Source: a bacterium
GTDB taxonomy: Bacteria; Patescibacteriota; Patescibacteriia; UBA9570
Assembly (NCBI GenBank): GCA_030698395.1
Contig: JAUYKW010000025.1
Location: 68,179-132,178 of the forward strand
Length of the DNA: 64,000 bases
Direction of reading: 5' to 3'
Shown: one piece after another, positions 1-64,000 of the stretch
Numbering within the stretch: position 1 is the first letter of the stretch
Layout: each line of letters begins with the position of its first letter
Made by a program: the position numbers and the translations under genes
The notes under the pieces: generated by a model
Seen by the model: the letters and a program-made list of their open reading frames with translations, nothing else
Database searches by the model: none
What the model was told of the DNA's origin: nothing

Positions 1-1
1 T

Positions 2-1303
2 CCAGGTGATGCCGTAAATGTAAATATTAAAATCACACCAATTTATGAAGAAGAAATAGTTACCACACCCACTACCCCAGTCACCTCAATAGATGAAGAA
101 ACAACCGAAGAAAAAGAGGGTATTAACGAACCTTTAACAGAAGAAGAAATTGTAGAGGCAGAAACGCTTGTTGAGGACTTAAAAGGAAGAATAATATTTC
201 CTGGCGATCTTGATCCTGTTGAGGAAAAGTTAGTAATAGATTATCTAGCAGAAGGTTTAACCTTAGATATAATTGGCGGAGAAAAAAATAACGGATCTCT
301 TATCCTGGAAATACCAGACAATCAAGAATACTTAGAATTAATTGGTAAAGCTGTTCCTGGCAGTACAATCCAACTCTCTACCTGCGGTACAGAATTAACA
401 GCGGGAGAAGTTATCATTGCTGATGCACTTGGAATCTGGAATGCAAAGCTAAACGTGAGCGATTTAGTTAGTGGCAAAAATATCATACTTGCTGAATCCA
501 TTATAAATGGTATATCAAGTGGAAAGAAAATTATCGGTCAATTTATCAACACAAAAACAGCTAAGTTTAAACTCACATTCTGGTTAATTATAGTTAATCT
601 TTTTATCATCCTAGTTATCTCATTAATTGTGAACTACGTAGCTGGTAGAAAAAACGATGATAAAGAAACTATAAAAGAATCTACGAAAAAACAGCCCGTC
701 AAGAAACAAACTAGTCAATCCAGATTATGGATTGTCATTGCTACAATTATCCTTGCCATCCTATTGCTATTAGTTAGCTTGCTTCCAGCAACTGGTGAAA
801 AAGAGATTGAGCTCACCTCTACAGTTAATTTACCAGAATTTGTAATAGATTCTGCTAATGATGAAGGTGTTGATCCAAATAATTCCATTTCTTTAGAAGG
901 AGATAACTTGATCATTAAAGGTAGAGGACTACCAGGAGCAACTGCATCTTTATCAGCCTGCGAAGGAGTAGATAGTTATCTAATTGATATTGATGAGGCA
1001 GGAAATTGGACATTGGAAATTCCAGTATCTGAAATTCCAAATAATGAAGCCAGCTTTTCGTTTAACTTAGTTAATGATGAAGGAGTTAACATCGCACCAG
1101 ATAGTCAAATAATTCAAGTTAAAGTAAGTGAAGCTACGGGAATCTTACCCGATTGGCTAATAATATTATTACTAATAATTTTGATTGTAATAAGCAATGG
1201 ATTGGTTTATATGTATCGCAAGACAAAGAAAGATCCACCGACAAAGAATCAAATCATAAAGAAATCACCAAATAAAAAAGTAGTTTCAAAAAAAACCTAC
1301 TAG
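2..1303 (+). CDS. hypothetical surface/membrane protein, 5' partial (frame open to window edge)
   Basis: Frame of listed ORF 455..1303 stays open back to nt 2; acidic T/E-rich N part; two Cys-containing repeat segments (QLSTCGTEL, SLSACEGVD); hydrophobic TM stretches (FWLIIVNLFIILVISLIV, IVIATIILAILLLLVSLL, C-terminal LIILLLIILIVI). Confidence 0.45.
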   Translation, partial: PGDAVNVNIKITPIYEEEIVTTPTTPVTSIDEETTEEKEGINEPLTEEEIVEAETLVEDLKGRIIFPGDLDPVEEKLVIDYLAEGLTLDIIGGEKNNGSLILEIPDNQEYLELIGKAVPGSTIQLSTCGTELTAGEVIIADALGIWNAKLNVSDLVSGKNIILAESIINGISSGKKIIGQFINTKTAKFKLTFWLIIVNLFIILVISLIVNYVAGRKNDDKETIKESTKKQPVKKQTSQSRLWIVIATIILAILLLLVSLLPATGEKEIELTSTVNLPEFVIDSANDEGVDPNNSISLEGDNLIIKGRGLPGATASLSACEGVDSYLIDIDEAGNWTLEIPVSEIPNNEASFSFNLVNDEGVNIAPDSQIIQVKVSEATGILPDWLIILLLIILIVISNGLVYMYRKTKKDPPTKNQIIKKSPNKKVVSKKTY

Positions 1304-1313
1304 TAAATAATAA

Positions 1314-2513
1314 CTAAATTTCGTCCGCCCCAATATCTGGCCGATTTGTTGTCGGCCTTTTTTCACCATCATAATCTCTCTTTACTGCCTTGAGTTTCTT
1401 TCCCTTTCTTACTACTTTCTTAATCTTCCTATTTAGATGTAAATTCCCTTTCACTGGTTTTTTAAACCAGTCTTTTTTTGCAGATACAAAATTACGACCA
1501 ATTGTTCCAGAACCTCCATCACGTGATGAAATTAATTTATTCGTTAAGTTATTGTGAATTCTCACACCAGACGTACTAGTGAATCGATACTCAATAGCAT
1601 TTACATAATCACCCTGAAAAAATATTGTATTGTTATATACCTTTGCATTGCTAACATTCTCCAGACTAATTCCTACATCATCATTTAAACCTTGGCCATT
1701 ATTAAAAATCATATTATTAGAAATCAGTCCTCCCTGATGACCACGTTTACCTAATCCAAAACCAATTCCTCTATCACAATTAACAATCTTATTGCGCAGT
1801 ACTTTAGTATTTTTTGATTCACTCCAAAAATGAACTGCGTGTTCTGCAAGATATCCATTCTCTGGACTCCGGATATTTTTAAAAGTATTGTCTCTTACTA
1901 TCCAGCTTTCTCCCAAATGAACATCGATACCACCAATATAATATTGCGGTCCGAAATCACTTGTATATTCAAACAGGGAACATTCTACCGATCCATGATC
2001 AGACCCAGTTATATAATCAGATGAGCCTTTTAACATCTGTTCGCCCGTATTGAAAAAATGAACATTATGCACAAACAAATCATCCGCATTTATACTACTT
2101 TCGCCATGTACCTGAATTGCGTGATTAGCTATCTCGCCAATTGTAATGTCAGCAATTGTAACATGATCTCCTGCAACACTAAAGACATGCGATACATTGC
2201 CGGTCATGCCATCACCTTGAATTACTACATTATTTCGTTCGCCAGAAACGCTACGAAATATAACGTTATCAGCAGTAATATACAATTGGCTATTCAAGTT
2301 ATATATACCGTCCTCTAATAATACAGTTGCATCTCTGCCTATTTGGTTAATCTGACTAACAGCATCTTCTAACTCAGTTACATTGCTAACCGTAATCTGT
2401 TGACCACTAATGCCTGTTAGTGGCGCACACCTTTTTTTGATTGCGTCGATTTTTGCGCTAACTAATGCCGGTGTAATTAATAACAAAATTGTAAATATAA
2501 GTATTTTTTTCAT
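1314..2513 (-). CDS. secreted right-handed parallel beta-helix repeat protein
   Basis: N-terminal signal peptide MKKILIFTILLLITPALVSA; repeated short beta-helix-like units (NNMIFNNGQGLNDDVGISLENVSNAKVYNNTIFF, DGMTGNVSHVFSVAGDHVTIADITIG) typical of the pectate-lyase/NosD-like fold. Confidence 0.55.
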   Translation of the reverse strand: MKKILIFTILLLITPALVSAKIDAIKKRCAPLTGISGQQITVSNVTELEDAVSQINQIGRDATVLLEDGIYNLNSQLYITADNVIFRSVSGERNNVVIQGDGMTGNVSHVFSVAGDHVTIADITIGEIANHAIQVHGESSINADDLFVHNVHFFNTGEQMLKGSSDYITGSDHGSVECSLFEYTSDFGPQYYIGGIDVHLGESWIVRDNTFKNIRSPENGYLAEHAVHFWSESKNTKVLRNKIVNCDRGIGFGLGKRGHQGGLISNNMIFNNGQGLNDDVGISLENVSNAKVYNNTIFFQGDYVNAIEYRFTSTSGVRIHNNLTNKLISSRDGGSGTIGRNFVSAKKDWFKKPVKGNLHLNRKIKKVVRKGKKLKAVKRDYDGEKRPTTNRPDIGADEI

Positions 2514-2807
2514 AATACTAGTCTATCATGACAAATTTAATCCGAGAAAAAGTAACTATTTTAAAGAAAAATACATAGTACCATTTTTATTACGAACAAC
2601 TATAATTGGGCAAATGCTATCAAATAGAGCAAAAGTAAACGATAATAAAAAGTGTCTAAAAGTTCGAACTAAACTTGAAAATATGTTTGACACAGTAATT
2701 CTCTTAAATACGTTAAGTTTATCCATAAAATGATCATTTTTATTAAGCCCGTCCATTCTATACTGAAATGTCAATTAAGTTAAGCTTGTTATAACACCTG
2801 TAAACAC

Positions 2808-3095
2808 TTGGCTAAAACTGCACTGTCTAGTAAAATGATATATATGACATTACAAACTGGACCAACCTATATCCAACAATGTCGTCAGATGGGTTTTTCT
2901 GATGATGAAATCAAGGTTGAAATGAAAAAAAATGGCTGGCAAGATGCAGATTTACACGCTGCTTTTGCTCAAGCCGCTGCGCCTACCAACAAAAAGAAAG
3001 GGAAGTCATCTAAACTAGTTATGTGGATTGTTATTGCAATAGTTGCAATTGTCGTGCTTGGTGGTATAGGTTTACTAGCCTTTCTAACCCTATAA
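2808..3095 (+). CDS. hypothetical small protein with C-terminal TM anchor
   Basis: 95-aa ORF, K-rich linker then hydrophobic tail LVMWIVIAIVAIVVLGGIGLLAFLTL; no recognisable family. Confidence 0.3.
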   Translation: MAKTALSSKMIYMTLQTGPTYIQQCRQMGFSDDEIKVEMKKNGWQDADLHAAFAQAAAPTNKKKGKSSKLVMWIVIAIVAIVVLGGIGLLAFLTL

Positions 3096-3180
3096 ATACC
3101 TTTTTTTATAAAACTACCCACTCTTTACATAAATAAGATTGTCCATTATTATATGGAAAGTCATTTATAACTATCACTTA

Positions 3181-3264
3181 GCCGGGATGGCGGAACTGGT
3201 AGACGCAACGGACTTAAAATCCGTCGGTAGCAATACTGTGAGGGTTCGAGTCCCTCTCCCGGCA
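3181..3264 (+). tRNA. tRNA-Leu (anticodon TAA)
   Basis: Acceptor stem GCCGGGA/TCCCGGC, anticodon stem ACGGA/TCCGT with loop CTTAAAA, long variable arm, T-arm GAGGG-TTCGAGT-CCCTC; followed by hairpin AGCGTGGT..ACCACGCT. Confidence 0.85.
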
Positions 3265-3377
3265 CACAGAAAAAAACGGAAACATAGAAAAAGCGTGGTA
3301 ATCCCAACCACGCTTTTATGTATAAATTATAGAACCAATTAGAAATTATACAACTTAGTTGTCCACAATAACAATTT

Positions 3378-4187
3378 CTAAATACGTTTATCTTTTAGAA
3401 CTTTTAATATTTGCTTGTGTATTTTACCATTCGAAGCAATTAAACCGTTGTATGCAATCCTTTTTGGATCTCCCTTGAAGTCAGTAATCATTCCGCCAGC
3501 CTCTTTAACCATCAACATACCAGCAGCCACATCCCAAATACGAACCGGCGGGGTTATAATCATCCCCTCAACACGTCCTGAAGCCACAAAAGCCAGCTCT
3601 AAAGATGATGAACCAAAATGACGCATAGACTGCGCTTCAAACTCAAAATGCTGATAGGCCTTAATGGCTCTTAGCAACGACTTTTTTTCATGAGAATAAG
3701 CAAAACAAAGGAATGATTGATTCAATCTATCTTCATTAGATGTACGCATGCGTACCTCATTTTTTTTCGCTCCTTTTCCAGCTTCTGCAACGAATAATTC
3801 TCGAGTATAAGGAGCATAAATCACCCCTAAAATAGGCTCACCATTTTTTAATAAAGCCATTGTAGTCGTAAAAAAAGTATGACGCATCACAAAGTTTGTT
3901 GTGCCATCCAATGGATCTACTACCCACATGTATTCACTTTTCTGATTATCTGAATCCATACCCTCTTCTTCAGACAATATACTATGCTCCGGATATCTTG
4001 ATTTTATCTTAGAAACTATAAAATCATTAACCTTAAGATCGGTTTTTGTTACAATTTCTCTCTTATCTTTAAACTCAAGTAATTGTCGTTTTCCCTTATA
4101 ACGCAACTCCTCAGGTGCTAAAGCCCTGAACTCTTTCATTAACATATTGCCGGCACGCAATGCGATACCTATTGCGAATTCTTTCAT
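3378..4187 (-). CDS. suhB: inositol monophosphatase family protein (SuhB-like), paralog 1
   Basis: IMPase signature WVVDPLDGTTNF, metal-binding EEEG, C-terminal WDVAAG motif. Confidence 0.8.
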   Translation of the reverse strand: MKEFAIGIALRAGNMLMKEFRALAPEELRYKGKRQLLEFKDKREIVTKTDLKVNDFIVSKIKSRYPEHSILSEEEGMDSDNQKSEYMWVVDPLDGTTNFVMRHTFFTTTMALLKNGEPILGVIYAPYTRELFVAEAGKGAKKNEVRMRTSNEDRLNQSFLCFAYSHEKKSLLRAIKAYQHFEFEAQSMRHFGSSSLELAFVASGRVEGMIITPPVRIWDVAAGMLMVKEAGGMITDFKGDPKRIAYNGLIASNGKIHKQILKVLKDKRI

Positions 4188-4230
4188 AATGAAATTATAA
4201 CACTAAATTACAAAAGGTGATAAATCTTAC

Positions 4231-5070
4231 TTATGATCTTAATTTCTTTAAAATCTTCACATCGTCAGGCCGACCCTCTGGCGGTGTTTCTAAAATAAAA
4301 TCCTGACCTTGTAATTTTGGATGATTTACTAAAAAACCCATACCTTCTTTACCAATATAACCCAACTTAATATGTTCGTGCCTATCCTTCTTACTGTTAA
4401 ACTCAACTTTAGAATCATTTACCTGAATTACTGCTAATTTTTTTAATCCAATATATTTGTCTAGCTGAGCAACTAATCCATCTACATCCTTTGCAGTGCG
4501 CATATCGTATCCAGATGCAAAAGCATGTTGAGTATCTAAACAAAATCCAACCTTTGATTTATTAATTTTAATACCCTTTGTTAATTCTGCGATCTCCTCA
4601 AAAGAACATCCTAAGATTTTTCCACTTCCTGCGGCATTCTCTAATAAAAGTTTGCAATCACCATCATAACCTTCCATAACTTGATTTAAACTTTGAATTG
4701 CAACATTAATAGCTTCTTCACGATCTGGCTGACTAGCAGCGCTTCCAGTATGAAACATAACGCCTGCAACTTTCAATCGTGATCCCCGATCTAGCTCCTG
4801 ACGTAGCATAGTAATCGAAGCGTGTCGGATTCTATTATCTGCTGATGCCAAATTAATCAAATATGGAGCATGAATATAATATTTCTCAAAACTATATTTT
4901 TTACAATTACTTATGAATTTCTCCACCATTTCATCGGTAAGTTCAGGACACTTATAAGTTTGTGGTGGACGTGAAAACATCTGAAAAGTTTCTAACTTTT
5001 CTTCATGCGCATTCAGCGGAGCATTAAATACTCCACCAGAACTAGATACATGTGCGCCAATTTTTATCAT
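4231..5070 (-). CDS. nfo: deoxyribonuclease IV (endonuclease IV, AP endonuclease family 2)
   Basis: Start chosen at MIKIGAHVSSSGG (canonical Nfo N-terminus) inside the longer listed ORF; HAPYLINLAS and TIM-barrel AP-endonuclease motifs. Confidence 0.8.
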   Translation of the reverse strand: MIKIGAHVSSSGGVFNAPLNAHEEKLETFQMFSRPPQTYKCPELTDEMVEKFISNCKKYSFEKYYIHAPYLINLASADNRIRHASITMLRQELDRGSRLKVAGVMFHTGSAASQPDREEAINVAIQSLNQVMEGYDGDCKLLLENAAGSGKILGCSFEEIAELTKGIKINKSKVGFCLDTQHAFASGYDMRTAKDVDGLVAQLDKYIGLKKLAVIQVNDSKVEFNSKKDRHEHIKLGYIGKEGMGFLVNHPKLQGQDFILETPPEGRPDDVKILKKLRS

Positions 5071-5149
5071 AAAAGTATTATAACACAACATTACATGGTA
5101 TAATTTTGTTATCATACGAATCTATTTATTAACCTAAATAATAATCATT

Positions 5150-6073
5150 ATGGCAGGTAAAGTAACAATAATTGGTGCAGGAAATGTTGGAACCGCATGC
5201 GCATACGCGTTAGCAACCGACGGCACTCCAAGTGAAGTAGTTTTATTAGATCGAAATCTTAGTAAAGCTCAAGGAGAAATTATGGACATTGAGCACGGCA
5301 ATGCTTTTCTACCATACACAGAATTTAAGGGGTCAAATAATTATAAAGACGTAGCTGGTTCTGATTTAGTTGTTATCACAGCTGGAGCTCCTCAAAAACC
5401 AGGTGAAACCAGATTAGATTTATTAGCAAAAAATGTCGCAATTTTAAAATCAATTGTTACCGAGGTAAAAAAACACGCACCAAATACCATCTTGCTTGTG
5501 GTAAGTAATCCCGTTGATGTATTAACTTTTTATGCAAAGAAATTTTCTGGATTTCCAAATCATCGTGTAATCGGTTCAGGCACTGTTTTAGATACTGCTC
5601 GATTTCGTTCTTACATTGCAAAAAAATATCATGTAAATGCTCACAATGTTCATGCTTACGTACTAGGTGAACATGGTGATAGCTCATTCCCAGCCATTAG
5701 CACTGCAAATGTTGGACCAGTACCACTCTCCAGTATGCCAGGCTATAAAGAATCCGACATTAAACAAATTCATCAAAAAGTTATAACTGTTGTGTACGAT
5801 ATCATTAAAAAGAAGGGCGCCACAAATTTAGCAATTGCAACCTGCGTCACTCAGTTAGTACGCGCTATCTTAAACGATACTCATGAAATATTTCCAGTAT
5901 CATCCGTATTAAATGGTGAATATGGTGTAAAGGATGTTTCTATTAGTACGCCAACCATATTAGGAAGAAAAGGAATCATTAGGGAATTAGAATTACCAAT
6001 GAATAAAGAAGAAAAAGCGGCATTTAAGAAATCTATCACGGTATTAAAGAAAGCCATCAAATTTGTTAAGTAG
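5150..6073 (+). CDS. ldh: L-lactate dehydrogenase (LDH/MDH family)
   Basis: Rossmann KVTIIGAGNVGTACAYALA, VVSNPVDVLT, and LDH-type catalytic loop LGEHGDS. Confidence 0.75.
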   Translation: MAGKVTIIGAGNVGTACAYALATDGTPSEVVLLDRNLSKAQGEIMDIEHGNAFLPYTEFKGSNNYKDVAGSDLVVITAGAPQKPGETRLDLLAKNVAILKSIVTEVKKHAPNTILLVVSNPVDVLTFYAKKFSGFPNHRVIGSGTVLDTARFRSYIAKKYHVNAHNVHAYVLGEHGDSSFPAISTANVGPVPLSSMPGYKESDIKQIHQKVITVVYDIIKKKGATNLAIATCVTQLVRAILNDTHEIFPVSSVLNGEYGVKDVSISTPTILGRKGIIRELELPMNKEEKAAFKKSITVLKKAIKFVK

Positions 6074-6080
6074 CTATAAT

Positions 6081-6119
6081 AAAAAGTAGGTACATGCCGA
6101 GCAAGTACCTACTTTTTTT
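6081..6119. terminator. bidirectional intrinsic terminator hairpin (AAAAAGTAGGTAC..GTACCTACTTTTTTT)
   Basis: 8-bp GC-containing stem GTAGGTAC/GTACCTAC flanked by A-run and T-run, between convergent ldh and tig; near-identical copy at 15872..15909. Confidence 0.6.
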
Positions 6120-6131
6120 AATACCGTATTT

Positions 6132-7475
6132 TTATTCCGTCTCTTCTTTGGATTCTGCCTTTTTCTCCTCTTTTGAATCCAACTTTGATTTGCTTTTTCC
6201 AGAAGCATAATCCTTCATTCTTTGAACGACCTGCTGATTTTTCAACATAGTTCGCGCATAAGAACGAAATTCAAAACTATCGATTTGAGCTTTTTGTTCA
6301 GGTGCATCTTTATATGCTTCACTATATTTAGCAATCTCTGCATCAATATCGGCTTCTGCTACTTTAATTTCATCTTTTTCACCAACAGCTTTCAATACTA
6401 AAGCCCCTTTAACTCTTTTCTCAGCCTGTTCTTTCCAGCTTTCTAACAACTCCTCTTTGGTTTTTTTGATGTGTTCCAAGTAATCATCAATCTTACCGCC
6501 TTGACCCTGAATATCTTGTTGTAATTCTTCAAACATTCTATCCATTTCACCCTTCACCATTATTTGTGGTATCGGATCAAATTCTGCTTGAGTTATAACT
6601 GCTTCTACTACTGCATTTTCATACTTTTGTTCTGCTTCTTGTTCAATCTCTCGCTGAATATTTCCCCGAACTTGCTCTTCTAGCTCTTTCAACGATTTAA
6701 AATTTAACTTTGTAGCAAACTCATCATTCAACTCTGGCAATATTACTTCATTCACCTCTTTTACCTCTACATCAAAGTCACATTCTTTTCCTGCTAAATG
6801 TTTAGTATTATATTCTTTAGGAAAAGTAAGTTTAAATTGTTTCTTCTCCGTTTTTTTCATACCAACAACATTGTCTTCAAATCCAGGAATAAACTGATTT
6901 TCACCAATTGAAACTGGTACGTCTGTTCCTTGTCCACCCTCAACTGGCACACCCGCAAGACTAACCCTGAAACTAGCAACTACTTGGTCGCCCATTTTGG
7001 CAGCCCTGTCTACAGGCTTTGGTGTCGATTGCATCTTACGCAGATCTTGCAAAGTTCTTTTCATTTTCTCCTCATCAACTTTTACTTCTTCTCTTTTAAC
7101 ATTGATAGATTTATAATCTTTCAAATCAACTTCTGGTACTAAAGCAAATGTAGCTGAATAAGTTAAACCATTTCCTGGAGCAAGTTTTTCTACGCTCACT
7201 TCCGGTTGGCCAATGAACTCTAATTCTTCACGCTTTGCTGCTTTTGGCAAAGAATCTTGTATAGCATCATTTGCTGCTTCTTGATAAATCTCCATTTCAC
7301 CAACCTTTTTTTTCAAAACATCATAAGGTGCTTTCCCGGGTCTGAAGCCATCAATCTTTACATCTTTGGAAATACGCTGAGTAGCCTTATCCAAATATGG
7401 CTTCATCTCCTCTTCCAACAAACTAACTGTTAGTTTTATTGTTGTTTTATTTTCAATTTCTTTTTCAATATTCAT
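6132..7475 (-). CDS. tig: trigger factor
   Basis: N-terminal ribosome-binding region with GFRPGKAPYDVL, FKBP-like middle domain, K/E-rich C-terminus. Confidence 0.9.
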   Translation of the reverse strand: MNIEKEIENKTTIKLTVSLLEEEMKPYLDKATQRISKDVKIDGFRPGKAPYDVLKKKVGEMEIYQEAANDAIQDSLPKAAKREELEFIGQPEVSVEKLAPGNGLTYSATFALVPEVDLKDYKSINVKREEVKVDEEKMKRTLQDLRKMQSTPKPVDRAAKMGDQVVASFRVSLAGVPVEGGQGTDVPVSIGENQFIPGFEDNVVGMKKTEKKQFKLTFPKEYNTKHLAGKECDFDVEVKEVNEVILPELNDEFATKLNFKSLKELEEQVRGNIQREIEQEAEQKYENAVVEAVITQAEFDPIPQIMVKGEMDRMFEELQQDIQGQGGKIDDYLEHIKKTKEELLESWKEQAEKRVKGALVLKAVGEKDEIKVAEADIDAEIAKYSEAYKDAPEQKAQIDSFEFRSYARTMLKNQQVVQRMKDYASGKSKSKLDSKEEKKAESKEETE

Positions 7476-7481
7476 ATCTAC

Positions 7482-9506
7482 TTACGCTAGAAGCGCAACA
7501 ATTAGCAGAGCAACAATATTCAATACCTTAATCATAGGATTGATTGCTGGTCCTGCTGTATCCTTATATGGATCACCAACTGTATCTCCAGTAACAGCAG
7601 CTGCATGTGCATCTGATCCCTTACCACCATGATGTCCGTCCTCGATATATTTTTTAGCGTTGTCCCATGCACCACCACCAGTAGTCATAGCAATCGCCAT
7701 AAATATTCCAGTAACAATTGATCCCATCAAAACTCCACCTAGAGCAACTGGGCCCAAAGCGTACCAAACGATAAACGGTGTTAATACAGGAAACAATACC
7801 GGCAATACCATTTCTTTAATTGCTGCCTTTGTAACGATATCTACACAAACTGCATAATCAGGTTTTCCGGTACCTTCCATGATTCCTGGAATTTCTCTAA
7901 ATTGACGCCGTACTTCTTGTACTACTGCACCAGCTGCTTTTCCAACTGATTGCATACAAAGAGCTGAGAAGAAGTAAGTCACCATTCCACCAATTAACAA
8001 ACCAACGATCACTTTTGGATTCTCTAGTCCAAATGATAATACTTCACCAGTTGCACTAGTGTAATCCTCAGTATATGCCGCAAACAATACTAATGCTGCT
8101 AATCCAGCAGATCCAATTGCATATCCTTTAGTAACTGCTTTAGTAGTATTTCCAACAGCATCAAGTTTATCGGTAATTTCTCTCACATCCTCTGGCAAAT
8201 CAGCCATCTCTGCAATTCCTCCAGCATTATCTGTAATTGGTCCAAATGCATCAATGGTTACAATAATTCCAGCCATAGAAAGCATGGCCATTGCAGCTAT
8301 AGCAATTCCATATAATTCTGCAAAACCGTACGCACCTAAGATTGCCAAAACAATAATTAGCACTGGTGCGGCTGTTGATTTTAATGATACAGCTAATCCT
8401 TGAATTACGTTTGTACCATGTCCAGATTCAGAAGCAGCAGCAATTGATTTAACTGGCTTGTATTGGGTTGAAGTATAGTACTCAGTAATTACTACCAATG
8501 CAGCAGTCACACCCAAACCAATCAATGCAGAAAAATATAATTCATTTACAGTATATAATCCGTTCTCAGCCATTAACCATTTAGTCACGGGATAGAATAA
8601 TACAGCAGAAAGTAAACCAGCAGCGCCTAATCCTTTATACAACGCACCCATAATACTTTCCTTTTTGCCTAGTTTAATAAACCAAGTACCAATAATTGAA
8701 GTTATAATTGCAACAGCACCAATCGCTAACGGATATAGTAATGTACTTTCACGCACAGCATCACTTAATCCCATTTCCTTAGTAAATAATAAGGAAGCCA
8801 ATAACATTGCTGCTACAGAAGTAACTGCGTAAGTTTCGAATAAATCTGCAGCCATTCCTGCATCGTCTCCAACGTTATCTCCAACGTTATCAGCAATTAC
8901 AGCTGGATTTCGTGGATCGTCTTCTGGAATTCCAGCTTCTACCTTACCAACTAAATCTGCTCCAACATCTGCCGCTTTTGTGAAAATTCCTCCACCTACA
9001 CGAGCAAATACTGAAATTAAACTACCTCCAAAACCAAGTCCAATCAAAGCATCAATGTTACCGTCCATTATATAGTAAACTCCAGCCACACCAAGTAATC
9101 CAAGTCCAACTACCAAAATACCAGTAACAGTTCCACCTTGCACAGCTATTCCCATAGCTTTCTTTAATCCAGTTTTGGCTCCTTCTGCGGTTCGTACATT
9201 TGCTCTAACAGCAACGTTCATTCCAACATATCCAGCCAAAGCTGAAAGTACGGCTCCAATAGCAAATCCTATAGCCATTGGCATGTTTCCGAATACAAAC
9301 GCGAAAACTAAAAATAAAATTACCGCAACAACTGCGATTGTTTTATATTGTCGATTTAAATATGCCTTAGCACCATCTTGAATAGCTTTTGCGATTTCTC
9401 GCATTTTTTCGCTACCATCTGGGTTCTTTTTTACACGCGAAGCTAGTACTAGACCATATACAATGGCCACAACTGCCGTTATCAATGCAAATCCTAATGC
9501 TGTCAT
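7482..9506 (-). CDS. hppA: membrane-bound proton-translocating pyrophosphatase (H+-PPase), probably K+-independent type
   Basis: Canonical motifs [20 protein letters not shown], multi-TM; GNTTKA (Lys rather than Ala) suggests K+-independent subfamily. Confidence 0.9.
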
Positions 9507-9551
9507 ATATATTTCTTAGTTATTAATCTACTAATGTTCTTTATAAATAAG

Positions 9552-10964
9552 TTATTTTTTTTCTTCGGTTGATTCTTCAACCTCTGTATTTTCTTTTTGT
9601 TCTTCCGTCTTCTCATCAACTTCTTTTGATTCTTCTTCTTTTTCTTCAACATCATCTTTTTCATCTTTCTGTTCTACATCTTTCTCTGTACTTTCATTAT
9701 TATTCTTTTCTTCTGAATCTTTCTTGCTTTCATCTTTTTCCTCATCTCCTGTTGTTTCGTCTTCAGATTTTTCTGAATCTTCTGAATCATCATCACTACC
9801 TTCTGCTTTACGAATATCAATCGACCAACCAGCTAAGCGAGATGCTAGCCGAACATTCTGACCACTCCGGCCAATTGCTAATGAGAATTGATCTTCTTGT
9901 ACCTCTGCCACCGCAGTTTTATCTTCTTCATTTAGCACGACAGACATAATTTTTGCTGGACTCATTGCATTAACAATATATTTTACCGGATCCTCATCAT
10001 ATTCAATAATATCAATTTTCTCGCCACCCAATTCATTAATAACAGTTTGTACTCTAGTACCACGTTGTCCAACACAAGATCCGATTGGATCAATGCTTGG
10101 ATCGGTTGCTGTTACAGAAATTTTTGATCGTGACCCAGCTTCTCTAGATACACCTTTAATTTCAACTGAACCAGCGGCTATCTCTGGAACTTCTGCTGTA
10201 AATAATGCTGATACTAAATTTGGATGTGATCGTGAAGCAACAATTTCTGGACCCTTATTAGTTTTCTCAATTGAAAGCAATAACACCTTAATTCGTTGAG
10301 TAGCTTTATAAACTTCCCCACGAATTTGTTCACCTGGTGGCATTACTGCAATAGCTTGGCCAAGATCTACAAATATTACTCTGCCTTCTACACGCTGTAC
10401 CATGCCATTAATGACTTCTCCAGATCTATCTTTATATAAGTTATACAAAGTTTCACGTTCAGCTTCTCGCAATTTTTGAATAATTACCTGCTTAGCAGTT
10501 TGTGCTGCCATGCGACCATATTCTTCTGGAACCTCCAGCTCATCACGAATCTCATCACCAATTTCAATATCGGCATCTTCTTCCAACGCCTCTTTCAATG
10601 CAATGTCTGTTTTTGGATTAAACTTTTTCTTAACATCTTCCTGCTCTTCTCCATACGCAGGCCTCTTTGACTCTTCGGGTTCTGGCATAACTTCACCCGC
10701 AGCCTCTGCTTTCTCCCGCTCTTCTTTTTCTTTAATATACTCTTTATATAAATCATCTTCAGCAACAGTATAAACTTCAAAAACTCTCATACTGCCATCA
10801 TTCGGATTAAACTCAACTCGAATATCCTTACCCTTTTTAGCCATCTCTTTACGATAAGCTACGGCCAAAGCCGCTTCGATTGATTCAATCACTGATTCAA
10901 ATGGGATGCCCTTTTCTTCGCAAATTTGCTTAATAGCGGCCCCAATTTCTTTCGCATCTGCCAT
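9552..10964 (-). CDS. nusA: transcription termination/antitermination factor NusA with long acidic C-terminal tail
   Basis: S1 and tandem KH domains (IGRSGQNVRLASRLAGWSIDI); about 95-aa D/E/K/S-rich tail and an acidic insertion in the N-terminal domain. Confidence 0.85.
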   Translation of the reverse strand: MADAKEIGAAIKQICEEKGIPFESVIESIEAALAVAYRKEMAKKGKDIRVEFNPNDGSMRVFEVYTVAEDDLYKEYIKEKEEREKAEAAGEVMPEPEESKRPAYGEEQEDVKKKFNPKTDIALKEALEEDADIEIGDEIRDELEVPEEYGRMAAQTAKQVIIQKLREAERETLYNLYKDRSGEVINGMVQRVEGRVIFVDLGQAIAVMPPGEQIRGEVYKATQRIKVLLLSIEKTNKGPEIVASRSHPNLVSALFTAEVPEIAAGSVEIKGVSREAGSRSKISVTATDPSIDPIGSCVGQRGTRVQTVINELGGEKIDIIEYDEDPVKYIVNAMSPAKIMSVVLNEEDKTAVAEVQEDQFSLAIGRSGQNVRLASRLAGWSIDIRKAEGSDDDSEDSEKSEDETTGDEEKDESKKDSEEKNNNESTEKDVEQKDEKDDVEEKEEESKEVDEKTEEQKENTEVEESTEEKK

Positions 10965-11263
10965 ATTTATTGTTTGTTATTAATTTATTTATTGAAAATA
11001 TAATTTAAGTTTTTCGAAAAAAATAAGCAGTATTCAATGAAATACTACTTATAGACTTCTGCTGGAGTATAAATACGAATAGGCCTTCTGTCAAGTTATT
11101 TTTCCACCTTTTGTTACCAATTCAATTCTTATCAAATTCCTATTATTTTCTTTGAATAAAACTCCTAATACTACGCCTATTGCGAAATATTAAGCCTAAT
11201 CCGATAAATCCTAATAAATACCAACCCATCATGAACTAATACTAGTCCTGCATCTTCTGAAAG

Positions 11264-11629
11264 TCAAAGATCTATATTGTTAATACATCTCAATAATGCC
11301 CTTCCACTTTGTTTATCCATCAAAATACTTATCACGCCTACAGATAAAGCTCGATATTTTGTAATTTTATTAAAACTAAGAAAAACAATTGCTGAACGTT
11401 TAATCCTTTTTACTTTTTGCAAAGAAACTGCTTCCACCGGCTTTCCATGATACGTACTATTCCTTGCTTTTACTTCAAAAAAATAATATACCTCTTGTTT
11501 AAAAGCAATAATATCAATTTCTCCCTGCCGGATTAGAAAATTCCGCTTTACTATTTTATAACCATTTTTCTTTAAATACTTTACTGCAATATTTTCACCG
11601 GTTTTTCCAACTAATTTTTTCTGATTCAT
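11264..11629 (-). CDS. yraN: YraN family endonuclease (UPF0102)
   Basis: GEIDIIAF...EVK motif of the YraN/UPF0102 restriction-endonuclease-like fold. Confidence 0.7.
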   Translation of the reverse strand: MNQKKLVGKTGENIAVKYLKKNGYKIVKRNFLIRQGEIDIIAFKQEVYYFFEVKARNSTYHGKPVEAVSLQKVKRIKRSAIVFLSFNKITKYRALSVGVISILMDKQSGRALLRCINNIDL

Positions 11630-11635
11630 AACAGA

Positions 11636-11664
11636 TTCCTAAAAAATAAAACGCCCATTAAGTG
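11636..11664 (-). terminator. putative intrinsic terminator after methyltransferase gene
   Basis: On minus-strand RNA GGCGUCCACUUAAUGGGCGUUUU forms a stem-loop followed by a U-run. Confidence 0.4.
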
Positions 11665-11695
11665 GACGCCTTTTGTTTAAAATTGTGTTTCTTTT

Positions 11696-12283
11696 TTACT
11701 TTACGAAAATCAAACCCCAATGATATTGTCCGGCATCAAATTCTTCAATTAACTGCATCGACAATTCAGTTGCGTATCCTTTTATTTCTTCTGGATGAAC
11801 TCGCACTGCTTCTTCTGGGCCAAATGGAGCGCTAACACCTGGTTTCCAATCTACAACTGCTAATCGCGCACCTGGTTTCATCATCCGATATGTTTCTTGC
11901 ATTATCTTCATGCGTTGCTTTGATTGAAACAATGTTGTTACTAAAAACGCCACATCTAATGCATTGTCAGTTATCGCTCTAGTAGCTCCATAGATTTCTA
12001 AATTGCTCCAAACAGTTTGAACATTATTAATACCATGAACTTTAGCCTTCGTTGCAATTGTAGGCAAAATAGATTTTACAACATCAACTGCATAAGCTAT
12101 ACCATGCTCACCAACAATTCTTCCAGCGGAAAGAGCCATTCTACCCTCTCTACCAGTTCCTAAATCAGCAATGATATCCCCAGGTTTTACACCTGCTTTT
12201 TTAATAACTCCTGGCGCATCAATTATAATTGTATTATATGGCATATCACATATATTATATACCAAAGCGTTGAATCGGAGCAA
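11696..12283 (-). CDS. class I SAM-dependent methyltransferase (specificity unknown)
   Basis: Gly-rich SAM-binding motif DIIADLGTGREG followed by Rossmann-like beta strands; true start may be the internal MPYNTIIIDAPGV because the 5' end overlaps rnhB. Confidence 0.55.
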   Translation of the reverse strand: MLRFNALVYNICDMPYNTIIIDAPGVIKKAGVKPGDIIADLGTGREGRMALSAGRIVGEHGIAYAVDVVKSILPTIATKAKVHGINNVQTVWSNLEIYGATRAITDNALDVAFLVTTLFQSKQRMKIMQETYRMMKPGARLAVVDWKPGVSAPFGPEEAVRVHPEEIKGYATELSMQLIEEFDAGQYHWGLIFVK

Positions 12284-12851
12284 ACGACTTGCGATGTATC
12301 AAGTGGGGTTTGTAAATTTCTAATTGTTGTTCATGATATTTAGTTCCATAACCCTTATGCTTAGCGAATACAAATCTACCATCAAACATATCAAATCGTC
12401 GCATTAAACGATCGCGGACAACTTTGGCTATAATAGAAGCTGCACCAATGTTATAGCTTTTTGCATCTCCACCTATTACCTGTTCAGTTGGCACGAAATG
12501 TTCAATTTTAAAACCATCCACTAAAACGATATCTGGTACAACATCCAAATGAGTAATTGCATACGATAAAGCTAACTTATTTGCTTCATGAACACCAAGT
12601 GTATCAATCTCATTTTGATTTACACTCACCACTGCCCAACAGAGAGCTTGTTTGGTAATTAGTGGAAATAACTGTTCCCGCTTTCTTTCTGATATTTTCT
12701 TTGAATCTGTTATTCCAGATACTATTTTATTGGGCATAATAACTGCAGCGGCAACCAATGGACCAGCCCAAGCCCCTCTACCAGCTTCATCAACACCTGC
12801 AATCACTTTAAAACCATCTCTTTTAAACTTATTATCAATATTTATACCCAT
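12255..12851 (-). CDS. rnhB: ribonuclease HII
   Basis: AGVDEAGRGAWAGPLVAAAV catalytic N-terminus typical of RNase HII. Confidence 0.85.
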   Translation of the reverse strand: MGINIDNKFKRDGFKVIAGVDEAGRGAWAGPLVAAAVIMPNKIVSGITDSKKISERKREQLFPLITKQALCWAVVSVNQNEIDTLGVHEANKLALSYAITHLDVVPDIVLVDGFKIEHFVPTEQVIGGDAKSYNIGAASIIAKVVRDRLMRRFDMFDGRFVFAKHKGYGTKYHEQQLEIYKPHLIHRKSFAPIQRFGI

Positions 12852-12978
12852 ACTTGTATAATATAGTATTTTCTGGCATAATCCTATCCTGTGGAAATGT
12901 ACTTGCCAAAAGAAAATGGTATGATAAAGTATGATATTCTCTCAAATTACTAACATGGTATAATCCTAATCACAAAAA

Positions 12979-13815
12979 ATGACTAAACATATAGGAAAAG
13001 AACGACTCACGATTACAATGCGCAAGGATGTGCTGGCTTCTTTAGATAAATTCATTGATGGAAAAAAAATTCGTAATCGCTCGCATGCAATAGAATATAT
13101 TGTAGGACACTATCTTGGCGCAGGAATTGATACTTGTGTTATTTTAGCAGCTGGCAAAGAAGAACAAAGCACTAGTCCTCTTCTCAGAATTCAAAATAGA
13201 CCAGTAATTGCTTACACCATCGAATTACTCAGACAAGCCGGGATTCACAAAATTATATTAGTAACGAGCGGTGGCCGACAAGATCTCCAAAAATATCTTG
13301 GCGATGGATCACAGTGGAAAATAAATATTACTTATATTGAAGACTATAAAGGAACTGGCACAGCTCATTCACTTCATCTAGCAAAAGATTATATCAAAGA
13401 CACATTCATTCTTATGTATGGTGATATCTTGATAGATATTGACATTCAAGAAATAGTTAAATTTCACAAAGAACAAGATGATGTAATAAGCACAATGGCT
13501 GTAACTGGTTGTTCAAATATGTCTTTATATGGAGTAACTGAATTACAAGGCAGTAGAGTTTATCGAATCATAGAAAAGCCACAAGCCCACACAAAGAGTA
13601 ATCTAGTATATTCAGGCATGTCTGTGTGCGAGCCATCTTTATTAGACTATCTTGATATAAAAAATAAAAATTACATTACTCGCGATGTAATGCCAGATTT
13701 AGCTCATCGTGGCCAAGTTGCTGGTTATCCATTTACTGGGAAATGGTTTGATATTTCTCATCCAGAAGAGTATGAACTTGCACAGCAACAGTGGGCACAA
13801 ACCATGACGGACTAG
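12979..13815 (+). CDS. sugar-phosphate nucleotidyltransferase with N-terminal ribbon-helix-helix (CopG-like) domain
   Basis: Residues ~5-45 (ERLTITMRKDVLASLDKFI...RNRSHAIEYIV) fit the RHH beta-alpha-alpha pattern; remainder has the NTP_transferase motifs CVILAAGKEEQ...RP, LVTSGG, YGDILID. Confidence 0.65.
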   Translation: MTKHIGKERLTITMRKDVLASLDKFIDGKKIRNRSHAIEYIVGHYLGAGIDTCVILAAGKEEQSTSPLLRIQNRPVIAYTIELLRQAGIHKIILVTSGGRQDLQKYLGDGSQWKINITYIEDYKGTGTAHSLHLAKDYIKDTFILMYGDILIDIDIQEIVKFHKEQDDVISTMAVTGCSNMSLYGVTELQGSRVYRIIEKPQAHTKSNLVYSGMSVCEPSLLDYLDIKNKNYITRDVMPDLAHRGQVAGYPFTGKWFDISHPEEYELAQQQWAQTMTD

Positions 13816-13840
13816 TTAGGAGGGGGTCTGTCTTTTTTAG
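13813..13840 (+). terminator. putative intrinsic terminator of the nucleotidyltransferase gene
   Basis: GACGGAC..GTCTGTC imperfect stem followed by TTTTTT; marks the end of native low-GC sequence before the high-GC island. Confidence 0.35.
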
Positions 13841-14149
13841 TTGTCGGTATTTGGAACCAATATGGTTCTAAACATTGGCACACTAAAGTATTCCAACTGC
13901 AGTGTGTTCGCTCATTTTTTTTCTCATCAACATTCCCTCGCTAAGTTACAATCGTTACTGGCGAATAATCTGCTGTGCTTTGGAGGAAGTACAAGTACGT
14001 TACGACGTTTAAAAGATCCCCCCCCACACACAAAGCTTCAAACTCCCTTGGATAAGGAGTTGTTGACCTACCTCTCGGCTGATCCGGCCGCATGACATCA
14101 ATCGACGGAGACGAAATTGTCTGATCACTCAAACCCTCAGGAGGTTAAC

Positions 14150-15724
14150 ATGCCTGGAACCAAACCCGGTGCGAACACGCATCGGATCGAACCTGTCGAC
14201 ATGGACGGCGACCAGCTGTACGCCCATGCTGGCTTCCACGGACGCACTGCGGACGAGCTGCGACCCAAGCCCACGGAGAGCACCTGGACGCTTCCCAAGA
14301 GCGGACAGATCATCGCTGCTTGCGAGCCGGCTCTGCGCCTGCTCCGCCCGCTGGTGGACTACGCCAAGACCGAAGCCGCCGGCAACAAGCACGACCTGAC
14401 GCTCCTTCCGCTCGCTGTTGGCGAGTACGAAGGCCTGCCGCCCGAGATGGTGTACGGTCGCGCTAGTCGCGATATCCGCCATCACGAGCACTACACGCGC
14501 AACAGCCGGGGAGATGACCGTCTGCTGAAGTCCCACGCCCAGTGGCTGACCTACATGACCGGTGTCGACTACAGTCCCGAGGATATCCTGATCACCACCG
14601 GCGGCATTGGTGCTTGCCAGATCGTGATTCAGTTCCTCACCGATCCCGGCGACGAGATCTGCTTCGTCGAGCCCTCGTGGCCCAACTCCAAGGTGCTGGC
14701 CAAGTCCTACGGTCGCAAGGTGAGTACCCTTGTTCTGTCCCCCGAGGACAACTTCGGCCTGCCGCAGACAAGCCAGGAGTGGGAGGAGCGCGTGCCCAAG
14801 ACCGCCAAGGTCCTGTGGCTCGAGATGCCCTCCAACCCTTCCGGCTTCGGCTGGCGGAGTATGCAAGAGCGCGAAGTGGTAGCCGAGTTCGTGGCCAAGC
14901 GTGGTATCCTGCTGTTCGTGGACGAGGAGTATCGCCTCCTCTACGCTGATCAGCGCCCCAAGACGATCCTGAGCCTCGGCGCCCCGAACGTGATCGCTTC
15001 GTCGGCCTGGGACAAGACCCTGTGCATGACGAGCGCCCGCCTGGGCAGTCTCGAGACCGCCGATCCGAACATCCAGCGCCTCCTCCAGCCCCTCGGCAAC
15101 ACGCTGTTGTCCGCACCGAACTTCATGCGGCTCCAGCAGCACATCGCCGCGATCATGTACGACAAGACGACCTTCGGTGCCCTGGCCTACGTCGAAGGCC
15201 TCGCTGCCGAGATCGAAACCAACCGTGTCCTGACGGCCAAGGTGCTCAATGGCAGCATCGGCATCCACATGAAGGGCAATGCAGGATTCTACGATCCGTG
15301 GATCTTGCCGGAGCTCCGCTCGGGTGGCGCCATGCAGGCCCTCATGTTCAGCCTGGTGCAGCTCGCCCAGGACGAACGCGATGGCAAGCAGAGCGAGATC
15401 ACCGTGTTCTCCAACGCCGTGCCATGGGCCGGCTTCTACACCGACAAGACCGCGGCTCCCGAAGGATACCGGATCACGCTCGGGAGGTCCAAGGATCAGG
15501 GCCTCGCAACGGCGCTTCACGCCTTGCATGCGCAAGTCAGCCGATACATCCACGCGGGCCAGCCCTACATGGGTACGCCCAAGGAGGTGGTGACGCGCTT
15601 CCTGGCTGGCGAAAAGATCGAGCCCGGTGCATGGCCCGGAGAGAAGCGCTTCCACGCCGTCGGTGGACAGAGCGAGAGCGAGAGCGGGCAGGGCACGACC
15701 GTCCCCAAGGTCGAGGCCAGCTAG
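14150..15724 (+). CDS. class I (fold-type I) PLP-dependent aminotransferase-like protein, about 65% GC, compositionally foreign
   Basis: Strong RBS AGGAGG 6 nt before ATG 14150 (the listed ORF begins at an upstream TTG); aminotransferase motifs in order: ITTGGIGACQ...DPGDEI, NPSG, VDEEY, S-x-x-DK-(8)-R-LG (SAWDKTLCMTSARLG); N- and C-terminal extensions of unknown function; GC3 near saturation in contrast to the flanking about 35% GC genome. Confidence 0.7.
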   Translation: MPGTKPGANTHRIEPVDMDGDQLYAHAGFHGRTADELRPKPTESTWTLPKSGQIIAACEPALRLLRPLVDYAKTEAAGNKHDLTLLPLAVGEYEGLPPEMVYGRASRDIRHHEHYTRNSRGDDRLLKSHAQWLTYMTGVDYSPEDILITTGGIGACQIVIQFLTDPGDEICFVEPSWPNSKVLAKSYGRKVSTLVLSPEDNFGLPQTSQEWEERVPKTAKVLWLEMPSNPSGFGWRSMQEREVVAEFVAKRGILLFVDEEYRLLYADQRPKTILSLGAPNVIASSAWDKTLCMTSARLGSLETADPNIQRLLQPLGNTLLSAPNFMRLQQHIAAIMYDKTTFGALAYVEGLAAEIETNRVLTAKVLNGSIGIHMKGNAGFYDPWILPELRSGGAMQALMFSLVQLAQDERDGKQSEITVFSNAVPWAGFYTDKTAAPEGYRITLGRSKDQGLATALHALHAQVSRYIHAGQPYMGTPKEVVTRFLAGEKIEPGAWPGEKRFHAVGGQSESESGQGTTVPKVEAS

Positions 15725-15871
15725 CAGCAGCTAGCAACATGATGAGAAGAACTGCGCGGATTCCGCAGTAACATTTCCCTTTCCTAGGAGGAAACGGTTA
15801 GTAGATGAATCCACTACTAACCACCCCCCTGTGCGTTTCAAAAAATGGAACATACAGGAAGGTATATAAAC

Positions 15872-15909
15872 AAAAGTAGGTACATACCATGGCATGTACC
15901 TACTTTTTT
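15872..15909. terminator. bidirectional intrinsic terminator hairpin (AAAAGTAGGTACAT..ATGTACCTACTTTTTT)
   Basis: 10-bp stem with 8-nt loop, A-run/T-run flanks; between the high-GC gene and gdhA; same stem sequence as 6081..6119. Confidence 0.55.
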
Positions 15910-15924
15910 GTTAATTGCTAAATT

Positions 15925-17166
15925 CTACGCAATGCCTCTTGCAAGCATGGCTTCCTCAATTCGCTTGGCAGCAACAATATAAGCTGCCGTTCTCATGTCG
16001 CAACCATATCTATCCATGGTATCCCATACGGAATTAAATGAACTTACCATAATTGGTTCTAACTTCTGCAACACTTCTTTTTCTGTCCAATAATAATTGT
16101 AAGAATTTTGAACTTGCTCAAAGTAAGAAACTGTAACTCCACCGGCATTCGCAAGAATATCTGGCACAACTACAATACCCTTTCTAAATAATTTTTCATC
16201 TGCTTCTGGAGTGGTTGGTCCATTTGCCAATTCTACAATTGCACGTACTTTAATTTTACCTGCATTTTCTTTAGTAATTACATTTTCTAATGCAGCTGGA
16301 ACTAAAATATCACACTTCGTTGTTAAAATTTGTTCATTAGTAATATTCTTTGCTCCTGGAAAATCTGATACAGAACCAGTTTCTTGCTTATGCTTTTCAA
16401 TCTCAACTGGATCTAACCCTTTTTCATTTACAACACCGCCACGTGAATCTGATACAGCAATAACTTTATAACCTTTCTTAGTTAAAATTTTTGCCATATA
16501 AGCTCCAGCATTTCCGTAGCCTTGAATTGCAACTGTAGCTCCTTTTTTTAACTTTAGTTGCTTTGCTAATTCTAAAGTTACATACACACCACCCTGAGCT
16601 GTGGAATAACCTCTTCCTTCAGATCCACCAATACTTAATGGTTTGCCAGTAATCATTCCTGGAGCATGTTTAGCATGAATCTGTTCATATTCATCCATCA
16701 TCCAAGCCATGATCTGTGGAGTTGTATATACATCAGGTGCTGGAATATCTTTTTCTGGTCCAACATCATTCGCTAATCTACGCATAAATCCACGAGCTAG
16801 CTTTTCTAATTCAGTTTCAGATAATTTTTTTGGATCAACCTTAATTCCACCTTTACCTCCACCTAAAGGAATTCCAACTACTGCACATTTAAATGTCATC
16901 CAAAAAGATAATGCCTTTACCTCATGAATATCTGTTGCTGGATGAAATCTTATGCCTCCTTTATATGGTCCTCGTGAATCATCATATTGCACACGATATC
17001 CCTCAAAAACCTTCACCGATCCATCATCCATCCGAACTGGGATAGAAATATGAATTTCTCGCTTAGGAAATTGTAATCTTTCATGAACTGCAGGATCTAG
17101 CTCCATTAATTCGGCAGCTTTATTTAATTGTTGCAATCCTGATTTAAATGGGTTTACTTTAGCCAT
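15925..17166 (-). CDS. gdhA: NAD(P)-specific glutamate dehydrogenase
   Basis: KGGIRFHP, catalytic GGGKGG, dinucleotide-binding GYGNAGAY. Confidence 0.9.
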   Translation of the reverse strand: MAKVNPFKSGLQQLNKAAELMELDPAVHERLQFPKREIHISIPVRMDDGSVKVFEGYRVQYDDSRGPYKGGIRFHPATDIHEVKALSFWMTFKCAVVGIPLGGGKGGIKVDPKKLSETELEKLARGFMRRLANDVGPEKDIPAPDVYTTPQIMAWMMDEYEQIHAKHAPGMITGKPLSIGGSEGRGYSTAQGGVYVTLELAKQLKLKKGATVAIQGYGNAGAYMAKILTKKGYKVIAVSDSRGGVVNEKGLDPVEIEKHKQETGSVSDFPGAKNITNEQILTTKCDILVPAALENVITKENAGKIKVRAIVELANGPTTPEADEKLFRKGIVVVPDILANAGGVTVSYFEQVQNSYNYYWTEKEVLQKLEPIMVSSFNSVWDTMDRYGCDMRTAAYIVAAKRIEEAMLARGIA

Positions 17167-17206
17167 ATCTATTATTAGTTATTAATCAAGTGACCTTATT
17201 ATATAG

Positions 17207-18403
17207 TTACCCTTTATACTGTTCAAGGGCTAATCCTATTAACTCCAAAGAACGCTTTAAATCCTTCTCTTTTAGCATGAATGCCAATCTAACCTCCTGC
17301 TTACCCATACCTTTGCTAGCATAAAAACCGGCAGCTGGCGCAAGTAGTACTGTTTCATTTTTATCCTGAAATTTCTTTATCATCCATTCGGCAAAGATGT
17401 CTGCATCCTTCACAGGAAGACCAATCACAATATAGAATGCTCCCTCTGGTTTTGAAAAAGTTATACCTTTAATTTTCTTTAGCCCTTCATACACAACATC
17501 TCTTCGTTTCGCAAACTCCTTCACGAGCGGAGCTGTATATTTTTTTGGATTCTTTAGCATTGGTAACATCGCTTGCTGTTCAATGCTAGCAACAGACAAG
17601 CGTGCCATGCCCATTTTCAAAGACGCGGCAATGACATCTTTATTTTTACTCGCAATCACACCAATTCTAGCTCCACAAATATTAAACCTCTTCGATGCAC
17701 TATCCAAAACAATTGCTTGATTACGAATTTCTGGAAAATTCATGATTGAATAATGTTTGCTTTCAAAAGAAAACTCTCGATACACTTCATCCGATAATAC
17801 AAACAAATTATATTGTTTTGCAATCTTTACTAATCTGGTTAACTCTTGTTTTGTAAAAATTGTACCTGTAGGATTAGATGGATTGCAAATCAAAATTGCT
17901 TTTGTACGTTTGGTAATCTTACTTTTAATTTCAGCATCTGATGGTAAATGAAATCCATTATCAATACTTAACGTAACTGGTTTTAACTTCACGGTAGCTA
18001 AGGACGCAAATCCATTATAGTTTGTATAAAATGGTTCAAATACTAACACCTCGTCATTTGGATCACATACTGCCTGCATCGCAAAGATAATTGCTTCGGA
18101 TCCACCAGTGGTAACTACAATATCTTCCGATTTAAAATCAATATTATTTCTTTTGAAATATATAGACCAAGCATCCAAAGTGCTTTCCAAGCCATTTGAT
18201 GGTGCGTATGCAACTGTATCGGGTTTATAAGCCCGAACTGCCTTAAGAAAGTCTGGATGTGTTGGCAAATCTGGTTGACCAATGTTTAAGTGATAAACTT
18301 TTACACCTTTCTTTTTACGGTCCTCTGCTGCTGAAGCTAATTTTCTTAATGGCGAGGCCTGCATGTTTCCTGCTCTCTGCGATATTGGTGGTACTTTTTT
18401 CAT
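17207..18403 (-). CDS. class I/II pyridoxal-phosphate aminotransferase (aspartate/aromatic aminotransferase-like)
   Basis: NPSNPTG, SDEVY, SASKRFNICGARIG motifs. Confidence 0.8.
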   Translation of the reverse strand: MKKVPPISQRAGNMQASPLRKLASAAEDRKKKGVKVYHLNIGQPDLPTHPDFLKAVRAYKPDTVAYAPSNGLESTLDAWSIYFKRNNIDFKSEDIVVTTGGSEAIIFAMQAVCDPNDEVLVFEPFYTNYNGFASLATVKLKPVTLSIDNGFHLPSDAEIKSKITKRTKAILICNPSNPTGTIFTKQELTRLVKIAKQYNLFVLSDEVYREFSFESKHYSIMNFPEIRNQAIVLDSASKRFNICGARIGVIASKNKDVIAASLKMGMARLSVASIEQQAMLPMLKNPKKYTAPLVKEFAKRRDVVYEGLKKIKGITFSKPEGAFYIVIGLPVKDADIFAEWMIKKFQDKNETVLLAPAAGFYASKGMGKQEVRLAFMLKEKDLKRSLELIGLALEQYKG

Positions 18404-18431
18404 GCTTTCTGTTTGATTATTTAACTAAGAA

Positions 18432-19427
18432 TTAAGTTCTAATAAAATGATTATCATTACTTACTTTCCAATCCTGATCTATTTTTACTTCTTTACCATC
18501 AAGCTCCATTAAATATGTATAGCACTCCAGTGCAGCTTTGCAACCTTCCCCAGCCGATACTATTACTTGTTTATATTTCGATGTTGTTACATCACCAGCA
18601 GCAAAGACACCCACAGATGAAGTATGGCAAGTTTCATCCACAATAATTTCATTCTTTTTATTGAGCTCTACAATATTAGAAACAAATTTTACGGCAGACA
18701 TGAAGCCGGCATTAATAAAAACTGCATCCACTTCCAATTCTCTTGTTACATCGCTTTCTCCTTTTTGAGTAATAGTTATTTTTTGAACTTTGTCACTACC
18801 AATAATTTCCGCAACTTGAGCGTTTAAAACTTGCTCCACATTTGAAGATTCTTGCATAGATTTTACAAGCACTTCTTCAGCTCTAAAAGTATCACGACGA
18901 TGTATTAAAAAAACTTTTTTTGCAACTGAACCTAGTTCAATTGAAGTTTCTAATGCAGAATTACCACCTCCAACAACTGCTACATTCTTATTCTTCATTA
19001 AGTCTCGAACTCCAGCTGTTGAATGATAAACTCCCTTTCCAGATAATTGTTCTTCTCCAGGTACATTCAAGTTACGGGGAGTTAAACCAAATGCTAGTAC
19101 AATTGAACGACTAACCATAGTTTCGTTATTATATGTTGTTTCAAAATTACCATCAGACAATTTAGTAATTCCTTTAACTTCACCTAAAACAAATTCAGCA
19201 CCCTGATCTACAGCTTGCTGTTTGAATCTCTGCATTAGCTCTGCGCCATCTACCGCTCCTACTCCTGGATAATTTTCAATCACAGACGTACTTGCCGCTT
19301 GTCCACCAACGTCCTTGCTTATAATTACTGTGCTCAAAGAACGACGTGCACAATATAGCGCCGCACTTAAACCTGCTGGTCCACCACCAACTATAACAAC
19401 ATCATACATAATAGAATGTGATGTCAA
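18432..19427 (-). CDS. thioredoxin-reductase-like FAD/NAD(P)-binding flavoprotein lacking the CxxC redox centre
   Basis: VVIVGGGPAGLSAA and VAVVGGGNSALE dinucleotide motifs and TrxB architecture, but the position of CATCDG reads HSTAGVRD (no cysteines); translationally adjacent to trxA. Confidence 0.7.
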   Translation of the reverse strand: MTSHSIMYDVVIVGGGPAGLSAALYCARRSLSTVIISKDVGGQAASTSVIENYPGVGAVDGAELMQRFKQQAVDQGAEFVLGEVKGITKLSDGNFETTYNNETMVSRSIVLAFGLTPRNLNVPGEEQLSGKGVYHSTAGVRDLMKNKNVAVVGGGNSALETSIELGSVAKKVFLIHRRDTFRAEEVLVKSMQESSNVEQVLNAQVAEIIGSDKVQKITITQKGESDVTRELEVDAVFINAGFMSAVKFVSNIVELNKKNEIIVDETCHTSSVGVFAAGDVTTSKYKQVIVSAGEGCKAALECYTYLMELDGKEVKIDQDWKVSNDNHFIRT

Positions 19428-19751
19428 TTATGCCATGGACTCATCCAAGGCTGCTTTGAGATCTTCCTTTGATTGTACACCAACCATTTGCTTCACTGGT
19501 TCACCGTCCTTAAAAACAATCAATGTAGGAACGCTCATAATTTGATATTGACCAGGAGTCTGCTCATTTGCATCCACCTCTAACTTTGCAATTTTTACAC
19601 CTTTATCTTTATACTCCTCAGCTACCTCTTCAACGATAGGTGATAACATTTTGCATGGTCCACACCAACTTGCCCAAAAATCAACCAGCACAGGAACATC
19701 AGATTCTAATACCTCTTTTTTAAAATTGTCATCTGTTAACTCTAATACCAT
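19428..19751 (-). CDS. trxA: thioredoxin
   Basis: WASWCGPCK active site, about 107 aa. Confidence 0.85.
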   Translation of the reverse strand: MVLELTDDNFKKEVLESDVPVLVDFWASWCGPCKMLSPIVEEVAEEYKDKGVKIAKLEVDANEQTPGQYQIMSVPTLIVFKDGEPVKQMVGVQSKEDLKAALDESMA

Positions 19752-19852
19752 AATATATAATAATATGAATTAATTACCCCTTAGAGATGGCTAACCACGT
19801 ACCTTTCAGTACGTGGTATTGAACGCCACAATGGTAAATCTATGTTAGCACT

Positions 19853-21106
19853 TTAGCGAATTTTGATCAATTTTACTCGCTTAATTTTTGTCTCTTCAGC
19901 CTCTTCAATAATTATCTTCACATTATTAATAGTCAGTTCGTCCCCTTTCTCTGGCACGATTCCTAATTCTTTCAATATTACCCAGGCAATACTCTTATGA
20001 TTAGACTCTCCTAGATCTACCGCCAGATGATCTTCAATATCCGACACATCAACATCTCCATCTACAATAATAGTTTTTTTATTTACTTGTTTTATTACAT
20101 CACTACCTTCATCCTGTTCATCAATTATCTCGCCAACTATTTCTTCTAAAATATCTTCCAATGTAACGAGTCCTCTTGTTTCACCAAACTCATTAACTAC
20201 TATCGCAATATGCTTTGTTTCTTTTTGAAAGGATCTCAACAAATCATCTAATGGTTTCTCTTCAGGTACAAATATAGCTGGTTTGATTAAATTCCGAATA
20301 CTAACTTCATTAATATCTCCCGTTCCAAAATCAACTAGTGCCTCCATTACATCCTTCGTATATATTATTCCTTCAATATTATCAATATTTCCTGAATACA
20401 CTGGGAATCGAGAAAATCCAGTTTCAACCATAATCTTCATTACTTCTCTAGAGCCCTGAGCAATATTAACAGAGACCATATCTGTTGAATGAGTCATGAC
20501 ATCCTCAGCAGTAACATCATTTAAGGTAAATATTTTTTCAATCATTTCACGCTCATCTGCCTCAACAGTACCTGATTCCGATCCCATATAAACCATTGCT
20601 TTTACCTCTTCTTCAGAAACACCCTCCATTGTCCCATCGCCACCAGCAATTAAGTTTGCTAATTTTGCCAATAATTCTAGTATGAAAGAAAAGGGGGTAA
20701 AAATAGTTAATAAAAAACTTGTCACAGGACTCGTCCAACGCGCAATTGAATCTGCATTTCTTTGTGCTAATGATTTTGGAATAATTTCTCCAGCAATTAA
20801 AATTATCAACGTCATGATTCCGGTTGCAATACCAACTCCACTAGATCCAAAAGTTTCAATGGCTAGCATTGTAGCGATTGAAGCAGCACCAATATTTACC
20901 AAATTATTACCAATTAAAATTGTTACTAACAATTTCTCTGGCTTACTTTTAATTTCCAATACTCGCCGTGCCTGTTTACCAACTCTACCTTCTTCGAGTG
21001 ACAAACTACGCAACTTTGCTTCACTAATAGAAAACAGGGCAATTTCAAGCCCTGAAAAAAATGCCGATAAGATTACTAAAACTATTAATATTGGGATTTC
21101 TTGCAT
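19853..21106 (-). CDS. CNNM/HlyC/CorC family transporter (DUF21 TM domain + CBS pair + CorC_HlyC)
   Basis: Four N-terminal TM helices, tandem CBS region, C-terminal transporter-associated domain. Confidence 0.75.
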   Translation of the reverse strand: MQEIPILIVLVILSAFFSGLEIALFSISEAKLRSLSLEEGRVGKQARRVLEIKSKPEKLLVTILIGNNLVNIGAASIATMLAIETFGSSGVGIATGIMTLIILIAGEIIPKSLAQRNADSIARWTSPVTSFLLTIFTPFSFILELLAKLANLIAGGDGTMEGVSEEEVKAMVYMGSESGTVEADEREMIEKIFTLNDVTAEDVMTHSTDMVSVNIAQGSREVMKIMVETGFSRFPVYSGNIDNIEGIIYTKDVMEALVDFGTGDINEVSIRNLIKPAIFVPEEKPLDDLLRSFQKETKHIAIVVNEFGETRGLVTLEDILEEIVGEIIDEQDEGSDVIKQVNKKTIIVDGDVDVSDIEDHLAVDLGESNHKSIAWVILKELGIVPEKGDELTINNVKIIIEEAEETKIKRVKLIKIR

Positions 21107-21150
21107 GTATTTATCTATTTAAATATACCATCAATTACTCATAAAGTCAA

Positions 21151-21777
21151 CTATTCAAAAAGGTCTCTTCCTACACGAACAATTGTCGCTCCTTCTTCTA
21201 TGGCCACCTTCCAATCAGTACTCATTCCCATAGACAATTCCCGTACTTGAAGTTTTTCTTGCAACTCCTTCATTTGCTTAAAATGAACTCTTGTTTGTGC
21301 AATTTTTTGTTGTGCAGTGATAGTCATGATTCCATCTATGGTTATATTGCTTAATTTCTTTAATTCAGGGAATATTCTAATACTCTCCTCATAAGTAAAG
21401 CCGTATTTATTATTATCTTCACTAATATTTATCTGAATATAAATTGAAATTACTTTGTTTGCATTAATGGCAGCTTGATTAATTTTTTCTGCTAACTTCA
21501 AACTATCAACAGTTTCTACACAGTCAAAAACAGCAACAACATCAACTACCTTATTAGTTTGTAGGTGACCAATAAAATGTTTCTCAATACTTTCAGGATA
21601 TAAATGAATTCTATCTTTTGCTTCTTGCCATCTACTTTCACCAATTAAATCAATGCCATATTTATTAAGTGCTGATTTAACATCAGTCATGGCACGATTT
21701 TTTACTACTGCCATAAGCCGTACTTGATCAGTACTATAAATATTGTACGACTCTTGTTCTTTGCTAAGACTGGCCAT
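21151..21777 (-). CDS. yggS: YggS family pyridoxal phosphate homeostasis protein
   Basis: Alanine-racemase-N-like fold with IGHLQTNKV motif. Confidence 0.8.
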   Translation of the reverse strand: MASLSKEQESYNIYSTDQVRLMAVVKNRAMTDVKSALNKYGIDLIGESRWQEAKDRIHLYPESIEKHFIGHLQTNKVVDVVAVFDCVETVDSLKLAEKINQAAINANKVISIYIQINISEDNNKYGFTYEESIRIFPELKKLSNITIDGIMTITAQQKIAQTRVHFKQMKELQEKLQVRELSMGMSTDWKVAIEEGATIVRVGRDLFE

Positions 21778-21896
21778 TTTAATAGGGTAACAAATTATAT
21801 TTTACTATTATTTTCATATATCTAAAGCATACCATAATAATACCATTAATTCATCACTTCACTTTATGTATGTTTCTTTTTACACGACTCACGTAA

Positions 21897-21914
21897 TTGT
21901 TCTACGTGGAACAT
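21897..21914. repeat. 18-nt palindromic motif TTGTTCTACGTGGAACAT, copy A (3' of tRNA-Ala)
   Basis: One of three copies of TTGTTCYACGTRGAACAT within 800 bp. Confidence 0.7.
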
Positions 21915-21922
21915 CGATAATG

Positions 21923-21995
21923 TGGACCATACTGGAGTCGAACCAGCGACCTCTCCCATGCCATGGGAGCGCTCTACCAACTGAGCTAATGGCCC
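21923..21995 (-). tRNA. tRNA-Ala (anticodon GGC)
   Basis: Reverse complement folds as a 73-nt cloverleaf: acceptor GGGCCAT/ATGGTCC with G3:U70 (Ala identity), anticodon stem CTCCC/GGGAG, loop ATGGCAT. Confidence 0.8.
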
Positions 21996-22079
21996 AAATA
22001 TTTTACATGTATATGCTCAGAGTCAATCCTTAAATGCTTCTTATCTACCTCAGCCGTAGGCTGATCCGCCTTTGGCGGA

Positions 22080-22098
22080 AACTGAGCTAATGGCCCTG
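22080..22098 (-). repeat. duplicated 5' fragment of tRNA-Ala (17 nt identical to GGGCCATTAGCTCAGTT) followed by nested hairpins
   Basis: Exact copy of the tRNA 5' end located about 85 bp upstream of the intact gene, continuing into hairpins TCCGCC-AAAG-GCGGA and CAGCC-TAC-GGCTG. Confidence 0.6.
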
Positions 22099-22283
22099 AA
22101 AAGTTGCTTTGCTACTGAACCGACAAAACGTTTCCTAAGTGAAAAATGCTTATTAGTTCAAATGCTAGTAACTCTTCTTTATATTTATATCAGAGTCTGT
22201 CTAGTTTATCCAAGTATCTGACAGATAGCAAGTCTGTAAAAAAAACCGTTTCTTGAAACATTTACTTAAAAAGCTTCAACGGA

Positions 22284-22301
22284 TTGTTCCACGTGGAACA
22301 T
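22284..22301. repeat. 18-nt palindromic motif TTGTTCCACGTGGAACAT, copy B (abuts stop codon of 22301..22672 gene)
   Basis: Perfect 14-bp palindrome GTTCCACGTGGAAC. Confidence 0.7.
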
Positions 22302-22672
22302 TAACGCGCAAAAAAAATAAAATCTCCCTCCTGTATATCTTTCAAAATTTCAGAAGTTCCAACAATTTTTGCAAACGCATTAATTGGCACCAAAGCACGT
22401 GGTTCACCAGCGTGACTAGCCGGAGTTGCACCAAAGAAAATAGCAATAGCAGATCCTTCAACCCAAAAACCAATTTCACCTTCATGCATCACTTCACGGG
22501 CGTCTTCCTCAATTTCAACTCCGATTATTGGAACGTCAAAATATAATTCATCACCCCAACGCTGTACATTACTTGCAAGAGGTAATTGATCATATACAAT
22601 ATGAGCAGTAACAGAGTCATAGAACTCTATATCTAACTTCAAATTACTAATTTCGATGTATGCAGTCTTCAT
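22301..22672 (-). CDS. hypothetical protein, possibly cyclophilin-like (TM1367-like) fold
   Basis: 123-aa ORF; pattern WGDELYFDVPI ... GEIGFWVEGSAIAIFFG ... INAFAKIVG resembles small cyclophilin-like-superfamily proteins from memory; flanked on both sides by the palindromic motif and by tRNA genes. Confidence 0.4.
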   Translation of the reverse strand: MKTAYIEISNLKLDIEFYDSVTAHIVYDQLPLASNVQRWGDELYFDVPIIGVEIEEDAREVMHEGEIGFWVEGSAIAIFFGATPASHAGEPRALVPINAFAKIVGTSEILKDIQEGDFIFFAR

Positions 22673-22679
22673 TTAAATA

Positions 22680-22697
22680 TTGTTCTACGTAGAACAT
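22680..22697. repeat. 18-nt palindromic motif TTGTTCTACGTAGAACAT, copy C (between tRNA-Arg 3' end and start of 22672 gene)
   Basis: Perfect 14-bp palindrome GTTCTACGTAGAAC 8 nt upstream of the start codon at 22672. Confidence 0.7.
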
Positions 22698-22700
22698 TTG

Positions 22701-22773
22701 TGCCCCCACCACGACTCGAACGTGGATTTAAGGCTTAGGAGTCCCTTGTTCTATCCTGTTGAACTATGGGGGC
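22701..22773 (-). tRNA. tRNA-Arg (anticodon CCT)
   Basis: Reverse complement: acceptor GCCCCCA/TGGGGGC, D-arm GTTC-AACAGGATA-GAAC, anticodon loop CTCCTAA, T-arm CCACG-TTCGAGT-CGTGG; anticodon stem has one non-canonical pair so assignment is moderately confident. Confidence 0.65.
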
Positions 22774-23139
22774 AATTATTTTGCCAATGTTAGCACAAAA
22801 TAAGAGTCGTACAATATTATCCTAATAGAGTACTATAAACCTTCTGTGCAAAAAGAGAAAAATTACCCGTTGCATTGTCATATACATACAAACTAGCAAC
22901 TACACCTACGGCAATAAGTGAAATCACTGCAAATTGAATTAAGTCTCGCACAATAAAATTTTGAATTCCTTCTTTCATGATTCTATTGTAGCATGGATGC
23001 TACTAATGCCAAGTTTATTTTTTTACAATCACAACATTTTAATACAAAATTTTGTGCAGGGTTTACATCTTACACAGTGTACGATAAATTACTTAGACAC
23101 ATGGATAACTTTATTTAAAAAATATAAATCAAATAAACA

Positions 23140-23544
23140 ATGTTCAATCCTAAAGAAGAGGGCATGATGGACGACGCCCCAGAAACCATCATCGGACAGG
23201 CTGTTCGCGTAGAAGGAGTTTTTTCAGGTTCAGGTAATGTAACGGTCTATGGAGAGGTTGTTGGGACATTCACAACTTCAGGTGATTTAATAGTAGAAGA
23301 CACTGCAAAAATTGAAGCTGATGTTGAGGCAAATAACATTACAGTATCTGGAGAAATTCATGGAAAAATAAAATGTCATGGCCAATTGAACTTATTAGCT
23401 TCTGGAAAAATTTACGGGGACGTACAGAGCGAAGTATTCTCAGTTGAAACCGGCGCAATTTTACAAGGACAATGCGTCACAGGGAATGGAGGAGGAACTG
23501 TAGAGCATGAAGAACCAACAGAAGAGGAAGTAAACGAGGAATAG
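23140..23544 (+). CDS. bactofilin family cytoskeletal protein
   Basis: Repetitive beta-helical DUF583-like segments (VEGVFSGSGNVTVYGEVVG, ITVSGEIHGKIKCHGQLNLLASGKIYGDVQ) and acidic C-terminal tail. Confidence 0.7.
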   Translation: MFNPKEEGMMDDAPETIIGQAVRVEGVFSGSGNVTVYGEVVGTFTTSGDLIVEDTAKIEADVEANNITVSGEIHGKIKCHGQLNLLASGKIYGDVQSEVFSVETGAILQGQCVTGNGGGTVEHEEPTEEEVNEE

Positions 23545-23553
23545 GTCCGTCGT

Positions 23554-24333
23554 ATGTTCTTCTATCTATACGATACTTTTGTCCTTGAAAAAAAACACGA
23601 AAACACACTAACCGGTGTAGAAAACAGAATCATTGAACTTGGAATCAATGGTAGAGTAGAAAAATTAACAGCTCTTCGAAACATGAAGGAGCTTCTGGAA
23701 AGCGCTGTTAAACAGGAGGCTCATACTATAGTTGTAGTTGGGGATGATGCTACATTTGTAAAAGCAATAAATATTCTAGCTCAACAAGATGTTACTATTG
23801 GCTATATACCTTTTAGTGATCAATCAAATCTTGCTCAAATTTTCGGAATTCCAGACACCTTTGAGGCGTGCAATATTTTATCTCGTCGAATTATAAAAAC
23901 ATTTGATTTAGGAAAAGCAAATCAAAACTATTTTCTCACAGCTGCTATCGCAGAAAACTGTAAAGGACTCCAAATTAAATGTAATGATCAATACACAATT
24001 TCGTTTCCCAAGCATCAGGCTCAAGCTAGTTTTTTAAACCTGGGCAATGTCTTACAACAACCCTTTGATGAGACTTCTATTCGTAATACTACAAATAAGC
24101 AATTAATATTGGAAATAACAGAACCAATAAAAAAATCACGCTTTCGTAGAAAAAATACTGAAATAAACGAACCTATTCCAACGCAGTTACCCTTACAAAA
24201 GGCGACTCTAGATCATGAATCTGAGCCAATTGAAATCCGGCTTGATAATGAAACCACCCTAAAAACACCTATATCGATTACCGTAAAGCCAAAAAGTCTC
24301 AAGGCTATAGTTGGTAAAGAGCGCTTAATTTAA
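23554..24333 (+). CDS. diacylglycerol/lipid kinase catalytic-domain family protein with degenerate catalytic motifs
   Basis: DAGK_cat-like layout but GGDGT replaced by VVVGDDAT and the downstream GTGN region replaced by FSDQSN; likely inactive or divergent. Confidence 0.5.
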   Translation: MFFYLYDTFVLEKKHENTLTGVENRIIELGINGRVEKLTALRNMKELLESAVKQEAHTIVVVGDDATFVKAINILAQQDVTIGYIPFSDQSNLAQIFGIPDTFEACNILSRRIIKTFDLGKANQNYFLTAAIAENCKGLQIKCNDQYTISFPKHQAQASFLNLGNVLQQPFDETSIRNTTNKQLILEITEPIKKSRFRRKNTEINEPIPTQLPLQKATLDHESEPIEIRLDNETTLKTPISITVKPKSLKAIVGKERLI

Positions 24334-24423
24334 ATAAATAGATTAAAAACAACACACACCAAAAGCTTTGGTAAGCTTTATAATATTGACATTTTAAGCC
24401 AAAATCTGTAACTTACATAAGTT

Positions 24424-26403
24424 ATGAACGTAACAGAAATTGTACGCGAACTTAAAATGACCAAGGATGAGTTCTTTCCTCTAGCGAAAGAGCTTGGTTT
24501 TGATATTGGGGAACGCGCCATCAAGGTCGATGACATGATTGCAGTAAAATTAATCGCAGCAATTAAGAAAAATCATAAACAATCAAAGAAGAAAAGTTTA
24601 TTTGAACATGAAAAAGAAGTAGAAGAAATAGTTGAAGAAGGACCACCTACAGAAAAAGAAATTCTTGAAGTAACAAATCCAATCACTACCAAACAATTTG
24701 CTGACTTAATGGAAAAATCAGTCACTGAAGTAATTGCTGTGCTAGTTCAAAATGGCATCATGGCCACTATTAATCAAAATTTAGATTTTGAAACTGTCAC
24801 TATCATTGCTGAAGATATGGGATATAAAACTGTGCTAGTTGATGACTCCAATGATAAAACCGTAGAAAAAGAAAGAGAAGAACAATTAGAAACTGCGTTA
24901 TCCAAAGATACAAAATCTCAACTAGAAAACAGACCCCCTATAGTTGTAGTCATGGGTCACGTTGATCATGGAAAAACAAAATTATTAGACGCTCTCCGCC
25001 AAACTGATATTGTTGCTGAAGAAGCTGGTGGAATTACTCAAAGTATTGGTGCATATCAAATAACACATAAAGATAGAACTGTAACTTTTATCGATACTCC
25101 TGGTCATGAAGCATTTACAGCTATGCGTTCCCGAGGAGCTAATGTTGCTGACTTAGCCATTCTTGTAATTGCAGCCGATGATGGCGTGAAACCACAAACT
25201 ATGGAAGCAATAGAAATTCTTGAAAAGGCCAAGCTTCCTTTTATTGTAGCAATTAATAAAATTGATAAGCCAGACGCTGATATAGATAATGTAAAAAAGG
25301 GTTTATCTGAATTAAGCTTAATCCCAGAAGATTGGGGTGGAACAACAATTTGTGTACCAGTATCAGCAAAGGCTAAACAAAATATTGATGAACTACTAGA
25401 AATGGTACTACTAGTAGCAGATATGAATAAGGACACCATTCAGGCTAACCCAAATCGTGATGCAGTTGGTACTATTATCGAATCAAAAATCGATAAAGAT
25501 ACTGGAGCAGTTGCAACTGTATTAATTCAAACTGGAACACTCCGCGTTGGTGATATTGTTCAAACTGGTGATGTTAATGGAAAAATAAAAGCTTTGAAAA
25601 CATGGAAGGGAGAAAAAGTCACAGCAGCAGCACCTTCAATGCCAGTAGAGTTTTTAGGCCTTAAAGGAGCGCCTGTGGTTGGAGATATTCTTACAGTAAT
25701 TGATAAAAAAGATTTAAAGAAACAAAAAAAATCTTACCAATCATTTGGTTATCTCAAAGACGCTACAGCTCAAGTTGAGTCTAATAAGACAAAATTAAAA
25801 GTAATATTAAAAGCAGATACCCTTGGATCTCTAGAAGCTGTGACGGAATCTCTGAAAAAAATTAACTATGAAGAAGTAGAAGTAGAAATTATCAAAAGTG
25901 GTTTAGGAAATTTCACAGAAAAAGATATTGATCAAGCTGTAGCTGCAAAAGCAAAACTAATTGGCTTTAATGTAAATATGAGTCCAGTTGCTGCAGATTA
26001 TGCTCTTGGTACTCAAACCAAGGAACAATCATTCTCGATAATCTATAAACTAATAGAGCATATAGAAGAACAGTTAGGTGATCTCTTAGAACCTGAAATT
26101 GTATACAATAAAATTGGTGAAATTAAAGTATTGGCGATATTCAAACGAACTGCCAAAACAACCATTGTTGGCGGACGTGTTCAAAGTGGTCTTATTAAAA
26201 ATAAAGCAATTGCCAAAGTAGTACGTAATGAAAAAATTATCGGGGAAGCAACAGTTTCTCAACTAAGGGTTGGTCCCAAAAATGTATCAGAAGTAACATC
26301 TGGTAGTGAGTGTGGCATCAGTATTGATACAGCAGTAGAGGCAGAGATTGATGATATTATAGAAATATATCAATCTGAAGAGAAAAAAAGAATCCTTAAA
26401 TAA
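24424..26403 (+). CDS. infB: translation initiation factor IF-2
   Basis: GTPase G1 VVVMGHVDHGKTKLLD, DTPGHEAF, NKIDK, C-terminal beta-barrel domains. Confidence 0.9.
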   Translation: MNVTEIVRELKMTKDEFFPLAKELGFDIGERAIKVDDMIAVKLIAAIKKNHKQSKKKSLFEHEKEVEEIVEEGPPTEKEILEVTNPITTKQFADLMEKSVTEVIAVLVQNGIMATINQNLDFETVTIIAEDMGYKTVLVDDSNDKTVEKEREEQLETALSKDTKSQLENRPPIVVVMGHVDHGKTKLLDALRQTDIVAEEAGGITQSIGAYQITHKDRTVTFIDTPGHEAFTAMRSRGANVADLAILVIAADDGVKPQTMEAIEILEKAKLPFIVAINKIDKPDADIDNVKKGLSELSLIPEDWGGTTICVPVSAKAKQNIDELLEMVLLVADMNKDTIQANPNRDAVGTIIESKIDKDTGAVATVLIQTGTLRVGDIVQTGDVNGKIKALKTWKGEKVTAAAPSMPVEFLGLKGAPVVGDILTVIDKKDLKKQKKSYQSFGYLKDATAQVESNKTKLKVILKADTLGSLEAVTESLKKINYEEVEVEIIKSGLGNFTEKDIDQAVAAKAKLIGFNVNMSPVAADYALGTQTKEQSFSIIYKLIEHIEEQLGDLLEPEIVYNKIGEIKVLAIFKRTAKTTIVGGRVQSGLIKNKAIAKVVRNEKIIGEATVSQLRVGPKNVSEVTSGSECGISIDTAVEAEIDDIIEIYQSEEKKRILK

Positions 26404-26409
26404 ACTTGT

Positions 26410-26754
26410 ATGAGTGCAAATCGCATGGATCAAATCAACGAATTGCTGCGATCTGAATTAGCGCTTCAAATTAGTCGATCCGTAGAGTTGCCAGATGGAT
26501 CAGTAGTATCAATTACAAAAGTAAGAACATCTCCAGACTTACGTCATGCTTCAGTTTTTGTAACAATTATGCCAGACAAACTATCAGGTACAATCTTAAA
26601 AACTCTTAAAAAAGAATTGTTTAATATTGGCCAAGAAATAGCGCCAAAATTATCATTACGAAATTTCCCTCGTCTCCAAGTTAAAATTGACGAAACCGAA
26701 CGATCCGCTGCCCATATCGAAAACCTCCTTGACAAAATCAAGGAAAACCAGTAG
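26410..26754 (+). CDS. rbfA: ribosome-binding factor A
   Basis: RbfA KH-like fold motif ITKVRTSPDLRHASVFV; conserved infB-rbfA order. Confidence 0.8.
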   Translation: MSANRMDQINELLRSELALQISRSVELPDGSVVSITKVRTSPDLRHASVFVTIMPDKLSGTILKTLKKELFNIGQEIAPKLSLRNFPRLQVKIDETERSAAHIENLLDKIKENQ

Positions 26755-26756
26755 GG

Positions 26757-27749
26757 TTGTCCGTTATGGTAAACCATACACACAAAGAAATTCTTCAGCA
26801 AATCGACCATGCTCAGCATGTTGTTTTGGTATCGCACCGTGGTCCAGACGGAGACACAGTTGGATCGGCATTAGCTTTGCAACAATATATTGATGCTTTA
26901 GGGAAAAAAGTTACTTGTTATTGCGTAAATGAAACCCCTCCTCACTTAGGCTTTCTGCTAAACTCAGAAAAAATTGGTCCACATAATACTGTTTGGAATG
27001 ATGACACCGTTGATCTTGTAATTGTATTAGATTCAGGTGATTTGGTGCACGCTGGAGTTGCTGAATATATACCCAATGGCCCAGACCGAAAATGGCCAGT
27101 AATTTGTATCGACCACCACATAACAAATAAACAATATGGTGATTTTAATTTAATCAATAGTGAAGCATCCTCAACATGCGAAATCGTTTATGGATTACTC
27201 GAAGACACAAATGCAATCAACAAAGACATCGCCACTTGTTTATTAACTGGCTTAATCACTGATACCGGAAGCTTTTCCAACCTAGCTACAACTGCTAGTT
27301 CTGTTCACACTGCATCAAAGCTTTTGTCTCTTGGTGCTAATCTTCAACAAATTGCAAAACACGCCCTAAACTATCGCCCCTATACAACATTGAAACTCTG
27401 GGGACGCGCTCTAGAGAGACTCCATGAAGATGAAAAAACTGGCATGATTGTAACTGTTATTACTCTAGATGATATCACTGAATGCAATGCTGATAGTGAA
27501 GCTGTTTCTGGTATATCAAATTTTTTAAATGATCTAGAACAAGCTGCGGAAAAGGCTATTATGGTACTAGCTCAAACTACTCCTGGTGTTATTAAAGCGA
27601 GTTTACGTACAACAAATCCATTGATTGATGTGTCTGAATTTGCTAAACTCAACGGAGGCGGTGGTCATAAAAAAGCTGCTGGCTTCACTATTAATGGAAC
27701 TTTAGAACATACAAATAATGGATATGAAATCATCAACAAGAGGGATTAA
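26757..27749 (+). CDS. nrnA: DHH-family phosphoesterase, NrnA-like oligoribonuclease/pAp phosphatase
   Basis: DHH motifs [18 protein letters not shown] (ICIDHHITN), C-terminal DHHA1 GGGH. Confidence 0.75.
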
Positions 27750-28320
27750 CCTAATACCAACTGTAATAGAAAAAACTTCCGAAGGGGAGCGTGCATATGA
27801 TATTTATTCTCGATTACTAAAAGAAAGAATTGTCTTTTTAGGAACACCTGTAACAGACGACATTGCTAATAGCATCATTGCACAACTATTATTTTTAGAA
27901 TCACAAAGCCCAAAACAAGATGTAACTCTTTATGTAAATTCTCCTGGTGGTTTAGTTACTGCGGGTTTAGCGGTCTACGATACAATGCAATATATAAAAT
28001 GTGACGTTTCCACAATTGTAGTTGGAACAGCTGCTTCTATGGCTGCAGTGTTATTAGCTGGTGGAACTGTTGGTAAGCGTTATTCTTTGCCCAACTCAGA
28101 AATCATGATTCACCAACCAATGGGTGGTGCGGAAGGGCAAGCATCTGATATAAAAATTCGTGCAGAACACATATTAAAGACCCGAGAACGTCTTAATAAT
28201 ATACTCACTAAACACACAAAACAGTCATTAAAACAGATAGAAATAGATACAGATCGTGATAAATTCATGAGTGCGGAAGATGCAAAAAAATACGGAATAA
28301 TAGACAAAATTATTTCATAA
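27718..28320 (+). CDS. clpP: ATP-dependent Clp protease proteolytic subunit
   Basis: [32 protein letters not shown], catalytic Ser in GTAASMAA, His in MIHQP. Confidence 0.9.
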
Positions 28321-28569
28321 ACCCTTTACACCTTATTACGAATCTGGTAGGCTAATTTTAGCTTATCTTTTAGAATTATCTTTCTTTATAGATAAGCTAT
28401 TATTAAAAAATTAGTCTGCAGACAAGCCCGAGGATTGCGCTTAACGCTAGAACTTGTAGAACAACACCATACATGACTACTCTCTATCAAAAAATACAAG
28501 ACACCCTCATAAATAAACTGACAATCTAGTTCAGTCTGTTTGCTTGCCTGTTAAAACAGGAAAATAATT

Positions 28570-30096
28570 ATGGAAATATTCATTGGACCACTGTTTCTAG
28601 TGGTCGGAGCGCTATTAGGCGCCGGCATTGGCTATTGGTTTCGCAAACAAGTAGCTGCAAAAACCCAAGATTCTGCGGAAGCAAAAGCTGAAAACATTAT
28701 TCAGCAAGCAAAAAGCAAACAACAAGAACTTTTATTAGGAGCAAAAGAAAAATCTCTTAAGCTATTAGATGAAGCTAAAAAAGAGGAAATTGAACGACGC
28801 AAAGAAACTACAAACACCCAAAGACGTTTAGAAAAGCGTGAGAGTCTATTTGACGACAAGTTATTAGACCTTGAAAATAAACAACAGGAGTTACGAAAAA
28901 AAGCAGTAAAAATTGATTCTATCAAAGAAGAAATCGGATCAATTAAAGTTCAGCAACTAGAAGTATTAGAAAAGGTAGCTGGAATGAACAAAAAGGATGC
29001 TTTAGCACTTGTAGAGAAACGAGTAGAAGAAGAACATAGTGAGGCATTAATGAGTAGACTACACAAATTAAATGAACAAGGTGGCGAGGAAATGGAACGC
29101 AAAGCAAAGGAACTAATGACTGTTGTAATCCAACGCTGTTCCACGAGTCATGCTGCTGAAACCACAACAACAGTAGTTCAATTACCAAGCGATGACATGA
29201 AAGGTCGAATTATCGGAAAAGAAGGTCGTAATATCAAAAGAATTGAAGAGCTTACCGGTGTAGAAATTATTATTGATGACACGCCAGGAGCAATTGTAGT
29301 ATCAGGATTTTCGCCAATCCGCAGACACTTAGCCAAAAGGGCTCTCGACATTTTAATATCTGATGGTCGCATCCATCCAGCGCGAATTGAAGAGTCAATT
29401 GAACAGGCAAAAAAAGATCTAGCCTTAGACATTAAAGCTGCTGGAGAAGCTGCCTTATATGAAGTTGGAATTGCTGGTTTTGAACCAAAGCTAGTTTCGA
29501 TTTTGGGCAGACTGAAATATCGAACATCTTATGGTCAAAATGTATTACGTCATTCTATAGAAGTTGCATTTTTAGCAGCTATGTTAGCTGAGCACTTAGG
29601 AGCAGACCCTGCCATCGCAAAAAAAGGTGGTCTCTTGCATGATATTGGTAAATCAGTTGATCATGAAATGAAAGGTACTCATCCAGAGCTCGGTCGTGAC
29701 ATCGCAAAGAAATTTGGTTTATCTGACGAGATAATTGCACCAATTCTGTATCATCATGATGATGTACCGCCAACACTAGAGGCTGTCATTGTAAAAGTTG
29801 CTGATGCAATTTCTGGATCTCGACCAGGTGCAAGAAAAGATACCTATGAAAATTATGTACAGCGCCTTGAAGAACTTGAAGCTGTAACATTAAAATTTGA
29901 AGGTGTTGAAAAAGCATACGCTATTCAAGCTGGTAGAGAAGTTAGAGTATTTGTTCATCCAGATAAAATTGATGATTTTGCAGCATCGGAACTTGCGAAA
30001 AATATTGCAAAAAGAATAGAAGAAGAATTAAAATATCCTGGAGAAATCAAAGTAAATTTAATTCGTGAAAAACGAGTCATCGAATACGCACGTTAA
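28570..30096 (+). CDS. rny: ribonuclease Y
   Basis: N-terminal TM helix, coiled-coil, KH domain (GRIIGKEGRNIK), HD domain (LLHDIGK). Confidence 0.9.
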   Translation: MEIFIGPLFLVVGALLGAGIGYWFRKQVAAKTQDSAEAKAENIIQQAKSKQQELLLGAKEKSLKLLDEAKKEEIERRKETTNTQRRLEKRESLFDDKLLDLENKQQELRKKAVKIDSIKEEIGSIKVQQLEVLEKVAGMNKKDALALVEKRVEEEHSEALMSRLHKLNEQGGEEMERKAKELMTVVIQRCSTSHAAETTTTVVQLPSDDMKGRIIGKEGRNIKRIEELTGVEIIIDDTPGAIVVSGFSPIRRHLAKRALDILISDGRIHPARIEESIEQAKKDLALDIKAAGEAALYEVGIAGFEPKLVSILGRLKYRTSYGQNVLRHSIEVAFLAAMLAEHLGADPAIAKKGGLLHDIGKSVDHEMKGTHPELGRDIAKKFGLSDEIIAPILYHHDDVPPTLEAVIVKVADAISGSRPGARKDTYENYVQRLEELEAVTLKFEGVEKAYAIQAGREVRVFVHPDKIDDFAASELAKNIAKRIEEELKYPGEIKVNLIREKRVIEYAR

Positions 30097-30106
30097 GCAC
30101 GAAGCT

Positions 30107-30904
30107 ATGTTGAATGTATTATATATAGGTGATGCTGTTGGAAAAGCTGGGCGCTCTGCTGTAACAAAACTAGTTCCCGAATTAAGGAAAGAACTTTCTC
30201 TTGATGCTGTTTTTCTAAATGCCGAAAATATTGCTCATGGTAATGGAATAACTCCACAAACAATTACCGAGGTTTTAGAAGGTGGGGTGGATTTCTGTTC
30301 TTCTGGAAATCATATTTGGGATAATGAACGAGGCATTGAATACTTAAAATCTTCCGATGCAAAAGTAATAAGGCCGGCTAACTTTTCTGAGTCAGATCCT
30401 GGTGTTGGATGGGCAGAAATGGTTATCGGTGAATACAAGATCCTTTTAATCAATTTAATTGGAGAAGTATTCATGGCCCAAGAAGTAGCCAGCCCCTTTA
30501 CTACGGCAGATAAAATTCTCGAACAAATCAATCCAAAAGATTACTCAGCAATTTTTGTAGACCTTCACGCTGAGGCTACCAGTGAAAAACAGGCACTTGC
30601 ACACTACTTAGATGGTCGGGTTACTGCTGTTGTAGGAACGCACACTCATGTACCAACAGCTGATTTGCGCGTCTTACCAAAGGGCACTGGTCTTGTTTGT
30701 GATTTAGGATATGTAGGTGCCCGTGATTCTGTTCTAGGCTTTGATGTAGCAAAAGTACTTGAAAGATTTTTATCTCAAACACACGTCTCGTTGCCTCCGA
30801 TTGAATCCGGTCCAACCCTTTTTAACTCTGTATTATTTACGATTGATCCTAATACAAGGTTACTAAATAAAATTCAAAGAATTGACCGTGAAATTGAGGT
30901 GTAA
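30107..30904 (+). CDS. ymdB: YmdB-like metallophosphoesterase (TIGR00282 family)
   Basis: Start set at MLNVLYIGDAVGKAGR (after rny stop); calcineurin-like GDxxG and GNH motifs; conserved rny-ymdB pairing. Confidence 0.75.
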   Translation: MLNVLYIGDAVGKAGRSAVTKLVPELRKELSLDAVFLNAENIAHGNGITPQTITEVLEGGVDFCSSGNHIWDNERGIEYLKSSDAKVIRPANFSESDPGVGWAEMVIGEYKILLINLIGEVFMAQEVASPFTTADKILEQINPKDYSAIFVDLHAEATSEKQALAHYLDGRVTAVVGTHTHVPTADLRVLPKGTGLVCDLGYVGARDSVLGFDVAKVLERFLSQTHVSLPPIESGPTLFNSVLFTIDPNTRLLNKIQRIDREIEV

Positions 30905-30949
30905 TATACTAACATTAGATATAATTCACGTTTCTCTAACATATCTCTT

Positions 30950-31252
30950 ATGAACAAAGCATCATTAATTGACACCTTAGTAGAAAAAACTGGTCTTAAC
31001 AAAAAAGACGTCGAGGCTGTTTTGGACACAACGCTAGATACTATAGTTGCTACCCTCCAAAACAATGGCGATGTAAACCTAACTGGGTTTGGAAAATTTT
31101 CTGCTCGAACCCGTTCTGCTAGAATGGGTGTCGATCCTCAAAATCCAAGCAATCGAATACAAGTACCTGCTGTTGTTGTGCCAAAGTTTAAAGCTGGTAA
31201 AGCATTAAAAGATGCTCTGAAACATACCGCTCCAAAGAATCCAACCGAATAG
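30950..31252 (+). CDS. hup: HU family DNA-binding protein
   Basis: MNKASLIDTLVEKTGLNKKDVEAVLD ... GFGKFSARTR ... arm motif. Confidence 0.85.
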   Translation: MNKASLIDTLVEKTGLNKKDVEAVLDTTLDTIVATLQNNGDVNLTGFGKFSARTRSARMGVDPQNPSNRIQVPAVVVPKFKAGKALKDALKHTAPKNPTE

Positions 31253-31313
31253 AGCTTGCACATTTAAGATTAATCCGATAAACTCCTAAAGACGTGCTGA
31301 GGCGCGTTCCTTT

Positions 31314-31387
31314 GCGCCGGTAGCTCAACTGGATAGAGTGCTTGGCTTCGGACCAAGAGGTTATAGGTTCGAATCCTATCCGGCGCA
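31314..31387 (+). tRNA. tRNA-Arg (anticodon TCG)
   Basis: Acceptor GCGCCGG/CCGGCGC, anticodon stem CTTGG/CCAAG with loop CTTCGGA, T-arm ATAGG-TTCGAAT-CCTAT. Confidence 0.75.
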
Positions 31388-31392
31388 CACTA

Positions 31393-31465
31393 GGGCCGTT
31401 AGCTCAGTTGGTAGAGCAATCGCCTCTTAAGCGAATGGTCATAGGTTCAAATCCTGTACGGCCCA
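31393..31465 (+). tRNA. tRNA-Lys (anticodon CTT)
   Basis: Acceptor GGGCCGT/ACGGCCC, anticodon loop CTCTTAA, T-arm ATAGG-TTCAAAT-CCTGT. Confidence 0.75.
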
Positions 31466-31467
31466 CA

Positions 31468-31497
31468 AACCCCCGCTAATTGCGGGGTGTTTTTTAT
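31468..31497 (+). terminator. intrinsic terminator after tRNA pair
   Basis: CCCCGC-TAATT-GCGGGG hairpin followed by TGTTTTTT. Confidence 0.65.
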
Positions 31498-31548
31498 TAA
31501 TTATTTACATATGGTAAACTAGCCATACTACTCATTAATAATACACAT

Positions 31549-31709
31549 ATGATAATTTCAACAACAGATAAAATACCAAACAAAGAATGGTCGAGGACGC
31601 CGAGAAAGTAAACGCCGATGCCATAGTCAATGTTAGGCTCACTACGTCTATGGTTATGCAGGGAGCAGCAGAAATTCTAGCCTATGGTACTGCAGTAAAG
31701 TTTAGATAA
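31549..31709 (+). pseudogene. YbjQ/UPF0145 (DUF74) family gene remnant with internal deletion and frameshift
   Basis: Frame A gives MIISTTDKIPNKEW (typical family N-terminus) then stops; the +1 frame continues as VEDAEKVNADAIVNVRLTTSMVMQGAAEILAYGTAVKF (typical family C-terminus); the middle of the about 105-aa protein is missing. Confidence 0.5.
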
Positions 31710-31710
31710 A

Positions 31711-31845
31711 TGGATCTCATAGGAACATTAATATTTAGTGCATACGGATTATTCTGGGGAATATGTTTAGTGATTTTAGTTTTTCTAATCTTTAGAAGAA
31801 TTAAGATTAAGAAAAATGAAGACTTTGACGATAGAGACAACTAAC
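31711..31845 (+). CDS. hypothetical 44-aa single-TM peptide
   Basis: MDLIGTLIFSAYGLFWGICLVILVFLIFRRIKIKKNEDFDDRDN; small ORF not in supplied track; weak support. Confidence 0.2.
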
Positions 31846-31897
31846 TTTCTCTTATAAAAAAGTTTCAAAAAACATCTCCTCAGGGATATTTTTATTT

Positions 31898-32950
31898 TTA
31901 CTCATCCAACAAAGAAGGATTTTGCATGTAACCACTAACCAAGTCTCGATCAACCAAGCCCTCATCATGTAACTTTTTTAAACTAAGGTCCAATGTAATC
32001 ATCCCGCTATCCGCTGAAGTTTGTAAAACTGTCTGTAATTGTGGAATTTTATTTTCCCTGATTAAATTTGAAACTGCAGAAGTATTAATCATAACTTCTC
32101 TAGCTGCTACTCTACCACCACCTACTCGGGGGACCAGTTGTTGAGACACAACCGCTCTTAATTCCATTGATAACTGAAGACGAATTTGCTCCTGTTGATA
32201 AGGAGGAAATACATCAATAATTCTATCTATTGTCTCGCTTGAACCTAAGGTATGTAAAGTTGCAAAAACTAAATGTCCTGTTTCCGCAACTGTAAGTGCG
32301 GCAGATATTGTTTCTAAATCTCGCATTTCACCAACCATAATAATATTCGGATCTTGCCGTACTACATGTTTTAATGCCGTACTGAAAGAAAGAAAATCTC
32401 TATCCATTTCACGTTGACGAATCAAGCTTTTATCAGATGTAAAAATATACTCAATAGGATCCTCTAAAGTAATAATATGCTCTCTTCTCTCCTTGTTTAT
32501 TAAATTAATCATTGCTGCCAAGGAAGTTGATTTACCACAACCCGTAGGTCCTGTTACTAAAACCAATCCTTGTTTTAAACGTGTCAGCTCATATACTATG
32601 TCTGGCATACCAAGATCTTCCATGGTTGGTATCTGCATTGGAATCACTCTTGCAACCATGCCAACATACCCTCTTTCCCAATGAATATTTACTCTAAAAC
32701 GAACTCCATTCGGTATTTGATAAGCAAAATCAAGCTCTCGTTCCTTTATAAACCTTTGTTTTCGTTGCGGAGACAACATAGAATAAACTAGTTCTTCCGT
32801 TATATTTGCCTGCAATTGTTCTTCCTCTTCAATTTCCATCAACACTCCATCAACCCTCATTAATGGTTTCTTTCCTACAAAAAAATGTACATCAGATGCT
32901 CTTCTGCTGGCTGCTAATCCTAATATTTTATCAACGTATTCAGTCGTCAT
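31898..32950 (-). CDS. pilT: type IV pilus retraction ATPase PilT family
   Basis: Walker A GPTGCGKST, Asp box, His box of the PilT/GspE secretion ATPases, about 350 aa typical of PilT. Confidence 0.85.
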   Translation of the reverse strand: MTTEYVDKILGLAASRRASDVHFFVGKKPLMRVDGVLMEIEEEEQLQANITEELVYSMLSPQRKQRFIKERELDFAYQIPNGVRFRVNIHWERGYVGMVARVIPMQIPTMEDLGMPDIVYELTRLKQGLVLVTGPTGCGKSTSLAAMINLINKERREHIITLEDPIEYIFTSDKSLIRQREMDRDFLSFSTALKHVVRQDPNIIMVGEMRDLETISAALTVAETGHLVFATLHTLGSSETIDRIIDVFPPYQQEQIRLQLSMELRAVVSQQLVPRVGGGRVAAREVMINTSAVSNLIRENKIPQLQTVLQTSADSGMITLDLSLKKLHDEGLVDRDLVSGYMQNPSLLDE

Positions 32951-32999
32951 GGTTTTTACCTATTGTGAAACTTTATTATTATGATACAATTAGTATAGC

Positions 33000-33458
33000 A
33001 TGAAAACAGTCGTTTGTCAATCACAATCAGAAGGTGTCACAAAAGCTCTTGGCCGCAAGCTGGGTGAAAATTTATCTATGGCTGGAATTATTTTGCTTGA
33101 AGGAGAGCTTGGGGCTGGCAAAACTACTTTTATTCAGGGGTTAGCAGAAGGGCTAGGTATTTCTGAGGCAATTACTAGCCCAACTTTCACCATCATGAAC
33201 GTCTTTCCAAATACAACCCACTCGATAATAAAAACATTTATTCATATCGATTTATATCGTATTTCATCTGAAGATTCAATTGAAGATATTGATGTCGACC
33301 AATACATTAACGATCCTTCGGCATTAGTAGTTGTAGAGTGGCCAGAAAGAATACCTGGGCTTTGGAAAGATTCAATAGGAAAAATTAGTCTTGAAACAAA
33401 AGAATTACATCATCGATCTATAATTTTCTCGGGATCAATTGCTTCTTTGATGAGCTGA
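33000..33458 (+). CDS. tsaE: tRNA threonylcarbamoyladenosine biosynthesis protein TsaE
   Basis: GELGAGKTTF P-loop and SPTFTI motif. Confidence 0.8.
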   Translation: MKTVVCQSQSEGVTKALGRKLGENLSMAGIILLEGELGAGKTTFIQGLAEGLGISEAITSPTFTIMNVFPNTTHSIIKTFIHIDLYRISSEDSIEDIDVDQYINDPSALVVVEWPERIPGLWKDSIGKISLETKELHHRSIIFSGSIASLMS

Positions 33459-33767
33459 TGCTGTAGCTGGCATTCCAACCTCTGTAGCTTCAATTTCACT
33501 CTCTAATACCTCGCTCGGCAGTACTGCGTCCATAACAATCATCCGATCTACGGTGATGCTAACCACCTGACTTGGAGCAATACTTAACAATGAAGATCCA
33601 ATTATATTTTTTAGTAGTTCATCTACTAATTTATTTTTTCCAACATAATATTTTACGATCACATGATCGTCTATGCTCAAGTCTGCATCAACAATATTTC
33701 CTAAAAAATAATCAGTTTCGGTATAAACTGGTAAATTAATCAATTGCTTTAGGTTGATCTTTGGCAT
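33435..33767 (-). CDS. PRC-barrel-like domain protein (hypothetical)
   Basis: Pattern LPVYTETDYFLGNIVDADLSIDDHVIV ... VVSITVDRMIV consistent with PRC barrel; overlaps ends of tsaE and yidC, so could alternatively be non-coding. Confidence 0.35.
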   Translation of the reverse strand: MPKINLKQLINLPVYTETDYFLGNIVDADLSIDDHVIVKYYVGKNKLVDELLKNIIGSSLLSIAPSQVVSITVDRMIVMDAVLPSEVLESEIEATEVGMPATASAHQRSN

Positions 33768-34530
33768 CGTCTTTGTTCCAATCTTTTTTTACTCTAAAAA
33801 AGTATAGTTGTTGTCCTAAACTAAATAATGTTGATACCAACCAGTACAGCGTTACACCGGCAGGGAACTGATAACCAAACACAATCGTAATAATTGGTAA
33901 AAAATATGTCATTTGCTTACTAATGGCTGCTGCTGTGTTTTCATCTTTAGCCCCTTCGCTCTTTACTTCTGTGCGTTTTGATTGCATTGTCTTTCCTTGT
34001 ATAAATGCAGCAATTCCCGCTAATACAGCTAATACTATATTATGTGTAGCTGAAAGATCTAAAAAACCAAACATCTGTGTGTCTATTGGCATTGTGGTAT
34101 AGATGTTAGCTAGATATCCATACAAATGCTGTATTTGATCTGCCGCTAGTAAATGTGTTTCAGGGTCCACTCCTAGTCCTTGGAAAAAAGCTCTGTATAA
34201 AGCAAGTAGAATTGGCAATTGAATAAGCAATGGTAAGCAAGAAGCAAAAGGATTAACTTTGTTATTCTTATAAAATGCCATTAATTGACGCCCTAATTCC
34301 TCTTTATCGTCTTTGTACTTTTCTCTAATCTCTTCAACTTTTGGCTGAGTTTCCTGTAGGTTCTTTTGTGCCTTTAATGATGATAATGATGGCCAAAATA
34401 ATAAAACTTTTATGAATACCGTTAAAACAATAATTGCTATCCCCATATCACTGCCAGGCAGAATATGATAAAGATAAATTAAAGCATTAAATATCGGCTC
34501 GTATAAAAAGGTATTGTATAATTCCGTCAT
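33736..34530 (-). CDS. yidC: membrane protein insertase YidC (short form)
   Basis: Conserved 60-kDa-IMP core NPFASCLPLLIQLPILLALYRAF, five TM helices. Confidence 0.85.
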   Translation of the reverse strand: MTELYNTFLYEPIFNALIYLYHILPGSDMGIAIIVLTVFIKVLLFWPSLSSLKAQKNLQETQPKVEEIREKYKDDKEELGRQLMAFYKNNKVNPFASCLPLLIQLPILLALYRAFFQGLGVDPETHLLAADQIQHLYGYLANIYTTMPIDTQMFGFLDLSATHNIVLAVLAGIAAFIQGKTMQSKRTEVKSEGAKDENTAAAISKQMTYFLPIITIVFGYQFPAGVTLYWLVSTLFSLGQQLYFFRVKKDWNKDDAKDQPKAID

Positions 34531-34542
34531 CTTTTGTTAAAT

Positions 34543-34821
34543 TTATTTTTTCTTTATCTCTATCTGTTTAGTAGGAACTGGATCGTATCCACCTTTGCTA
34601 ATTGGATTACATCTAAATATTCTTTTTGTTCCCATCCACATTCCTTTAGTGATACCATATATCTCAATTGCTTCGTAGGTATATTCGGAACAAGTAGGTC
34701 TGTATTTGCAACCATGGAAAGTCGCTTGTGAAAACCAACCATGATCTGGAGAAAAAGTTTGCTGATAAACCCGAATTAACTTTAAGACGAGATAGCGTGA
34801 TAAAAATTTATTTTGCCCCAT
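34543..34821 (-). CDS. yidD: membrane protein insertion efficiency factor YidD
   Basis: YRPTCSEY and CNP..GGYDPVP motifs. Confidence 0.85.
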
Positions 34822-35155
34822 GTTTATTTATCTTTATCAACAGCCTATCAACAGCCCTGTCTAATTCGGCATATGTTGCACTTTTTGACTGAGCTTGTGC
34901 TATTAACAATATATCATGAGGTATGTTTATATCCTCAATTTTTTGACTAATAGCGGACCGGATTCTTCTTTTTACACTATTTCTGTCCACAGCATGTGCA
35001 GAAACTCTTTTTGACACCACAACAGCAACTCTAGACTCGGATCCTTGATTTTGTTGATAAATCATTCTTATAAGAGGATTATGCACCTTCGTACCCTCCT
35101 TAAATAAGCGTTCAATGTCTGACCTTCTTCTAAGCCGCTGCTGTGATGGCAACAT
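34808..35155 (-). CDS. rnpA: ribonuclease P protein component
   Basis: Basic RnpA pattern ([15 protein letters not shown]) and position between rpmH and yidD. Confidence 0.8.
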
Positions 35156-35161
35156 ATAACA

Positions 35162-35299
35162 TTACGCAGAAAGCTTCTTTCTGCCCTTAGCGCGCCTTTT
35201 TTTCAGTACCTTAACACCTGTAGAAGTACTTGCTCGTTTACGAAAACCGTGCGTTTTAGCACGTGATCGTTTTTTCGGTTGATATGTCCTTTTAGGCAT
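35162..35299 (-). CDS. rpmH: 50S ribosomal protein L34
   Basis: Not in ORF track (45 aa); reverse complement translates to [45 protein letters not shown]. Confidence 0.85.
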
Positions 35300-35441
35300 A
35301 CAATTTCTTCAAAATTTAGCCAGTATAGTATAGCGACAAGATACCTATTTGACAAGATACACACAACATCCACAGGTTGTTCACATGGACTGCACAAGTA
35401 AAATATTTTTCCACAAGTGTTGTGTGTTAATATAATATCCT

Positions 35442-36839
35442 ATGGATTCAAAACAGTTATGGGAAGCCTGCTTAGGAGAGTTAGAACTTTCTTTAACCAA
35501 GGCAAATTTTACAACCTGGTTTAAAAACACATTCATTTTAGAATATCAAGAATCTTCTGTGATTGTAGGAGTGCCAAACGCTTTTACAAAAACTTGGATG
35601 GAAAATAAATACCACCATAAAATACTAGATTCACTTCAAAGTATTACCGAAGATAAAATTAAACAGGTTTCTTTTAAAGTAGCACCTATCAGTAAACAAG
35701 AAACTTTTTTAGTAGATAAAGAAGCTGAGGAAGAAGAAAAAATTGAAGCCAAACCTATTTCCGAACCTATAATTACACAAGCTCCAGTTGCTACATTTAA
35801 AACAACAGCTCCAAAGGACTCAGATTTAAATCCTAGATATCTATTCGATTCTTTTGTAGTAGGAAAAAAATCTGAACTTGCTCACGCAGCATGTAGAGCT
35901 GTTAGTGAAAATCCAGCAACAATTTACAATCCATTGTTTATTTACGGCGGTGTAGGATTAGGAAAAACTCATTTAATGCAAGCTGTTGGCAATGAAATAC
36001 ATGCTCGCGCTCAAAAAAAGAAAGTTTTATACACACCTTGTGAAACATTCACTAATGAATATATCAAATCAGTGACAATGGGTAAGGCAGATACTTTTAA
36101 AGATAAATATCGCTCTGTAGATGTGTTGTTAGTAGATGACATTCAGTTCCTTGCTGGCAAAGAGGGCACTCAAGAAGCCTTCTTTCACACCTTCAACTTC
36201 TTACATCAAAATGATAAACAAATTGTTATTAGTTCTGATCGTCCTCCAAAGGCAATTCCTACATTAGAAGACCGTTTAGTATCACGTTTTGAATGGGGAA
36301 TGATAGTTGATATTGGTGCGCCAGATCTAGAAACGAGAATCGCGATTTTGCGAAGTAAATGTGAAAGTAAAAAAGTTAATATTGATGATGAAATAATTAC
36401 CCACATCGCAAAGACTGTCCAAAATAATATCAGAGAATTAGAAGGAGCTTTAAATAGAGTAATTGCCGCAACTCAATTAACAAACGTTCAACCAACTATT
36501 GAAAGTGTAAAAGGTTTATTATCTGGAATAATACAGTCTCCTAAACGCAGTGCTATCACGGGAAAACAAATTATATTAGCTGTCTCTGAATATTATGATA
36601 TTTCTATTGAAAATTTAGTTGGTAGTTCTAGGAAAAAAGGATTGGTAGTGCCCCGACAAATATCTATGTATATTATGCGCGAAGAAATGAGTGCCTCTTA
36701 TCCAGCAATCGGAAGTGAAATTGGTGGACGTGATCACACTACTGCAATGCATGCTTACAATAAAATAAAAAATGAAGTGGTTGAGAATGAAAAACTATCT
36801 CAAGACATCTCATTAATAAAACAAAAACTATACGCTTAG
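35442..36839 (+). CDS. dnaA: chromosomal replication initiator DnaA
   Basis: AAA+ Walker A GGVGLGKTHL, sensor motifs, C-terminal HTH domain IV. Confidence 0.9.
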   Translation: MDSKQLWEACLGELELSLTKANFTTWFKNTFILEYQESSVIVGVPNAFTKTWMENKYHHKILDSLQSITEDKIKQVSFKVAPISKQETFLVDKEAEEEEKIEAKPISEPIITQAPVATFKTTAPKDSDLNPRYLFDSFVVGKKSELAHAACRAVSENPATIYNPLFIYGGVGLGKTHLMQAVGNEIHARAQKKKVLYTPCETFTNEYIKSVTMGKADTFKDKYRSVDVLLVDDIQFLAGKEGTQEAFFHTFNFLHQNDKQIVISSDRPPKAIPTLEDRLVSRFEWGMIVDIGAPDLETRIAILRSKCESKKVNIDDEIITHIAKTVQNNIRELEGALNRVIAATQLTNVQPTIESVKGLLSGIIQSPKRSAITGKQIILAVSEYYDISIENLVGSSRKKGLVVPRQISMYIMREEMSASYPAIGSEIGGRDHTTAMHAYNKIKNEVVENEKLSQDISLIKQKLYA

Positions 36840-37104
36840 TTGATAAGTTGTTTTTTAAGTGTGTACACAATGTTAATAAACCGAGGAAAACATTGTAGTA
36901 AGAACACTAACATCTTGTGGGTAAAAAAACATCAAAAAACACCTTTTTTAATTATCAACACCTTAACTACCGCGTTTTCCTTATCTTATTAACAAACAAA
37001 TTCATATACTAACTAATAAAAATGGCTTTAAAGTAACTTTCCCACATTTCCACAGCCCTTATTATTATTAATAAGTATATTTATAAATTTTTTATCCCCA
37101 TATT
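36840..37104. promoter_or_regulatory. candidate oriC (dnaA-dnaN intergenic, DnaA-box-like 9-mers plus AT-rich tract)
   Basis: Within one mismatch of TTATCCACA: TTATCAACA, TTATCCCCA, TGTGGGTAA (reverse orientation), plus TTTCCACAG; long AT-rich run. The dnaA upstream region 35300..35441 also has TTTTCCACA. Confidence 0.4.
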
Positions 37105-38208
37105 ATGAAATTCTCATGTACACAAGAAAACTTGAATCGTGGGTTACAGATAGTTGGGCACATAGCTAACAGAAATGTAAACTTACCCATCTTACAAAAT
37201 GTATTGATTCAAGCTAAGGATGGAAAAATATCATTATCATCCACAAATCTAGAAATAGGAGTAAGAGTATCTATTAGAGGAAAGATAGAAGAGGAAGGAG
37301 AGTTTACATTACCAGCTCAGTTGCTTTCTAGTTATATAAATGTTCTTACTACTGAAAGAATTGATTGTATTCTAAACGGGAAAGAATTTAATATTATTGC
37401 AGATGAGCAAAACACAGTAGTAAAAGGAGAGATGGCTACTGAATTCCCAATTTTACCAGAAGTTGAAAAAGTAGAGAGTTTTATATTGAATAGAGAGTTA
37501 TTAGAAAGAGCATTGCAACAAGTTGTTATCGCTGCTTCTTTTGATGAAACTAGACCAGAAATTGCAGGAGTATTATTTGATTTCACAAATAATGAATTAA
37601 TTCTAGCTGCAACTGATAGTTATAGATTAGCAGAAAAGAAAATTCCAGTAACAAAACAAGGGAAAGAAATTAAAGTTATTCTTCCTCAACGATCAGCTCA
37701 GGAACTACTTAGGGTGATACAAGCAACAAAAGAGGAAAATGTTATTATTTATGCCTCTGAAACACAATTAGCTTGTGAGATGGGAGAAATTGAATTTGTA
37801 TCACGTGTTATTGAAGGTAACTTTCCTGATTATCACCAAATTATTCCCCAACAAGGAAATACAACAATCTCTCTTGTTTCAACAGATCTTATTACAGCTG
37901 TAAAAGGAGCTGCATTATTCTCAAAAACTGGCATAAATGATGTGAAGCTATCCTTTTCAAAGGAGGATAATACAGTGTCGATTAATGCGGTTAATGCGCA
38001 ATTGGGTGAAAATACAACCAAGCTATCTTGTGTGGTTGAAGGGCAAGATAATACCGCTGTGTTCAATTATCGATATTTATTAGATGGATTGCAACAAGTA
38101 CAAAAAGGGGAGGTTGAAATAAAAATAATTGATAGTATTAGCCCAGGTGTCTTTCGAGGTAAAAGGGATGAAACATATACGTATGTTATTATGCCAATAA
38201 AACAATAA
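37105..38208 (+). CDS. dnaN: DNA polymerase III beta subunit (sliding clamp)
   Basis: Three-domain clamp of about 367 aa immediately after dnaA. Confidence 0.85.
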   Translation: MKFSCTQENLNRGLQIVGHIANRNVNLPILQNVLIQAKDGKISLSSTNLEIGVRVSIRGKIEEEGEFTLPAQLLSSYINVLTTERIDCILNGKEFNIIADEQNTVVKGEMATEFPILPEVEKVESFILNRELLERALQQVVIAASFDETRPEIAGVLFDFTNNELILAATDSYRLAEKKIPVTKQGKEIKVILPQRSAQELLRVIQATKEENVIIYASETQLACEMGEIEFVSRVIEGNFPDYHQIIPQQGNTTISLVSTDLITAVKGAALFSKTGINDVKLSFSKEDNTVSINAVNAQLGENTTKLSCVVEGQDNTAVFNYRYLLDGLQQVQKGEVEIKIIDSISPGVFRGKRDETYTYVIMPIKQ

Positions 38209-38213
38209 AGATT

Positions 38214-38504
38214 GTGCAAAAACTATCCAACAAGGATTTAATGTACCAGTTGAATAGAGCTGGGATAACAGGCGCTGTAAAGGCTAGTCAGGTAATGGAA
38301 GCTGCTGAGCTTTATATTAAAAGCGAATTACCAACGATAAATAAAACAGATCTTCAACCTCTGTTTTTGCGCCAGGGTGTGTTAATGGTGAAGAGTTCTA
38401 GCCCTGCGCTATCACAACTACTAAAAGACCGCGAGAGGGACATTTTGGAGTTTATAAACCAATCAACAGGCTCTAAGGTAATGCGAATTCAGTTCAAAAT
38501 TTGA
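38214..38504 (+). CDS. DUF721 (DciA-like) protein
   Basis: 96 aa; C-terminal pattern ALSQLLKDRERDILEFINQSTGSKVMRIQFKI matches DUF721 family C-terminus; location directly after dnaN is typical. Confidence 0.45.
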   Translation: MQKLSNKDLMYQLNRAGITGAVKASQVMEAAELYIKSELPTINKTDLQPLFLRQGVLMVKSSSPALSQLLKDRERDILEFINQSTGSKVMRIQFKI

Positions 38505-38505
38505 A

Positions 38506-41256
38506 CTAATTATTTTTATTCTTCGAAGAATTCTTATTCGAATTAGAATTAGAATTTTCGTTAGTGTTAGAAGAATTTTGATTATTAGTGTTTGAATTTG
38601 AGGTATCAACAATTTCGCCCTGCGCCATGTACGTGAAGATGATTGTATGTTCATTAGTGTTATCTCGATCATTGGTTACACGTACAGTTAATGTGTGTTT
38701 ACCATTAGTTAAGTTTGTTGGATTATATCCAGTGTTGAATGGTGGGCTGGTTTTTACATCAATAACATTTGAATCGATGATATAGGTTGTTTCTTTGATA
38801 TTTCTTCCTGTACCTGGATCAATGCTTGTTTGAATATCAAATGTAGCACTTGTTAAGCGAGCACCAACAGCAGGGTAGGTTATAGACACGGAAGGTATTT
38901 GATCAGAAGAGCGAAGATTACAATCCTCATAAGTCATTTCATCAGAAATATATTCTTCCTGGCCATTAGACCAAGCTTTTACACCAGCTTCCCAGTTATT
39001 AAACATAGGGTCGTTTTGGGGTTCGGAAGGAGCATCACCAAGAGGATCTTCTTTTGTGAGGTAGTATAAAATATTATGTACTTCTTTGAATTCACGGGTC
39101 TGTTTGAATTCTTCAGGATAAGACGAGATGCATTCATCAGGTATGATGTGTTGTGTATTTTTATCAACTATTTTTTCTACAGAAGTTCCAATTCCGCCCC
39201 ATAAAACAGCTTTATTCGCTTGTGCTGGCGGAGGAGAATTAAAACCTTCATCAGGTAATCCATCAAGAATACGTGACATATAGTCATTCATCATTGGAGC
39301 CGCAACAACTAAACCAGCCGCTCCATTGTGCATCTCAGTATTATCATTATTACCCACCCAAACTCCAGTCGCAAAAGAGGGAGTGTAACCCATAGCCCAG
39401 GCATCTCGGTAATTATTAGTTGTACCAGTTTTGGCTGCCAGGGTTCGTCCGGAAATGTTTAATGCTGTAAAACCAGCTCTAGCACTAGGATCAGATAAAA
39501 TACTATTTAGATTTTGAACCGCAACTTGATCAATGACTTGGTTTTCGGTATTGCTCCATTCATATAATACAGCACCTTTTTGATCTTCAACTTTTAAGAT
39601 GGTAGTAACAGGATGACGCACACCTTCTCGAGCAAATGTTGCAAAGGCTGAAGTGTGCTCTAACAAGGTAACTTCTCCACCTCCTAATACAAGTGCTAAA
39701 CCATATCTAGAGCGGTCTTGGAATGAGGTATAACCAAAAGATTCTGCCACATCAATTACCCTATCAACACCCACTAAATAAAGTGCTTTCACAGCTGGAA
39801 TATTTAAAGATTGACCAAGAGCCCGTCTGATAGTTACTGGACCCGAGAATCCACCGGAATAATTACTAGGAATGTAATCGCCTGAATCTGAAGTGAAGTT
39901 AGTTCTAACGTCAAATAAGATTGTATTTGGATTATAACCACTATCAAATGCAGTCATGTATACCAGGGGTTTAAAGGAAGAACCTGGTTGACGTAGGCTT
40001 GTTGCAACATTTACTTGGCCATCATAATCTTCTGAATAATAATCTTTAGAGCCAACCATTACTAATACCTGACCCGTATGTGCATCAATAGAAATAAGTG
40101 ATGCGTTACTTCCACCATATTGTTCAACTTTTCCCATGCCGTCTTGGATAACACTTTCAGCAATTTCTTGTTTGTCGAAATCTAAAGTAGTTGTTACACG
40201 AAGTCCTTGATTTATAAAAGCACCACCAAAATCATCTTCCAATTGAGACAAGACATAATCAACAAAATGAGGAGCGTCTTTAATTGCAATAGTTTGTTGG
40301 ATAGTAACGTCTTCTGTTTTTGCTGCATCAGCTTCTTCTTCTGTTATATATCCTTCTTCTACCATTCGATCAAGAGCAAAATCTTTTCGTTCATATAAAG
40401 CTTCGCGATCTTGACTGATGTAGTAAGTAGGTCTTTGAGGGATGGAGGACAATAACGCAGATTCTGCTAATGAGAGTTCAGAAGGAGTCTTGCCAAAATA
40501 ACTTTGAGAGGCAGCGGCAACACCCATATTTACACCACCGTAAGATGCTTCATTTAAGTAGAATTCTAGAATTTGATCTTTATCATATTTTCTTTCTAGT
40601 TCAACTGAAAGGATTAATTCTTTTATTTTTCGAGAATATGTTTTTTCATTTCCAACAATTGCCATTTTGACGAACTGTTGAGTTATAGTTGATCCTCCAA
40701 CTTGCTGATCAGTTGCTACATTTATTCCTGCAGAGCGGAGAATGCCAACTGGATCAAAACCTTTGTGTTCATAGAACTTTTTATCTTCTAAAGCAACAGT
40801 TGCATCAGCCATGTAAGGAGAAATATCTTCTATTTTTGTGTACGTTCGGCGAACATCTTTACCGGTCTCATAAAGTAGATGTTCTCCGGAGCGATCATAG
40901 ATTTTTGTACTCTCAGCTAGTACGCGATTTTCTAATTGATCTGGACTTGGTAAATCTTTAGCAAACCACGCAAACGCTCCAATCCCTGCTAATACTAGAA
41001 GTGCAAAACCAACAACACCAACTATGAATAAACGTAATAACCAGCGTTTCCAGCGGGGGCCACGTTTTTTTGCTAGCCTACGCTCTGCCTTACTTAATGG
41101 TTTTAGGTTTGATTTAGCAGTTGTATTATTTGAAATACTTTTATCTTTATTTGTAGGCAGAGTAGACTTTTTTTTGAATTGAGATGAGGTAGGACTAGAT
41201 TTTTTTTCTATCATAGGCTTGCGAGAGCTACTTAGTTTTTGAGTATTATTTTCCAT
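38506..41256 (-). CDS. class A penicillin-binding protein (PBP1A-type transglycosylase/transpeptidase) with Ig-like domain and Asn/Ser-rich tail
   Basis: Start set at MENNTQK (41256); GT51 motifs (GGSTITQQ, RKIKE), transpeptidase SSFKP, SxN, KTGT; C-terminal extra beta-rich domain and about 40-aa N/S low-complexity tail. Confidence 0.85.
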   Translation of the reverse strand: MENNTQKLSSSRKPMIEKKSSPTSSQFKKKSTLPTNKDKSISNNTTAKSNLKPLSKAERRLAKKRGPRWKRWLLRLFIVGVVGFALLVLAGIGAFAWFAKDLPSPDQLENRVLAESTKIYDRSGEHLLYETGKDVRRTYTKIEDISPYMADATVALEDKKFYEHKGFDPVGILRSAGINVATDQQVGGSTITQQFVKMAIVGNEKTYSRKIKELILSVELERKYDKDQILEFYLNEASYGGVNMGVAAASQSYFGKTPSELSLAESALLSSIPQRPTYYISQDREALYERKDFALDRMVEEGYITEEEADAAKTEDVTIQQTIAIKDAPHFVDYVLSQLEDDFGGAFINQGLRVTTTLDFDKQEIAESVIQDGMGKVEQYGGSNASLISIDAHTGQVLVMVGSKDYYSEDYDGQVNVATSLRQPGSSFKPLVYMTAFDSGYNPNTILFDVRTNFTSDSGDYIPSNYSGGFSGPVTIRRALGQSLNIPAVKALYLVGVDRVIDVAESFGYTSFQDRSRYGLALVLGGGEVTLLEHTSAFATFAREGVRHPVTTILKVEDQKGAVLYEWSNTENQVIDQVAVQNLNSILSDPSARAGFTALNISGRTLAAKTGTTNNYRDAWAMGYTPSFATGVWVGNNDNTEMHNGAAGLVVAAPMMNDYMSRILDGLPDEGFNSPPPAQANKAVLWGGIGTSVEKIVDKNTQHIIPDECISSYPEEFKQTREFKEVHNILYYLTKEDPLGDAPSEPQNDPMFNNWEAGVKAWSNGQEEYISDEMTYEDCNLRSSDQIPSVSITYPAVGARLTSATFDIQTSIDPGTGRNIKETTYIIDSNVIDVKTSPPFNTGYNPTNLTNGKHTLTVRVTNDRDNTNEHTIIFTYMAQGEIVDTSNSNTNNQNSSNTNENSNSNSNKNSSKNKNN

Positions 41257-41421
41257 AAAAATCAGCCTAACTATATAACATTGATAGTCTTTTGTCGAAT
41301 TAAATAACTTACAAAAATGGATATAATTAGCAAGATAATTGTTATGGTTTAAGGAGAGATAGACACAATAAATGCACATATTTTCTTGTTCTGAAAATGT
41401 GCATATGGTAGGCTGGTATTC

Positions 41422-42609
41422 ATGGAACAGACAGAATATCTCTTGTCTCGTGGAGTAGACACTATCTATCCTACACGTAAAGAGTTAGAAAAAAAACTTG
41501 CATCTGGAAAAAAAATAAGCCTGTATTTAGGGGTTGATCCTACTGGCGCACAATTGCATATTGGGCACACTGTTGCATTACGAAAGTTAGCACAGTTTCA
41601 GCGTGCTGGGCATAAAGTTGTTTTATTAATTGGAGATTTCACTGGACGCATTGGAGACCCAACTGGAAAAGATAAAACGCGCAAACCTTTAACAGCCGAG
41701 CAAGCAATAATGAATGCGAAAAGCTATCAAGAACAAGCTAGTAAAATATTAGATTTTAATAATAAAAAAAATCCAGTTGAGATTAAATATAACAGTGAGT
41801 GGTTGGCAAAGCTTACATTTGAGCAAATTATTAAATTAGCTGCTCATTTTACAGCGCAACAGATGCTTGAACGGGACATGTTTGAAAAAAGAATGAAAGC
41901 TGGAAAACCTATATCCCTACATGAATTTTTTTATCCCCTCATGCAAGGATATGATTCAGTAGCTTTAGATGTTGATTTAGAAATTGGTGGCACGGATCAG
42001 ACGTTTAATATGTTAGCTGGTCGGACATTACAAAGAGTAATAAATAAAAAAGAAAAATTCGTATTAACGGTTCCAATATTAGCAGATTCGAATGGCGTTA
42101 AAATAGGAAAGACCGCTGGAAACGTAATTGCCATAACAGCAGAGCCAGCAGATTTATATGGCAAGATTATGTCATTAGGGGACGATGTGATTGTACAAGC
42201 TTTTGAATTATGTACTGATGTTGAGATGGAGGAAATTAATCAGATAGAAAAGAATCTAAAAAAGGGAGAAAATCCACGAGATGCAAAAATGCGATTAGCG
42301 AGAGAGATTGTTACTATTTATCACAATTCAGATATAGCTCAAGTAGCAGAAGATGATTTTAAGAATGTGTTTACTAAACATGGAAAGCCAACTGATATAC
42401 CAGAAGAAAAGTTGCCGGACAGTACAGATATTATTGAGATTTTAATAACATATAAATTAGCTGAATCTAAATCGGCGGCAAAACGACTAGTAGAGCAGGG
42501 AGCAGTTAAGTTAAATGACAAAGCTATCTCAAGCTGGAAAGAAATAGTTAAAATAAAAAGCGGAGATGTTCTCCAAGTGGGAAAAAGAAAGTTTCTGCAA
42601 TTTAAGTAA
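41422..42609 (+). CDS. tyrS: tyrosine--tRNA ligase
   Basis: GVDPTGAQLHIGH (HIGH), KIGKTAGN (KMSKS-like), C-terminal S4 domain. Confidence 0.85.
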   Translation: MEQTEYLLSRGVDTIYPTRKELEKKLASGKKISLYLGVDPTGAQLHIGHTVALRKLAQFQRAGHKVVLLIGDFTGRIGDPTGKDKTRKPLTAEQAIMNAKSYQEQASKILDFNNKKNPVEIKYNSEWLAKLTFEQIIKLAAHFTAQQMLERDMFEKRMKAGKPISLHEFFYPLMQGYDSVALDVDLEIGGTDQTFNMLAGRTLQRVINKKEKFVLTVPILADSNGVKIGKTAGNVIAITAEPADLYGKIMSLGDDVIVQAFELCTDVEMEEINQIEKNLKKGENPRDAKMRLAREIVTIYHNSDIAQVAEDDFKNVFTKHGKPTDIPEEKLPDSTDIIEILITYKLAESKSAAKRLVEQGAVKLNDKAISSWKEIVKIKSGDVLQVGKRKFLQFK

Positions 42610-43584
42610 TTACTTTTTTGCTTGAGCAATAAAAGTATCAATTTTATCGACGTAAAAAGCTTGCGCTTGTTTGATGTATTCTAGATTATCCACTTTTGCT
42701 TCTAAGGGAATTGATCCTTCATCAAATTCTTTTATGAGAGCAGTTTTTACATCATGTAAAATGCTATAAAATTTTGGTAGCCAGTAACAGACAAGTTGAA
42801 AAAAATCAGTTGAATTTTCTATTTGTTTAATAATATCATCTTGTACATCAGGAGTGCGCCAAAAGCAGAGCCACATAAAAGCAAGGTCATAATACCTACA
42901 ATTTAAATGAGCATCAGACCAATCAATAATACCAAATCCATCCTCAGGTGTTACAAGAATATTTTTTGGATTAAAGTCTCCGTGTACTAGAACGGGATTT
43001 TTTAGCCAGTCTAGAACATGATCTTGGGTGATAGAGTGACACTCTGAATATTGTTCTTCGCTTAATCCTCCAGCTAAAGCACCGGTATGATAACTTTTCA
43101 TCTTATTTGACAGCTGTTCTTGATTGATAACACTAAAACCAATTGAATCGTTTAATGACTGAGAGTTGTTTTGTAAATAATTTAGTGCTGTAATAATCGT
43201 TTCTGCCCCAATTGTGCGGACTTGTTTTGTTCCAGTATAGAAATAATACCAACCAGCGGGTTCACCTTCAACGAGTGAGTAAGCTAAACCAATAGGGTCT
43301 ATTTGATCGTAAAGAAAGACTTGCTCGGGAGCAGTAAAAGGTAAGGTAGTTTGTTCAGAAAAAAACTTATTCATTTTTGCTTCAGACAAGAACGCCTCTT
43401 TTGCTTCAGCACTTGTTTTGCGTAAGATTTTTATTATAAAGTTTTTGTTATTTTCATCATGGCATTGGACAACATGATTAGTGCCAGAGGTGCTCATTAT
43501 TAAATCTAATACTAAACCATGTTCCTGTAATATTTTATCTAGTGTTTTGAAAATTTCTTTTTCTGCTACGAATTTTTCTGTCAT
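42610..43584 (-). CDS. aminoglycoside-phosphotransferase-family (APH/protein-kinase-like) kinase
   Basis: Brenner motif HGDFNPKNILV and DWSDAHLNCRYYDLAF. Confidence 0.7.
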   Translation of the reverse strand: MTEKFVAEKEIFKTLDKILQEHGLVLDLIMSTSGTNHVVQCHDENNKNFIIKILRKTSAEAKEAFLSEAKMNKFFSEQTTLPFTAPEQVFLYDQIDPIGLAYSLVEGEPAGWYYFYTGTKQVRTIGAETIITALNYLQNNSQSLNDSIGFSVINQEQLSNKMKSYHTGALAGGLSEEQYSECHSITQDHVLDWLKNPVLVHGDFNPKNILVTPEDGFGIIDWSDAHLNCRYYDLAFMWLCFWRTPDVQDDIIKQIENSTDFFQLVCYWLPKFYSILHDVKTALIKEFDEGSIPLEAKVDNLEYIKQAQAFYVDKIDTFIAQAKK

Positions 43585-45050
43585 TAGGATAGTTTATTAT
43601 AAAGTGAAATATATTTTTTTACTGAACTGTCCCAACCAAAATCAGCAGACATCCCACTGCGCATTATCTTCTCCCATTGTTTGGGTTGGTTATGATAAAT
43701 TCGTAATGCCCGATTAATTGTACGTTGCAGAGCACTTGCTGAATAAGATGAAAATAGAAATCCATTTTTACCATCATCTATAGTATCTTTGAGGCCTCCA
43801 GTTGCTCGTACAATTGGCACAGAACCATAGCGCATGGCAATTATTTGGCTTAGGCCGCAGGGTTCATATTTAGATGGCATAAAAAATAAATCCGATCCAG
43901 CATAAATCTGTTGGCTAAAAGGAATGTCGAATTTGTTATGAAAGAAAAATTTGTTGGGGGCAATAGCAGCGGCATCAGAAAATGTTTTTTCATATTTAGG
44001 ATCACCTGTACCAGTAAAGACAAATTGTGCATCAAGAGCTAGTAGTTTGGGCAGTAATTCAATTATTAGCTCTAAACCTTTTTGGCTAGTGAGTCTGTGG
44101 ACTAAGCCAAAGAGGGGTATATTTGGATTAAGAGATAGACCAGACTTTTTTTGGAGAAAAAGTTTATTTTTCTTTTTTTTATTTAAGCTAGCGATAGAAT
44201 ATTTATATTTAATATGAGGATCTTTTAAAGGATTGAACTTATCCATATCAATTCCATTTAGAATTCCGGATAAGTCTTTTTTTCTGGCTTTAATAATATT
44301 TTCTAGACCAGAGCCAAATTCTTTTGATAAAATTTCATTTGCATAAGTTGGACTTACTGTATTAATCAGATTTGCATTATCAATTGCGACGCGAAGCATA
44401 CGAATTCCTTTTTTGCGTCGCAACTCACTACTAACACTAATACTTTTTGCGTTCCAATTGAATAATTTAAGAAGCTCAATTTTAGTATCTCCAACAACGC
44501 CCATGTTGTGGATAGTTAGTAAACATTTTATGTGACCGAGGTCAGAATCTTGTTTTAAAAGATATTGTAATCCCGCAGTATGGTAATCATTAGCATGGAG
44601 AGTGGTGACTGGTAATTTTTCTTGCTTAATAAATTGATAAACTGCATGGGAGAAAAAAAGAAAGCGCAATCGTTGCCCGGTATGAGCTGTTGCAGGACGT
44701 TTAGTTATTGGATTTGTAACTGCTGTGCCTTGATAGGCTGTACCACGACTTAAGTAATTATTGTTTTTGAATAAAAGAACTGGGATTTTAGAGTTGGGTA
44801 TATATGTTCGCCAAACAGAAACACGTTCAACTTTATTATTGACTCTAACTTGAACATTAGCGATGTGTTCAATTTTGCTCGTTGCGTTTTTTGTGACTGA
44901 TTTGTAAAACGGTAGAGCAACCCAGGTTTTATTTACATGGGGGGCAATGCCTTTGGGAAGGGCGCCTAATACATCACCGAGACCACCGGCTTTTGCTAAA
45001 GGCGCTAGTTCAGACCCAACAAATAATACGTTAAAGGGACTTTTTTTCAT
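43584..45050 (-). CDS. glgA: glycogen/starch synthase (GT5), ADP-glucose type
   Basis: N-terminal signature FVGSELAPLAKAGGLGDV (K-x-GGL motif) and GT-B C-terminal domain. Confidence 0.8.
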   Translation of the reverse strand: MKKSPFNVLFVGSELAPLAKAGGLGDVLGALPKGIAPHVNKTWVALPFYKSVTKNATSKIEHIANVQVRVNNKVERVSVWRTYIPNSKIPVLLFKNNNYLSRGTAYQGTAVTNPITKRPATAHTGQRLRFLFFSHAVYQFIKQEKLPVTTLHANDYHTAGLQYLLKQDSDLGHIKCLLTIHNMGVVGDTKIELLKLFNWNAKSISVSSELRRKKGIRMLRVAIDNANLINTVSPTYANEILSKEFGSGLENIIKARKKDLSGILNGIDMDKFNPLKDPHIKYKYSIASLNKKKKNKLFLQKKSGLSLNPNIPLFGLVHRLTSQKGLELIIELLPKLLALDAQFVFTGTGDPKYEKTFSDAAAIAPNKFFFHNKFDIPFSQQIYAGSDLFFMPSKYEPCGLSQIIAMRYGSVPIVRATGGLKDTIDDGKNGFLFSSYSASALQRTINRALRIYHNQPKQWEKIMRSGMSADFGWDSSVKKYISLYNKLS

Positions 45051-46107
45051 GCTGTTTGATTAGTTTTTTGTATACTTGTTCATAGCCATCACCCATGCGT
45101 TCTATAGAAAAATTATTTTTTACCCATTCTCGACATGCTGCTCTATCTATAGTATCAATTTTTTTAATCGCATCCCTCATTTCATCTTCATTTTTTACAA
45201 CAAAGCCAGTAACGCCATCCTTGACCAATTCTGGTACAGATCCTTTATTGAATGCTATTACAGGTGTTCCGGTAGCCATGGCCTCTACCATTACTAAACC
45301 AAACGGCTCTTCCCACTCAATGGGAAACAACAAAGCCTTGGCTTGGCCTACGAACTTTGCAATTTTCTGATGTGGAAGTTCTCCCCTGTAACTAATGAAG
45401 GAGCTTTTTAAAGCGGGGTTAATTTTTTTCTCCCAGTAATTTCTATAAATCTCACGTTGCAAGTCTGTTGAGCCGGCAAGAATTAATTTTTTACGAAGTT
45501 TTTTACATACATTAATAGCATGATGTACACCTTTTGAAGGATGAAGTCTGCCAATAAAAACAAAATGATCTTGGGGAGACTTATTAAACTTAAATTGATT
45601 CACATCAATACCATTGTAGACCACATCTGTGTATTGAATTTTTTCTTTATAATGTTTAGTTTGGGCTTTTGATATTGGAGTTATATATACATTAGAAAAA
45701 GGTATCTGCTGAACAATGTTTTGCGTTAATGGTTCAATCGGCCAATGCTGAGTCATTAATGTTGGCTTATCAACCAATGATGACATAAAAAAATGTAAGT
45801 TATCCAAATGGCTATGTAAAATATCAAATTCTTCGATATGGCGATATGCTCTATTTAGGAGCAGTAGATAAGTATAGTGCTTTAACATCCGAGCCGAGGT
45901 AGCCGGACCCTTAATACTATCTGGTGTCAAAGGATCGAGGCTTTCAATCCGAGCTCCTTTGATATTGGTTTTACTGTTACCAAATACAGTCACTTCATGT
46001 CCGCGCCGTATTTGTTCTCGGATAAGTGATGTTACTAGCAACCAACGACCACGATCTCCTTTGGGTGGTAATTGTTGGGATGGGTTTGTAATATGTGCAA
46101 TTCGCAT
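45031..46107 (-). CDS. GT4 family glycosyltransferase
   Basis: EPFGLVMVEAMATGTPVIA ... GSVPELVKDGVTGF (E-x7-E region). Confidence 0.8.
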   Translation of the reverse strand: MRIAHITNPSQQLPPKGDRGRWLLVTSLIREQIRRGHEVTVFGNSKTNIKGARIESLDPLTPDSIKGPATSARMLKHYTYLLLLNRAYRHIEEFDILHSHLDNLHFFMSSLVDKPTLMTQHWPIEPLTQNIVQQIPFSNVYITPISKAQTKHYKEKIQYTDVVYNGIDVNQFKFNKSPQDHFVFIGRLHPSKGVHHAINVCKKLRKKLILAGSTDLQREIYRNYWEKKINPALKSSFISYRGELPHQKIAKFVGQAKALLFPIEWEEPFGLVMVEAMATGTPVIAFNKGSVPELVKDGVTGFVVKNEDEMRDAIKKIDTIDRAACREWVKNNFSIERMGDGYEQVYKKLIKQHEKKSL

Positions 46108-46592
46108 TATGCTGTACGATAAATATTTTTTGTCGGATCGATTAAAAATCCTTCCATATCGCGTTTGCCGATAAGTATGGGATATAAGAGCATTTTTCTA
46201 TCAACGATACTTGCAATCGTTTCGATTTTTTTATTACGCATTTTATATTCTAGCTTAACAAAGGGCCTTACAGTTATGCCGTTTGTTGCAGGAATTACTC
46301 GGATATCATATAAACCGGGAATTTGTTTTTTTAATTTAGGAGCAAGTACTGTACGAATTTTTTTCTTGATTTCTTTAAAATTTTTGGTGGTGATTTTTAA
46401 TTTGGGCATTTCTTTATTAAATTCTTCGTATACAGAAAGAAGGCCAATTTTTTTTGCGATACTAACATCGATTGCTGTTGTTCTGGCGCCAGTATCAATC
46501 TTTGCTTGACGACGAATAAATTTTCCATTAGGAAGATAAATTTTTACTTCTTCCACTAGGCCAAGAATAGGTTTTATTTTTTTATTATTCAT
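46107..46592 (-). CDS. retropepsin-like (clan AA, putative ATP-dependent zinc protease family) protein
   Basis: AKIDTGARTTAID DTG active-site-like motif; about 160 aa; adjacent to RimK-like ligase. Confidence 0.65.
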   Translation of the reverse strand: MNNKKIKPILGLVEEVKIYLPNGKFIRRQAKIDTGARTTAIDVSIAKKIGLLSVYEEFNKEMPKLKITTKNFKEIKKKIRTVLAPKLKKQIPGLYDIRVIPATNGITVRPFVKLEYKMRNKKIETIASIVDRKMLLYPILIGKRDMEGFLIDPTKNIYRTA

Positions 46593-47987
46593 TTATTTTG
46601 TCTTTGTTGGATTAACTAAGAAGCCAGCAAGATCTCGTCTGCCAATTATTATTGGATGAGATAGTTTATTATCCATTGCAATGGCAACCTGGGTGCTGAT
46701 GTTCTTTTTTCCTAACACGAATGATAGTGAAACTTTAGGACGGATTGTATATTTGTCACCACTACGTACAGCAACTATATCAACTATATCTTCGTGTAAT
46801 CCTTTAATTGAATGTTGAAATGATTCTTCTACTTGGCGAGCATCAGATGCAGAGACTATGCTGGGTAAAACGATAGAATCAAGTGCAGTTAAGGCGTCTT
46901 GAAAACCAAGGCGACGTGCTAGGTCTTTAGAAATTGTAGTAGATGTTAAACCAGTATCAATCCGAACACGCATAGCTTGTTGTTTGTTATTACGGTCTGT
47001 AATTTCGATTGATTCGTATACACCAATAACTGCTTTATCTTCTTCGGTTTCGGTATCGTTACTAAATAAATCTTTGCATACTTTTACTCCTTTTACTACA
47101 CTGGAAATATTCAGGCCCGCTACCCTTTCTAATCTATCTCGGAGAGTTGTTTGATTTGCATTTTGAATTTCTAATCCAGGATGCGCATTTACTTCTAATA
47201 TTACTGGCCCTTGTTGTTTGTCTATCACTATGTCAACACCCGCATAACCAAGGCCGACGGCTCGTTGAGCTTCTACACTGATGCGTAGTATTTCATTCCA
47301 GTTATTAATGTGTAAACCACGGAGACTAGTATTGTAATCTGGATGTACTGTTAGTTCTCCTACGTGTTTGGATGCCGCATAAGTGGTGATGCCTGTCGTT
47401 AAATCTATACCTACGCCTATTCCTCCCATATGTAGATTGGCTTTCCCCGAGGATGATTTTGTTGGTAGGCGTAACATGGCCATTATTGGTACAGAGTTAA
47501 ATACAATTACCCGAATATCTGGAATGCCTTTATAACTTACATGTTTAAATTCTTCTGATAATTTTAAGCGTTCTTCAAAGTATGCTATATCCGGGATATT
47601 TGATATTGAATAATTACCATCTAATATATTACTAACGCGCATCATTAAATCGTCTTCTGTATAGAATTCGTTGCTCCCCCCAATCCATTGATTGTTTTTG
47701 TTTTTTCCATAAACAATAAGAATACCATTACCACCTAGACCAAAGTTTGGTTTTAATACAAAGCTTGGTGGGAGCGATGACCAATCAAATTCAAAGAGTT
47801 CACGACGATCATGAATTTCAGAAAATATTTTTGCTGTTGGCAGACCATGTTTTAATAGACGTTCTTTGGTTGCTAGTTTATTACGAGCAAGCTGAATAGA
47901 CGAACGTTTGTTATTCGGACGAATATAGCGCAAATTGCGAGCGTTCATACCAAGAACACGACTTGATTTAGCAAAGAATTCACTCAT
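46593..47987 (-). CDS. RimK-like ATP-grasp amidoligase (alpha-L-glutamate-ligase-related) fused to C-terminal retropepsin-like domain
   Basis: ATP-grasp core (VLKPNFGLGGNGILIV ... VNAHPGLEI) in first about 300 aa; C-terminal about 150 aa repeats the DTG (VRIDTGLTSTTIS) fold of the neighbouring gene. Confidence 0.7.
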   Translation of the reverse strand: MSEFFAKSSRVLGMNARNLRYIRPNNKRSSIQLARNKLATKERLLKHGLPTAKIFSEIHDRRELFEFDWSSLPPSFVLKPNFGLGGNGILIVYGKNKNNQWIGGSNEFYTEDDLMMRVSNILDGNYSISNIPDIAYFEERLKLSEEFKHVSYKGIPDIRVIVFNSVPIMAMLRLPTKSSSGKANLHMGGIGVGIDLTTGITTYAASKHVGELTVHPDYNTSLRGLHINNWNEILRISVEAQRAVGLGYAGVDIVIDKQQGPVILEVNAHPGLEIQNANQTTLRDRLERVAGLNISSVVKGVKVCKDLFSNDTETEEDKAVIGVYESIEITDRNNKQQAMRVRIDTGLTSTTISKDLARRLGFQDALTALDSIVLPSIVSASDARQVEESFQHSIKGLHEDIVDIVAVRSGDKYTIRPKVSLSFVLGKKNISTQVAIAMDNKLSHPIIIGRRDLAGFLVNPTKTK

Positions 47988-47989
47988 TG

Positions 47990-49612
47990 TTATGCGGAGG
48001 GTTTTTTAAATAATTTACGGAAACGAATATATTCAAATAAACGCAAACCAGTGAAGCGACCAAATACAAAATTAAGAACCAGAGTTAGCAATACAGCCTC
48101 AGGGTAAGCCATAATAAATGTTTCAAATACACCCCAAGTAACAATGCCGTAACTAATTATAGCCAAGACTAACGTTTCTATGGTCAATACAATTGCGGTA
48201 CGGTTGCCTTGTTCAATTTGAGCTTCTACAAATTTTTCAGTAAGAATAATCATGACTAAAATAGGAAAGATAGAAATAGTTACAATTGAGCTTCTACCTA
48301 AATAACTAGCAGCAATAAACATGATAAATATCGACAAACTAACGATTGTTAAAACTATGGCCATGCGGGGCATGTACAAAATACGTAAATATCGAACTAA
48401 TAATCTAGATACAGTTGCTACTACTAGTAATAGCAAGAATAGAACTAAACCATATTTTAATTGAGTAACTACAAAAGTTAGAGCGATAATAGATGGAACG
48501 TAGATACCAAAAGCTTTTACACCAACTATTTGTCTACCAAAGGCAATGATTGTAGCTACAATCGGTAGGATGAGTAAAAGGAATAAAGTATCTGGACTAA
48601 CACCCTGATTGATCAGATAGTTAATACCATAAGAGAAAAAATTAAACGGAGATATTGTATCTAACACTCGTTGGCTATGACGTCCAATAATTTGATAATC
48701 GATATTATTGGATTGCAAACTTGAAGTTAGAGTATCAGCTGAAGGATTGGCAAGGATGATTTCTAATGCTGGAGTAGTTGTAAGTAGTACATATTGTGGC
48801 GTGATGATGTTAAAAGTACTTTGAGCTAACCTAGCTAAAGCAGACCCTGCGGTTTTATCATCAATTCTTACGATGGCTTTCTGGCTGAAGCTAGCACTAG
48901 ATGTAGCAACATCTCCATTTGAAGAGGTAAATATTCTACCAACTTCAGATAGTGCATTTAGGCCAATATTTTTTCCGGTCCAGGTAATGATTAAATTGGC
49001 TTGAGCCAAATCTTCCTCTGACGTTACTAATTGTTCCGCAATATTTCTAGAGAGAGCATAGTTTGGATCGTTTTCATTTGTTGGTTTTACCGAAACCAAA
49101 AGAGTGCCGTGTCTTTGGGCATAGTCTTTAAGTTTTTTTAAATCATCCTTTGATACAGAATTGTCGGTAATAAGTAATACAACGTCTTTTGCGATAGAAA
49201 CTAACAATGTGTCTTTGGATACTTTTTCGCCATCAGTAACTGTTATTCTTGCTTTATACGTTCCTGGTTCAGCATAAATATGCGATGCGTCTATACCAAC
49301 AAATTGTTCCCCATCCCCAAAATCCCAAGTGTAGATTAATTTTTCATCAGTTGGACCAGTAGAACCAGATGCATCAAATACAATATTGCGTCCTACCACA
49401 CCATTTTTATCTTTGCCCGCAGATGCAGCCAATGGCGTTGCTTCGATTATTTCTTCCTCTTTCGCATTGTTCCCATCTTGAGAAGATTCAGTATTAGCAA
49501 CAACGACCTCGTCAGTAACCGGATTTTCAATAACAGTCTCTTGTGCAGAGACGTTTGGCCAAGGTGACAAGCTAAAAAGGAGAACAATAATTATCGTTAG
49601 TTGTTTTTTCAT
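47990..49612 (-). CDS. signal peptide + PKD domain + C-terminal multi-TM (7TM-like) membrane protein
   Basis: Cleavable signal MKKQLTIIIVLLFSLSPWPNVSA; PKD motif FDASGS...YTWDFGDGE...HIYAEPGTYKARITVTDG; C-terminal about 200 aa with 6-7 hydrophobic helices. Confidence 0.55.
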   Translation of the reverse strand: MKKQLTIIIVLLFSLSPWPNVSAQETVIENPVTDEVVVANTESSQDGNNAKEEEIIEATPLAASAGKDKNGVVGRNIVFDASGSTGPTDEKLIYTWDFGDGEQFVGIDASHIYAEPGTYKARITVTDGEKVSKDTLLVSIAKDVVLLITDNSVSKDDLKKLKDYAQRHGTLLVSVKPTNENDPNYALSRNIAEQLVTSEEDLAQANLIITWTGKNIGLNALSEVGRIFTSSNGDVATSSASFSQKAIVRIDDKTAGSALARLAQSTFNIITPQYVLLTTTPALEIILANPSADTLTSSLQSNNIDYQIIGRHSQRVLDTISPFNFFSYGINYLINQGVSPDTLFLLLILPIVATIIAFGRQIVGVKAFGIYVPSIIALTFVVTQLKYGLVLFLLLLVVATVSRLLVRYLRILYMPRMAIVLTIVSLSIFIMFIAASYLGRSSIVTISIFPILVMIILTEKFVEAQIEQGNRTAIVLTIETLVLAIISYGIVTWGVFETFIMAYPEAVLLTLVLNFVFGRFTGLRLFEYIRFRKLFKKPSA

Positions 49613-50112
49613 ATTTCAGCTGGATTATTCATTAAGCTGGATGTTGTTATGGCAATCGCCAAAGCATCAGCGGCATCGTCAGGCTTAGGAATGCTTTTTA
49701 GTTGGAGTATTTGTTGAGTCATATATTGAACTTGTTTCTTATCGGCTGAACCATATCCAGTGATTGCGTTTTTTACTTGTGGTGGTGTTAGTTCTACTAA
49801 CTTCGCTCCATGTTGATCGATGGCTAGTAGAATAACTCCCCGGGCATGCGAAACTGCAGAAGCAGTTTTAATATTTTTTGAGAAGAAAATTTTCTCACAG
49901 CCAACAGCAATGGGTTTGTATTTGATAAGTAATTCTGAAAGGGCATTATATATTTCTGATAAACGAGTAGAATCTGGTAATCTGGAAGCTGTTCGGATGA
50001 CTCCATACTCTAATACTTCTGGTAGTGATGACTTCTTGGAGACGCGGATAGCGCCATAGCCAGTTATTGCTGTACCTGGATCAATGCCAATAAAAATATC
50101 AGAGTTCGGCAT
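49609..50112 (-). CDS. ruvC: crossover junction endodeoxyribonuclease RuvC
   Basis: Start set at MPNSDIFIGIDPGT; catalytic IGIDPG...GYG. Confidence 0.85.
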   Translation of the reverse strand: MPNSDIFIGIDPGTAITGYGAIRVSKKSSLPEVLEYGVIRTASRLPDSTRLSEIYNALSELLIKYKPIAVGCEKIFFSKNIKTASAVSHARGVILLAIDQHGAKLVELTPPQVKNAITGYGSADKKQVQYMTQQILQLKSIPKPDDAADALAIAITTSSLMNNPAEI

Positions 50113-50800
50113 TGTGGTAAGTTTCGTCAATGTCTTCATTTTCTTCTAAGTCTGATAATAGCTTTTCAATTCTTCCTTTATCTTCTTCTTTACTGACATT
50201 TACTTTTGTTAGAGGAACTAAGTGAATTTCTGCTAGTTCAACATCATCTCCCATGGCATCTTTTACAGCATCTAAGGTTTCTGGAGATGTATATATAGTA
50301 AGACCATCATCTTCCTCAACTATATCGTCCGCACCTGCATCCATGGCTATTAATTGGAGTTCGTCCGCGCTCTTCTCAATGCGCACAATTCCCTTTTTTT
50401 GGAACAAATAATTAACAGTTCCTGGTCCACCTAGATTACCTCCAGCCTTAGATAAGGTTGTTTTAATGAACGTAGCTGTACGATTCGTGTTATCTGTAGA
50501 ACAGCGAATCATGATGGCAACACCTCCGGGACCATAACATTCATATGTAAGCTCTTCTATTAACTGTCCAGGTAATTCTCCGGCACCACGTAAAATTGCC
50601 CTTTCTATGTTGTCTTTGGGCATATTTGCAGCTTTTGCTGCATCAATTGCGGTCCGTAGGGCAGAATTCATCGATGGATCTTTACCGTTTTTGGCCGCTA
50701 AACTAATATTTTTCGATAGTTTAGTAAAAATAGCACCTTTTTTGGCGTCTGTAGCACCTTTTGCTCGCTTAATACTTGACCATTTAGAGTGTCCTGACAT
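50099..50800 (-). CDS. yebC: YebC/PmpR family transcriptional regulator
   Basis: MSGHSKWSSIKRAKGATDAKKGAIFTKL N-terminus. Confidence 0.85.
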   Translation of the reverse strand: MSGHSKWSSIKRAKGATDAKKGAIFTKLSKNISLAAKNGKDPSMNSALRTAIDAAKAANMPKDNIERAILRGAGELPGQLIEELTYECYGPGGVAIMIRCSTDNTNRTATFIKTTLSKAGGNLGGPGTVNYLFQKKGIVRIEKSADELQLIAMDAGADDIVEEDDGLTIYTSPETLDAVKDAMGDDVELAEIHLVPLTKVNVSKEEDKGRIEKLLSDLEENEDIDETYHNAEL

Positions 50801-50890
50801 AGAAAATCTTGTTAATTATAACAAAAAATGGTTAAATAATCAAGGGTAATCATTGAGCAGGCTGTATGTCTGCGCTATACTAAACAAACT

Positions 50891-51934
50891 ATGATAAATA
50901 CAGATAAAATCAAACAATTAGATAGCCAAAACATGCTTGGAAGTATTGATCAGCTTGCAAGTCAGGTAAAACATGCTTGGGATGCAGTGAAACAAATAGA
51001 AGTTCCTGAACACTACAAAGAATGTAAGAATATTGTGTTATTTGGTATGGGCGGATCAGCATTGGGCATGGATATTATTAAAGCAGTTTATTCAAACCAA
51101 ATTACTGTACCAATTCACATTCAAAATGATTATGCAGTACCTAAATTTGTAGATAAGAATTCTTTGGTAATTCTTTCTAGTTACTCCGGTACAACTGAGG
51201 AGGTTGTGGCAACTGCATCAGAAGTAGCAGAATTAACTGATCGTATTCTAGTGGTCACAACCGGTGGTAAGTTGAGTGAATTAATGGAAGAAAAGAAGTA
51301 TCCTGGATACTTAATAGAGCCGACGTTTAATCCATGTGGTCAGCCACGTATTGCTGTAGGATATGCAACAATTGGATTGCTAGGATTATTGAATAACGTT
51401 GGTTTGGTAAAATTATCAGATCAAAACATTGATGATGTTGTACATTTTTTAGAAGGCAATCGAGAATTATTGCGGGATGATGCTATGCGAGTAGCTAGTG
51501 ATACAGAGCAATATATTCCAGTATATATTGGTAGTGAATTCTTGGCTGGAAACGTTCATGTAATGTCTAATCAGACAAATGAAAATGGTAAGCACTTTTC
51601 AACCTGGAAATTAATACCAGAGTTGAATCATCACCTCTTGGAGGGATTGGAAAATCCTGCGGGCAATACGGATAAAATTAGATTTATTTTTTTAGAGTCA
51701 AATTTGTATCATGTGCGTAATCAGAAACGCTATGAAGTTACGAAGCAGGTGTTAGAAGAATTAAAAATGACATATTCAGTATTTGTACCTACTGCAAATA
51801 ATGAATTATTACAATCGTTTGAAACTTTGCAATGGGGAAGTTATTTAAGCTTTTATTTATCTGTACTAAATAACATAGATCCATCACCGATCCCTTGGGT
51901 GGATTATTTTAAGGATGCACTTAAAAAGCCGTAA
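50891..51934 (+). CDS. bifunctional phosphoglucose/phosphomannose isomerase (SIS domain, archaeal type)
   Basis: SIS motif VLFGMGGSALG and overall about 350-aa PGI/PMI layout. Confidence 0.7.
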   Translation: MINTDKIKQLDSQNMLGSIDQLASQVKHAWDAVKQIEVPEHYKECKNIVLFGMGGSALGMDIIKAVYSNQITVPIHIQNDYAVPKFVDKNSLVILSSYSGTTEEVVATASEVAELTDRILVVTTGGKLSELMEEKKYPGYLIEPTFNPCGQPRIAVGYATIGLLGLLNNVGLVKLSDQNIDDVVHFLEGNRELLRDDAMRVASDTEQYIPVYIGSEFLAGNVHVMSNQTNENGKHFSTWKLIPELNHHLLEGLENPAGNTDKIRFIFLESNLYHVRNQKRYEVTKQVLEELKMTYSVFVPTANNELLQSFETLQWGSYLSFYLSVLNNIDPSPIPWVDYFKDALKKP

Positions 51935-53453
51935 AGGAGAAATTGCCTTCTATACGGCAGTAGCTTTATTTAGCGGGATTTACTTTAGTATTTTGCAATG
52001 GCCAAGTAGCTTTGCTGATCCTGATTCTTTTTATCACGCAAGGATAATTCAGCAGATTTCTGAGCATGGATTACTCTATGCATTTCCTTGGCTCCAAGCT
52101 ACAACGCTTGCAGAAAAGTTTACAGATCATCATTTGTTGTATCATTTATTCTTGGTTCCATTCACGACCGTGCTAGATCCTGCAACTGCAGTCAAAGCCG
52201 GGCAGGTGGTGTTACTAGTAATTTTATCATTAGTTCTAGTATCTATATTACGGCGTTGGAAGTTGTCTTATAGTTGGGCCGCTTTGTTCATACTCTATAC
52301 AATTTCACCTTTTGTAGTACGGATAAATTTAGTTAAAGCAACAGCTTTGGCGATGATTATTTTGTTAGGTATTTTTATTTTATTGTTAGAAAGAAAATAT
52401 GGTTTAGTGGCACTATTGACTGTGGCTTATACCTGGGCGCATGGTGGATTTATATTGGCATGGTTAGTTGCTATGATGATTTGGCTGGCAGACATTGTTA
52501 CACAATCTATAAAACGAAAAAGAATTTATTTTGAAGATCCACGGGGTGTGATAATGGTTACGTTGGGCATTATAGCGGGCATAATAATAAATCCATATTT
52601 TCCACAAAACTTATTTTTTTTCTGGGAACAAGTTGTTCAGATCGGTTTCATTAATTATCAAGAAGTTATAGAGGTAGGAGGTGAATGGTATCCATTTGCG
52701 CTCGATCAGTTAACGGGGTTACTTAGTATTTTGCTTATTGCCGTATTGTTAGCCTGTATGATTTTTGTGTGGCAAAGAAAGAAATACTTTACAGACATCA
52801 AAGCAGTTAGCTTATTGTTTATAGCGATAATGTTCTTTTTTGCAACTTTACGCTCACGGCGTAATGTAGAGTATTTGGTTCCATTTTTGTGGTTGTGGAC
52901 ATGTTATTTGGTTTTGCCCTATCTAGAATCAGGAGCTTGGAAGGTTCATCTTAAAAAGCTAAAGCAACAATTAGGAAAGGTGTTTACAGTATTAGCTGTT
53001 TATTTACTAATTGTTATTCCGCTGGCATCAATTAAAAATGTATTTGAAGCACAAGAAGATTTAAGTGAGGGCATTGATTTGTCCACTTATCAGGCAGCTG
53101 GGGAGTATATGAAAGAAAACATCCCTGTGAATACAAATATATTTCACACACAATGGGATGAGTTTCCTATGTTGTATTATCAGAATTCGAATAATTATTA
53201 TTTAGTAGGACTCGATGCAACATTTATGTATTTAGATGACGCTGACAAATATCGGCGCTGGCGAGAGATATCCGAAGGCAATGTAAAAGAGCATTTATCT
53301 ACAATAATAAATGAAGAGTTCAATTCATCATATGTTTTTATAGGGCGTTCTACAAAAAGTTCTCAGTTGCTTGATGCATATTTGTTTCGTGATCCAGAAG
53401 TAATCCTTGAATACGAAGATGAATATACGAGGATATATAATCTAGGCACATGA
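51915..53453 (+). CDS. GT-C-fold-like polytopic membrane glycosyltransferase candidate, paralog 1
   Basis: About 11 TM helices; first extracytoplasmic loop motif ADPDSFYHARI (acidic-aromatic loop reminiscent of STT3 FDPYFNYR / ArnT-PMT DE loop); C-terminal soluble domain. Confidence 0.45.
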   Translation: MHLKSRKGEIAFYTAVALFSGIYFSILQWPSSFADPDSFYHARIIQQISEHGLLYAFPWLQATTLAEKFTDHHLLYHLFLVPFTTVLDPATAVKAGQVVLLVILSLVLVSILRRWKLSYSWAALFILYTISPFVVRINLVKATALAMIILLGIFILLLERKYGLVALLTVAYTWAHGGFILAWLVAMMIWLADIVTQSIKRKRIYFEDPRGVIMVTLGIIAGIIINPYFPQNLFFFWEQVVQIGFINYQEVIEVGGEWYPFALDQLTGLLSILLIAVLLACMIFVWQRKKYFTDIKAVSLLFIAIMFFFATLRSRRNVEYLVPFLWLWTCYLVLPYLESGAWKVHLKKLKQQLGKVFTVLAVYLLIVIPLASIKNVFEAQEDLSEGIDLSTYQAAGEYMKENIPVNTNIFHTQWDEFPMLYYQNSNNYYLVGLDATFMYLDDADKYRRWREISEGNVKEHLSTIINEEFNSSYVFIGRSTKSSQLLDAYLFRDPEVILEYEDEYTRIYNLGT

Positions 53454-54973
53454 AACGATTATTGTCGAAAGATCATTTAATATTATACTTACTCACTAGT
53501 AGTATATTTGTTTTATTTTTATTTAATCAGTATTCATCCGTGTTAGCAGATCCGGATTCCTTTTATCATATGAAAATGGCACAGTTGTTGTTGGATCAAG
53601 GAATAATTAAGGATTTTATATGGTTACCATACACTACTTTAAGTGAACATTTTGTTAATCAGCATTTATTGTTTCATGTATTATTAGCACCATTTGTTAC
53701 GTGGGGAAATCCATTTTTGGGTGTAAAATTATTTACGGCGTTATTAGGTACAACTGCAATCATTAGTATTGCGTTATTGCTACGAAGTTTAAAGTTGCGT
53801 TGGTGGCTTTTGGCAACAGTTATTTTAACGCTTACTGTTACCTTTACATTTCGATTGAACTTAGTAAAAGCATCGCCACTGTCGATGATATTGTTGTGCG
53901 TGGTAATTTGGTGTTTGATAAAAAAAAGAAATTGGTTATTAGCGGTTACGAGCATGGTTTTTGTGTGGAGCTATGGGGGCTTTTTTCTTGTTATCCCAGT
54001 TGTTTGTATTTGGATAATTGCTAATGCAAAAAAAGCTTTATGGAAAAAACCTGGTATATTTAAAAACCTAATAATTTTAATAAGACCACTATTGGCTGCT
54101 TGTGGGGGTATAATAATTGGATTACTTTTTAACCCATACTTTCCTGATAATTTATATTTTTATTGGGAGCAGGTAGTACAAATTGGAATTATAAATTACG
54201 GAGATAGTATCGGCGTGGGCGGTGAGTGGTATTCATATTATCCTCACGAATTATTTATTGGTTCTTTATGGCTTACTTTTATATTTGGCGGAGCATTGTT
54301 TTTTAAAATCATAAATCGGTTAAAGTGGAAAGAGTTGGATTGGTTTGTACTTGGTTTGTCTATTTTTGGAATGTTGTTAACATTTAAATCACGGCGCTAT
54401 GTGGAGTATTTTGGTCCGTTTACAATTCTTGCTGCGGCTACTTGGTTGAATGAGTTAAAAACTGATTCATTAAAACGTTTGATAAAAAGCGATATGCCAT
54501 TGAGAAAGATGGTAATGTGCTTACTACTAACAGCTTTTTTGGTTATTAGTGTTGTTCCGATAATTCTCCATGATAGCATTACTAACGCCAGTGATGTACG
54601 TGAGGGTTATTCGATTACACAATATAAGGATGCTAGTGAATGGTTGAGCATAAATGCAGTTCCGGGTAGCAATGTGATGCATAGTGATTGGGATGATTTT
54701 CCCATGTTGTTTTACTACAATAGCAATGTTAATTATATGGCCGGCTTAGATCCAACATTTATGTATCGTTATAATGAAGATCTGTATTGGATGTGGGTAG
54801 AGATTACCCTTGGTACTTATAAAGGAGATTTAGGAGATGCCCTATCTAAGCTAAATGTAAAGTACATTTTTATTGAAAGTAATCATACGGAAATGTATAA
54901 CTTATTTAATGAATATAAAAAAGTAAAACTTATTTATACTGATGAAGAAGCTGACATTTTTGTAGTACTGTAG
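53450..54973 (+). CDS. GT-C-fold-like polytopic membrane glycosyltransferase candidate, paralog 2
   Basis: Same architecture and motif (ADPDSFYHMKM; shared NPYFP, WEQVVQIG, VGGEWY, DDFPMLFY); tandem paralog of 51915..53453. Confidence 0.45.
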   Translation: MKRLLSKDHLILYLLTSSIFVLFLFNQYSSVLADPDSFYHMKMAQLLLDQGIIKDFIWLPYTTLSEHFVNQHLLFHVLLAPFVTWGNPFLGVKLFTALLGTTAIISIALLLRSLKLRWWLLATVILTLTVTFTFRLNLVKASPLSMILLCVVIWCLIKKRNWLLAVTSMVFVWSYGGFFLVIPVVCIWIIANAKKALWKKPGIFKNLIILIRPLLAACGGIIIGLLFNPYFPDNLYFYWEQVVQIGIINYGDSIGVGGEWYSYYPHELFIGSLWLTFIFGGALFFKIINRLKWKELDWFVLGLSIFGMLLTFKSRRYVEYFGPFTILAAATWLNELKTDSLKRLIKSDMPLRKMVMCLLLTAFLVISVVPIILHDSITNASDVREGYSITQYKDASEWLSINAVPGSNVMHSDWDDFPMLFYYNSNVNYMAGLDPTFMYRYNEDLYWMWVEITLGTYKGDLGDALSKLNVKYIFIESNHTEMYNLFNEYKKVKLIYTDEEADIFVVL

Positions 54974-55039
54974 GGAAAAAGCTAAAAACAAAACAGACCT
55001 CGATTAAGAGATCTGTTTGAATATGTAAGTATTTGTTCT

Positions 55040-55414
55040 TTACGCTCCTGTGAAATTCAACAAGTTGTTGATTGCATAGGTTGAAAGTCCCCAAGCTGCT
55101 AAGATGATCACTAAACCAATTAAGGCAGCGATTAAAAGCTTTTTGGCGCTTTCTACTTTTTCTTCATTACCACCAGCAGTCATCCATCGGAATCCACCGA
55201 TAAGAATCATGATAACGGCAACTAGCGCTAGTAGGCCTAATACCCAATTTACTACGCTTACGGCTAGATCCACTGGACTGGAATTACCCAATACTAGTGA
55301 GTTACCAATACCAGATGTATCTATAGTATCTACAGTTGCTGCACTAGCAATGTTTGCTGTTAGCAATGTAGCAGATCCTACTGCCAAATAACCTAGTTTT
55401 TTAAATTTATTCAT
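55040..55414 (-). CDS. VirB2/TrbC-pilin-like small secreted membrane protein, paralog 1 of 10
   Basis: Signal peptide (ATLLTANIASAAT), variable segment, then conserved hairpin LALVAVIMILIGGFRWMTAGGNEEKVESAKKLLIAALIGLVIILAAWG. Confidence 0.55.
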   Translation of the reverse strand: MNKFKKLGYLAVGSATLLTANIASAATVDTIDTSGIGNSLVLGNSSPVDLAVSVVNWVLGLLALVAVIMILIGGFRWMTAGGNEEKVESAKKLLIAALIGLVIILAAWGLSTYAINNLLNFTGA

Positions 55415-55544
55415 AGCGAATTGCGTTAAGAATATTGTTAGTTAGATATTTTTTTAATTCTCCTATTTATGGATGCAATTATAGCACATCTAGAATTGAT
55501 TGTAAATGTTTTATAGACAGGTAGATAGAGGAAAGAAAAAGTTA

Positions 55545-55574
55545 TTGACTTCAGAGGGTAAAATGTGGTATGCT
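55545..55574 (+). promoter_or_regulatory. candidate sigma70-like promoter for the plus-strand pilin-like array
   Basis: TTGACT - 18 nt - TGgTATGCT (extended -10), upstream of paralog 2. Confidence 0.3.
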
Positions 55575-55582
55575 ATTTATCA

Positions 55583-55993
55583 ATGCAGACTACTAAATAT
55601 AATTTATCGTTTGCAACATTTGCAAGAACATTGGCAATTGCTTTTTTAATTACATTCCCATTTGCAGTTAGTGCATATACTTTAGGATTTGATCCTGCAG
55701 TTGGTGACACGGAGCAACCATTACAGAAAGCAAGTCAATTAGGAACTGCAGATCCAACTCAAATTATCTTTACTATTATTAATACTAGTTTGATATTTCT
55801 AGGATCCATAACCTTAATTATGGTAATTGTAGCAGGCTTTATGTGGTTGTTAGCAGGTGGATCTGAGGAAAAGATAAAGAAAGCAAAAGACTTACTTAAA
55901 GGAGCGACAATTGGTTTGGTTATTGTATTGTCATCATTTGGATTGGCGAATTATGTGTTTACAGCTCTCCAAAGCGCAATTATTAGTAATTAG
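55583..55993 (+). CDS. VirB2/TrbC-pilin-like small secreted membrane protein, paralog 2
   Basis: Start at MQTTKYNL; signal peptide ...FPFAVSA; LGTADPTQ then IMVIVAGFMWLLAGGSEEKIKKAKDLLKGATIGLVIVLSSFG. Confidence 0.55.
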   Translation: MQTTKYNLSFATFARTLAIAFLITFPFAVSAYTLGFDPAVGDTEQPLQKASQLGTADPTQIIFTIINTSLIFLGSITLIMVIVAGFMWLLAGGSEEKIKKAKDLLKGATIGLVIVLSSFGLANYVFTALQSAIISN

Positions 55994-56433
55994 TGAGTTT
56001 AATGACACATCAAACAAAGAGTATAAAAATTTTTTTCATCAGCGCTTTAGTGATAGCTGTTGGATTATTCGTGGCTTTCCCTCCTGAATTGGTAGGTGCA
56101 GCTAACATATCTATAAATCCAATTGATGCTAGCGGTGAGTGGGGTAATTTAACCGATACCGGCTTAGGAACAACCGATCCCGTTGTTGTGGCATCTCAAA
56201 TAATCAACATACTTTTGCGAGTATTAGGACTGTTTTCATTGATAGTTATGCTATATGGTGGATGGTTATGGATTTGGGCAAGGGGAAATGAAGAAACTAT
56301 TAGTAAGGCTAAGGATATTTTAGTAGGTACGTTTATTGGCCTAATTATCATTTTGGCTTCATATGGGATTTTGCAGTGGGTATTTTATTATCTAGCAGAC
56401 ATTACAAATGCAGGTGGCGGAGCAAGCGCTTAA
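55993..56433 (+). CDS. VirB2/TrbC-pilin-like small secreted membrane protein, paralog 3
   Basis: LGTTDPVV ... LYGGWLWIWARGNEETISKAKDILVGTFIGLIIILASYG. Confidence 0.55.
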   Translation: MSLMTHQTKSIKIFFISALVIAVGLFVAFPPELVGAANISINPIDASGEWGNLTDTGLGTTDPVVVASQIINILLRVLGLFSLIVMLYGGWLWIWARGNEETISKAKDILVGTFIGLIIILASYGILQWVFYYLADITNAGGGASA

Positions 56434-56923
56434 AAAAAATAGTTTTAAGTTTTTATTAGTAGCATGTTTAATACTGATATGTTTGCCTTTGGTAGGTATT
56501 GCAGTAGATAGTGAATCACCAGCTGAACAGGAAGATCCAACAAAAGGATATCTGCAGTTTGATCCAGCAGATAATACGAAAGTAAAAGAAGGTGGCCCCG
56601 ATGTAGCGCTTACTACAGTAAATCGACTGACATTTTTATCTGGAGGCAATGATCCATTAAGTATTTCTTTGAATATTATTAATGTGTCTCTTACCTTTTT
56701 AGGTACTTTATCAATGATAATGATTTTGTATGGGGGTGTAGTATGGTTTACATCAGGTGATAATGAGGAGAAGCTGGGCAAGGCTAAACAAATTATTATA
56801 GGAGCAATTATTGGATTGGTATTAACATTGGGTGCTTATTCAATAAGTACTTTAGTGTTTGATCAGATAAGTACTGCAACACAGAGACAAGACGATTCTT
56901 TATCGGAAGCACTTAATGATTAG
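56408..56923 (+). CDS. VirB2/TrbC-pilin-like small secreted membrane protein, paralog 4
   Basis: GGNDPLSI ... LYGGVVWFTSGDNEEKLGKAKQIIIGAIIGLVLTLGAYS. Confidence 0.55.
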   Translation: MQVAEQALKKNSFKFLLVACLILICLPLVGIAVDSESPAEQEDPTKGYLQFDPADNTKVKEGGPDVALTTVNRLTFLSGGNDPLSISLNIINVSLTFLGTLSMIMILYGGVVWFTSGDNEEKLGKAKQIIIGAIIGLVLTLGAYSISTLVFDQISTATQRQDDSLSEALND

Positions 56924-57419
56924 TAATATCAAGGATAGAATTTTAATATCAGGGTGGGTGATGGTAATTTTTTTAACTTTATTCATGCCATTTTTGGTAT
57001 TTGCCGCACCTACAACCGAGGATACTGCGCCTGTCTATACAAAGGACGCACTACCATTTGATCCAACGCAGGCGGCTCAGATAGAGTTAAAGTATCACGC
57101 AAAGGAACAATGGGAGGCCGGAAGACTTAGTACGATATGGCAACTTGATCTTGGTAGCGCTGATCCATTGTCTATAACGCTTAACATAATTAATATTGTA
57201 CTTACTTTCCTAGCTTCTGGATTTTTGATACTCTTAATGTACGCTGGAGTGTTATGGATGATAGCTCGTGGTAATCAGGAGCAAATTGATAAATCAAAAA
57301 AAATTATTCAACGAGCAGTTATTGGTTTAATCATTGTACTGGGAGCGCTTAGTATATCATCAACTATCTTCTATTTTATCGAACCTAGCTTTCAGGAGCC
57401 GGAAGCAGAAACACCATAA
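56916..57419 (+). CDS. VirB2/TrbC-pilin-like small secreted membrane protein, paralog 5
   Basis: LGSADPLSI ... MYAGVLWMIARGNQEQIDKSKKIIQRAVIGLIIVLGALS. Confidence 0.55.
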   Translation: MISNIKDRILISGWVMVIFLTLFMPFLVFAAPTTEDTAPVYTKDALPFDPTQAAQIELKYHAKEQWEAGRLSTIWQLDLGSADPLSITLNIINIVLTFLASGFLILLMYAGVLWMIARGNQEQIDKSKKIIQRAVIGLIIVLGALSISSTIFYFIEPSFQEPEAETP

Positions 57420-57428
57420 ACAAAAAAT

Positions 57429-57866
57429 ATGTATAAAAAACTCACTAGTTTATTTCTCATCATAGCATTAAGCATTACAGTGTTTTCTCTGTCTACAGCA
57501 CCTGCGTATGCGTTAAATTTTTTTCCAACATCAGATAATACTGGTCAATTAAATAATACAGCAGACACCGAAATAGCCTTAGGAGGAGTAGCCGCAACTC
57601 AAGTAGCGCTAGACTTAGTTAACTTGGCTTTATCATTACTAGTTACTCTATGTTTAATACTATTATTATATGGTGGTTTTTTATGGATCTGGGCACGTGG
57701 TAATGCTGAACAAGTACAGAAAGCAAAAGATATTATTCAGGGTACAGCTATTGGCATAGTTATCGTATTGTCAGCTTTAGGAATTACACAATTTGTATTC
57801 ATTCAGGTAGCTGATATTACAGGAGCGACCGTTGATACCGCTGAAGAACAAGCATCAACTCCTTGA
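57429..57866 (+). CDS. VirB2/TrbC-pilin-like small secreted membrane protein, paralog 6
   Basis: Signal peptide ...APAYA; LYGGFLWIWARGNAEQVQKAKDIIQGTAIGIVIVLSALG. Confidence 0.55.
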   Translation: MYKKLTSLFLIIALSITVFSLSTAPAYALNFFPTSDNTGQLNNTADTEIALGGVAATQVALDLVNLALSLLVTLCLILLLYGGFLWIWARGNAEQVQKAKDIIQGTAIGIVIVLSALGITQFVFIQVADITGATVDTAEEQASTP

Positions 57867-57893
57867 TGATTTTTAGAATGATATAAATCATCA

Positions 57894-58316
57894 GTGAAAA
57901 CAAGAATTATGAACAAGAATATTATGAATAAAGTTAAAAACATTGGTTTATCGCTGGTTATTGCGGGAGTATGTGTTGTGCCTGCAATGGCGATGGCTTA
58001 TACTCCTCAAGCTGTAGTATTTGATCCAGGTAGTAATGTAGAACGAAACACTGGTTTAGGTAACGCAAGCCCTACAGATGTAGCTGCTGGTATAATTAAT
58101 TGGGTGCTGGGGTTATTAATGATTATCTCCGTAATCTTGATTATCTACGGAGGTTTTATTTGGATGTTTTCACGTGGAAATGAAGAACAGGTAACTAAAG
58201 CGAAGGATATTTTAACTGGAGCTTTAATTGGAGCGGTGATTATTTTAGCGTCTTATGGAGCATCGTATTATGTATTTGAAAATTTACTAAATGCAACTGT
58301 AAATGGAGTTGCTTAA
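57894..58316 (+). CDS. VirB2/TrbC-pilin-like small secreted membrane protein, paralog 7
   Basis: LGNASPTDV ... IYGGFIWMFSRGNEEQVTKAKDILTGALIGAVIILASYG. Confidence 0.55.
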   Translation: MKTRIMNKNIMNKVKNIGLSLVIAGVCVVPAMAMAYTPQAVVFDPGSNVERNTGLGNASPTDVAAGIINWVLGLLMIISVILIIYGGFIWMFSRGNEEQVTKAKDILTGALIGAVIILASYGASYYVFENLLNATVNGVA

Positions 58317-58734
58317 GGGACGAAACATTTTTTTAATTCTAGGTACTATAGTGCTTTTATTTGCATTTTCTATACCGGCTAATGCTCAACCCAGAAAGAC
58401 ACTTAATGAGTATGACCAAGTCATACAAAATGAAACTCAGTTAGGGGGAATTGAGGTAAGTGAAGCGGGAGCGCTTAATTCTGCAGTAGTATTAGGTGGC
58501 CCACTTGATATGGCATCACAAATAATTAATTTATTACTTGGTTTGTTAGGAACAATAAGTGTTATTTTTATGTTTTATGCGGGATGGTTATGGATGATTG
58601 CTCGTGGTAATCAGGACCAAGTAAAAAAAGCCAAAGATATTCTAACCGGAACCGTCATTGGATTGTTTTTTATTCTAGCGTCTTATACGCTATTAAACTT
58701 TGTATTTAGAAGCTTGGTTACGATAACTAACTAA
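58303..58734 (+). CDS. VirB2/TrbC-pilin-like small secreted membrane protein, paralog 8
   Basis: Signal ...SIPANA; FYAGWLWMIARGNQDQVKKAKDILTGTVIGLFFILASYT. Confidence 0.55.
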   Translation: MELLKGRNIFLILGTIVLLFAFSIPANAQPRKTLNEYDQVIQNETQLGGIEVSEAGALNSAVVLGGPLDMASQIINLLLGLLGTISVIFMFYAGWLWMIARGNQDQVKKAKDILTGTVIGLFFILASYTLLNFVFRSLVTITN

Positions 58735-58741
58735 TCTTGCC

Positions 58742-59092
58742 TTATCCAGTAGCAGCAGATTGAAATACAGCAAAGGTGTATTGTAAGATTGCGTAACTAC
58801 TTAAAATTATAGCCAAACCAATGGCTGCCCACAATAATGTGCTACGGCCTTTTTTGATTTTCTCTTCGTTTCCACCAGAAAACAATACTTTAAAACCACC
58901 CCAAATGAACATTAACAAGGTAGCTGCACCTACAATACCTAATAATGCTTGAATAATTGCTCCAATAATAAGAATTGGTTCTGCATCTTCGGCACCGGCA
59001 AATGGTGGAGCGAGACTTTCGGTGGCGGCCGCTATGCTAGGGAGGCTTAGAAAAAGAGCTGTGGCGGCAACTGTTTTGATTTTAGTAAACAT
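58742..59092 (-). CDS. VirB2/TrbC-pilin-like small secreted membrane protein, paralog 9
   Basis: Start set at MFTKIKTVAATALFLSLPSIAAA; IWGGFKVLFSGGNEEKIKKGRSTLLWAAIGLAIILSSYA. Confidence 0.5.
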   Translation of the reverse strand: MFTKIKTVAATALFLSLPSIAAATESLAPPFAGAEDAEPILIIGAIIQALLGIVGAATLLMFIWGGFKVLFSGGNEEKIKKGRSTLLWAAIGLAIILSSYAILQYTFAVFQSAATG

Positions 59093-59112
59093 AGAGTAGT
59101 AACTAATAATAT

Positions 59113-59970
59113 TTAATATTTTACAACGCATGTTTTGCCAGTTTCTGTACAACTGTAATCTAGTTTCAAATAGAGAGATTCATTTGCTTTATAAGCCGAT
59201 GTAGCAACACACTCTGCTTTACGCCCTTCAAGGCTAGATATGTTTAGATTGTTTATTAGAGTACAATCACTAGAGCAATAGCATTGTTTTTTATCCATTC
59301 CAGCATCACTTTCAGCAGTAGCTAGATCCGGTGCGTCTGTTGTGCATTTATTATCATCACCTTCAGGATTTAGTTTACGGTAACAAATACAATTAGATCC
59401 TTTTTCTTTGCAATCACCAACGCCACCACAATAGTTACCAGCTGGCTGGCCAGCACAAGATTTACCAACTGGTAAACAGGCTGGAGGTTCCCACCAGGCT
59501 GAATCAAAGATTGTTGCTTTATTGCTTCCTTGTTCACCACTAAATATATTGCCTGATTCGGCAGTACTGTAATAAGCAGTGCGGACAATGAAGTTTACGG
59601 CAAACCAAGCGAAAAATACGATAGCTAACCCAGTAACAGTTCCTATTAGGATCTTTTTTCCAGTTTCAACTCGCTGTTCATTTCCAGAGGAAAATATTAA
59701 GAAGAACCCACCAACAATAAACATGATCAATGAGAGCGAGCTAACGGAAGCTGCTATTAAATTAGCTGCATTGGTAAATATTAAAGTGACGTCACAGATA
59801 TTACAACCAATAGAACTTTGCCAACATTTTGATGGCACTATAGAAATACCAAAACCAGCAGTGGCAGGGTCTTCTGCTTGAGTAGCAAATGGAATTGCTA
59901 AGAACGCCAGTAATAAAACAGCCGTTTTTATGCTACGGACAATATTGTTGCGGAGGCTATTATTAATCAT
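59113..59970 (-). CDS. pilin-like family paralog 10 with about 130-aa Cys-rich C-terminal extension
   Basis: First about 150 aa have family core (IVGGFFLIFSSGNEQRVETGKKILIGTVTGLAIVFFAWF); C-terminal region has 13 Cys in CxxC/CxC-like spacing (NCICYRK, QCYCSSDC). Confidence 0.55.
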   Translation of the reverse strand: MINNSLRNNIVRSIKTAVLLLAFLAIPFATQAEDPATAGFGISIVPSKCWQSSIGCNICDVTLIFTNAANLIAASVSSLSLIMFIVGGFFLIFSSGNEQRVETGKKILIGTVTGLAIVFFAWFAVNFIVRTAYYSTAESGNIFSGEQGSNKATIFDSAWWEPPACLPVGKSCAGQPAGNYCGGVGDCKEKGSNCICYRKLNPEGDDNKCTTDAPDLATAESDAGMDKKQCYCSSDCTLINNLNISSLEGRKAECVATSAYKANESLYLKLDYSCTETGKTCVVKY

Positions 59971-61342
59971 AAGTAAGTGCTACTTTACTAGCGGTATTTT
60001 TTACAGCAGTGTTTACATCTAATCGTCCTTCATTGATGATTGTTATCATGTCGGCAAACTGATCTTCAACTTCTTTTGGTTGTGATCCTGCATACCAGCT
60101 TTGAGCAGTTAGGGATTGATCGGCGAATACAGAAAGTACGTAATCTTCTTTTTGTTCCTCTAAAAGAGTTTTGAGAGCAGATGGTTTTTTAGTGGCAGTA
60201 AGGTATTTTTTAACTTTTGCATTTTCAGTAGTTATAGCCTCTATTAATGCCCAGGCCTCATCAGTTACTTTACTATTAATTGATACGGTTTCTAGCCAGT
60301 AATTAGCGTAGTTAATATTGTTGTTAATATTAACTTGTGGCATAGGTGCTAAATCAAAATTTAAATTTGGAGCACGATTGTTTATTTGTTTTAGATCGTA
60401 GTGATAGCCAAAGTAGAAAGCTGTATCGCCATCAATGAAGGATTCCAGTGCATCTGATTGGTCAGCATTCCAGCTGTACCATTCAACATCTGGATTAGCA
60501 AAACTGGTATAAAATTCTACTGCTTGGTTACCAGGATTGTATCCGCGTCTTTCTTTTAGATCTGTTTGAAAAGTAACATTGGAGCCACTAGTCATAACAG
60601 CACCATTTTGCAACATTAACAGTGATATGATGTCAAAAGAGCGAGGAATGTTGTTGCTAGTTCCTAATGCAGCTCCAGACTGGATGATGTTATTATCAAT
60701 ATCAACTAAGGTTAGCCGGGGAACTTGTTCGACAAACTGATCCCATGTTTCTGGTGGGAGGGCAATTTTTGCTTGGCTTAGCATGTCTTTGTTGTAGTAT
60801 AAGACCATTGTGTCCATAGAAAGAGGAAGCGCAAATATCTTTTCTGTTGCCTTATCTTTGCTAGTTGCTTTGTGCACCATGACTACGTCATCTGAGACAA
60901 CTTGTGGGAATGAACTGCCTAGTTGTTGAACGGAAATAGTGCTGAGGGTTTGGGGAGTTACTACTAATTCTTTTTGGCCTAGACTTTCTTTTGTTTCAAC
61001 TGATGTTATTGCAATAGTAGCAGGCATTGGTTCAATGAGATCTTCAAATTTACCAAGATGAGAGTTTGGTATTGAAAAAATATCTGGACCTTCACCTTGA
61101 GCCCAAGCAGAAATTAATTCGTCTTCATAGTTTTGGATGTTTAGCTGTCTGTATTCTACTTGAATATACGGATATTTTACGGCAAATGCATCAAAGGCAC
61201 CTCTAAGATCTGCATCGCTATTTACAACAGACCAATATTTTAAAACAATGGTACTGGGAGAGGTATCTTTACTTTTGCATATGGCTCCACTAAAAATTAA
61301 TAGTGAAAGCAATAGTCCAACGCCAAAAATACTTTTTTTCAT
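59963..61342 (-). CDS. extracellular solute-binding protein (ABC transporter family 1, sugar-type), lipoprotein-like signal
   Basis: N-terminal signal/Cys (LLIFSGAIC), about 440-aa SBP_bac_1-like layout; no permease/ATPase partner in window. Confidence 0.65.
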   Translation of the reverse strand: MKKSIFGVGLLLSLLIFSGAICKSKDTSPSTIVLKYWSVVNSDADLRGAFDAFAVKYPYIQVEYRQLNIQNYEDELISAWAQGEGPDIFSIPNSHLGKFEDLIEPMPATIAITSVETKESLGQKELVVTPQTLSTISVQQLGSSFPQVVSDDVVMVHKATSKDKATEKIFALPLSMDTMVLYYNKDMLSQAKIALPPETWDQFVEQVPRLTLVDIDNNIIQSGAALGTSNNIPRSFDIISLLMLQNGAVMTSGSNVTFQTDLKERRGYNPGNQAVEFYTSFANPDVEWYSWNADQSDALESFIDGDTAFYFGYHYDLKQINNRAPNLNFDLAPMPQVNINNNINYANYWLETVSINSKVTDEAWALIEAITTENAKVKKYLTATKKPSALKTLLEEQKEDYVLSVFADQSLTAQSWYAGSQPKEVEDQFADMITIINEGRLDVNTAVKNTASKVALTYD

Positions 61343-61401
61343 GCAAAAATTATACCACTTTTTTAAAGATAATACAATTTTATTTTACCCTAGCTTATTA
61401 T

Positions 61402-62637
61402 CTAAGTGATGTTGTATACAGACTGTAAGAGGTTGGAAAATTGAGATGATATTTCCTGATTAAATGAAGGATCTTGATAGATTAGTAAATCAACGTATCG
61501 TTTTACAGGCCAGAAGCGAGTTTGTCTAGGGATATTGATGTATTTAGATGGAAGATGAACATCACAAGCAAAGTGTTCTAGTTGAAATACATTATCTTTA
61601 TCAATGGTTTTTTCAGCTAAAATTAACGGTAGGTCATCATCAAAATTCATCAAGTCTTTCAGTGTAAACCAAAAAGAGTTGGTGTTGAACCATTTTATCG
61701 AGTCTTGATCGAAATTTGGCGGAAATTTCATTTGCTCTACAATAATAAGTTCTTCATCAACGAAACATGGAGCTCCACCTTGATCGCCGAGTTCTTTAGT
61801 TGCCAATTCCACAGTACGGCCATATTTGTGGTTTACATGGTAGCCTAATAAAGCAGGATCAATAGTTGCGCCAAGATTATCAATGTTTGCAAAAAATAGA
61901 TATTTTACATTTGGAATGTGTGCAGAACGTAAATAATCTTGTAGTAAGTAAATAAAATCTCCATGACCACATGGTGCAAATGATAAGGATCCATCAGTTG
62001 TAACAAATAAATCAATATTTTTTAGGTTATCAACTTTTGTAAATCTGGGCATTGTTGGTTGTTGGACAACAAAATGAAATCTTTCTGGGTCTAGATCTGG
62101 ATATTTCTTATATAGAGCATTTAAATGCTTTCTAGTTTGTTCATCTGTAATGAAGCTATTCATTATCACAACTTGGGGATGAACATCTAGTTTTGATTGT
62201 TTGGTAATTTCTAGTAGATTACGAATTTTTAATTCTAAATAACTCATGTCATCAATTACTGGTGCTACTCCCTTTGGCAGATTAGTAATTTCTGGAGTAA
62301 TTTTATTCAGTGCAGTTTGATAGCGAATTTGTTCTTCTGGAGTTACTTTAGATTCATCAAAATATCGCGTGGCTGCGCCTCCGTTTAACCAAAAAACTAA
62401 GAGTTCATCATCTTTGAGAGCGTCATTTCCCGCGTTGATCATCTTTTGAGTGTCTAGATTAGAATACTCATTGATATCGGAATTGGTTGGTGGTCTTAAA
62501 CGGTTTTTATCTATCACAAAAGAGCTGTGATCTAATTCTCCAGACTGTAATTTCACATGCAGTGATTTAATATGATCTGGATCGATACCTTGAACTTTTA
62601 GTTTGTTACGAATTTCATCGCGGTCTATGTGTAACAT
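61402..62637 (-). CDS. UDPGP-family UTP--sugar-1-phosphate uridylyltransferase (eukaryotic/archaeal-type UGPase/UAP-like)
   Basis: Pyrophosphorylase loop VFWLNGGAATRYF (compare L-N-G-G-L-G-T), nucleotide-binding core, about 410 aa. Confidence 0.65.
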   Translation of the reverse strand: MLHIDRDEIRNKLKVQGIDPDHIKSLHVKLQSGELDHSSFVIDKNRLRPPTNSDINEYSNLDTQKMINAGNDALKDDELLVFWLNGGAATRYFDESKVTPEEQIRYQTALNKITPEITNLPKGVAPVIDDMSYLELKIRNLLEITKQSKLDVHPQVVIMNSFITDEQTRKHLNALYKKYPDLDPERFHFVVQQPTMPRFTKVDNLKNIDLFVTTDGSLSFAPCGHGDFIYLLQDYLRSAHIPNVKYLFFANIDNLGATIDPALLGYHVNHKYGRTVELATKELGDQGGAPCFVDEELIIVEQMKFPPNFDQDSIKWFNTNSFWFTLKDLMNFDDDLPLILAEKTIDKDNVFQLEHFACDVHLPSKYINIPRQTRFWPVKRYVDLLIYQDPSFNQEISSQFSNLLQSVYNIT

Positions 62638-62730
62638 ATCTAGAGTAATATAGCATTTATAGGGTCAAATTTCAAGGGGTTTGTTAAGAAATGTTTAATG
62701 TGAAAACTAATCTTGTGTTATGATACGGGT

Positions 62731-63510
62731 ATGCATAATATAAAAGAAATAGCGCAATTTACCCAGCAGTTAGCAACGGAAGCTGGTGAGTTGTTGTTAA
62801 AGGCATATCAAGAACAGAGTGGTGCAAACAATGCAAAACGCACTTCACCAAAAGAAATGAAATTAGTAGAAGATGCCACCATAGATGAGTGGTTGGTGCA
62901 GAAAATTCTTGAAACATATCCGACTCATTCAATTTTAGCAGAAGAAAGTGGGGAACATAAAAAAGGAACGGATGTTTTATGGATAATTGATCCGATTGAT
63001 GGGAGTGTTAATTTTAGTGTCCAGAATCCATTTGTTGCAATATCTTTAGCTGTGGTTATCAATGGAGAACTAACTATTGGTGTAATTGAAGCACCAGTAC
63101 TGCAAGAACAATTTATTGCCGTGAAGGGCAAAGGAGCGAAACTCAATAAAAAAGAAATTCATGTGTCACAAACAAAAAAGTTGAGCGATGCTTATCTGGT
63201 TAGTTGTGAAGGAGGCGCAAAAGACAGAACTGCAGTATTGGAGAGAATTATCGTGAATTATTTTGATCAGGTTAAAGATGTGCGCAAGTTGGGATCGGCA
63301 GCTTTGGAATGTGCATGGGTAGCAAGTGGGAGAGCTGATGCGTACGTTACAATTGAGATTGATCCGTGGGATGTAGCTGCTGGCATTTTAATAGTACAAG
63401 AAGCTGGTGGTAAAGTTACTACATTTGATAATGAAGCTTGGGAACCAAAAAGAGCAGACATAATCTGCTCTAATGGATTATTACATGATGAGTTGATGAG
63501 TCTTTTATAG
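62731..63510 (+). CDS. inositol monophosphatase family protein, paralog 2
   Basis: WIIDPIDGSVNF, EESG, WDVAAG motifs; listed ORF starts 18 nt earlier (62713). Confidence 0.8.
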   Translation: MHNIKEIAQFTQQLATEAGELLLKAYQEQSGANNAKRTSPKEMKLVEDATIDEWLVQKILETYPTHSILAEESGEHKKGTDVLWIIDPIDGSVNFSVQNPFVAISLAVVINGELTIGVIEAPVLQEQFIAVKGKGAKLNKKEIHVSQTKKLSDAYLVSCEGGAKDRTAVLERIIVNYFDQVKDVRKLGSAALECAWVASGRADAYVTIEIDPWDVAAGILIVQEAGGKVTTFDNEAWEPKRADIICSNGLLHDELMSLL

Positions 63511-63549
63511 ACTACTTGTACTAGCAGGACGAAAGGGTATACTTAATAT

Positions 63550-63819
63550 ATGGAAGATCGACTCCTAAAAATGGAACGAGATTTGGCTGATATTAAGCAA
63601 AGAAATAGCAGAGTTGAAGCCGACAAAGCTTGGGAAACAAGCCTGGCTAGATCTGTAATTATCGCTATTATTACTTATCTGGTTATTGTTACGTTTTTTT
63701 GGTTTGCTGACATTTCTCGTCCCTTAATAAATGCTATTGTGCCGGCTTTGGCTTTCTTGTTATCAACTTTAACTTTGTCATTTGGTAAGAAATATTGGAT
63801 TAAAAATCATAATAAATAA
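63550..63819 (+). CDS. hypothetical two-TM small membrane protein
   Basis: Coiled N-terminus then two hydrophobic helices (VIIAIITYLVIVTFFWF, AIVPALAFLLSTLTL). Confidence 0.35.
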   Translation: MEDRLLKMERDLADIKQRNSRVEADKAWETSLARSVIIAIITYLVIVTFFWFADISRPLINAIVPALAFLLSTLTLSFGKKYWIKNHNK

Positions 63820-63838
63820 TCATTTAATAAAAAAATTA

Positions 63839-64000
63839 TGTCTGGCAGTATAAATGATAACTCAAGCGAAGGTGAGAAAGTAGGCGAAGAAATTTGTTGT
63901 CCACGATTTAATCCAGAGCCATGGGACGAAAAAGAAATTCAATGGGAGAATAAACTATTTGTAAAAGATGTTGTAAAAAGCATTCTTCATATCCCTTTGA
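63839..64000 (+). CDS. hypothetical protein, 3' partial at window edge
   Basis: ORF MSGSINDNSSEGEKVGEEICCPRFNPEPWDEKEIQWENKLFVKD... open to window end; CC-P-x-F-x-PE-W-D motif looks like a conserved small-domain N-terminus I cannot name. Confidence 0.3.

Follow-up and report, generated by a model that had tools for sequence, protein, structure and literature searches.

The 64,000-nucleotide stretch of DNA analysed here, which we call the window, raises the question of how a single GC-rich aminotransferase gene came to lie in an AT-rich genome and whether this gene is foreign, intact and recent. The earlier note on this DNA had taken it to be all three, and had named horizontal acquisition, a gene cassette and an assembly chimera as possible explanations. 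The GC content of the ORF is 64.0%, with GC1/GC2/GC3 of 63/45.5/83, and that of the remainder of the window is 36.0%, a contrast of 28 GC points. Across about 14050-15750 the profile rises from about 36-40% to 60-67%, it is at 36% again by 15850, and this is the sole high-GC patch in the 64 kb, all other 1-kb bins being at or below 40%. The GC3 of the ORF is 19 SD higher than that of the 46 remaining ORFs of 150 aa or more (mean 25%); it had been described as almost saturated and is indeed high but, at 83%, not saturated. The tetranucleotide comparison that had been proposed gave a correlation of -0.58 between the island and the rest of the window compared to 0.90 +/- 0.03 elsewhere. The composition of the island is foreign.

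The features of the locus are given in Table 1. The high-GC ORF stands as first described, but not the extent of the island, which had been placed at about 2 kb from 13841: at 13841-14017, possibly native spacer, the GC content is only 36-46%, and what is clearly foreign runs from about 14018 to about 15830, about 1.8 kb. This spacer has an unremarkable fold (z = -1.6) and no similarity to any of the compared loci; inspection of it confirmed the palindrome GAACCA-ATA-TGGTTC. There are only three C runs of 6 nt or longer in the 64 kb, including the C8 and the C6 at the borders of the island, and the foreign DNA may start, on its left, at the C8 tract. The right limit is the terminator palindrome, which shares 84% similarity with a further native terminator, that at 6075-6123. 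The hairpin at the end of the nucleotidyl-transferase gene was not called by the consensus terminator scan. The AGGAGG ribosome binding site lies, as claimed, just upstream of the gene, 5 nt ahead of the ATG, and the promoter scan of the + strand of the leader gave zero sigma-70-like calls. The Rfam scan of the island flanks found no RNA element at E <= 1, and the flank comparison found no 5' leader or flank that is conserved across the family loci. The native neighbours are convergent, and the description of the neighbourhood as one of amino-group metabolism was borne out by the Pfam and NCBIfam matches of gdh and the aspartate aminotransferase (AspAT) gene. No mobility genes are present within about 8 kb on either side, also as claimed.

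Table 1. Features of the island and its surroundings, in window coordinates
Feature	Position	Strand	Basis
Sugar-1-phosphate nucleotidyl-transferase gene, 36% GC	12979..13815	+	Pfam NTP_transferase 6.4e-31; NCBIfam; GC3 25%
Terminator-like hairpin and T-run, end of nucleotidyl-transferase gene	13813..13840	+	Read from sequence
Spacer, 36-46% GC, with palindrome at 13854-13868	13841..14017	.	50-nt GC profile
C8 tract	14018..14025	+	Onset of GC rise; C-run census
GC-rich 5' leader	14026..14149	+	RBS AGGAGG at 14139-14144
Divergent class-I PLP aminotransferase CDS, 524 aa	14150..15724	+	Pfam PF00155; family alignment; AF2; Foldseek
Structured 3' flank, four successive hairpins	15725..15871	+	RNA fold -44.7 kcal/mol, z = -4.9
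C6 tract	15824-15829	+	GC back at baseline here
Native bidirectional terminator palindrome, common to gdh	15872..15907	.	Terminator scan, both strands
Glutamate dehydrogenase (GDH) gene gdh	15925..17166	-	Pfam ELFV_dehydrog 1.2e-81; convergent with island gene
PRK07568-type aspartate aminotransferase gene	17207..18403	-	NCBIfam NF005744 537.7 bits (cut-off 389)

The 524-aa product, which is identical to NCBI MDP3971028.1, matches Pfam PF00155 with 83.2 bits compared to a gathering cut-off of 19.7 (E = 2.7e-23). The catalytic elements that had been read from the ORF in the right order, N229-P-S-G, D258-E-E-Y261, K289 (codon at 15014-15016) and R297, are invariant and in canonical order in 7 family members, and N229, D258, Y261, K289 and R297 align with the same set of residues in the native AspAT. 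R441 is also invariant and is aligned to the Arg of V-R-L-A-F in the native AspAT, which is the carboxylate-binding Arg of the small domain. The AF2 model (mean pLDDT 77, pTM 0.80) has as its top Foldseek match 2gb3, the TM1698 AspAT (TMt 0.80, E = 4e-21), and it also matches 5bj4 (TMt 0.82, rmsd 3.8). Judged by alignment and model, the product is predicted to be a complete two-domain class-I (fold-type I) aminotransferase in which the catalytic residues are all kept. The fold spans residues from about 55 to about 470 with about 55 aa beyond it at each end; the N-terminal and C-terminal extensions of about 110 aa and 170 aa, to which no function had been assigned, are mostly ordinary small-domain and N-arm sequence that was unaligned by Pfam. 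An antisense ORF of 508 aa at 14129..15655 (-), which the Logan gene caller picked over the aminotransferase frame, was rejected as a gene because the + frame is conserved in 7 homologs and the antisense frame has no family support; it is a shadow ORF arising from the high GC.

The closest known enzymes are the class-I (subgroup Ib/I-gamma) AspATs TM1698 of Thermotoga maritima (PDB 2gb3; NF005744 / PRK07568) and Thermus thermophilus AspAT (1bjw). Like these, the island enzyme has the two-domain fold, the N-arm motif E-P-x-L/I-R-x-L-x-P, and the Asn, Asp-x-x-Tyr, Lys, phosphate-binding Arg and C-terminal carboxylate-binding Arg. Unlike these, it has about 55 extra N-terminal residues and a C-terminal helix, Y-I-x-A-G-Q-P-x-Y-G, its substrate loops read VGEYEALPP instead of IGQPDxxTP and W-D-K instead of S-x-S-K, and it is only about 22% identical to them. 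Its NF005744 score of 100.9 bits is below the cut-off that the native neighbour exceeds, which would place it outside the TM1698-like subfamily defined by PRK07568 / NF005744.

The island protein belongs to a very rare, uncharacterised subfamily that is distantly related to the PRK07568/TM1698 AspAT group and comprises about 9 sequences in some 15 billion proteins: the search of 5.8e9 clusters yielded only 4 members, and a full HMMER pass over 1.84e9 representatives added only 5 more sequences or fragments above 110 bits. No homolog of the island protein above 50% identity was found in the databases searched. The members are 32-50% identical, keep all the catalytic and PLP-binding residues, and are marked by an N-terminal segment of their own, about 55 aa long, and by the conserved C-terminal helix, which in the subfamily reads Y-I-x-A-G-Q-P-x-Y-G-T. 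Five sequences of 32-33% identity (L005-L009) were rejected as members and are ordinary aminotransferases; they lack the C-terminal part and, in composition, are native to their contigs of 46% GC. In all 5 loci with usable flanks the family gene is adjoined by Asp/Glu genes: AspAT plus GDH in the window and in locus L003, AspAT in L163, and in L001 and L002 aspS, 38 nt downstream of the family gene, with AsnA and AsnRS nearby. This recurrent placement, by AspAT plus GDH or right upstream of aspS, suggests that the enzyme probably carries out a Glu/Asp-linked transamination. The L001 and L002 copies are fully ameliorated (GC3 29-39%) and as a pair show dN 0.15 and dS 1.94; the resulting dN/dS of about 0.08 indicates that the family is under purifying selection. 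The four copies in low-GC hosts (window, L001, L002 and L003) form one clade with 100% bootstrap. The high-GC members L159 and L160 sit on contigs of 2 kb or less, and in L160 the gene has 67% GC and its flank drops to 41%. Every family member with informative flanks is in a low- or mid-GC context, no natively high-GC genome with this family was found among the roughly 15 billion proteins, and no family members were found in viral contigs, phages or plasmids.

The nearest sequenced relatives of the window are two Patescibacteria, L079 and L080, which are species-level representatives with 78% and 73% GDH identity, respectively, and 79% and 59% AspAT identity; synonymous sites between the window and L079 are saturated. 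In both, the gene order TrxR-AspAT-GDH is kept and the island gene is absent. The earlier note had proposed looking for an empty site in sibling genomes; these relatives, neither of them conspecific with the window organism, are without the gene, and in L079, the closest of them, the site itself is occupied by an unrelated orphan high-GC ORF that is aminotransferase-like. This ORF is N-terminally truncated, it resembles an aminotransferase in motifs only, its homolog search was empty, and it was rejected as an ortholog of the window gene with an hhalign probability of 0.6%.

L003 and L163 carry positional orthologs with a homologous 3' flank and GC3 of 74% and 55%, and the dS of the adjacent AspAT between them is about 1.25. 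What is observed in this second lineage is that a GC-rich positional ortholog was retained despite saturating synonymous divergence. The TrxR-AspAT-GDH order being fixed in L079 and L080, an inversion of AspAT-GDH between the window and L003 is ruled out, and therefore the family genes of the window and L003 flank opposite sides of the AspAT-GDH pair. It had been held that high-GC homologs at the same position in related low-GC genomes would count against recent acquisition; this holds in part, as the homologs in the related low-GC lineage of L003 and L163 do adjoin AspAT-GDH, but on the opposite side of the pair, and the closest relatives are without the gene. Because of this opposite-side placement and this absence, recent acquisition stays the best reading of the locus.

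We therefore favour, with a probability of about 0.68, the recent horizontal acquisition of a single gene from a high-GC donor into a Patescibacteria-type genome. The claim of an intact, functional-looking, foreign and probably recent gene is in agreement with the intact frame and the outlying composition. About 1.8 kb of foreign DNA with one complete gene would have been integrated by illegitimate recombination, and the landing site in the low-GC recipient would have been a dispensable gap between two convergent terminators. Lawrence-Ochman regressions are the codon-position GC method behind the estimate of donor GC, and by these the GC1/GC2/GC3 values fit an unameliorated gene from a donor whose GC would be about 68%. 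With decay from a GC3 of 90% toward an equilibrium of 25%, only about 0.04 dS would have elapsed. Donor, entry route, substrate and expression of the gene are matters of inference: the donor may be an unsampled organism of about 66-70% GC, and entry may have been by natural transformation, possibly of host DNA. The product would be a dimeric-type class-I PLP aminotransferase, catalytically complete, that would most likely couple glutamate/2-oxoglutarate, by transfer of amino groups, to a keto acid of the aspartate family or a related one, and it would complement the native GDH-AspAT nitrogen node. Both horizontal gene transfer into Patescibacteria and their natural competence have been documented (PMC12455944, PMC10633639), and an acquisition of this sort is ordinary in kind. 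Against a recent import stands that no donor or donor-like genome was located, that the family members with informative flanks are all in low- or mid-GC contexts, and that the promoter scan found none for the gene.

It is rather unlikely that the gene has long been resident, its high GC being kept up by an active force; on this reading the family would belong to these ultra-small bacteria, and particular copies would stay GC-rich within AT-rich genomes. GC-biased repair at a recombination hotspot, mRNA or codon selection, or repeated allelic re-seeding are candidate forces. The monophyly of the four low-GC-hosted copies fits circulation within the lineage better than separate imports from unrelated donors, no natively high-GC genome with the family was found, and L160 is likewise a GC-rich gene with a flank of much lower GC. 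A simple neutral model of amelioration also predicts a faster decay than is seen in L003 and L163: multiplied together, their residual GC3 excesses come to at least 5 times what neutrality predicts, an estimate that for L163 comes from 88 codons with a rough NG86 and two-rate model. However, the nearest relatives of the window are without the gene, there is no universal GC-keeping force on the family because the L001 and L002 copies have fully ameliorated, and we know of no mechanism that holds a single gene at 83% GC3 with boundaries so sharp. It is unlikely as well that the AspAT-GDH locus of this bacterial group serves as a landing pad to which foreign, GC-rich genes resembling aminotransferases are preferentially drawn from the gene pool of some hidden partner or host, one all but missing from public data, or that some of the copies are actively held at high GC for long periods in the face of AT-biased mutation in the host. 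Inert foreign DNA, that is an ORF unexpressed or non-functional and merely not yet decayed, is distinctly unlikely: it is in keeping with the lack of a recognisable promoter, a codon usage about as distant from that of the host as possible, and the truncated orphan in L079, but the frame of 524 codons is intact behind a strong RBS, the catalytic and PLP-binding residues are kept across divergent members, the family is under purifying selection, and the gene is retained in conserved functional neighbourhoods.

The two technical or mobile explanations fared worse. A cassette placed by a site-specific recombinase (integron attC, small transposon or MITE-borne cargo) is very improbable even though, like integron gene cassettes, the island has one ORF that seems to be promoter-less, with a structured element 3' of it, C tracts lie at its borders, and a different foreign ORF occupies this site in the closest relative. 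Unlike in integron cassettes, a cassette array is absent, the proposed search of the 3' flank for attC-like structure found no core sites, GTTRRRY/RYYYAAC being absent from both 13841-14149 and 15725-15873, and integrase and transposase are absent within about 8 kb on either side; the island does not qualify and was rejected as an integron attC island. Terminal inverted or direct repeats were not found apart from the C runs, there being only chance-level matches of 11-13 nt and two inverted-repeat pairs near the borders that are not colinear. The family is also absent from viral contigs, phages and plasmids, and flanks are unconserved between its loci. An assembly or binning chimera, with high-GC DNA of a different organism spliced in silico into a contig of low GC, is scarcely credible. 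The composition switch is very sharp and the right junction is in a palindrome of 36 nt, the kind of place at which unitig assemblies break off; there two Logan contigs from a different assembler, L165 and L164, both 100% identical to the window, overlap by only 19 nt, which also counts against the import. But an internal insertion needs two chimeric joins just 2 kb apart, L165 matches window 11676-15901 at 100% through the left junction and the whole island into the native-type terminator, and the same kind of mosaic occurs at the same gene cluster in L003, L163 and L079, which are from other samples and assemblers.

Horizontally transferred genes and islets of atypical composition have been described in Patescibacteria (PMC12455944), and the island is like these in its foreign GC and tetranucleotide signature, its patchy presence and its metabolic cargo. 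Its composition deviates and it is absent from the syntenic site in L079 and L080, and of the hallmarks of islet mobility neither an integrase nor a tRNA target nor flanking repeats are present, only the C8 and C6 tracts at the borders. Unlike the described islets it is a single gene, no donor is identifiable for it in very large databases, its contrast with the host is as large as 28 GC points, and foreign aminotransferase-like genes recur around one native pair, AspAT-GDH.

The island is a clean and well-bounded case of probable recent single-gene acquisition by a bacterium with a reduced genome, and the acquisition would add a transaminase to a minimal GDH plus AspAT node of nitrogen handling. 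It defines a subfamily of aminotransferases that is uncharacterised, extremely rare and set apart by terminal elements of its own, and the consistent Asp/Glu gene context gives a testable hypothesis for its function. The side observations on L079, on L003 and L163, and on the lack of any high-GC home genome, if true, could be clues to unknown partners of these episymbionts, or to a retention of GC that is not neutral. If either the landing-pad or the GC-retention interpretation is true, the family could be used to trace the physical partner of uncultured Patescibacteria, or it would be a case of gene-specific GC maintenance in bacteria.

The island is a real feature and belongs to a known phenomenon, the compositionally foreign single-gene islet. 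Along the window the GC content reaches 60-67% from about 14050 to about 15750, up from 36-40%, and is 36% again by 15850, and this is the only region in which 1-kb bins exceed 40% GC in the 64 kb. The aminotransferase gene of the island has a GC content of 64.0% (GC1, GC2 and GC3 of 63.2, 45.5 and 83.2%), its GC3 lies 19 SD from that of the 46 remaining ORFs with 150 aa or more (0.25 ± 0.03), and its tetranucleotide correlation with the rest of the window is -0.58, where all remaining 1.6-kb segments give 0.90 ± 0.03. Outside the island the lowest correlation (r = 0.71-0.79) is that of the H+-pyrophosphatase gene region, where it probably reflects membrane-protein composition and not foreign origin. 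The AGGAGG, both palindromes and the convergent native neighbours described in the earlier note were all confirmed (see the table). The 3' flank of the island gene is strongly structured (RNA fold z = -4.9) and is probably a terminator or stabiliser of its own. The terminator palindrome resembles another native terminator of the window; the two are closely similar in sequence (AAAAGTAGGTAC...GTACCTACTTTT), and at the end of contig L001, which carries a relative of the island gene, stands a related one. They may be a lineage-specific terminator or a REP-like element. About 20 kb separate dnaA from the island, and the cumulative GC skew of the window turns within 20-36 kb, which places the island fairly near the presumed replication origin.

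Features of the island and of loci with relatives of its aminotransferase (window positions unless a locus is named)
Feature	Position	Strand	Remark
Palindromic terminator	6075-6123		native
H+-pyrophosphatase gene region	7482-9506	-	
Palindrome	13854-13868		read from sequence
C8 run	14018-14025		GC excursion begins
Antisense shadow ORF, 508 aa	14129-15655 (L165:2454-3980)	-	Logan gene call
AGGAGG	14139-14144		read from sequence
Island aminotransferase ORF	14150..15724	+	
Catalytic lysine K289 codon	15014-15016		island gene
C6 run	15824-15829		GC excursion ends
Terminator palindrome	15872-15907		sets right limit of island
dnaA	35442-36839	+	
Related palindromic terminator	L001:1-27		
Aminotransferase-aspS, L001	L001:8632-12533		gene 42% GC, contig 37%; divergent TrmB-like gene upstream; aspS 38 nt downstream; AsnA, AsnRS nearby
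Aminotransferase-aspS, L002	L002:4646-8211		gene 38% GC, contig 34%; divergent TrmB-like gene upstream; aspS 38 nt downstream
L003 partial GC-rich gene	L003:2-103		
L003 aminotransferase	L003:521-2014		60.6% GC, GC3 75%; flank about 38%; AspAT, GDH directly downstream
L003 MopE-repeat protein	L003:4909-6045		GC-rich
L163 aminotransferase			3' fragment, GC3 55%; AT-rich downstream; AspAT 85.5% identical to that of L003
L160 aminotransferase			67% GC; flank drops to 41%; 2-kb contig without informative flanking gene
L159 aminotransferase			68% GC; 1.7-kb contig without flanking gene
L161/L162 aminotransferase			51.5% GC, uniform; thioesterase gene upstream
L079 ORF	L079:11461-12579	-	at the island's site

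In Logan contigs of run SRR13727534, which were made with a different assembler, L165 equals window 11676-15901 and L164 equals window 15883-19731, both at 100% identity. L165 covers the left junction, the complete island and the larger part of the native-type terminator; the break between it and L164 falls inside the 36-nt palindrome, where they share 19 nt. This contig-level comparison argues that the island is not an assembly artefact. The Logan gene caller took the antisense shadow ORF instead of the aminotransferase frame, and for this reason the aminotransferase product is missing from exact-product look-ups. The antisense call is an annotation artefact of GC-rich DNA.

The class of the enzyme is known and the island product is a new, very rare subfamily member within it. 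It matches Pfam Aminotran_1_2 (83 bits), and all NCBIfam models are far under their cut-offs, the best relevant one, NF005744/PRK07568, scoring 101 bits against 389. When the product was aligned with six homologs and the native aspartate aminotransferase (AspAT), N179, N229-P230, D258-E-E-Y261, K289, R297 and R441 were invariant, as were Y115 and G121, which lie in the N-terminal phosphate/substrate loop. Judged from this alignment, the full residue set for PLP chemistry on an alpha-amino acid is present. In a PDB profile search the TM1698 AspAT (2gb3) ranked first (E = 8e-39) with an alignment beginning as early as the N-arm motif E-P-A-L-R-L-L-R-P, and an AlphaFold model of the product (pLDDT 77, pTM 0.80) superposes on 2gb3 and on AspATs of Thermus and Pyrococcus (TMt 0.75-0.82), and from these two the aminotransferase fold extends over about residues 55-470. 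Added to the fold are about 55 N-terminal residues and, at the C-terminus, a helix (452-485) with the conserved motif Y-I-x-A-G-Q-P-x-Y-G-T; the disordered tail is about 27 aa long (498-524). The extensions of 110 aa (N-terminal) and 170 aa (C-terminal) proposed earlier do not hold, since the fold already covers most of them; those domain limits had been guessed from motif positions alone.

Aspartate or glutamate genes adjoin the aminotransferase gene in all five loci with informative flanks, as AspAT and GDH, as AspAT, or as aspS with AsnA and AsnRS nearby. In L001 and L002 the aspS product is a bacterial-type AspRS without insertion domain, and the AsnA and AsnRS genes of L001 are 7 kb upstream. 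From this context and the PLP-chemistry residues we propose a Glu/2-oxoglutarate-linked transaminase, and its putative substrate would be aspartate/oxaloacetate or a related acid. Compared to TM1698-type AspATs, however, the substrate loop VGEYEALPP and the W-D-K motif are divergent and therefore the specificity is not fixed by sequence.

Besides the island protein itself (NCBI MDP3971028.1, 'MAG: bacterium', encoded on a 141-kb contig), a search of 5.8e9 protein clusters gave just three relatives, which are 48-50% identical. P0041, P0042, P0043 and the fragment P0044 came from a complete HMMER run against 1.84e9 representatives; after these the scores fell from 114 bits to below 98 bits, which is the level of ordinary aminotransferases. 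A metagenome scan gave no additional members, none was on the viral contigs, phages or plasmids searched, and across the searches no natively high-GC genome with a subfamily gene was seen. In a neighbour-joining tree with the native AspAT as root, the window, L001, L002 and L003 grouped with 100% bootstrap, L159 branched next outward, and L160 and L161 were basal; the composition of L161/L162 looks native. L163:1-1013, from a landfill metagenome, and L003:1745-2300 are homologous 3' of the aminotransferase gene and across the promoter region of AspAT, with the aminotransferase fragment only 60% identical, and since the intergenic region is homologous the L163 gene is the positional ortholog of the L003 gene.

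The window GDH is nearest to those of two Patescibacteria MAGs, L079 (JAJRVJ010000030; GDH 78%, AspAT 79% and TrxR 62% identical to the window), which comes from a vent study on the Southwest Indian Ridge (PMC9769843), and L080 (JAZDOC010000002; GDH 73%, AspAT 59%). By AspAT and GDH identity the window and L079 form one clade and L003 and L080, with L163, another, and the order TrxR-AspAT-GDH is common to both. The earlier note had asked whether relatives have the site without the gene, and neither L079 nor L080, which has a low-GC lipoprotein-like gene after GDH, carries an aminotransferase gene of the subfamily. In the window the gene is after GDH and convergent, whereas in L003 and L163 it is before AspAT in the same direction. 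These opposite sides of AspAT-GDH, with a gene-less close relative for each, imply either two insertions or one insertion, a rearrangement and two losses. In the Gracilibacteria chromosome L081 (L081:1-21224) the GC content steps up at GDH, from 21-25% in the 10 kb on its upstream side to 30-40% in the gene and beyond it.

By the Lawrence-Ochman codon-position regressions, the island gene has the look of one that came from a genome of about 68% GC and has not ameliorated since. A two-rate model of GC3 decay was run with an equilibrium of 0.25 and a start of 0.90, the value seen in L159, L160 and the L079 ORF. In this model, native genes would gain about 0.04 synonymous substitutions per site in the time that GC3 takes to reach 0.83. 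Native genes of the window and L079 are saturated (pS 0.72-0.83), which makes the window copy far more recent than the divergence of its host from the nearest sequenced relative. The L001 and L002 copies are at host GC equilibrium and are therefore old residents, and their dN/dS of about 0.08 indicates purifying selection. The AspAT adjacent to the L003/L163 orthologs has a dS of about 1.25, yet these keep GC3 of 0.74 and 0.55, respectively, where the two-rate model, even from 100% GC3, gives about 0.43 in both. In this comparison of 88 codons with a rough estimator, GC decay is slower than a simple neutral model gives from the neighbour dS.

The simplest account would be that outside DNA was taken up and integrated illegitimately in the gap between convergent terminators. 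No integrase or transposase was found within about 8 kb on either side, where the genes are those of trigger factor, H+-PPase, NusA, YraN, a methyltransferase, RNase HII, TrxR, CorC and a YggS-like protein; near the island there was no tRNA and no Rfam match, and at its borders no meaningful terminal repeat. The earlier note had proposed to search the 3' flank for attC-like structure, and no attC core was found in the island flanks. The sole border feature is the C8 and C6 runs; the 64-kb window has just three C runs that reach 6 nt, and these are two of them. They may reflect recombination microhomology or have arisen by chance where the DNA is GC-rich. Natural competence and growth on high-GC Actinobacteria have been described for Saccharibacteria (PMC10633639) and HGT into Patescibacteria is common (PMC12455944), which makes uptake plausible without demonstrating the route for this island.

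Some observations fit less well. The L079 ORF, with 68% GC and 90% GC3, occupies the island's site, following GDH in convergent orientation; its 355-372 aa have the NPEG, FDEVY and T-K...W-R motifs of a class-I aminotransferase core and a marginal PF00155 match, the N-terminal third of the fold is absent, and it is an orphan with no homolog in 5.8e9 protein clusters. L003:1-6130, of a 7.5-kb contig, has three GC-rich genes among native genes of 36-40% GC; the spacers between them are 14-24% GC with sigma-70-like promoters, a perfect TTGACA-N17-TATAAT is ahead of the MopE gene, and the aminotransferase and MopE genes are equal in GC (60.5%) and GC3 (75%). Together with the slow GC decay in L003/L163 and the missing high-GC genome, these keep two readings alive: that a GC-maintenance mechanism acts on some of the subfamily copies, which we consider improbable, and that a hidden-partner gene pool feeds a landing-pad site, to which we likewise give little credence. 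The uptake of outside DNA remains the simplest account; two points, the missing donor and the repeated appearance of such genes beside AspAT-GDH, merit an inexpensive follow-up.

Follow-up and report, generated by a model that had tools for sequence, protein, structure and literature searches.

The DNA analysed here, hereafter the window, is a stretch of 64,000 nucleotides from a Patescibacterium, and at positions 46107-49612 it carries three consecutive genes on the minus strand, which we refer to as P1, P2 and P3 (Table 1). A module of three genes had been described at this position in an earlier note made from the sequence, and the three open reading frames were recovered with exactly the coordinates given there. 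The stop codon of ruvC and the start codon of P1 overlap in the tetranucleotide ATGA, P1 and P2 are separated by a spacer of 2 nt (TAA-CA-ATG), and P3 begins directly at the end of P2 with a spacer of 0 nt (TAA-ATG). The top promoter-like site, upstream of yebC, only weakly suggests that transcription starts there; overall, the promoter/terminator scan returned 37 sites against 41 expected in shuffled sequence, i.e., no excess. Conserved core synteny (yebC-ruvC ... PBP, near dnaA/dnaN) and a GC content equal to that of the genome rule out a mobile element or defence island. A RiPP/graspetide precursor-peptide system is likewise ruled out for a module that has neither intergenic space nor a small ORF, and neither a small precursor gene nor an acidic C-terminal acceptor is visible among the ORFs of the module.

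Table 1. Features of the module and its genomic context, in positions of the window.
Feature	Position	Strand	Description
yebC	50099-50800	-	directly upstream context
ruvC	49609-50139	-	directly upstream context; stop overlaps P1 start
P1	47990-49612	-	540 aa; RloB-like membrane protein; in order, signal peptide, disordered linker, PKD, alpha/beta domain, 7TM
P1, PKD domain	49190-49441	-	aa 58-141; predicted extracellular
P1, orphan alpha/beta ectodomain	48653-49186	-	aa 143-320; six alternating beta-alpha units (AF2)
P1, 7TM_transglut-type membrane domain	47993-48649	-	aa 322-540; with K/R-rich cytoplasmic tail
P2	46593-47987	-	464 aa; RloC-like ATP-grasp ligase fused to retropepsin-like domain
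P2, ATP-grasp ligase domain	47115-47939	-	aa 17-291; ATPgrasp_ST / TIGR02291 type
P2, fused retropepsin-like domain	46596-47036	-	aa 318-464; R-x-DTGL motif; Asp at 439 replaces substrate-binding Arg
P3	46107-46592	-	161 aa; standalone retropepsin-like peptidase
GT4 glycosyltransferase	45031-46107	-	downstream context; Pfam
GlgA-like	43584-45050	-	downstream context; Pfam
APH-type kinase	42610-43584	-	downstream context; Pfam
tyrS	between APH-type kinase and class A PBP	+	downstream context; Pfam
class A PBP	38506-41379	-	downstream context; Pfam

Profile searches with Pfam and NCBIfam bear out the domain architecture that had been described for the three proteins. P1 has a hydrophobic, signal-like segment at its N terminus and a K/R-rich tail at its C terminus, as judged from hydropathy and loop charge. 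A PKD_4 domain is matched at residues 58-134 (Pfam, E 2.8e-19), for which the best Foldseek matches are the PKD domains of clostridial collagenases (TM 0.76-0.85, target-normalised). The claimed relationship of the C-terminal region to the 7TM family is upheld by a match to 7TM_transglut (PF14402) at residues 342-534, with E 2.4e-31 and 109.5 bits against a Pfam cut-off of 25. The RloB model of NCBIfam aligns over RloB positions 292-507 (E 1.6e-23; 83 bits against a cut-off of 900), with model positions 1-291 unmatched in P1, and Pfam returned no transglutaminase-family domain in P1 at E<=0.1. Residues R360, R416, E459, E479, N514, R524, E527 and R530 of the 7TM domain are invariant in both short and long forms of the protein, and the cytoplasmic tail bears a conserved motif, G-L-R-L-x-E-Y-x-R-F-R. 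The final residues are neither acidic nor conserved, which rules out the C terminus of P1 as a RimK-style acceptor.

Between the PKD and 7TM domains, P1 contains a confidently modelled alpha/beta domain that was absent from the earlier note (mean pLDDT of the AF2 model 81.5; alpha/beta domain mostly 82-92). Its succession of beta-alpha units is a pattern unlike the transglutaminase/papain fold. The domain has no match in Pfam, and a Foldseek search of P1 against the PDB gave matches to the PKD domain only, with poor, high-rmsd ones for the alpha/beta region. A phmmer search of 1.84 billion representatives matched just 56 proteins; full-length matches are proteins of ~500-550 aa with the domain at the same position, the exception being one 2395-aa repeat protein that was treated as noise. 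The architecture of P1 recurs in homologues of about 505-560 aa from Kerfeld-, Falkow- and Kuenenbacteria-type MAGs.

The ligase domain of P2 is matched by ATPgrasp_ST (PF14397) at residues 17-289 (E 2.1e-64, 217.9 bits against a cut-off of 31.4). Its best NCBIfam match is TIGR02291 (E 1.6e-78), where a score of 263.9 bits, under the trusted cut-off of 314.2, makes P2 a member of the family and not an equivalog. Scores fall to 71.6 bits with the RimK family model TIGR00768 (cut-off 143.4) and 29.4 bits with the S6 ligase equivalog PRK10446 (cut-off 331), and the alignment with RimK begins at RimK residue 87, so that the Rimk_N domain is absent from P2. The closest folds to the ligase domain are RimK, cyanophycin synthetase (CphA) and LysX/ArgX, all of which extend peptide or amino-acid chains. 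D252, E265 and N267 align with the Mg-ATP ligands D248, E260 and N262 of RimK and are invariant in 50 diverse homologues; K79, the loop formed by G83/G85/G86/G88, E138, R140, R159 and N184 are invariant in the 50 sequences as well. Judged from these alignments, the ATP-binding and active-site residues of the ATP-grasp domain are intact. The C-terminal domain of P2 scores weakly against the profile libraries (17-19 bits), is 27% identical to P3 (E 7e-20) and reaches E 2.9e-5 in a profile comparison with the solved RloA structure 9g58. The AF2 model of P2 has a mean pLDDT of 87, but the mutual orientation of its two domains is uncertain given a pTM of 0.64 and a pLDDT below 50 in the linker (residues 311-316). 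Reading of the sequence by eye revealed no N-terminal hydrophobic stretch, and P2 is predicted to be cytoplasmic.

P3 scores 30.9 bits with Pfam PF05618 (cut-off 27), E 1.1e-8 with the RloA3 model and 16.2 bits with the RimB equivalog NF052261 (cut-off 200). The NCBIfam models for RloA, RloA2 and RloA3 give 17-35 bits against cut-offs of 210-280. The protein carries an A-K-I-DTGA motif together with R109 and R132, and in the alignment with 9g58 its K31, D33, R109 and R132 fall on K46, D48, R114 and R137 of RloA. No signal peptide is apparent, by eye, in P3 and 61 homologues, whose short polar N termini lie right before the first beta-strand.

P3 duplicates the peptidase domain and is confined to a few lineages. 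Fused domains from lineages that have no standalone copy retain the Lys in 68/69 and the Arg in 69/69, and just one of 80 such loci is non-canonical at these positions. Among the seven loci with a standalone copy, the fused motif is changed (DTGL with Asp439) in five, and both copies are canonical in two (L009 and L051). The two DTG copies of the earlier note do exist, DTGL in P2 and DTGA in P3, but they are not equivalent. DTGA is kept in 62/62 homologues of P3 and in the fused domains where there is no standalone copy (69/69); the fused copy of the window's clade retains DTG, but with Leu after the Gly and with Asp at the position equivalent to R137 of RloA. At the level of sequence, this fused copy has lost the substrate-binding signature while the domain itself is still conserved. 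It is not a decaying remnant, a possibility ruled out by a conservation relative to the ligase domain that is that of the canonical clades (identities of fused and ligase domains 0.50 vs 0.66 in clade A and 0.44 vs 0.60 in clade B).

Full-length P2 homologues or matching stretches are present in at least 595 species-representative genomes. Gene neighbourhoods were compared in a set of 87 loci, near-duplicates included, comprising 80 kept from the scan of these genomes, six further loci and the window, and in every locus the 7TM gene and the fusion gene are adjacent on the same strand. The ligase–peptidase fusion, which had been taken for a variant architecture, is real, but it is not confined to this locus and represents the standard form throughout Patescibacteria. 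Part of the group has added the PKD and alpha/beta ectodomain; most relatives have a bare 7TM domain, with 69 of the 87 listed partners being short proteins (214-250 aa) that have no ectodomain. The idea that a PKD domain replaced the transglutaminase is therefore correct as to the missing transglutaminase-like domain but incomplete, since the long form also has the alpha/beta domain and the 69 partners have nothing in its place. Of the related loci, 57/65 have RuvC upstream of the pair and 53/60 have a class A PBP downstream of it. As ruvC/yebC are linked to the pair at least as strongly as the PBP is, the PBP linkage may reflect inherited gene order among related genomes rather than functional coupling. 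A GT4 glycosyltransferase is a neighbour in ~12/87 loci and is not conserved across clades.

We identify the module as the version of rloABC found in Patescibacteria (CPR); its architecture is new, but the kind of system is known. In Pseudomonas aeruginosa, rloABC encodes the retropepsin-like peptidase RloA, the inactive-transglutaminase 7TM protein RloB and the ATP-grasp protein RloC (Lormand et al., mBio 2025, PMC12239564), and 96% of RloB hits fall in Proteobacteria (PMC12239564). Structures of RloA and its cleavage of poly-Glu were published in 2025, with K46, D48, R114 and R137 required for cleavage (PMC12239564). Deletion of rloB or rloC suppresses a triple rloA mutant (PMC12239564), indicating that RloB and RloC make something that the peptidase must remove. 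Pseudomonas rlo mutants display altered cell shape and sensitivity to beta-lactams and hypo-osmotic conditions, and the operon also affects biofilm formation. The proposed homology of the module to an ATP-grasp, clan AA peptidase and 7TM_transglut system is confirmed in that the same three families are clustered (7TM_transglut, ATPgrasp_ST/TIGR02291 and PF05618) and that the RloA residues for catalysis and poly-Glu binding are retained in P3. However, every Rlo model of NCBIfam scores far under its cut-off on the module, the host is a monoderm-like Patescibacterium, and where RloB has a transglutaminase-like domain, P1 has PKD and alpha/beta domains and most CPR relatives have nothing. Furthermore, the Pseudomonas peptidase is secreted to the periplasm, whereas here neither copy has a signal peptide, one is fused to the ligase and both are predicted to be cytoplasmic, so that the step acted on may differ. 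The association of ATP-grasp, 7TM-inactive-transglutaminase and peptidase genes was reportedly predicted by comparative genomics in 2009 by Iyer, Abhiman, Burroughs and Aravind in Mol Biosyst, a study that is said to be the source of PF14397 and PF14402 and to predate the CPR genomes; the module shares its Pfam families and its prediction of a membrane-associated amidoligase.

The RimK/RimB pair offers a second comparison. In it, a cytoplasmic alpha-L-glutamate ligase of the ATP-grasp superfamily has a retropepsin-like poly-Glu endopeptidase as its partner, either as a separate protein or within one fused chain. RimB cleaves poly-Glu and stimulates RimK about fourfold, and the RimBK hybrid is active (Little et al., JBC 2025, PMC11957791). 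The hybrid occurs with an extra free peptidase copy in 2.8% of surveyed rimBK-carrying genomes (PMC11957791), an arrangement reminiscent of P2 and P3. With these RimB/RimK and hybrid data (PMC11957791) and those on RloA structure and poly-Glu cleavage (PMC12239564), the earlier note's statement that no member had been biochemically characterised is outdated. Unlike RimK, the ligase of the module belongs to another ATP-grasp family and has no Rimk_N domain; its peptidase is C-terminal rather than N-terminal as in RimBK, its 7TM partner is obligatory and nothing ties it to ribosomal protein S6.

We tentatively propose the following mechanism, to which we give a probability of roughly 0.55. As in an Rlo-type system, a membrane-docked ligase would make a poly-alpha-amino-acid, probably of Glu, with trimming in the cytoplasm and an effect on the cell envelope. 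In its favour are the intact ligase active site, the constant adjacency of the 7TM and fusion genes, the RloA-like residues of P3 and of the canonical fused domains, the published behaviour of RimB and of rlo mutants and, for the envelope, the downstream PBP, the ligase genes in between, the GT4 neighbours and the Pseudomonas phenotypes; the low scores on the Rlo models, the lack of a visible acceptor and the uncertain domain orientation of P2 count against it. Docked to the 7TM protein from the cytoplasmic side, the ligase would build an alpha-linked chain of acidic amino acids, most likely poly-alpha-L-glutamate, which may be a free chain or may be carried by an acceptor that the 7TM protein handles. 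We infer glutamate as the substrate solely from the peptidase signature and the kinship of the ligase to RimK. Acting as a dimer in the cytoplasm, the retropepsin module would trim this chain or release it, and by analogy with RimB it might stimulate the ligase as well. The 7TM protein, with its conserved intramembrane Glu459 and Glu479, could then convey either the product or a signal through the membrane to the envelope, where wall homeostasis would be affected; its role in transport is pure inference on our part. In the clade of the window, the RimB-like roles may have been split, with P3 left as the protease; the fused domain would act either as a scaffold or as an activator, or else would pair with P3 in a heterodimer as its inactive member.

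Some ATP-grasp ligases modify precursors of the wall, the D-aspartate ligase of Enterococcus being one example. The ligase of the module could similarly attach a single amino acid or a few of them, which need not be Glu, to a surface glycopolymer or to a precursor of peptidoglycan, with the 7TM protein presenting or flipping the lipid-linked substrate. This would suit the Pfam name 'sugar-transfer associated ATP-grasp', the membrane-embedded acidic residues conserved in the 7TM core, the PBP downstream in 53/60 loci and the GT4 gene directly after the module here and in ~12 related loci, joined here by the GlgA-like and kinase genes. We nevertheless consider it unlikely, given that the glycosyltransferase neighbours vary between clades, the structures most similar to the ligase domain are those of ligases that extend chains, and the peptidase partner keeps the basic residues with which RloA and RimB bind poly-Glu, a signature that fits a polyanionic chain better than a single residue.

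The 7TM protein might instead be a receptor, whose ectodomain senses the envelope or a host surface and switches a cytoplasmic ligase and peptidase that act on a cytoplasmic target. The 7TM core is indeed constant while its ectodomain varies and can be swapped (PKD and alpha/beta here, a transglutaminase-like one in Proteobacteria and none at all in most CPR), the conserved K/R-rich tail could dock the ligase, and both enzymes are predicted to be cytoplasmic here. However, 69 of the 87 partner proteins, near-duplicate loci included, have no ectodomain with which to sense, and the secreted peptidases of Pseudomonas place the relevant substrate outside the cytoplasm, so we regard sensing as distinctly improbable. 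Least plausible is a RimK/RimB-type system for S6 poly-glutamylation with the 7TM gene as an accidental neighbour. It has in its favour that ligase and peptidases are kin of RimK and RimB, respectively, that both enzymes are cytoplasmic like their counterparts and that a RimB–RimK hybrid exists. However, P2 scores 264 bits on TIGR02291 against 71.6 on the RimK family (cut-off 143.4) and 29 on the S6 ligase equivalog (cut-off 331), it has no RimK N-domain, and its domain order is reversed relative to RimBK. The 7TM gene is, moreover, adjacent in every locus examined, and separate RimK-family-like genes adjoin the module in many CPR lineages; we judge this reading very unlikely.

Several features of the module bear on the function of such systems in general. 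The fusion argues that ligase and peptidase work on one molecule, and the transglutaminase-less, mostly ectodomain-less partners identify the 7TM core as the indispensable part. Duplication of the peptidase followed by loss of the substrate-binding residues of the fused copy hints at a second, non-proteolytic role of this domain, as reported for RimB. In a phylum whose genomes are strongly reduced, the module is among the envelope-linked gene pairs that have been conserved, which suggests that it is important for the cell surface. A bolder version of the Rlo-type model, which we hold to be doubtful, is that the pair is an ancient, near-universal Patescibacteria machine in which a cytoplasmic poly-alpha-amino-acid chain is threaded through the RloB-type 7TM protein onto the wall beside the class A PBP. 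If this were true, the 7TM_transglut domain would be a new class of peptide or polymer translocase, and the fusion would be a Rosetta stone for RloB/RloC function in Pseudomonas and Vibrio. The clade of the window would then show an obligate homodimeric retropepsin becoming a heterodimer in which just one of the two subunits is active, a transition that recalls the route proposed from retropepsins to pepsin.

Extra RimK-like and CphA-G-domain-like ligases are encoded between the gene pair and the PBP in 32/60 loci. Pfam matches had pointed to Ddl-like enzymes among the neighbouring ligases, an assignment ruled out by NCBIfam; these are not D-Ala-D-Ala ligases but resemble the cyanophycin-synthetase G-domain or GshB, and others are RimK-family-like.

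The three genes form a known system, Rlo, in a new architecture. The P. aeruginosa operon comprises rloA, encoding a secreted retropepsin-like peptidase, rloB, encoding an inactive-transglutaminase 7TM protein, and rloC, encoding an ATP-grasp protein (Lormand et al. 2025, PMC12239564). RloA has been crystallised (PMC12239564), the structures probably being PDB entries 9g58 and 9g59; it cleaves stretches of at least eight glutamates, for which K46, D48, R114 and R137 are needed, and a triple peptidase mutant has osmotic, antibiotic, biofilm and shape defects, which are suppressed once rloB or rloC is deleted (PMC12239564). The related cytoplasmic pair RimK/RimB has also been dissected, and a RimB–RimK hybrid that occurs in nature, its peptidase being N-terminal, is active (Little et al. 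2025, PMC11957791). This overtakes the statement in the earlier note that no member is biochemically characterised. In the literature covered, with the 2009 comparative-genomics paper outside that coverage, no CPR (Patescibacteria), fused or transglutaminase-less form is described.

The interval singled out in the earlier note corresponds exactly to three consecutive minus-strand ORFs: P1, a RloB-like protein, P2, a fusion of ligase and retropepsin-like peptidase, and P3, a standalone retropepsin-like protein. They are packed head to tail, with a spacer of 2 nt between P1 and P2 and none between P2 and P3, and the GC content of the module (~0.36) is that of the remaining window. The start of P1 is overlapped by the stop of ruvC (ATGA), and upstream the gene string runs on with ruvC and yebC. 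Downstream of P3 lie genes for a GT4 glycosyltransferase, a GlgA-like protein and an APH-type kinase and, past an opposite-strand tyrS, a class A penicillin-binding protein (PBP). Both dnaA and dnaN are found at a distance of ~8 kb, which probably places the module near the replication origin. The window also carries, at 51915-54973, two tandem paralogous genes for large polytopic membrane proteins of 512 and 507 aa; the first gives no Pfam match, and homologues are found at this position in related loci.

Coordinates of the module and of neighbouring genes in the window
Feature	Coordinates	Strand	Remark
P1	47990-49612	-	ORF, 540 aa
P2	46593-47987	-	ORF, 464 aa
P3	46107-46592	-	ORF, 161 aa
Class A penicillin-binding protein	38506-41379		downstream of module, past tyrS
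dnaN	37105-38208	+	~8 kb from module
dnaA	35442-36839	+	past class A PBP; ~8 kb from module

P2 comprises an ATP-grasp domain (residues 17-291; ATPgrasp_ST, E 2e-64) physically fused to a RimB/RloA-type, retropepsin-like peptidase domain (residues 318-464). The ligase domain matches TIGR02291, ‘alpha-L-glutamate ligase-like’, with an E-value of 2e-78, while its kinship to RimK proper is distant (71.6 bits, cut-off 143.4) and the RimK N-domain is missing. D252, E265 and N267, the Mg-ATP ligands, correspond in the alignment to D248, E260 and N262 of RimK; they are invariant among 50 diverse homologues, as are K79, the Gly-rich loop, E138, R140, R159 and N184. The AF2 model (mean pLDDT 87) finds its closest folds in RimK, cyanophycin synthetase and LysX/ArgX. 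P2 is thus predicted to be a catalytically competent member of the RloC family of ATP-grasp amino-acid ligases. In contrast to the RimB–RimK hybrid, its peptidase domain is C-terminal. Neither P2 nor P3 reads as having a hydrophobic N-terminal segment; since signal peptides are missing and the ligase depends on ATP, we infer that ligase and peptidase are both cytoplasmic, whereas RloA of P. aeruginosa is secreted.

P1 begins with a signal-peptide-like N terminus and a disordered linker, followed by a PKD domain (PKD_4, E 2.8e-19) whose Foldseek matches are the PKD domains of collagenases. Its C-terminal region scores 109.5 bits against Pfam 7TM_transglut (threshold 25) and also aligns to positions 292-507 of the NCBIfam RloB model. 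Six Lys/Arg residues in the tail beyond the last helix predict that the C terminus faces the cytoplasm and that the N-terminal domains are external. Between PKD and 7TM parts, residues 143-320 are confidently modelled as an alpha/beta domain in which six beta-alpha units alternate strictly, a pattern that in the model appears unlike the transglutaminase/papain fold. A Pfam search with this domain gave no match, and among 1.84 billion representative proteins it was found in only 56, one of which, a 2395-aa repeat protein, was set aside as noise; full-length carriers are laid out like P1 (PKD–alpha/beta–7TM). The domain is thus an orphan of the P1 protein family.

The fusion is kept full-length in the best 120 protein clusters, the named ones being mostly Kerfeld-, Falkow- and Kuenenbacteria and ‘Patescibacteria group’ MAGs. 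In a scan of one genome per species, at least 595 stretches encode a P2 relative; each of the best 80 spans almost the full protein, and most of these are labelled Moran-, Falkow-, Kuenen-, Kerfeld-, Dojka-, Parcu- or Paceibacteria. Some related loci (L007, L008, L015-L017, L020, L024 and others) are labelled Gammaproteobacteria, Bdellovibrionales, Micavibrio, Bathyarchaeia or Fimivivens. Because these MAGs show typical Patescibacteria synteny and encode proteins 43-66% identical, similar to other loci, the labels are probably unreliable products of automated MAG submission.

ORFs were called in all loci and annotated by BLAST against the proteins of the window and the loci. In every locus examined, the gene immediately upstream of the fusion encodes a 7TM protein and shares its strand, with RuvC ahead of the pair in 57 of the 65 loci with enough flank and a class A PBP within ~6 kb downstream in 53 of 60. 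Between pair and PBP, 32 of 60 loci carry one to three extra ATP-grasp genes, whose NCBIfam matches are RimK-family-like (~127-129 bits, cut-off 143) or cyanophycin-synthetase-G-domain/GshB-like and rule out Ddl. In most other Patescibacteria lineages such an array of extra ligases, and then the PBP, comes after the module, as directly downstream of the fusion in L001-L004, L010, L012 and many other loci; the clade of the window is without it, P3, GT4, GlgA and kinase genes standing in its place. About a dozen loci have a GT4 glycosyltransferase after the module. Mechanical ORF calling also gave unusually long ligase genes in L028, L030, L083 and L086, with RimK-like ORFs of ~592-594 aa and, in L083, an 800-aa version of the fusion, which suggests further domain fusions in the neighbourhood of the module.

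The 87 partner 7TM proteins (a count that takes in near-duplicates and the window) comprise 69 of a short form (214-250 aa), which consists of the 7TM part only, and 18 of a long form (470-546 aa). Residues that do not vary between the two forms include the membrane-embedded E459 and E479 as well as R360, R416, R524, E527 and R530 at helix ends or in the tail. Thus 7TM plus ligase–peptidase fusion is the constant core, and the PKD and alpha/beta ectodomain is an accretion in Kerfeld/Falkow/Kuenen-type lineages.

The two peptidase copies of the window are paralogues (27% identity, E 7e-20), and both match 9g58 and 9g59. P3 scores above the threshold of Pfam PF05618, with RloA3 as its best model. 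Its homologues form only ~65 clusters, nearly all at least 50% identical, and many share contigs with close P2 homologues. DTGA is present in 62 of 62 aligned homologues and, in the alignment to 9g58, the four residues needed by RloA are all kept as K31, D33, R109 and R132. P3 is therefore, as far as its residues tell, the copy with the poly-Glu signature. The fused domains of 120 proteins divide into clade A, the 51 sequences nearest the window, and clade B, the other 69. Clade B has DTGA and the R137-equivalent Arg in 69 of 69, and Lys two positions before the catalytic Asp in 68 of 69; clade A has DTG[L/I/M/F/Y], with DTS, ETG, DTA or NTD in 11 sequences, Asp or Asn in place of the Arg (P2 residue 439), and Leu, Arg or Lys at position −2.

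The fused motif is changed in five of seven loci with a standalone copy and non-canonical in only one of 80 loci without. L009 and L051 have a standalone copy and a fused domain that is still canonical, so that duplication preceded the change of the fused motif; P3 lies slightly nearer to clade-B fused domains (31%) than clade-A fused domains do (29.5%). That the fused domain is merely a decaying copy is ruled out, as the two clades agree in the ratio of its identity to that of the ligase domain (0.50/0.66 in A, 0.44/0.60 in B). We infer that the two roles described for RimB, poly-Glu cleavage and stimulation of RimK, are divided: P3 would be the protease, and the fused domain would serve as scaffold or activator bound to the ligase, or else supply the inactive half of a heterodimer.

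In the mechanism we propose, the ligase would make an alpha-linked acidic chain at the membrane, most likely poly-alpha-Glu, which the peptidase would trim or release; the 7TM protein, the predicted obligatory partner of the fusion, would export, anchor or sense, and the output may bear on the cell wall. The envelope link is drawn from the neighbourhood (PBP, extra ligases, GT4) together with the Pseudomonas phenotypes; linkage to ruvC/yebC is as strong as that to the PBP, so gene order alone is weak evidence. The ligase might instead place single residues on a wall or glycopolymer precursor, or be a cytoplasmic enzyme regulated by a receptor. A plain RimK/RimB system acting on ribosomal S6 is unlikely, given the family scores, the missing RimK N-domain and the constant 7TM partner.

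The module is not categorically new, and its mechanism is a proposal. It is useful as a ‘Rosetta stone’ supplied by nature for what RloB and RloC do, and as an envelope-linked module that Patescibacteria conserve. Elsewhere in the window, a sharp GC island at 14100-15800 (0.61-0.67, flanks 0.33-0.41) coincides with one plus-strand ORF of 535 aa (14117-15724), a class I/II aminotransferase (Pfam E 2.8e-23) flanked by genes for an NTP-transferase and a glutamate dehydrogenase. Its appearance suggests that this one gene was recently acquired from a high-GC donor, or that the assembly is chimeric here.

Follow-up and report, generated by a model that had tools for sequence, protein, structure and literature searches.

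Patescibacterial GT-C-fold membrane proteins beside VirB2-like pilin arrays as candidate extracytoplasmic glycosyltransferases

Given the proximity of two tandem membrane proteins (M1 and M2) to sugar-metabolism genes and a pilin-like array in a patescibacterial genome, we asked what these proteins are and whether they modify the neighboring pilins. The initial annotation of this 64-kb stretch of DNA (hereafter, the window) had proposed a glycosylated-filament locus, in which GT-C paralogs glycosylate the adjacent pilin-like proteins. As detailed below, this interpretation is partly supported.

Layout of the locus and its pilin array

The PGI/PMI isomerase, the two polytopic paralogs, the ten pilin-like genes, the orphan solute-binding protein (SBP) and the UDPGP gene are all present where the initial annotation had placed them (Table 1). 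The isomerase gene, whose top NCBIfam matches are bifunctional phosphoglucose/phosphomannose isomerase models (under the model cut-offs), comes first, its 3' end overlapping the M1 start by 20 nt, and the M1 stop and the M2 start share 4 nt. Since their reading frames overlap, we regard the three genes as one operon. This operon forms a separate transcription unit that converges on pilin 1, and the pilins are not transcribed with it. M2 and pilin 1, which point toward each other, lie 66 nt apart, and this gap holds a terminator-like hairpin; the call is no more than a pattern match, and such sites are no commoner in the region than in shuffles. Pilin 1 is transcribed alone, toward M2, behind the region's best promoter-like site (11/12 matches plus TG, 55506-55478, minus strand). 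Another such site (10/12 plus TG, 62675-62647, minus strand, by consensus scan) precedes UDPGP, which probably heads a UDPGP-SBP-pilin10-pilin9 unit, with the pilin 10 start overlapping the SBP stop.

Table 1. Features of the locus, in window coordinates
Feature	Length	Position	Strand	Evidence
PGI/PMI-type sugar-phosphate isomerase	347 aa	50891..51934	+	Pfam bact-PGI_C E 5e-27 plus SIS
M1, polytopic GT-C-fold protein of an unannotated Patescibacteria family	512 aa	51915..53453	+	AF2 model + Foldseek
M2, tandem paralog of M1	507 aa	53450..54973	+	BLASTP vs M1
Terminator-like hairpin	11-bp stem, then T run	54991..55018	-	consensus scan
Pilin 1, VirB2/TrbC-like	124 aa	55040..55414	-	PF18895 E 1.2e-15, 57.8 bits
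Pilin 2	142 aa	55565..55993	+	PF18895 E 1.2e-6, 28.9 bits
Pilin 3	146 aa	55993..56433	+	PF18895 E 2.3e-5, 24.8 bits (<26.6-bit gathering score)
Pilin 4	171 aa	56408..56923	+	PF18895 E 6e-8, weak TrbC match
Pilin 5	167 aa	56916..57419	+	PF18895 E 7.4e-6, 26.4 bits (marginally below cut-off)
Pilin 6	145 aa	57429..57866	+	PF18895 E 3.3e-9
Pilin 7	140 aa	57894..58316	+	PF18895 E 4.1e-9
Pilin 8	143 aa	58303..58734	+	PF18895 E 1.1e-7
Pilin 9	136 aa by longest ORF	58742..59152	-	PF18895 E 2.4e-11
Pilin 10	285 aa	59113..59970	-	PF18895 E 2.2e-6
Orphan sugar-type SBP	459 aa	59963..61342	-	SBP_bac_8/SBP_bac_1 E about 1e-20
UDPGP-type UDP-sugar pyrophosphorylase	411 aa	61402..62637	-	PF01704 E 1.4e-40

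The signal peptide of the SBP is lipoprotein-like, and neither an ABC permease nor an ATPase is encoded beside this gene. Neither a GT2 donor synthase or flippase, nor virB4 or other T4SS genes, were found within the window or the 8.6 kb past its 3' end. The locus lies ~15 kb from dnaA, in a strongly syntenic stretch that includes ruvC-yebC.

All ten pilin-like genes (55040 to 59970) match PF18895 (T4SS_pilin), eight passing the gathering score and two falling narrowly under it. One of the latter, pilin 3, aligns with the remaining pilins in the array HMM, and pilin 1 also matches the NCBIfam Mbov_0395 pilin-like conjugal transfer family (40.1 bits vs a cut-off of 40). Pilin 9 is 116 aa long in a public assembly's gene call (L165). 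Pilin 10 joins a T4SS_pilin domain to some 150 aa of Cys-rich C-terminal extension, and in L001 the corresponding position is occupied by a protein of ~275 aa. The array does consist of pilins, albeit of the VirB2/TrbC T4SS type, not type IV pilins or flagellins. PF18895 arrays are an already described type of locus in CPR bacteria: 441 arrays of 2-11 VirB2-like pilin genes were reported in CPR genomes, and one such array is essential in Ca. Southlakia (bioRxiv 10.1101/2025.01.22.634366). GT-C genes beside pilin arrays go unmentioned in that preprint, in which 'glycos' appears once.

M1 and M2 as GT-C-fold proteins

M1 and M2 are 34% identical over 495 residues (BLASTP, E 3e-82), and in both the motif ADPDSFYH lies directly past the first transmembrane helix, bearing out the tandem paralogy noted earlier. 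Searches of M1 and M2 against Pfam, NCBIfam and PDB sequences gave no match, and a family HMM found nothing among PDB sequences. Pfam STT3 matched none of 74 family members even at E <= 10, and Pfam YfhO likewise matched no member.

We therefore turn to the fold. When the AF2 model of M1 (pLDDT 96.2, pTM 0.94) was compared with the PDB using Foldseek, all 25 matches at E <= 1e-3 were GT-C enzymes, with STT3A/B, Stt3, AglB, DPY19 and PglB at the head of the list. Oligosaccharyltransferase (OST) subunits matched the whole model at E 1e-9 to 1e-6 and TM 0.55-0.71 (STT3A, E 1.3e-9; STT3B, TM 0.71). The C-terminal domain, when modelled alone (pLDDT 91.8), found the AglB-S2 C-terminal domain as its top match (3vu0; weak, E 0.014, prob 1.0), followed by STT3A and Stt3 and then by low-probability Rossmann folds. 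Judging from these models, the OST catalytic subunits STT3/AglB/PglB are the closest solved relatives of M1 and M2, in line with the GT-C/STT3-like character first assigned to them.

Could these proteins instead be transporters or structural membrane proteins, as their lack of sequence-based annotation of any sort might allow? This is very improbable and close to refuted: every significant fold match is a GT-C, transporters entering the Foldseek list only at E of about 1 and TM near 0.1; an invariant acidic motif sits right behind TM1, as in GT-C enzymes; and the neighboring genes in relatives encode GT2 and GT-C proteins.

The family comprises 4,106 clusters (at 50% identity; E <= 1e-3), with relatives in 364 species genomes, and is apparently confined to Patescibacteria. 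An alignment of 74 sequences (A1) has 25 invariant columns, which in M1 include D35-P-D37, Y40, H41, H77, K94, R136, K141, E257-W258, R316, E319, W414 and D434; M2 keeps every invariant residue, as it is itself a row of this alignment. In 12 tandem loci the copies split into an M1-type clade and an M2-type clade, and the duplication is therefore old and retained. The N-terminus is computed to be cytoplasmic, and by charge distribution the DPD...YH loop, the E257-W258 loop and the C-terminal domain (a 130-residue alpha/beta domain carrying W414 and D434) face outward.

In profile comparisons, the family matched neighboring YfhO/PTPS_related-like GT-C paralogs of other genomes (hhalign 96.3%), which themselves have weak Pfam YfhO and PTPS_related matches, as well as DUF2079 (82.9%). 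By sequence, its nearest relatives are other CPR GT-C paralogs that likewise lack annotation. When compared by hhalign with PglB and, independently, with an STT3 alignment, the family reached a probability of only 1.5-1.8%, which is not significant, and the match covered the EL5-TM11 segment alone; both runs pair E257 with the TIxE/SVSE catalytic Glu and set R315/316 beside the donor-binding Arg. Of the OST motifs, as defined in PMC7226087, WWDYG is reduced to W-D in the M alignment and to Y.WGGY in that of a distant subfamily, M'; a second DxD/E motif is evident in neither, and DK/MI was not found in the M family. The OST affinity suggested at the outset thus held for structure, but not for profiles or motifs. 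Altogether, the assignment of M to a new GT-C glycosyltransferase family is well supported.

Gene order in relatives and candidate acceptors

The same gene order recurs in relatives whose M shares just 32-50% identity, and the arrangement is far beyond chance. PGI lies directly upstream of M in 56/77 related loci, 28/49 loci have two or more pilin genes in the 10 kb downstream of M (vs 1/65 upstream), and in tandem-M loci a pilin gene directly follows M in 11/11, counts that are not independent events, many related loci coming from one broad lineage. Single-M loci read PGI > M > GT87-like > GT2 > YfhO/PMT_2-like GT-Cs > < DUF2079 < pilins < SBP, and some M clusters also contain MptA_B-like genes. 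M-family genes adjoin pilin arrays in three different arrangements, and in an independent, SBP-anchored sample M' occurs with a GT2 inside the arrays themselves, with a pilin gene 52-173 nt away in 19/20 cases. The SBP is the constant partner of the arrays: a same-strand pilin gene follows it in 67 of the 69 SBP-anchored metagenome loci, and M is absent within 10 kb in 21/35 SBP-pilin loci. Of the sugar-nucleotide genes attributed to the locus, PGI frequently accompanies M (it may simply be the glycolytic enzyme), but UDPGP-SBP linkage is limited to the tandem-M clade.

The initial annotation had also cited N-x-S/T sequons in the pilins. These, alone among the features it listed, occur at chance level: 47 were seen across pilin ectodomains vs 52 +/- 6.5 in shuffled sequence, 6 vs 3.3 expected in the window's own pilins (P = 0.08) and 17 vs 27.9 expected in pilins of single-M loci, and only 42/219 pilins have any ectodomain sequon. 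Acceptor recognition by M1/M2 is not via the classical sequon, and this line of support falls away.

These figures bear directly on whether M1/M2 are true STT3/AglB/PglB N-oligosaccharyltransferases, which would move a preassembled glycan en bloc onto the Asn of pilin sequons. OST subunits are the top structural matches of both the whole protein and its C-terminal domain, and E257 and R316 align, weakly, with catalytic and donor-binding residues; yet WWDYG, the reader of the +2 Ser/Thr, is not conserved, the DxD/E and DK/MI motifs were not found, the STT3 profile misses the entire family and sequons are at or under chance, leaving this reading unlikely. A stronger contender, which we hold to be a real though lesser possibility, is that M1/M2 glycosylate or assemble a cell-envelope glycopolymer (a teichoic-acid-like polymer, a lipoglycan or a peptidoglycan-linked glycan), M being the GT-C part of a GT2 + flippase + GT-C system and the pilin arrays mere neighbors within a conserved segment close to the origin of a small genome. 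Downstream of M, most relatives carry GT2 and further GT-C genes, an order that suits glycopolymer synthesis no less than protein glycosylation; there, M heads GT87-like, GT2, PMT_2/YfhO-like and sometimes MptA_B-like clusters that resemble polymer-building loci. The homology to adjoining YfhO/PTPS_related-like paralogs and DUF2079 points the same way, YfhO with CsbB being known to modify lipoteichoic acid (PMC5836110, PMC8035078), as do the synteny around dnaA and the fact that PGI-M adjacency outnumbers M-pilin adjacency. Against it, peptide-modifying GT-Cs (STT3, AglB, DPY19, PglB) outscore GT-Cs that modify lipids or glycans, such as ArnT, AftD, Emb and ALG, among solved structures in Foldseek, the C-terminal domain is similar to the peptide-binding core of OSTs, and three M-pilin arrangements, including M'-GT2 inside arrays, are poorly explained by inertia alone.

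On balance, we lean toward M1 and M2 being retained paralogs of a GT-C-fold glycosyltransferase family, within an extracytoplasmic glycosylation module near SBP-pilin arrays, a reading that we give somewhat better than even chances. By analogy with other GT-C enzymes, a polyprenyl-phosphate-linked sugar would be bound by the acidic loops along with K94, R136, K141 and R316 and passed to an acceptor outside the membrane; its synthesis, on the cytoplasmic side, would fall to a GT2 (encoded beside M in most relatives, though not in this window). The recurrent placement beside SBP and VirB2-like pilin arrays suggests that the M enzymes act within such a module, with surface proteins as the likeliest acceptors, for which streptococcal protein O-glycosylation by a GT2 plus a GT-C offers a precedent (PMC12041528). 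That the pilins are glycosylated by M1/M2 is plausible, though taken by itself less likely than not; they are the leading candidate acceptors.

Comparison with known systems

In YfhO/GtrC-type three-component systems, a GT2 (CsbB/GtrB) and a GtrA-type flippase serve a GT-C, and in most relatives M likewise lies beside a small GT2 and GT-C paralogs, those with which it shares the profile homology described above. Both belong to a monoderm envelope and have an extracytoplasmic active site. Unlike these systems, the M locus has no flippase or GT2 within the window, and the characterized YfhO/PTPS_related-type members modify teichoic acids rather than proteins (PMC5836110), and no teichoic acids are known from these bacteria.

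With STT3/AglB/PglB (CAZy GT66, Pfam PF02516), M shares an outward acidic motif right behind TM1, the positions of the external-loop (EL5) Glu and donor-binding Arg (by weak profile alignment) and a beta-strand/Trp/helix element at the start of the C-terminal domain. However, identity is only 8-13%, sequence and profile matches are not significant, and the WWDYG, second DxD/E and DK/MI motifs are absent from M, which is also shorter (about 510 aa vs 590-870), has about 11 membrane helices vs 13 and has candidate substrates that carry no sequon signal. The second-best structural class for M1 is the DPY19 C-mannosyltransferase (GT98; E 1.4e-7, TM 0.64), a peptide-modifying GT-C using a polyprenyl-monophosphate sugar, which would suit the PMI and GT2 context of M. 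Unlike M, DPY19 is eukaryotic and lacks the OST-type small alpha/beta C-terminal domain, and identity is 8-9%.

As to the acceptors, type IV pilins and flagellins are modified by OST or PglL enzymes, and we know of no reported glycosylation of VirB2/TrbC-type two-helix pilins. The pilin hypothesis draws on a functional analogy with TfpW of Pseudomonas aeruginosa group IV strains, a precedent for a GT-C enzyme acting on pilins (bioRxiv 10.1101/2020.04.19.049825), and with archaeal AglB (PMC5131992); in both, a pilin-adjacent GT-C modifies the pilin outside the membrane. Their substrates are type IV pilins or archaellins, whereas those of the M locus would be VirB2/TrbC-type pilins. Finally, like the described CPR VirB2-like arrays (PF18895 / PF04956), this locus holds ten tandem, highly divergent PF18895 genes; what sets it apart is an orphan SBP as the constant partner and a recurrent GT-C adjacency.

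Organization of the locus

Along the locus (50891-62637), a PGI/PMI-type isomerase gene (PGI) is followed by two membrane protein genes (M1 and M2, members of what we term the M family), ten small pilin-like genes, an orphan solute-binding protein gene (SBP) and a UDP-sugar pyrophosphorylase gene (UDPGP). All of the genes listed here by the initial annotation are present, and its list is correct in every particular. The window has a GC content of ~35%, and its proteins match those of metagenome-assembled Patescibacteria (CPR). M1 and M2 are indeed tandem paralogs, 34% identical over their full length (E = 3e-82), and both carry the motif ADPDSFYH immediately after the first hydrophobic helix.

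Features of the locus, the surrounding window and related loci (L-numbers, loci from other genomes or metagenomes)
Feature	Location	Positions	Strand	Remarks
Inositol-monophosphatase-family gene	window	3378-4187
GC-rich island	window	14100-15750		~1.65 kb, 60-67% GC
Class I/II aminotransferase ORF	window	14117-15724	+	535 aa; the one ORF of the island
dnaA and dnaN	window	35442-38208
Conserved block	window	42610-49612	-	APH-type kinase, GlgA glycogen synthase, GT4, RimB-like Zn protease, 'sugar-transfer associated' ATP-grasp, PKD + 7TM-transglutaminase-associated membrane protein
PGI	window	50891-51934	+
M1	window	51915-53453	+	512 aa
M2	window	53450-54973	+	507 aa
Pilins 1-10	window	55040-59970
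Pilin 10	window	59113-59970	-	285 aa; T4SS_pilin domain + ~150-aa Cys-rich C-terminal extension
SBP	window	59963-61342	-
UDPGP	window	61402-62637	-	PF01704
Inositol-monophosphatase-family gene	window	62713-63510		directly after UDPGP
M' gene	L103	14847-16493
M' gene	L134	14254-15864
M' gene	L146	14554-16176
DUF2079 gene	L019	14403-16415
DUF2079 gene	L054	11522-13483

The reading frames of PGI and M1 overlap by 20 nt and those of M1 and M2 by 4 nt, indicating that PGI-M1-M2 form one operon. M2 and pilin 1 are convergent, and the 66-nt gap between them contains a hairpin of 11 bp and, just after it, a T run. Pilins 2-8 lie on the plus strand, and UDPGP, SBP, pilin 10 and pilin 9 on the minus strand, where SBP overlaps pilin 10 and pilin 10 overlaps pilin 9. 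Given this layout, M1 and M2 are not co-transcribed with any pilin. Promoter- and terminator-like sites were consensus matches in no excess over shuffles, single sites being suggestive at most.

All ten pilin-like genes match PF18895 (T4SS_pilin; VirB2/TrbC-related), eight above the gathering score and two 0.2-1.8 bits below it. This model describes small proteins that begin with a signal-like segment and end in a two-helix hairpin. Weak TrbC matches are also present, and pilin 1 reaches the cut-off of the NCBIfam Mbov_0395 pilin-like conjugal transfer family. A scan of ORFs across the 64-kb window, and of the genes called over the 8.6 kb past its 3' end, found no VirB4, VirB6 or VirD4 domain and no other secretion-machinery gene. 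A similar-sized protein occupies the place of pilin 10 next to SBP in relatives such as L001. The array is of an already known kind: 441 arrays of 2-11 divergent pilin genes have been described in CPR, including an essential one in Ca. Southlakia, in a preprint that does not discuss glycosyltransferases or SBPs (bioRxiv 10.1101/2025.01.22.634366). What is new is the recurrent placement of M beside such arrays. With dnaA and dnaN ~15 kb upstream of the locus, the pilin/GT-C region lies near the replication origin, a proximity likewise noted for T4SS genes in the same preprint.

Two further features of the window were observed. The conserved block of genes on the minus strand (see table) is also found upstream of ruvC-yebC in the closest relatives. 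The sharply bounded GC-rich island, set in a 35% GC genome, looks like DNA acquired recently from a high-GC organism by horizontal transfer, or else like a chimera of the assembly; rRNA as the source of its 60% GC (14.1-15.7 kb) was rejected, as Rfam detected five tRNAs only in the window and the island carries the aminotransferase ORF.

Predicted fold and family of M1 and M2

An AlphaFold2 model of M1, built with a 74-member family alignment as input, had a pLDDT of 96.2 and a pTM of 0.94. When this model was compared with the PDB using Foldseek, 25 matches were obtained at E <= 1e-3, all 25 of them GT-C glycosyltransferases. Human STT3A (E = 1.3e-9) and STT3B (TM 0.71) ranked highest, followed by yeast Stt3, archaeal AglB, DPY19 and bacterial PglB, and at lower ranks by ALG12, AftD and ArnT. 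A transporter or non-enzyme identity was rejected, transporters appearing only at E ~1 and TM ~0.1. The GT-C-like nature first proposed for the pair is thus supported at the level of the predicted model. Moreover, by charge bias the N-terminus is inside, and the loops bearing DPD and E257 lie outside together with the acidic C-terminal domain, as expected of a GT-C active site. The GT-C hallmark, acidic residues in the first external loop after TM1, corresponds to D35 and D37, which are invariant in the 74 sequences; the DPD motif is also kept in M', a distant subfamily. We therefore regard M1 and M2 as very probably GT-C glycosyltransferases.

At the sequence level, M1 and M2 have no match in Pfam, in NCBIfam or among PDB sequences (phmmer and HMM searches against PDB), and the 74 members showed no consistent Pfam match at E <= 10. 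M1 is 100% identical to an NCBI entry named 'MAG: hypothetical protein', and a word-indexed search returned at least 495 relatives, every one labelled hypothetical and lacking Pfam domains. An exhaustive profile search, clustered at 50% identity, yielded 4,106 clusters at E <= 1e-3 and 1,773 at E <= 1e-30. A scan of one genome per species identified 364 carriers of an M relative; among the 80 listed, those with a named lineage are nearly all Patescibacteria, and the others look like placeholder or mis-binned labels. The 74-member alignment contains 25 invariant columns, including D35-P-D37, Y40, H41, H77, K94, R136, K141, E257-W258, R316, E319, W414 and D434, and M2 conforms at each.

Taken together, and judging by the predicted structure, M is a new, large and unannotated GT-C family of oligosaccharyltransferase (OST)-like fold. 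Patescibacteria make up a large share of bacterial diversity, and most of them seemingly live attached to other cells; it is thus at the surface that their biology is decided. Arrays of VirB2-like pilins are known to be widespread among them, and to be essential in their single genetically tractable case. The several thousand clusters hitherto filed as hypothetical proteins have a predicted fold like that of enzymes that glycosylate proteins, which points to an unrecognised envelope-modification system.

Association of M-family genes with pilin arrays

We examined 82 M-anchored loci from different species (two duplicates removed). In 56 of 77 loci the gene immediately upstream of M is PGI, and ruvC-yebC occurs farther upstream in 56 of 71. 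Two or more pilin genes were found within 10 kb downstream of M in 28 of 49 loci, versus 1 of 65 upstream. The tandem M1-M2 order is confined to one clade of 12 loci, and in all 11 that could be checked the next gene is a pilin. M1-type and M2-type copies fall into separate mirror-image clades, indicating that the duplication is old and that both copies have been maintained. In loci with a single M, the consensus order is PGI, M, a GT87-like gene, one to three GT2 genes and one to three YfhO/PMT_2-like GT-C genes on one strand, facing DUF2079, the pilins and SBP, which are transcribed towards them from the far end (SBP outermost).

An independent set comprised 80 SBP-anchored metagenome loci (L085-L164), where a same-strand pilin gene follows SBP in 67 of 69. 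Of the genes that accompany VirB2-like pilin arrays, SBP is the most constant; it encodes a sugar-type protein and has neither an ABC permease nor an ATPase gene beside it.

M' proteins (535-549 aa), linked to M by hhalign (96.6%) and jackhmmer, carry the motifs YLDPDxGWH, WVDHEWL, EW, KSRRH and FN.Y.WGGYLIW...FIDGRxPQ. Their genes form an operon with GT2, often together with a methyltransferase, which is located inside the pilin array and is divergent from a pilin gene 52-173 nt away in 19 of 20 cases. DUF2079, a member of the Pfam GT-C clan, is homologous to part of the M family (hhalign 82.9%). It occurs in L019, L054 and ~20 other single-M loci, as well as in L144 and L160. In 13 M-anchored loci it is the next gene after the pilin array and shares its strand; SBP, pilins and DUF2079 are therefore probably co-transcribed, in this order. 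The window has no DUF2079, and there M2 occupies the array-adjacent position.

Gene order, which the initial annotation had proposed to check in relatives, is therefore kept in the M-anchored, tandem and SBP-anchored loci. An M-family gene is thus retained next to a pilin array in three different architectures. This favours a functional link, short of proof, since many of the loci are phylogenetically related and, among the 35 SBP-anchored loci with at least 9 kb of flank, 14 contain M-family genes and 21 have no M within 10 kb.

Donor, acceptor and relation to known glycosyltransferases

No other gene accompanies M as constantly as PGI, whose translation is coupled to that of M and whose product is likely also the organism's glycolytic isomerase. 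UDPGP was rejected as part of the conserved module, being joined to the SBP-pilin unit in the tandem-M clade only. Hence, of the sugar-nucleotide genes originally associated with the array, PGI is widely found beside M, whereas the link to UDPGP is restricted to that clade. An inositol-monophosphatase-family gene follows UDPGP in L010 and L012 as it does here, and a glycogen synthase, a GT4 and a nucleotidyltransferase are encoded elsewhere in the window. Neither a GT2 polyprenyl-phosphate sugar synthase nor a flippase (GtrA-like) was found in the window or just beyond its 3' end, and the donor pathway of M1 and M2 is thus not visible there. GT2 genes do adjoin M in most single-M relatives and M' in its loci, consistent with a polyprenyl-phosphate-linked sugar as the putative donor.

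The computations show an outward-facing GT-C active site beneath a small OST-like cap, to which two loops (DPD...YH and E257-W258) and basic residues of the membrane part contribute. By analogy with its enzyme class, such a site would move sugar from a polyprenyl-phosphate carrier to an extracytoplasmic acceptor, and the gene neighbourhood suggests that M1 and M2 may belong to a glycosylation module tied to an SBP/VirB2-like pilin surface apparatus.

As weak support for pilins as the acceptor, the initial annotation had cited N-x-S/T sequons in their variable parts. We counted these between the signal peptide and the first helix, with shuffles as the expectation, and the 219 pilins contained 47, versus 52 +/- 6.5 in shuffles. 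The window's own ectodomains held 6 (3.3 expected, P = 0.08), and those of single-M loci were depleted (17 versus 27.9 expected). Arrays adjacent to M or M' had more Asn and more sequons than M-less arrays, a difference that is not significant per locus and tracks GC content. Sequon enrichment, tested in these four ways, was not found. Combined with the degenerate WWDYG motif of M (see below), this makes classical N-glycosylation of the pilins unlikely; O-linked or non-canonical modification is compatible with the test. In the otherwise hypervariable ectodomains of the array and of 219 homologs two short motifs recur, FDP close behind the predicted signal peptide and, right before the first helix, L-G-[TSN]-x-[DS]-P; both could be candidate processing or modification sites.

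That the acceptor is a protein we consider quite possible, somewhat short of probable. For pilins specifically, the suggestion of the initial annotation, the GT-C fold and the conserved gene order speak in favour and the chance-level sequons and separate transcription of M1-M2 against, and we judge this plausible, if rather improbable. Elsewhere, pilins or surface proteins are acted on by the GT-C enzymes TfpW (bioRxiv 10.1101/2020.04.19.049825) and archaeal AglB (PMC5131992), and in streptococcal O-glycosylation by GT2 and GT-C enzymes (PMC12041528). The main rival is that M1 and M2 decorate or assemble a glycopolymer of the envelope, along the lines of YfhO/CsbB systems (PMC5836110, PMC8035078). 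YfhO-like genes and GT2 do accompany M in the single-M consensus; however, a YfhO-type three-component system encodes GT2, flippase and GT-C together, and the window has neither GT2 nor a GtrA-like gene. We hold this rival to be possible, if rather improbable. The boldest version of pilin modification, which we consider doubtful, is that M, M' and perhaps DUF2079 are dedicated glycosyltransferases of host-contact VirB2-like pilins, derived from OSTs, having lost the N-x-S/T reader and recognising an ectodomain motif instead, the candidates from pilin sequences and the HMM consensus being FDP and G-[TS]-x-D-P.

If pilins have such dedicated enzymes, M1/M2-like pairs acting on hypervariable arrays could generate diverse surface glycoforms; a glycosylated conjugative-type pilus would be without precedent, as would an OST-like system of protein glycosylation in CPR. 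Our literature search turned up no publication that deals with OST-like or GT-C enzymes of Patescibacteria. Pilins as the target would also join glycosylation to conjugative-pilus biology and offer a very small (~510 aa) OST-like scaffold for glycoengineering and for the study of N-glycosylation evolution. A glycopolymer target would instead imply an undescribed cell-wall polymer in CPR. The placement of M beside pilin arrays is testable, and both readings can be approached with a handful of recombinant proteins. Overall, what was first observed at this locus is confirmed and its interpretation partly supported.

The proposed kinship to STT3/PglB-type enzymes (GT66, PF02516) is supported by structure and not by sequence or motifs. 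None of the 74 M members matched PF02516 at E <= 10, and an HMM search of PDB sequences was empty. Hhalign against C. jejuni PglB (sequence verified against PDB 3aag and 5ogl) and against an STT3 alignment (built from database matches to a yeast Stt3 sequence) gave non-significant probabilities of 1.5-1.8%. Both non-significant runs align one common segment only, in which E257 falls on the catalytic Glu of TIxE/SVSE and R315/316 beside the donor-binding Arg (reference sites PglB E319 and R375); E257 and R316 are invariant in M. The WWDYG motif of OSTs, which binds the +2 Ser/Thr of the sequon (motif definitions from PMC7226087), is not found in M, where the consensus reads H-x-D-W-D-x-F-P and W414 alone is invariant, D415 falling just short of it; M' has Y-x-W-G-G-Y in its place. 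The second metal-binding D-x-D/E of OSTs (PglB D154/D156) is not evident in M either, there being no invariant acidic residue between H77 and E257, and D71, H73 and H77 are the only nearby candidates for its role. M1 and M2 are ~200 residues shorter than PglB, and M1 has ~11 membrane helices (DSSP and hydropathy count) versus 13 in OSTs. In OSTs the helices are joined by a mixed alpha/beta C-terminal domain, and M1 has a C-terminal alpha/beta domain. When its last 141 residues were modelled separately (pLDDT 91.8), the best PDB match was 3vu0, an isolated globular domain from the C-terminus of AglB-S2 of A. fulgidus (E = 0.014, probability 1.0, TM 0.55), followed by STT3A and yeast Stt3 and otherwise by low-probability Rossmann-like noise; the match to 3vu0 is weak, yet does not depend on the membrane domain.
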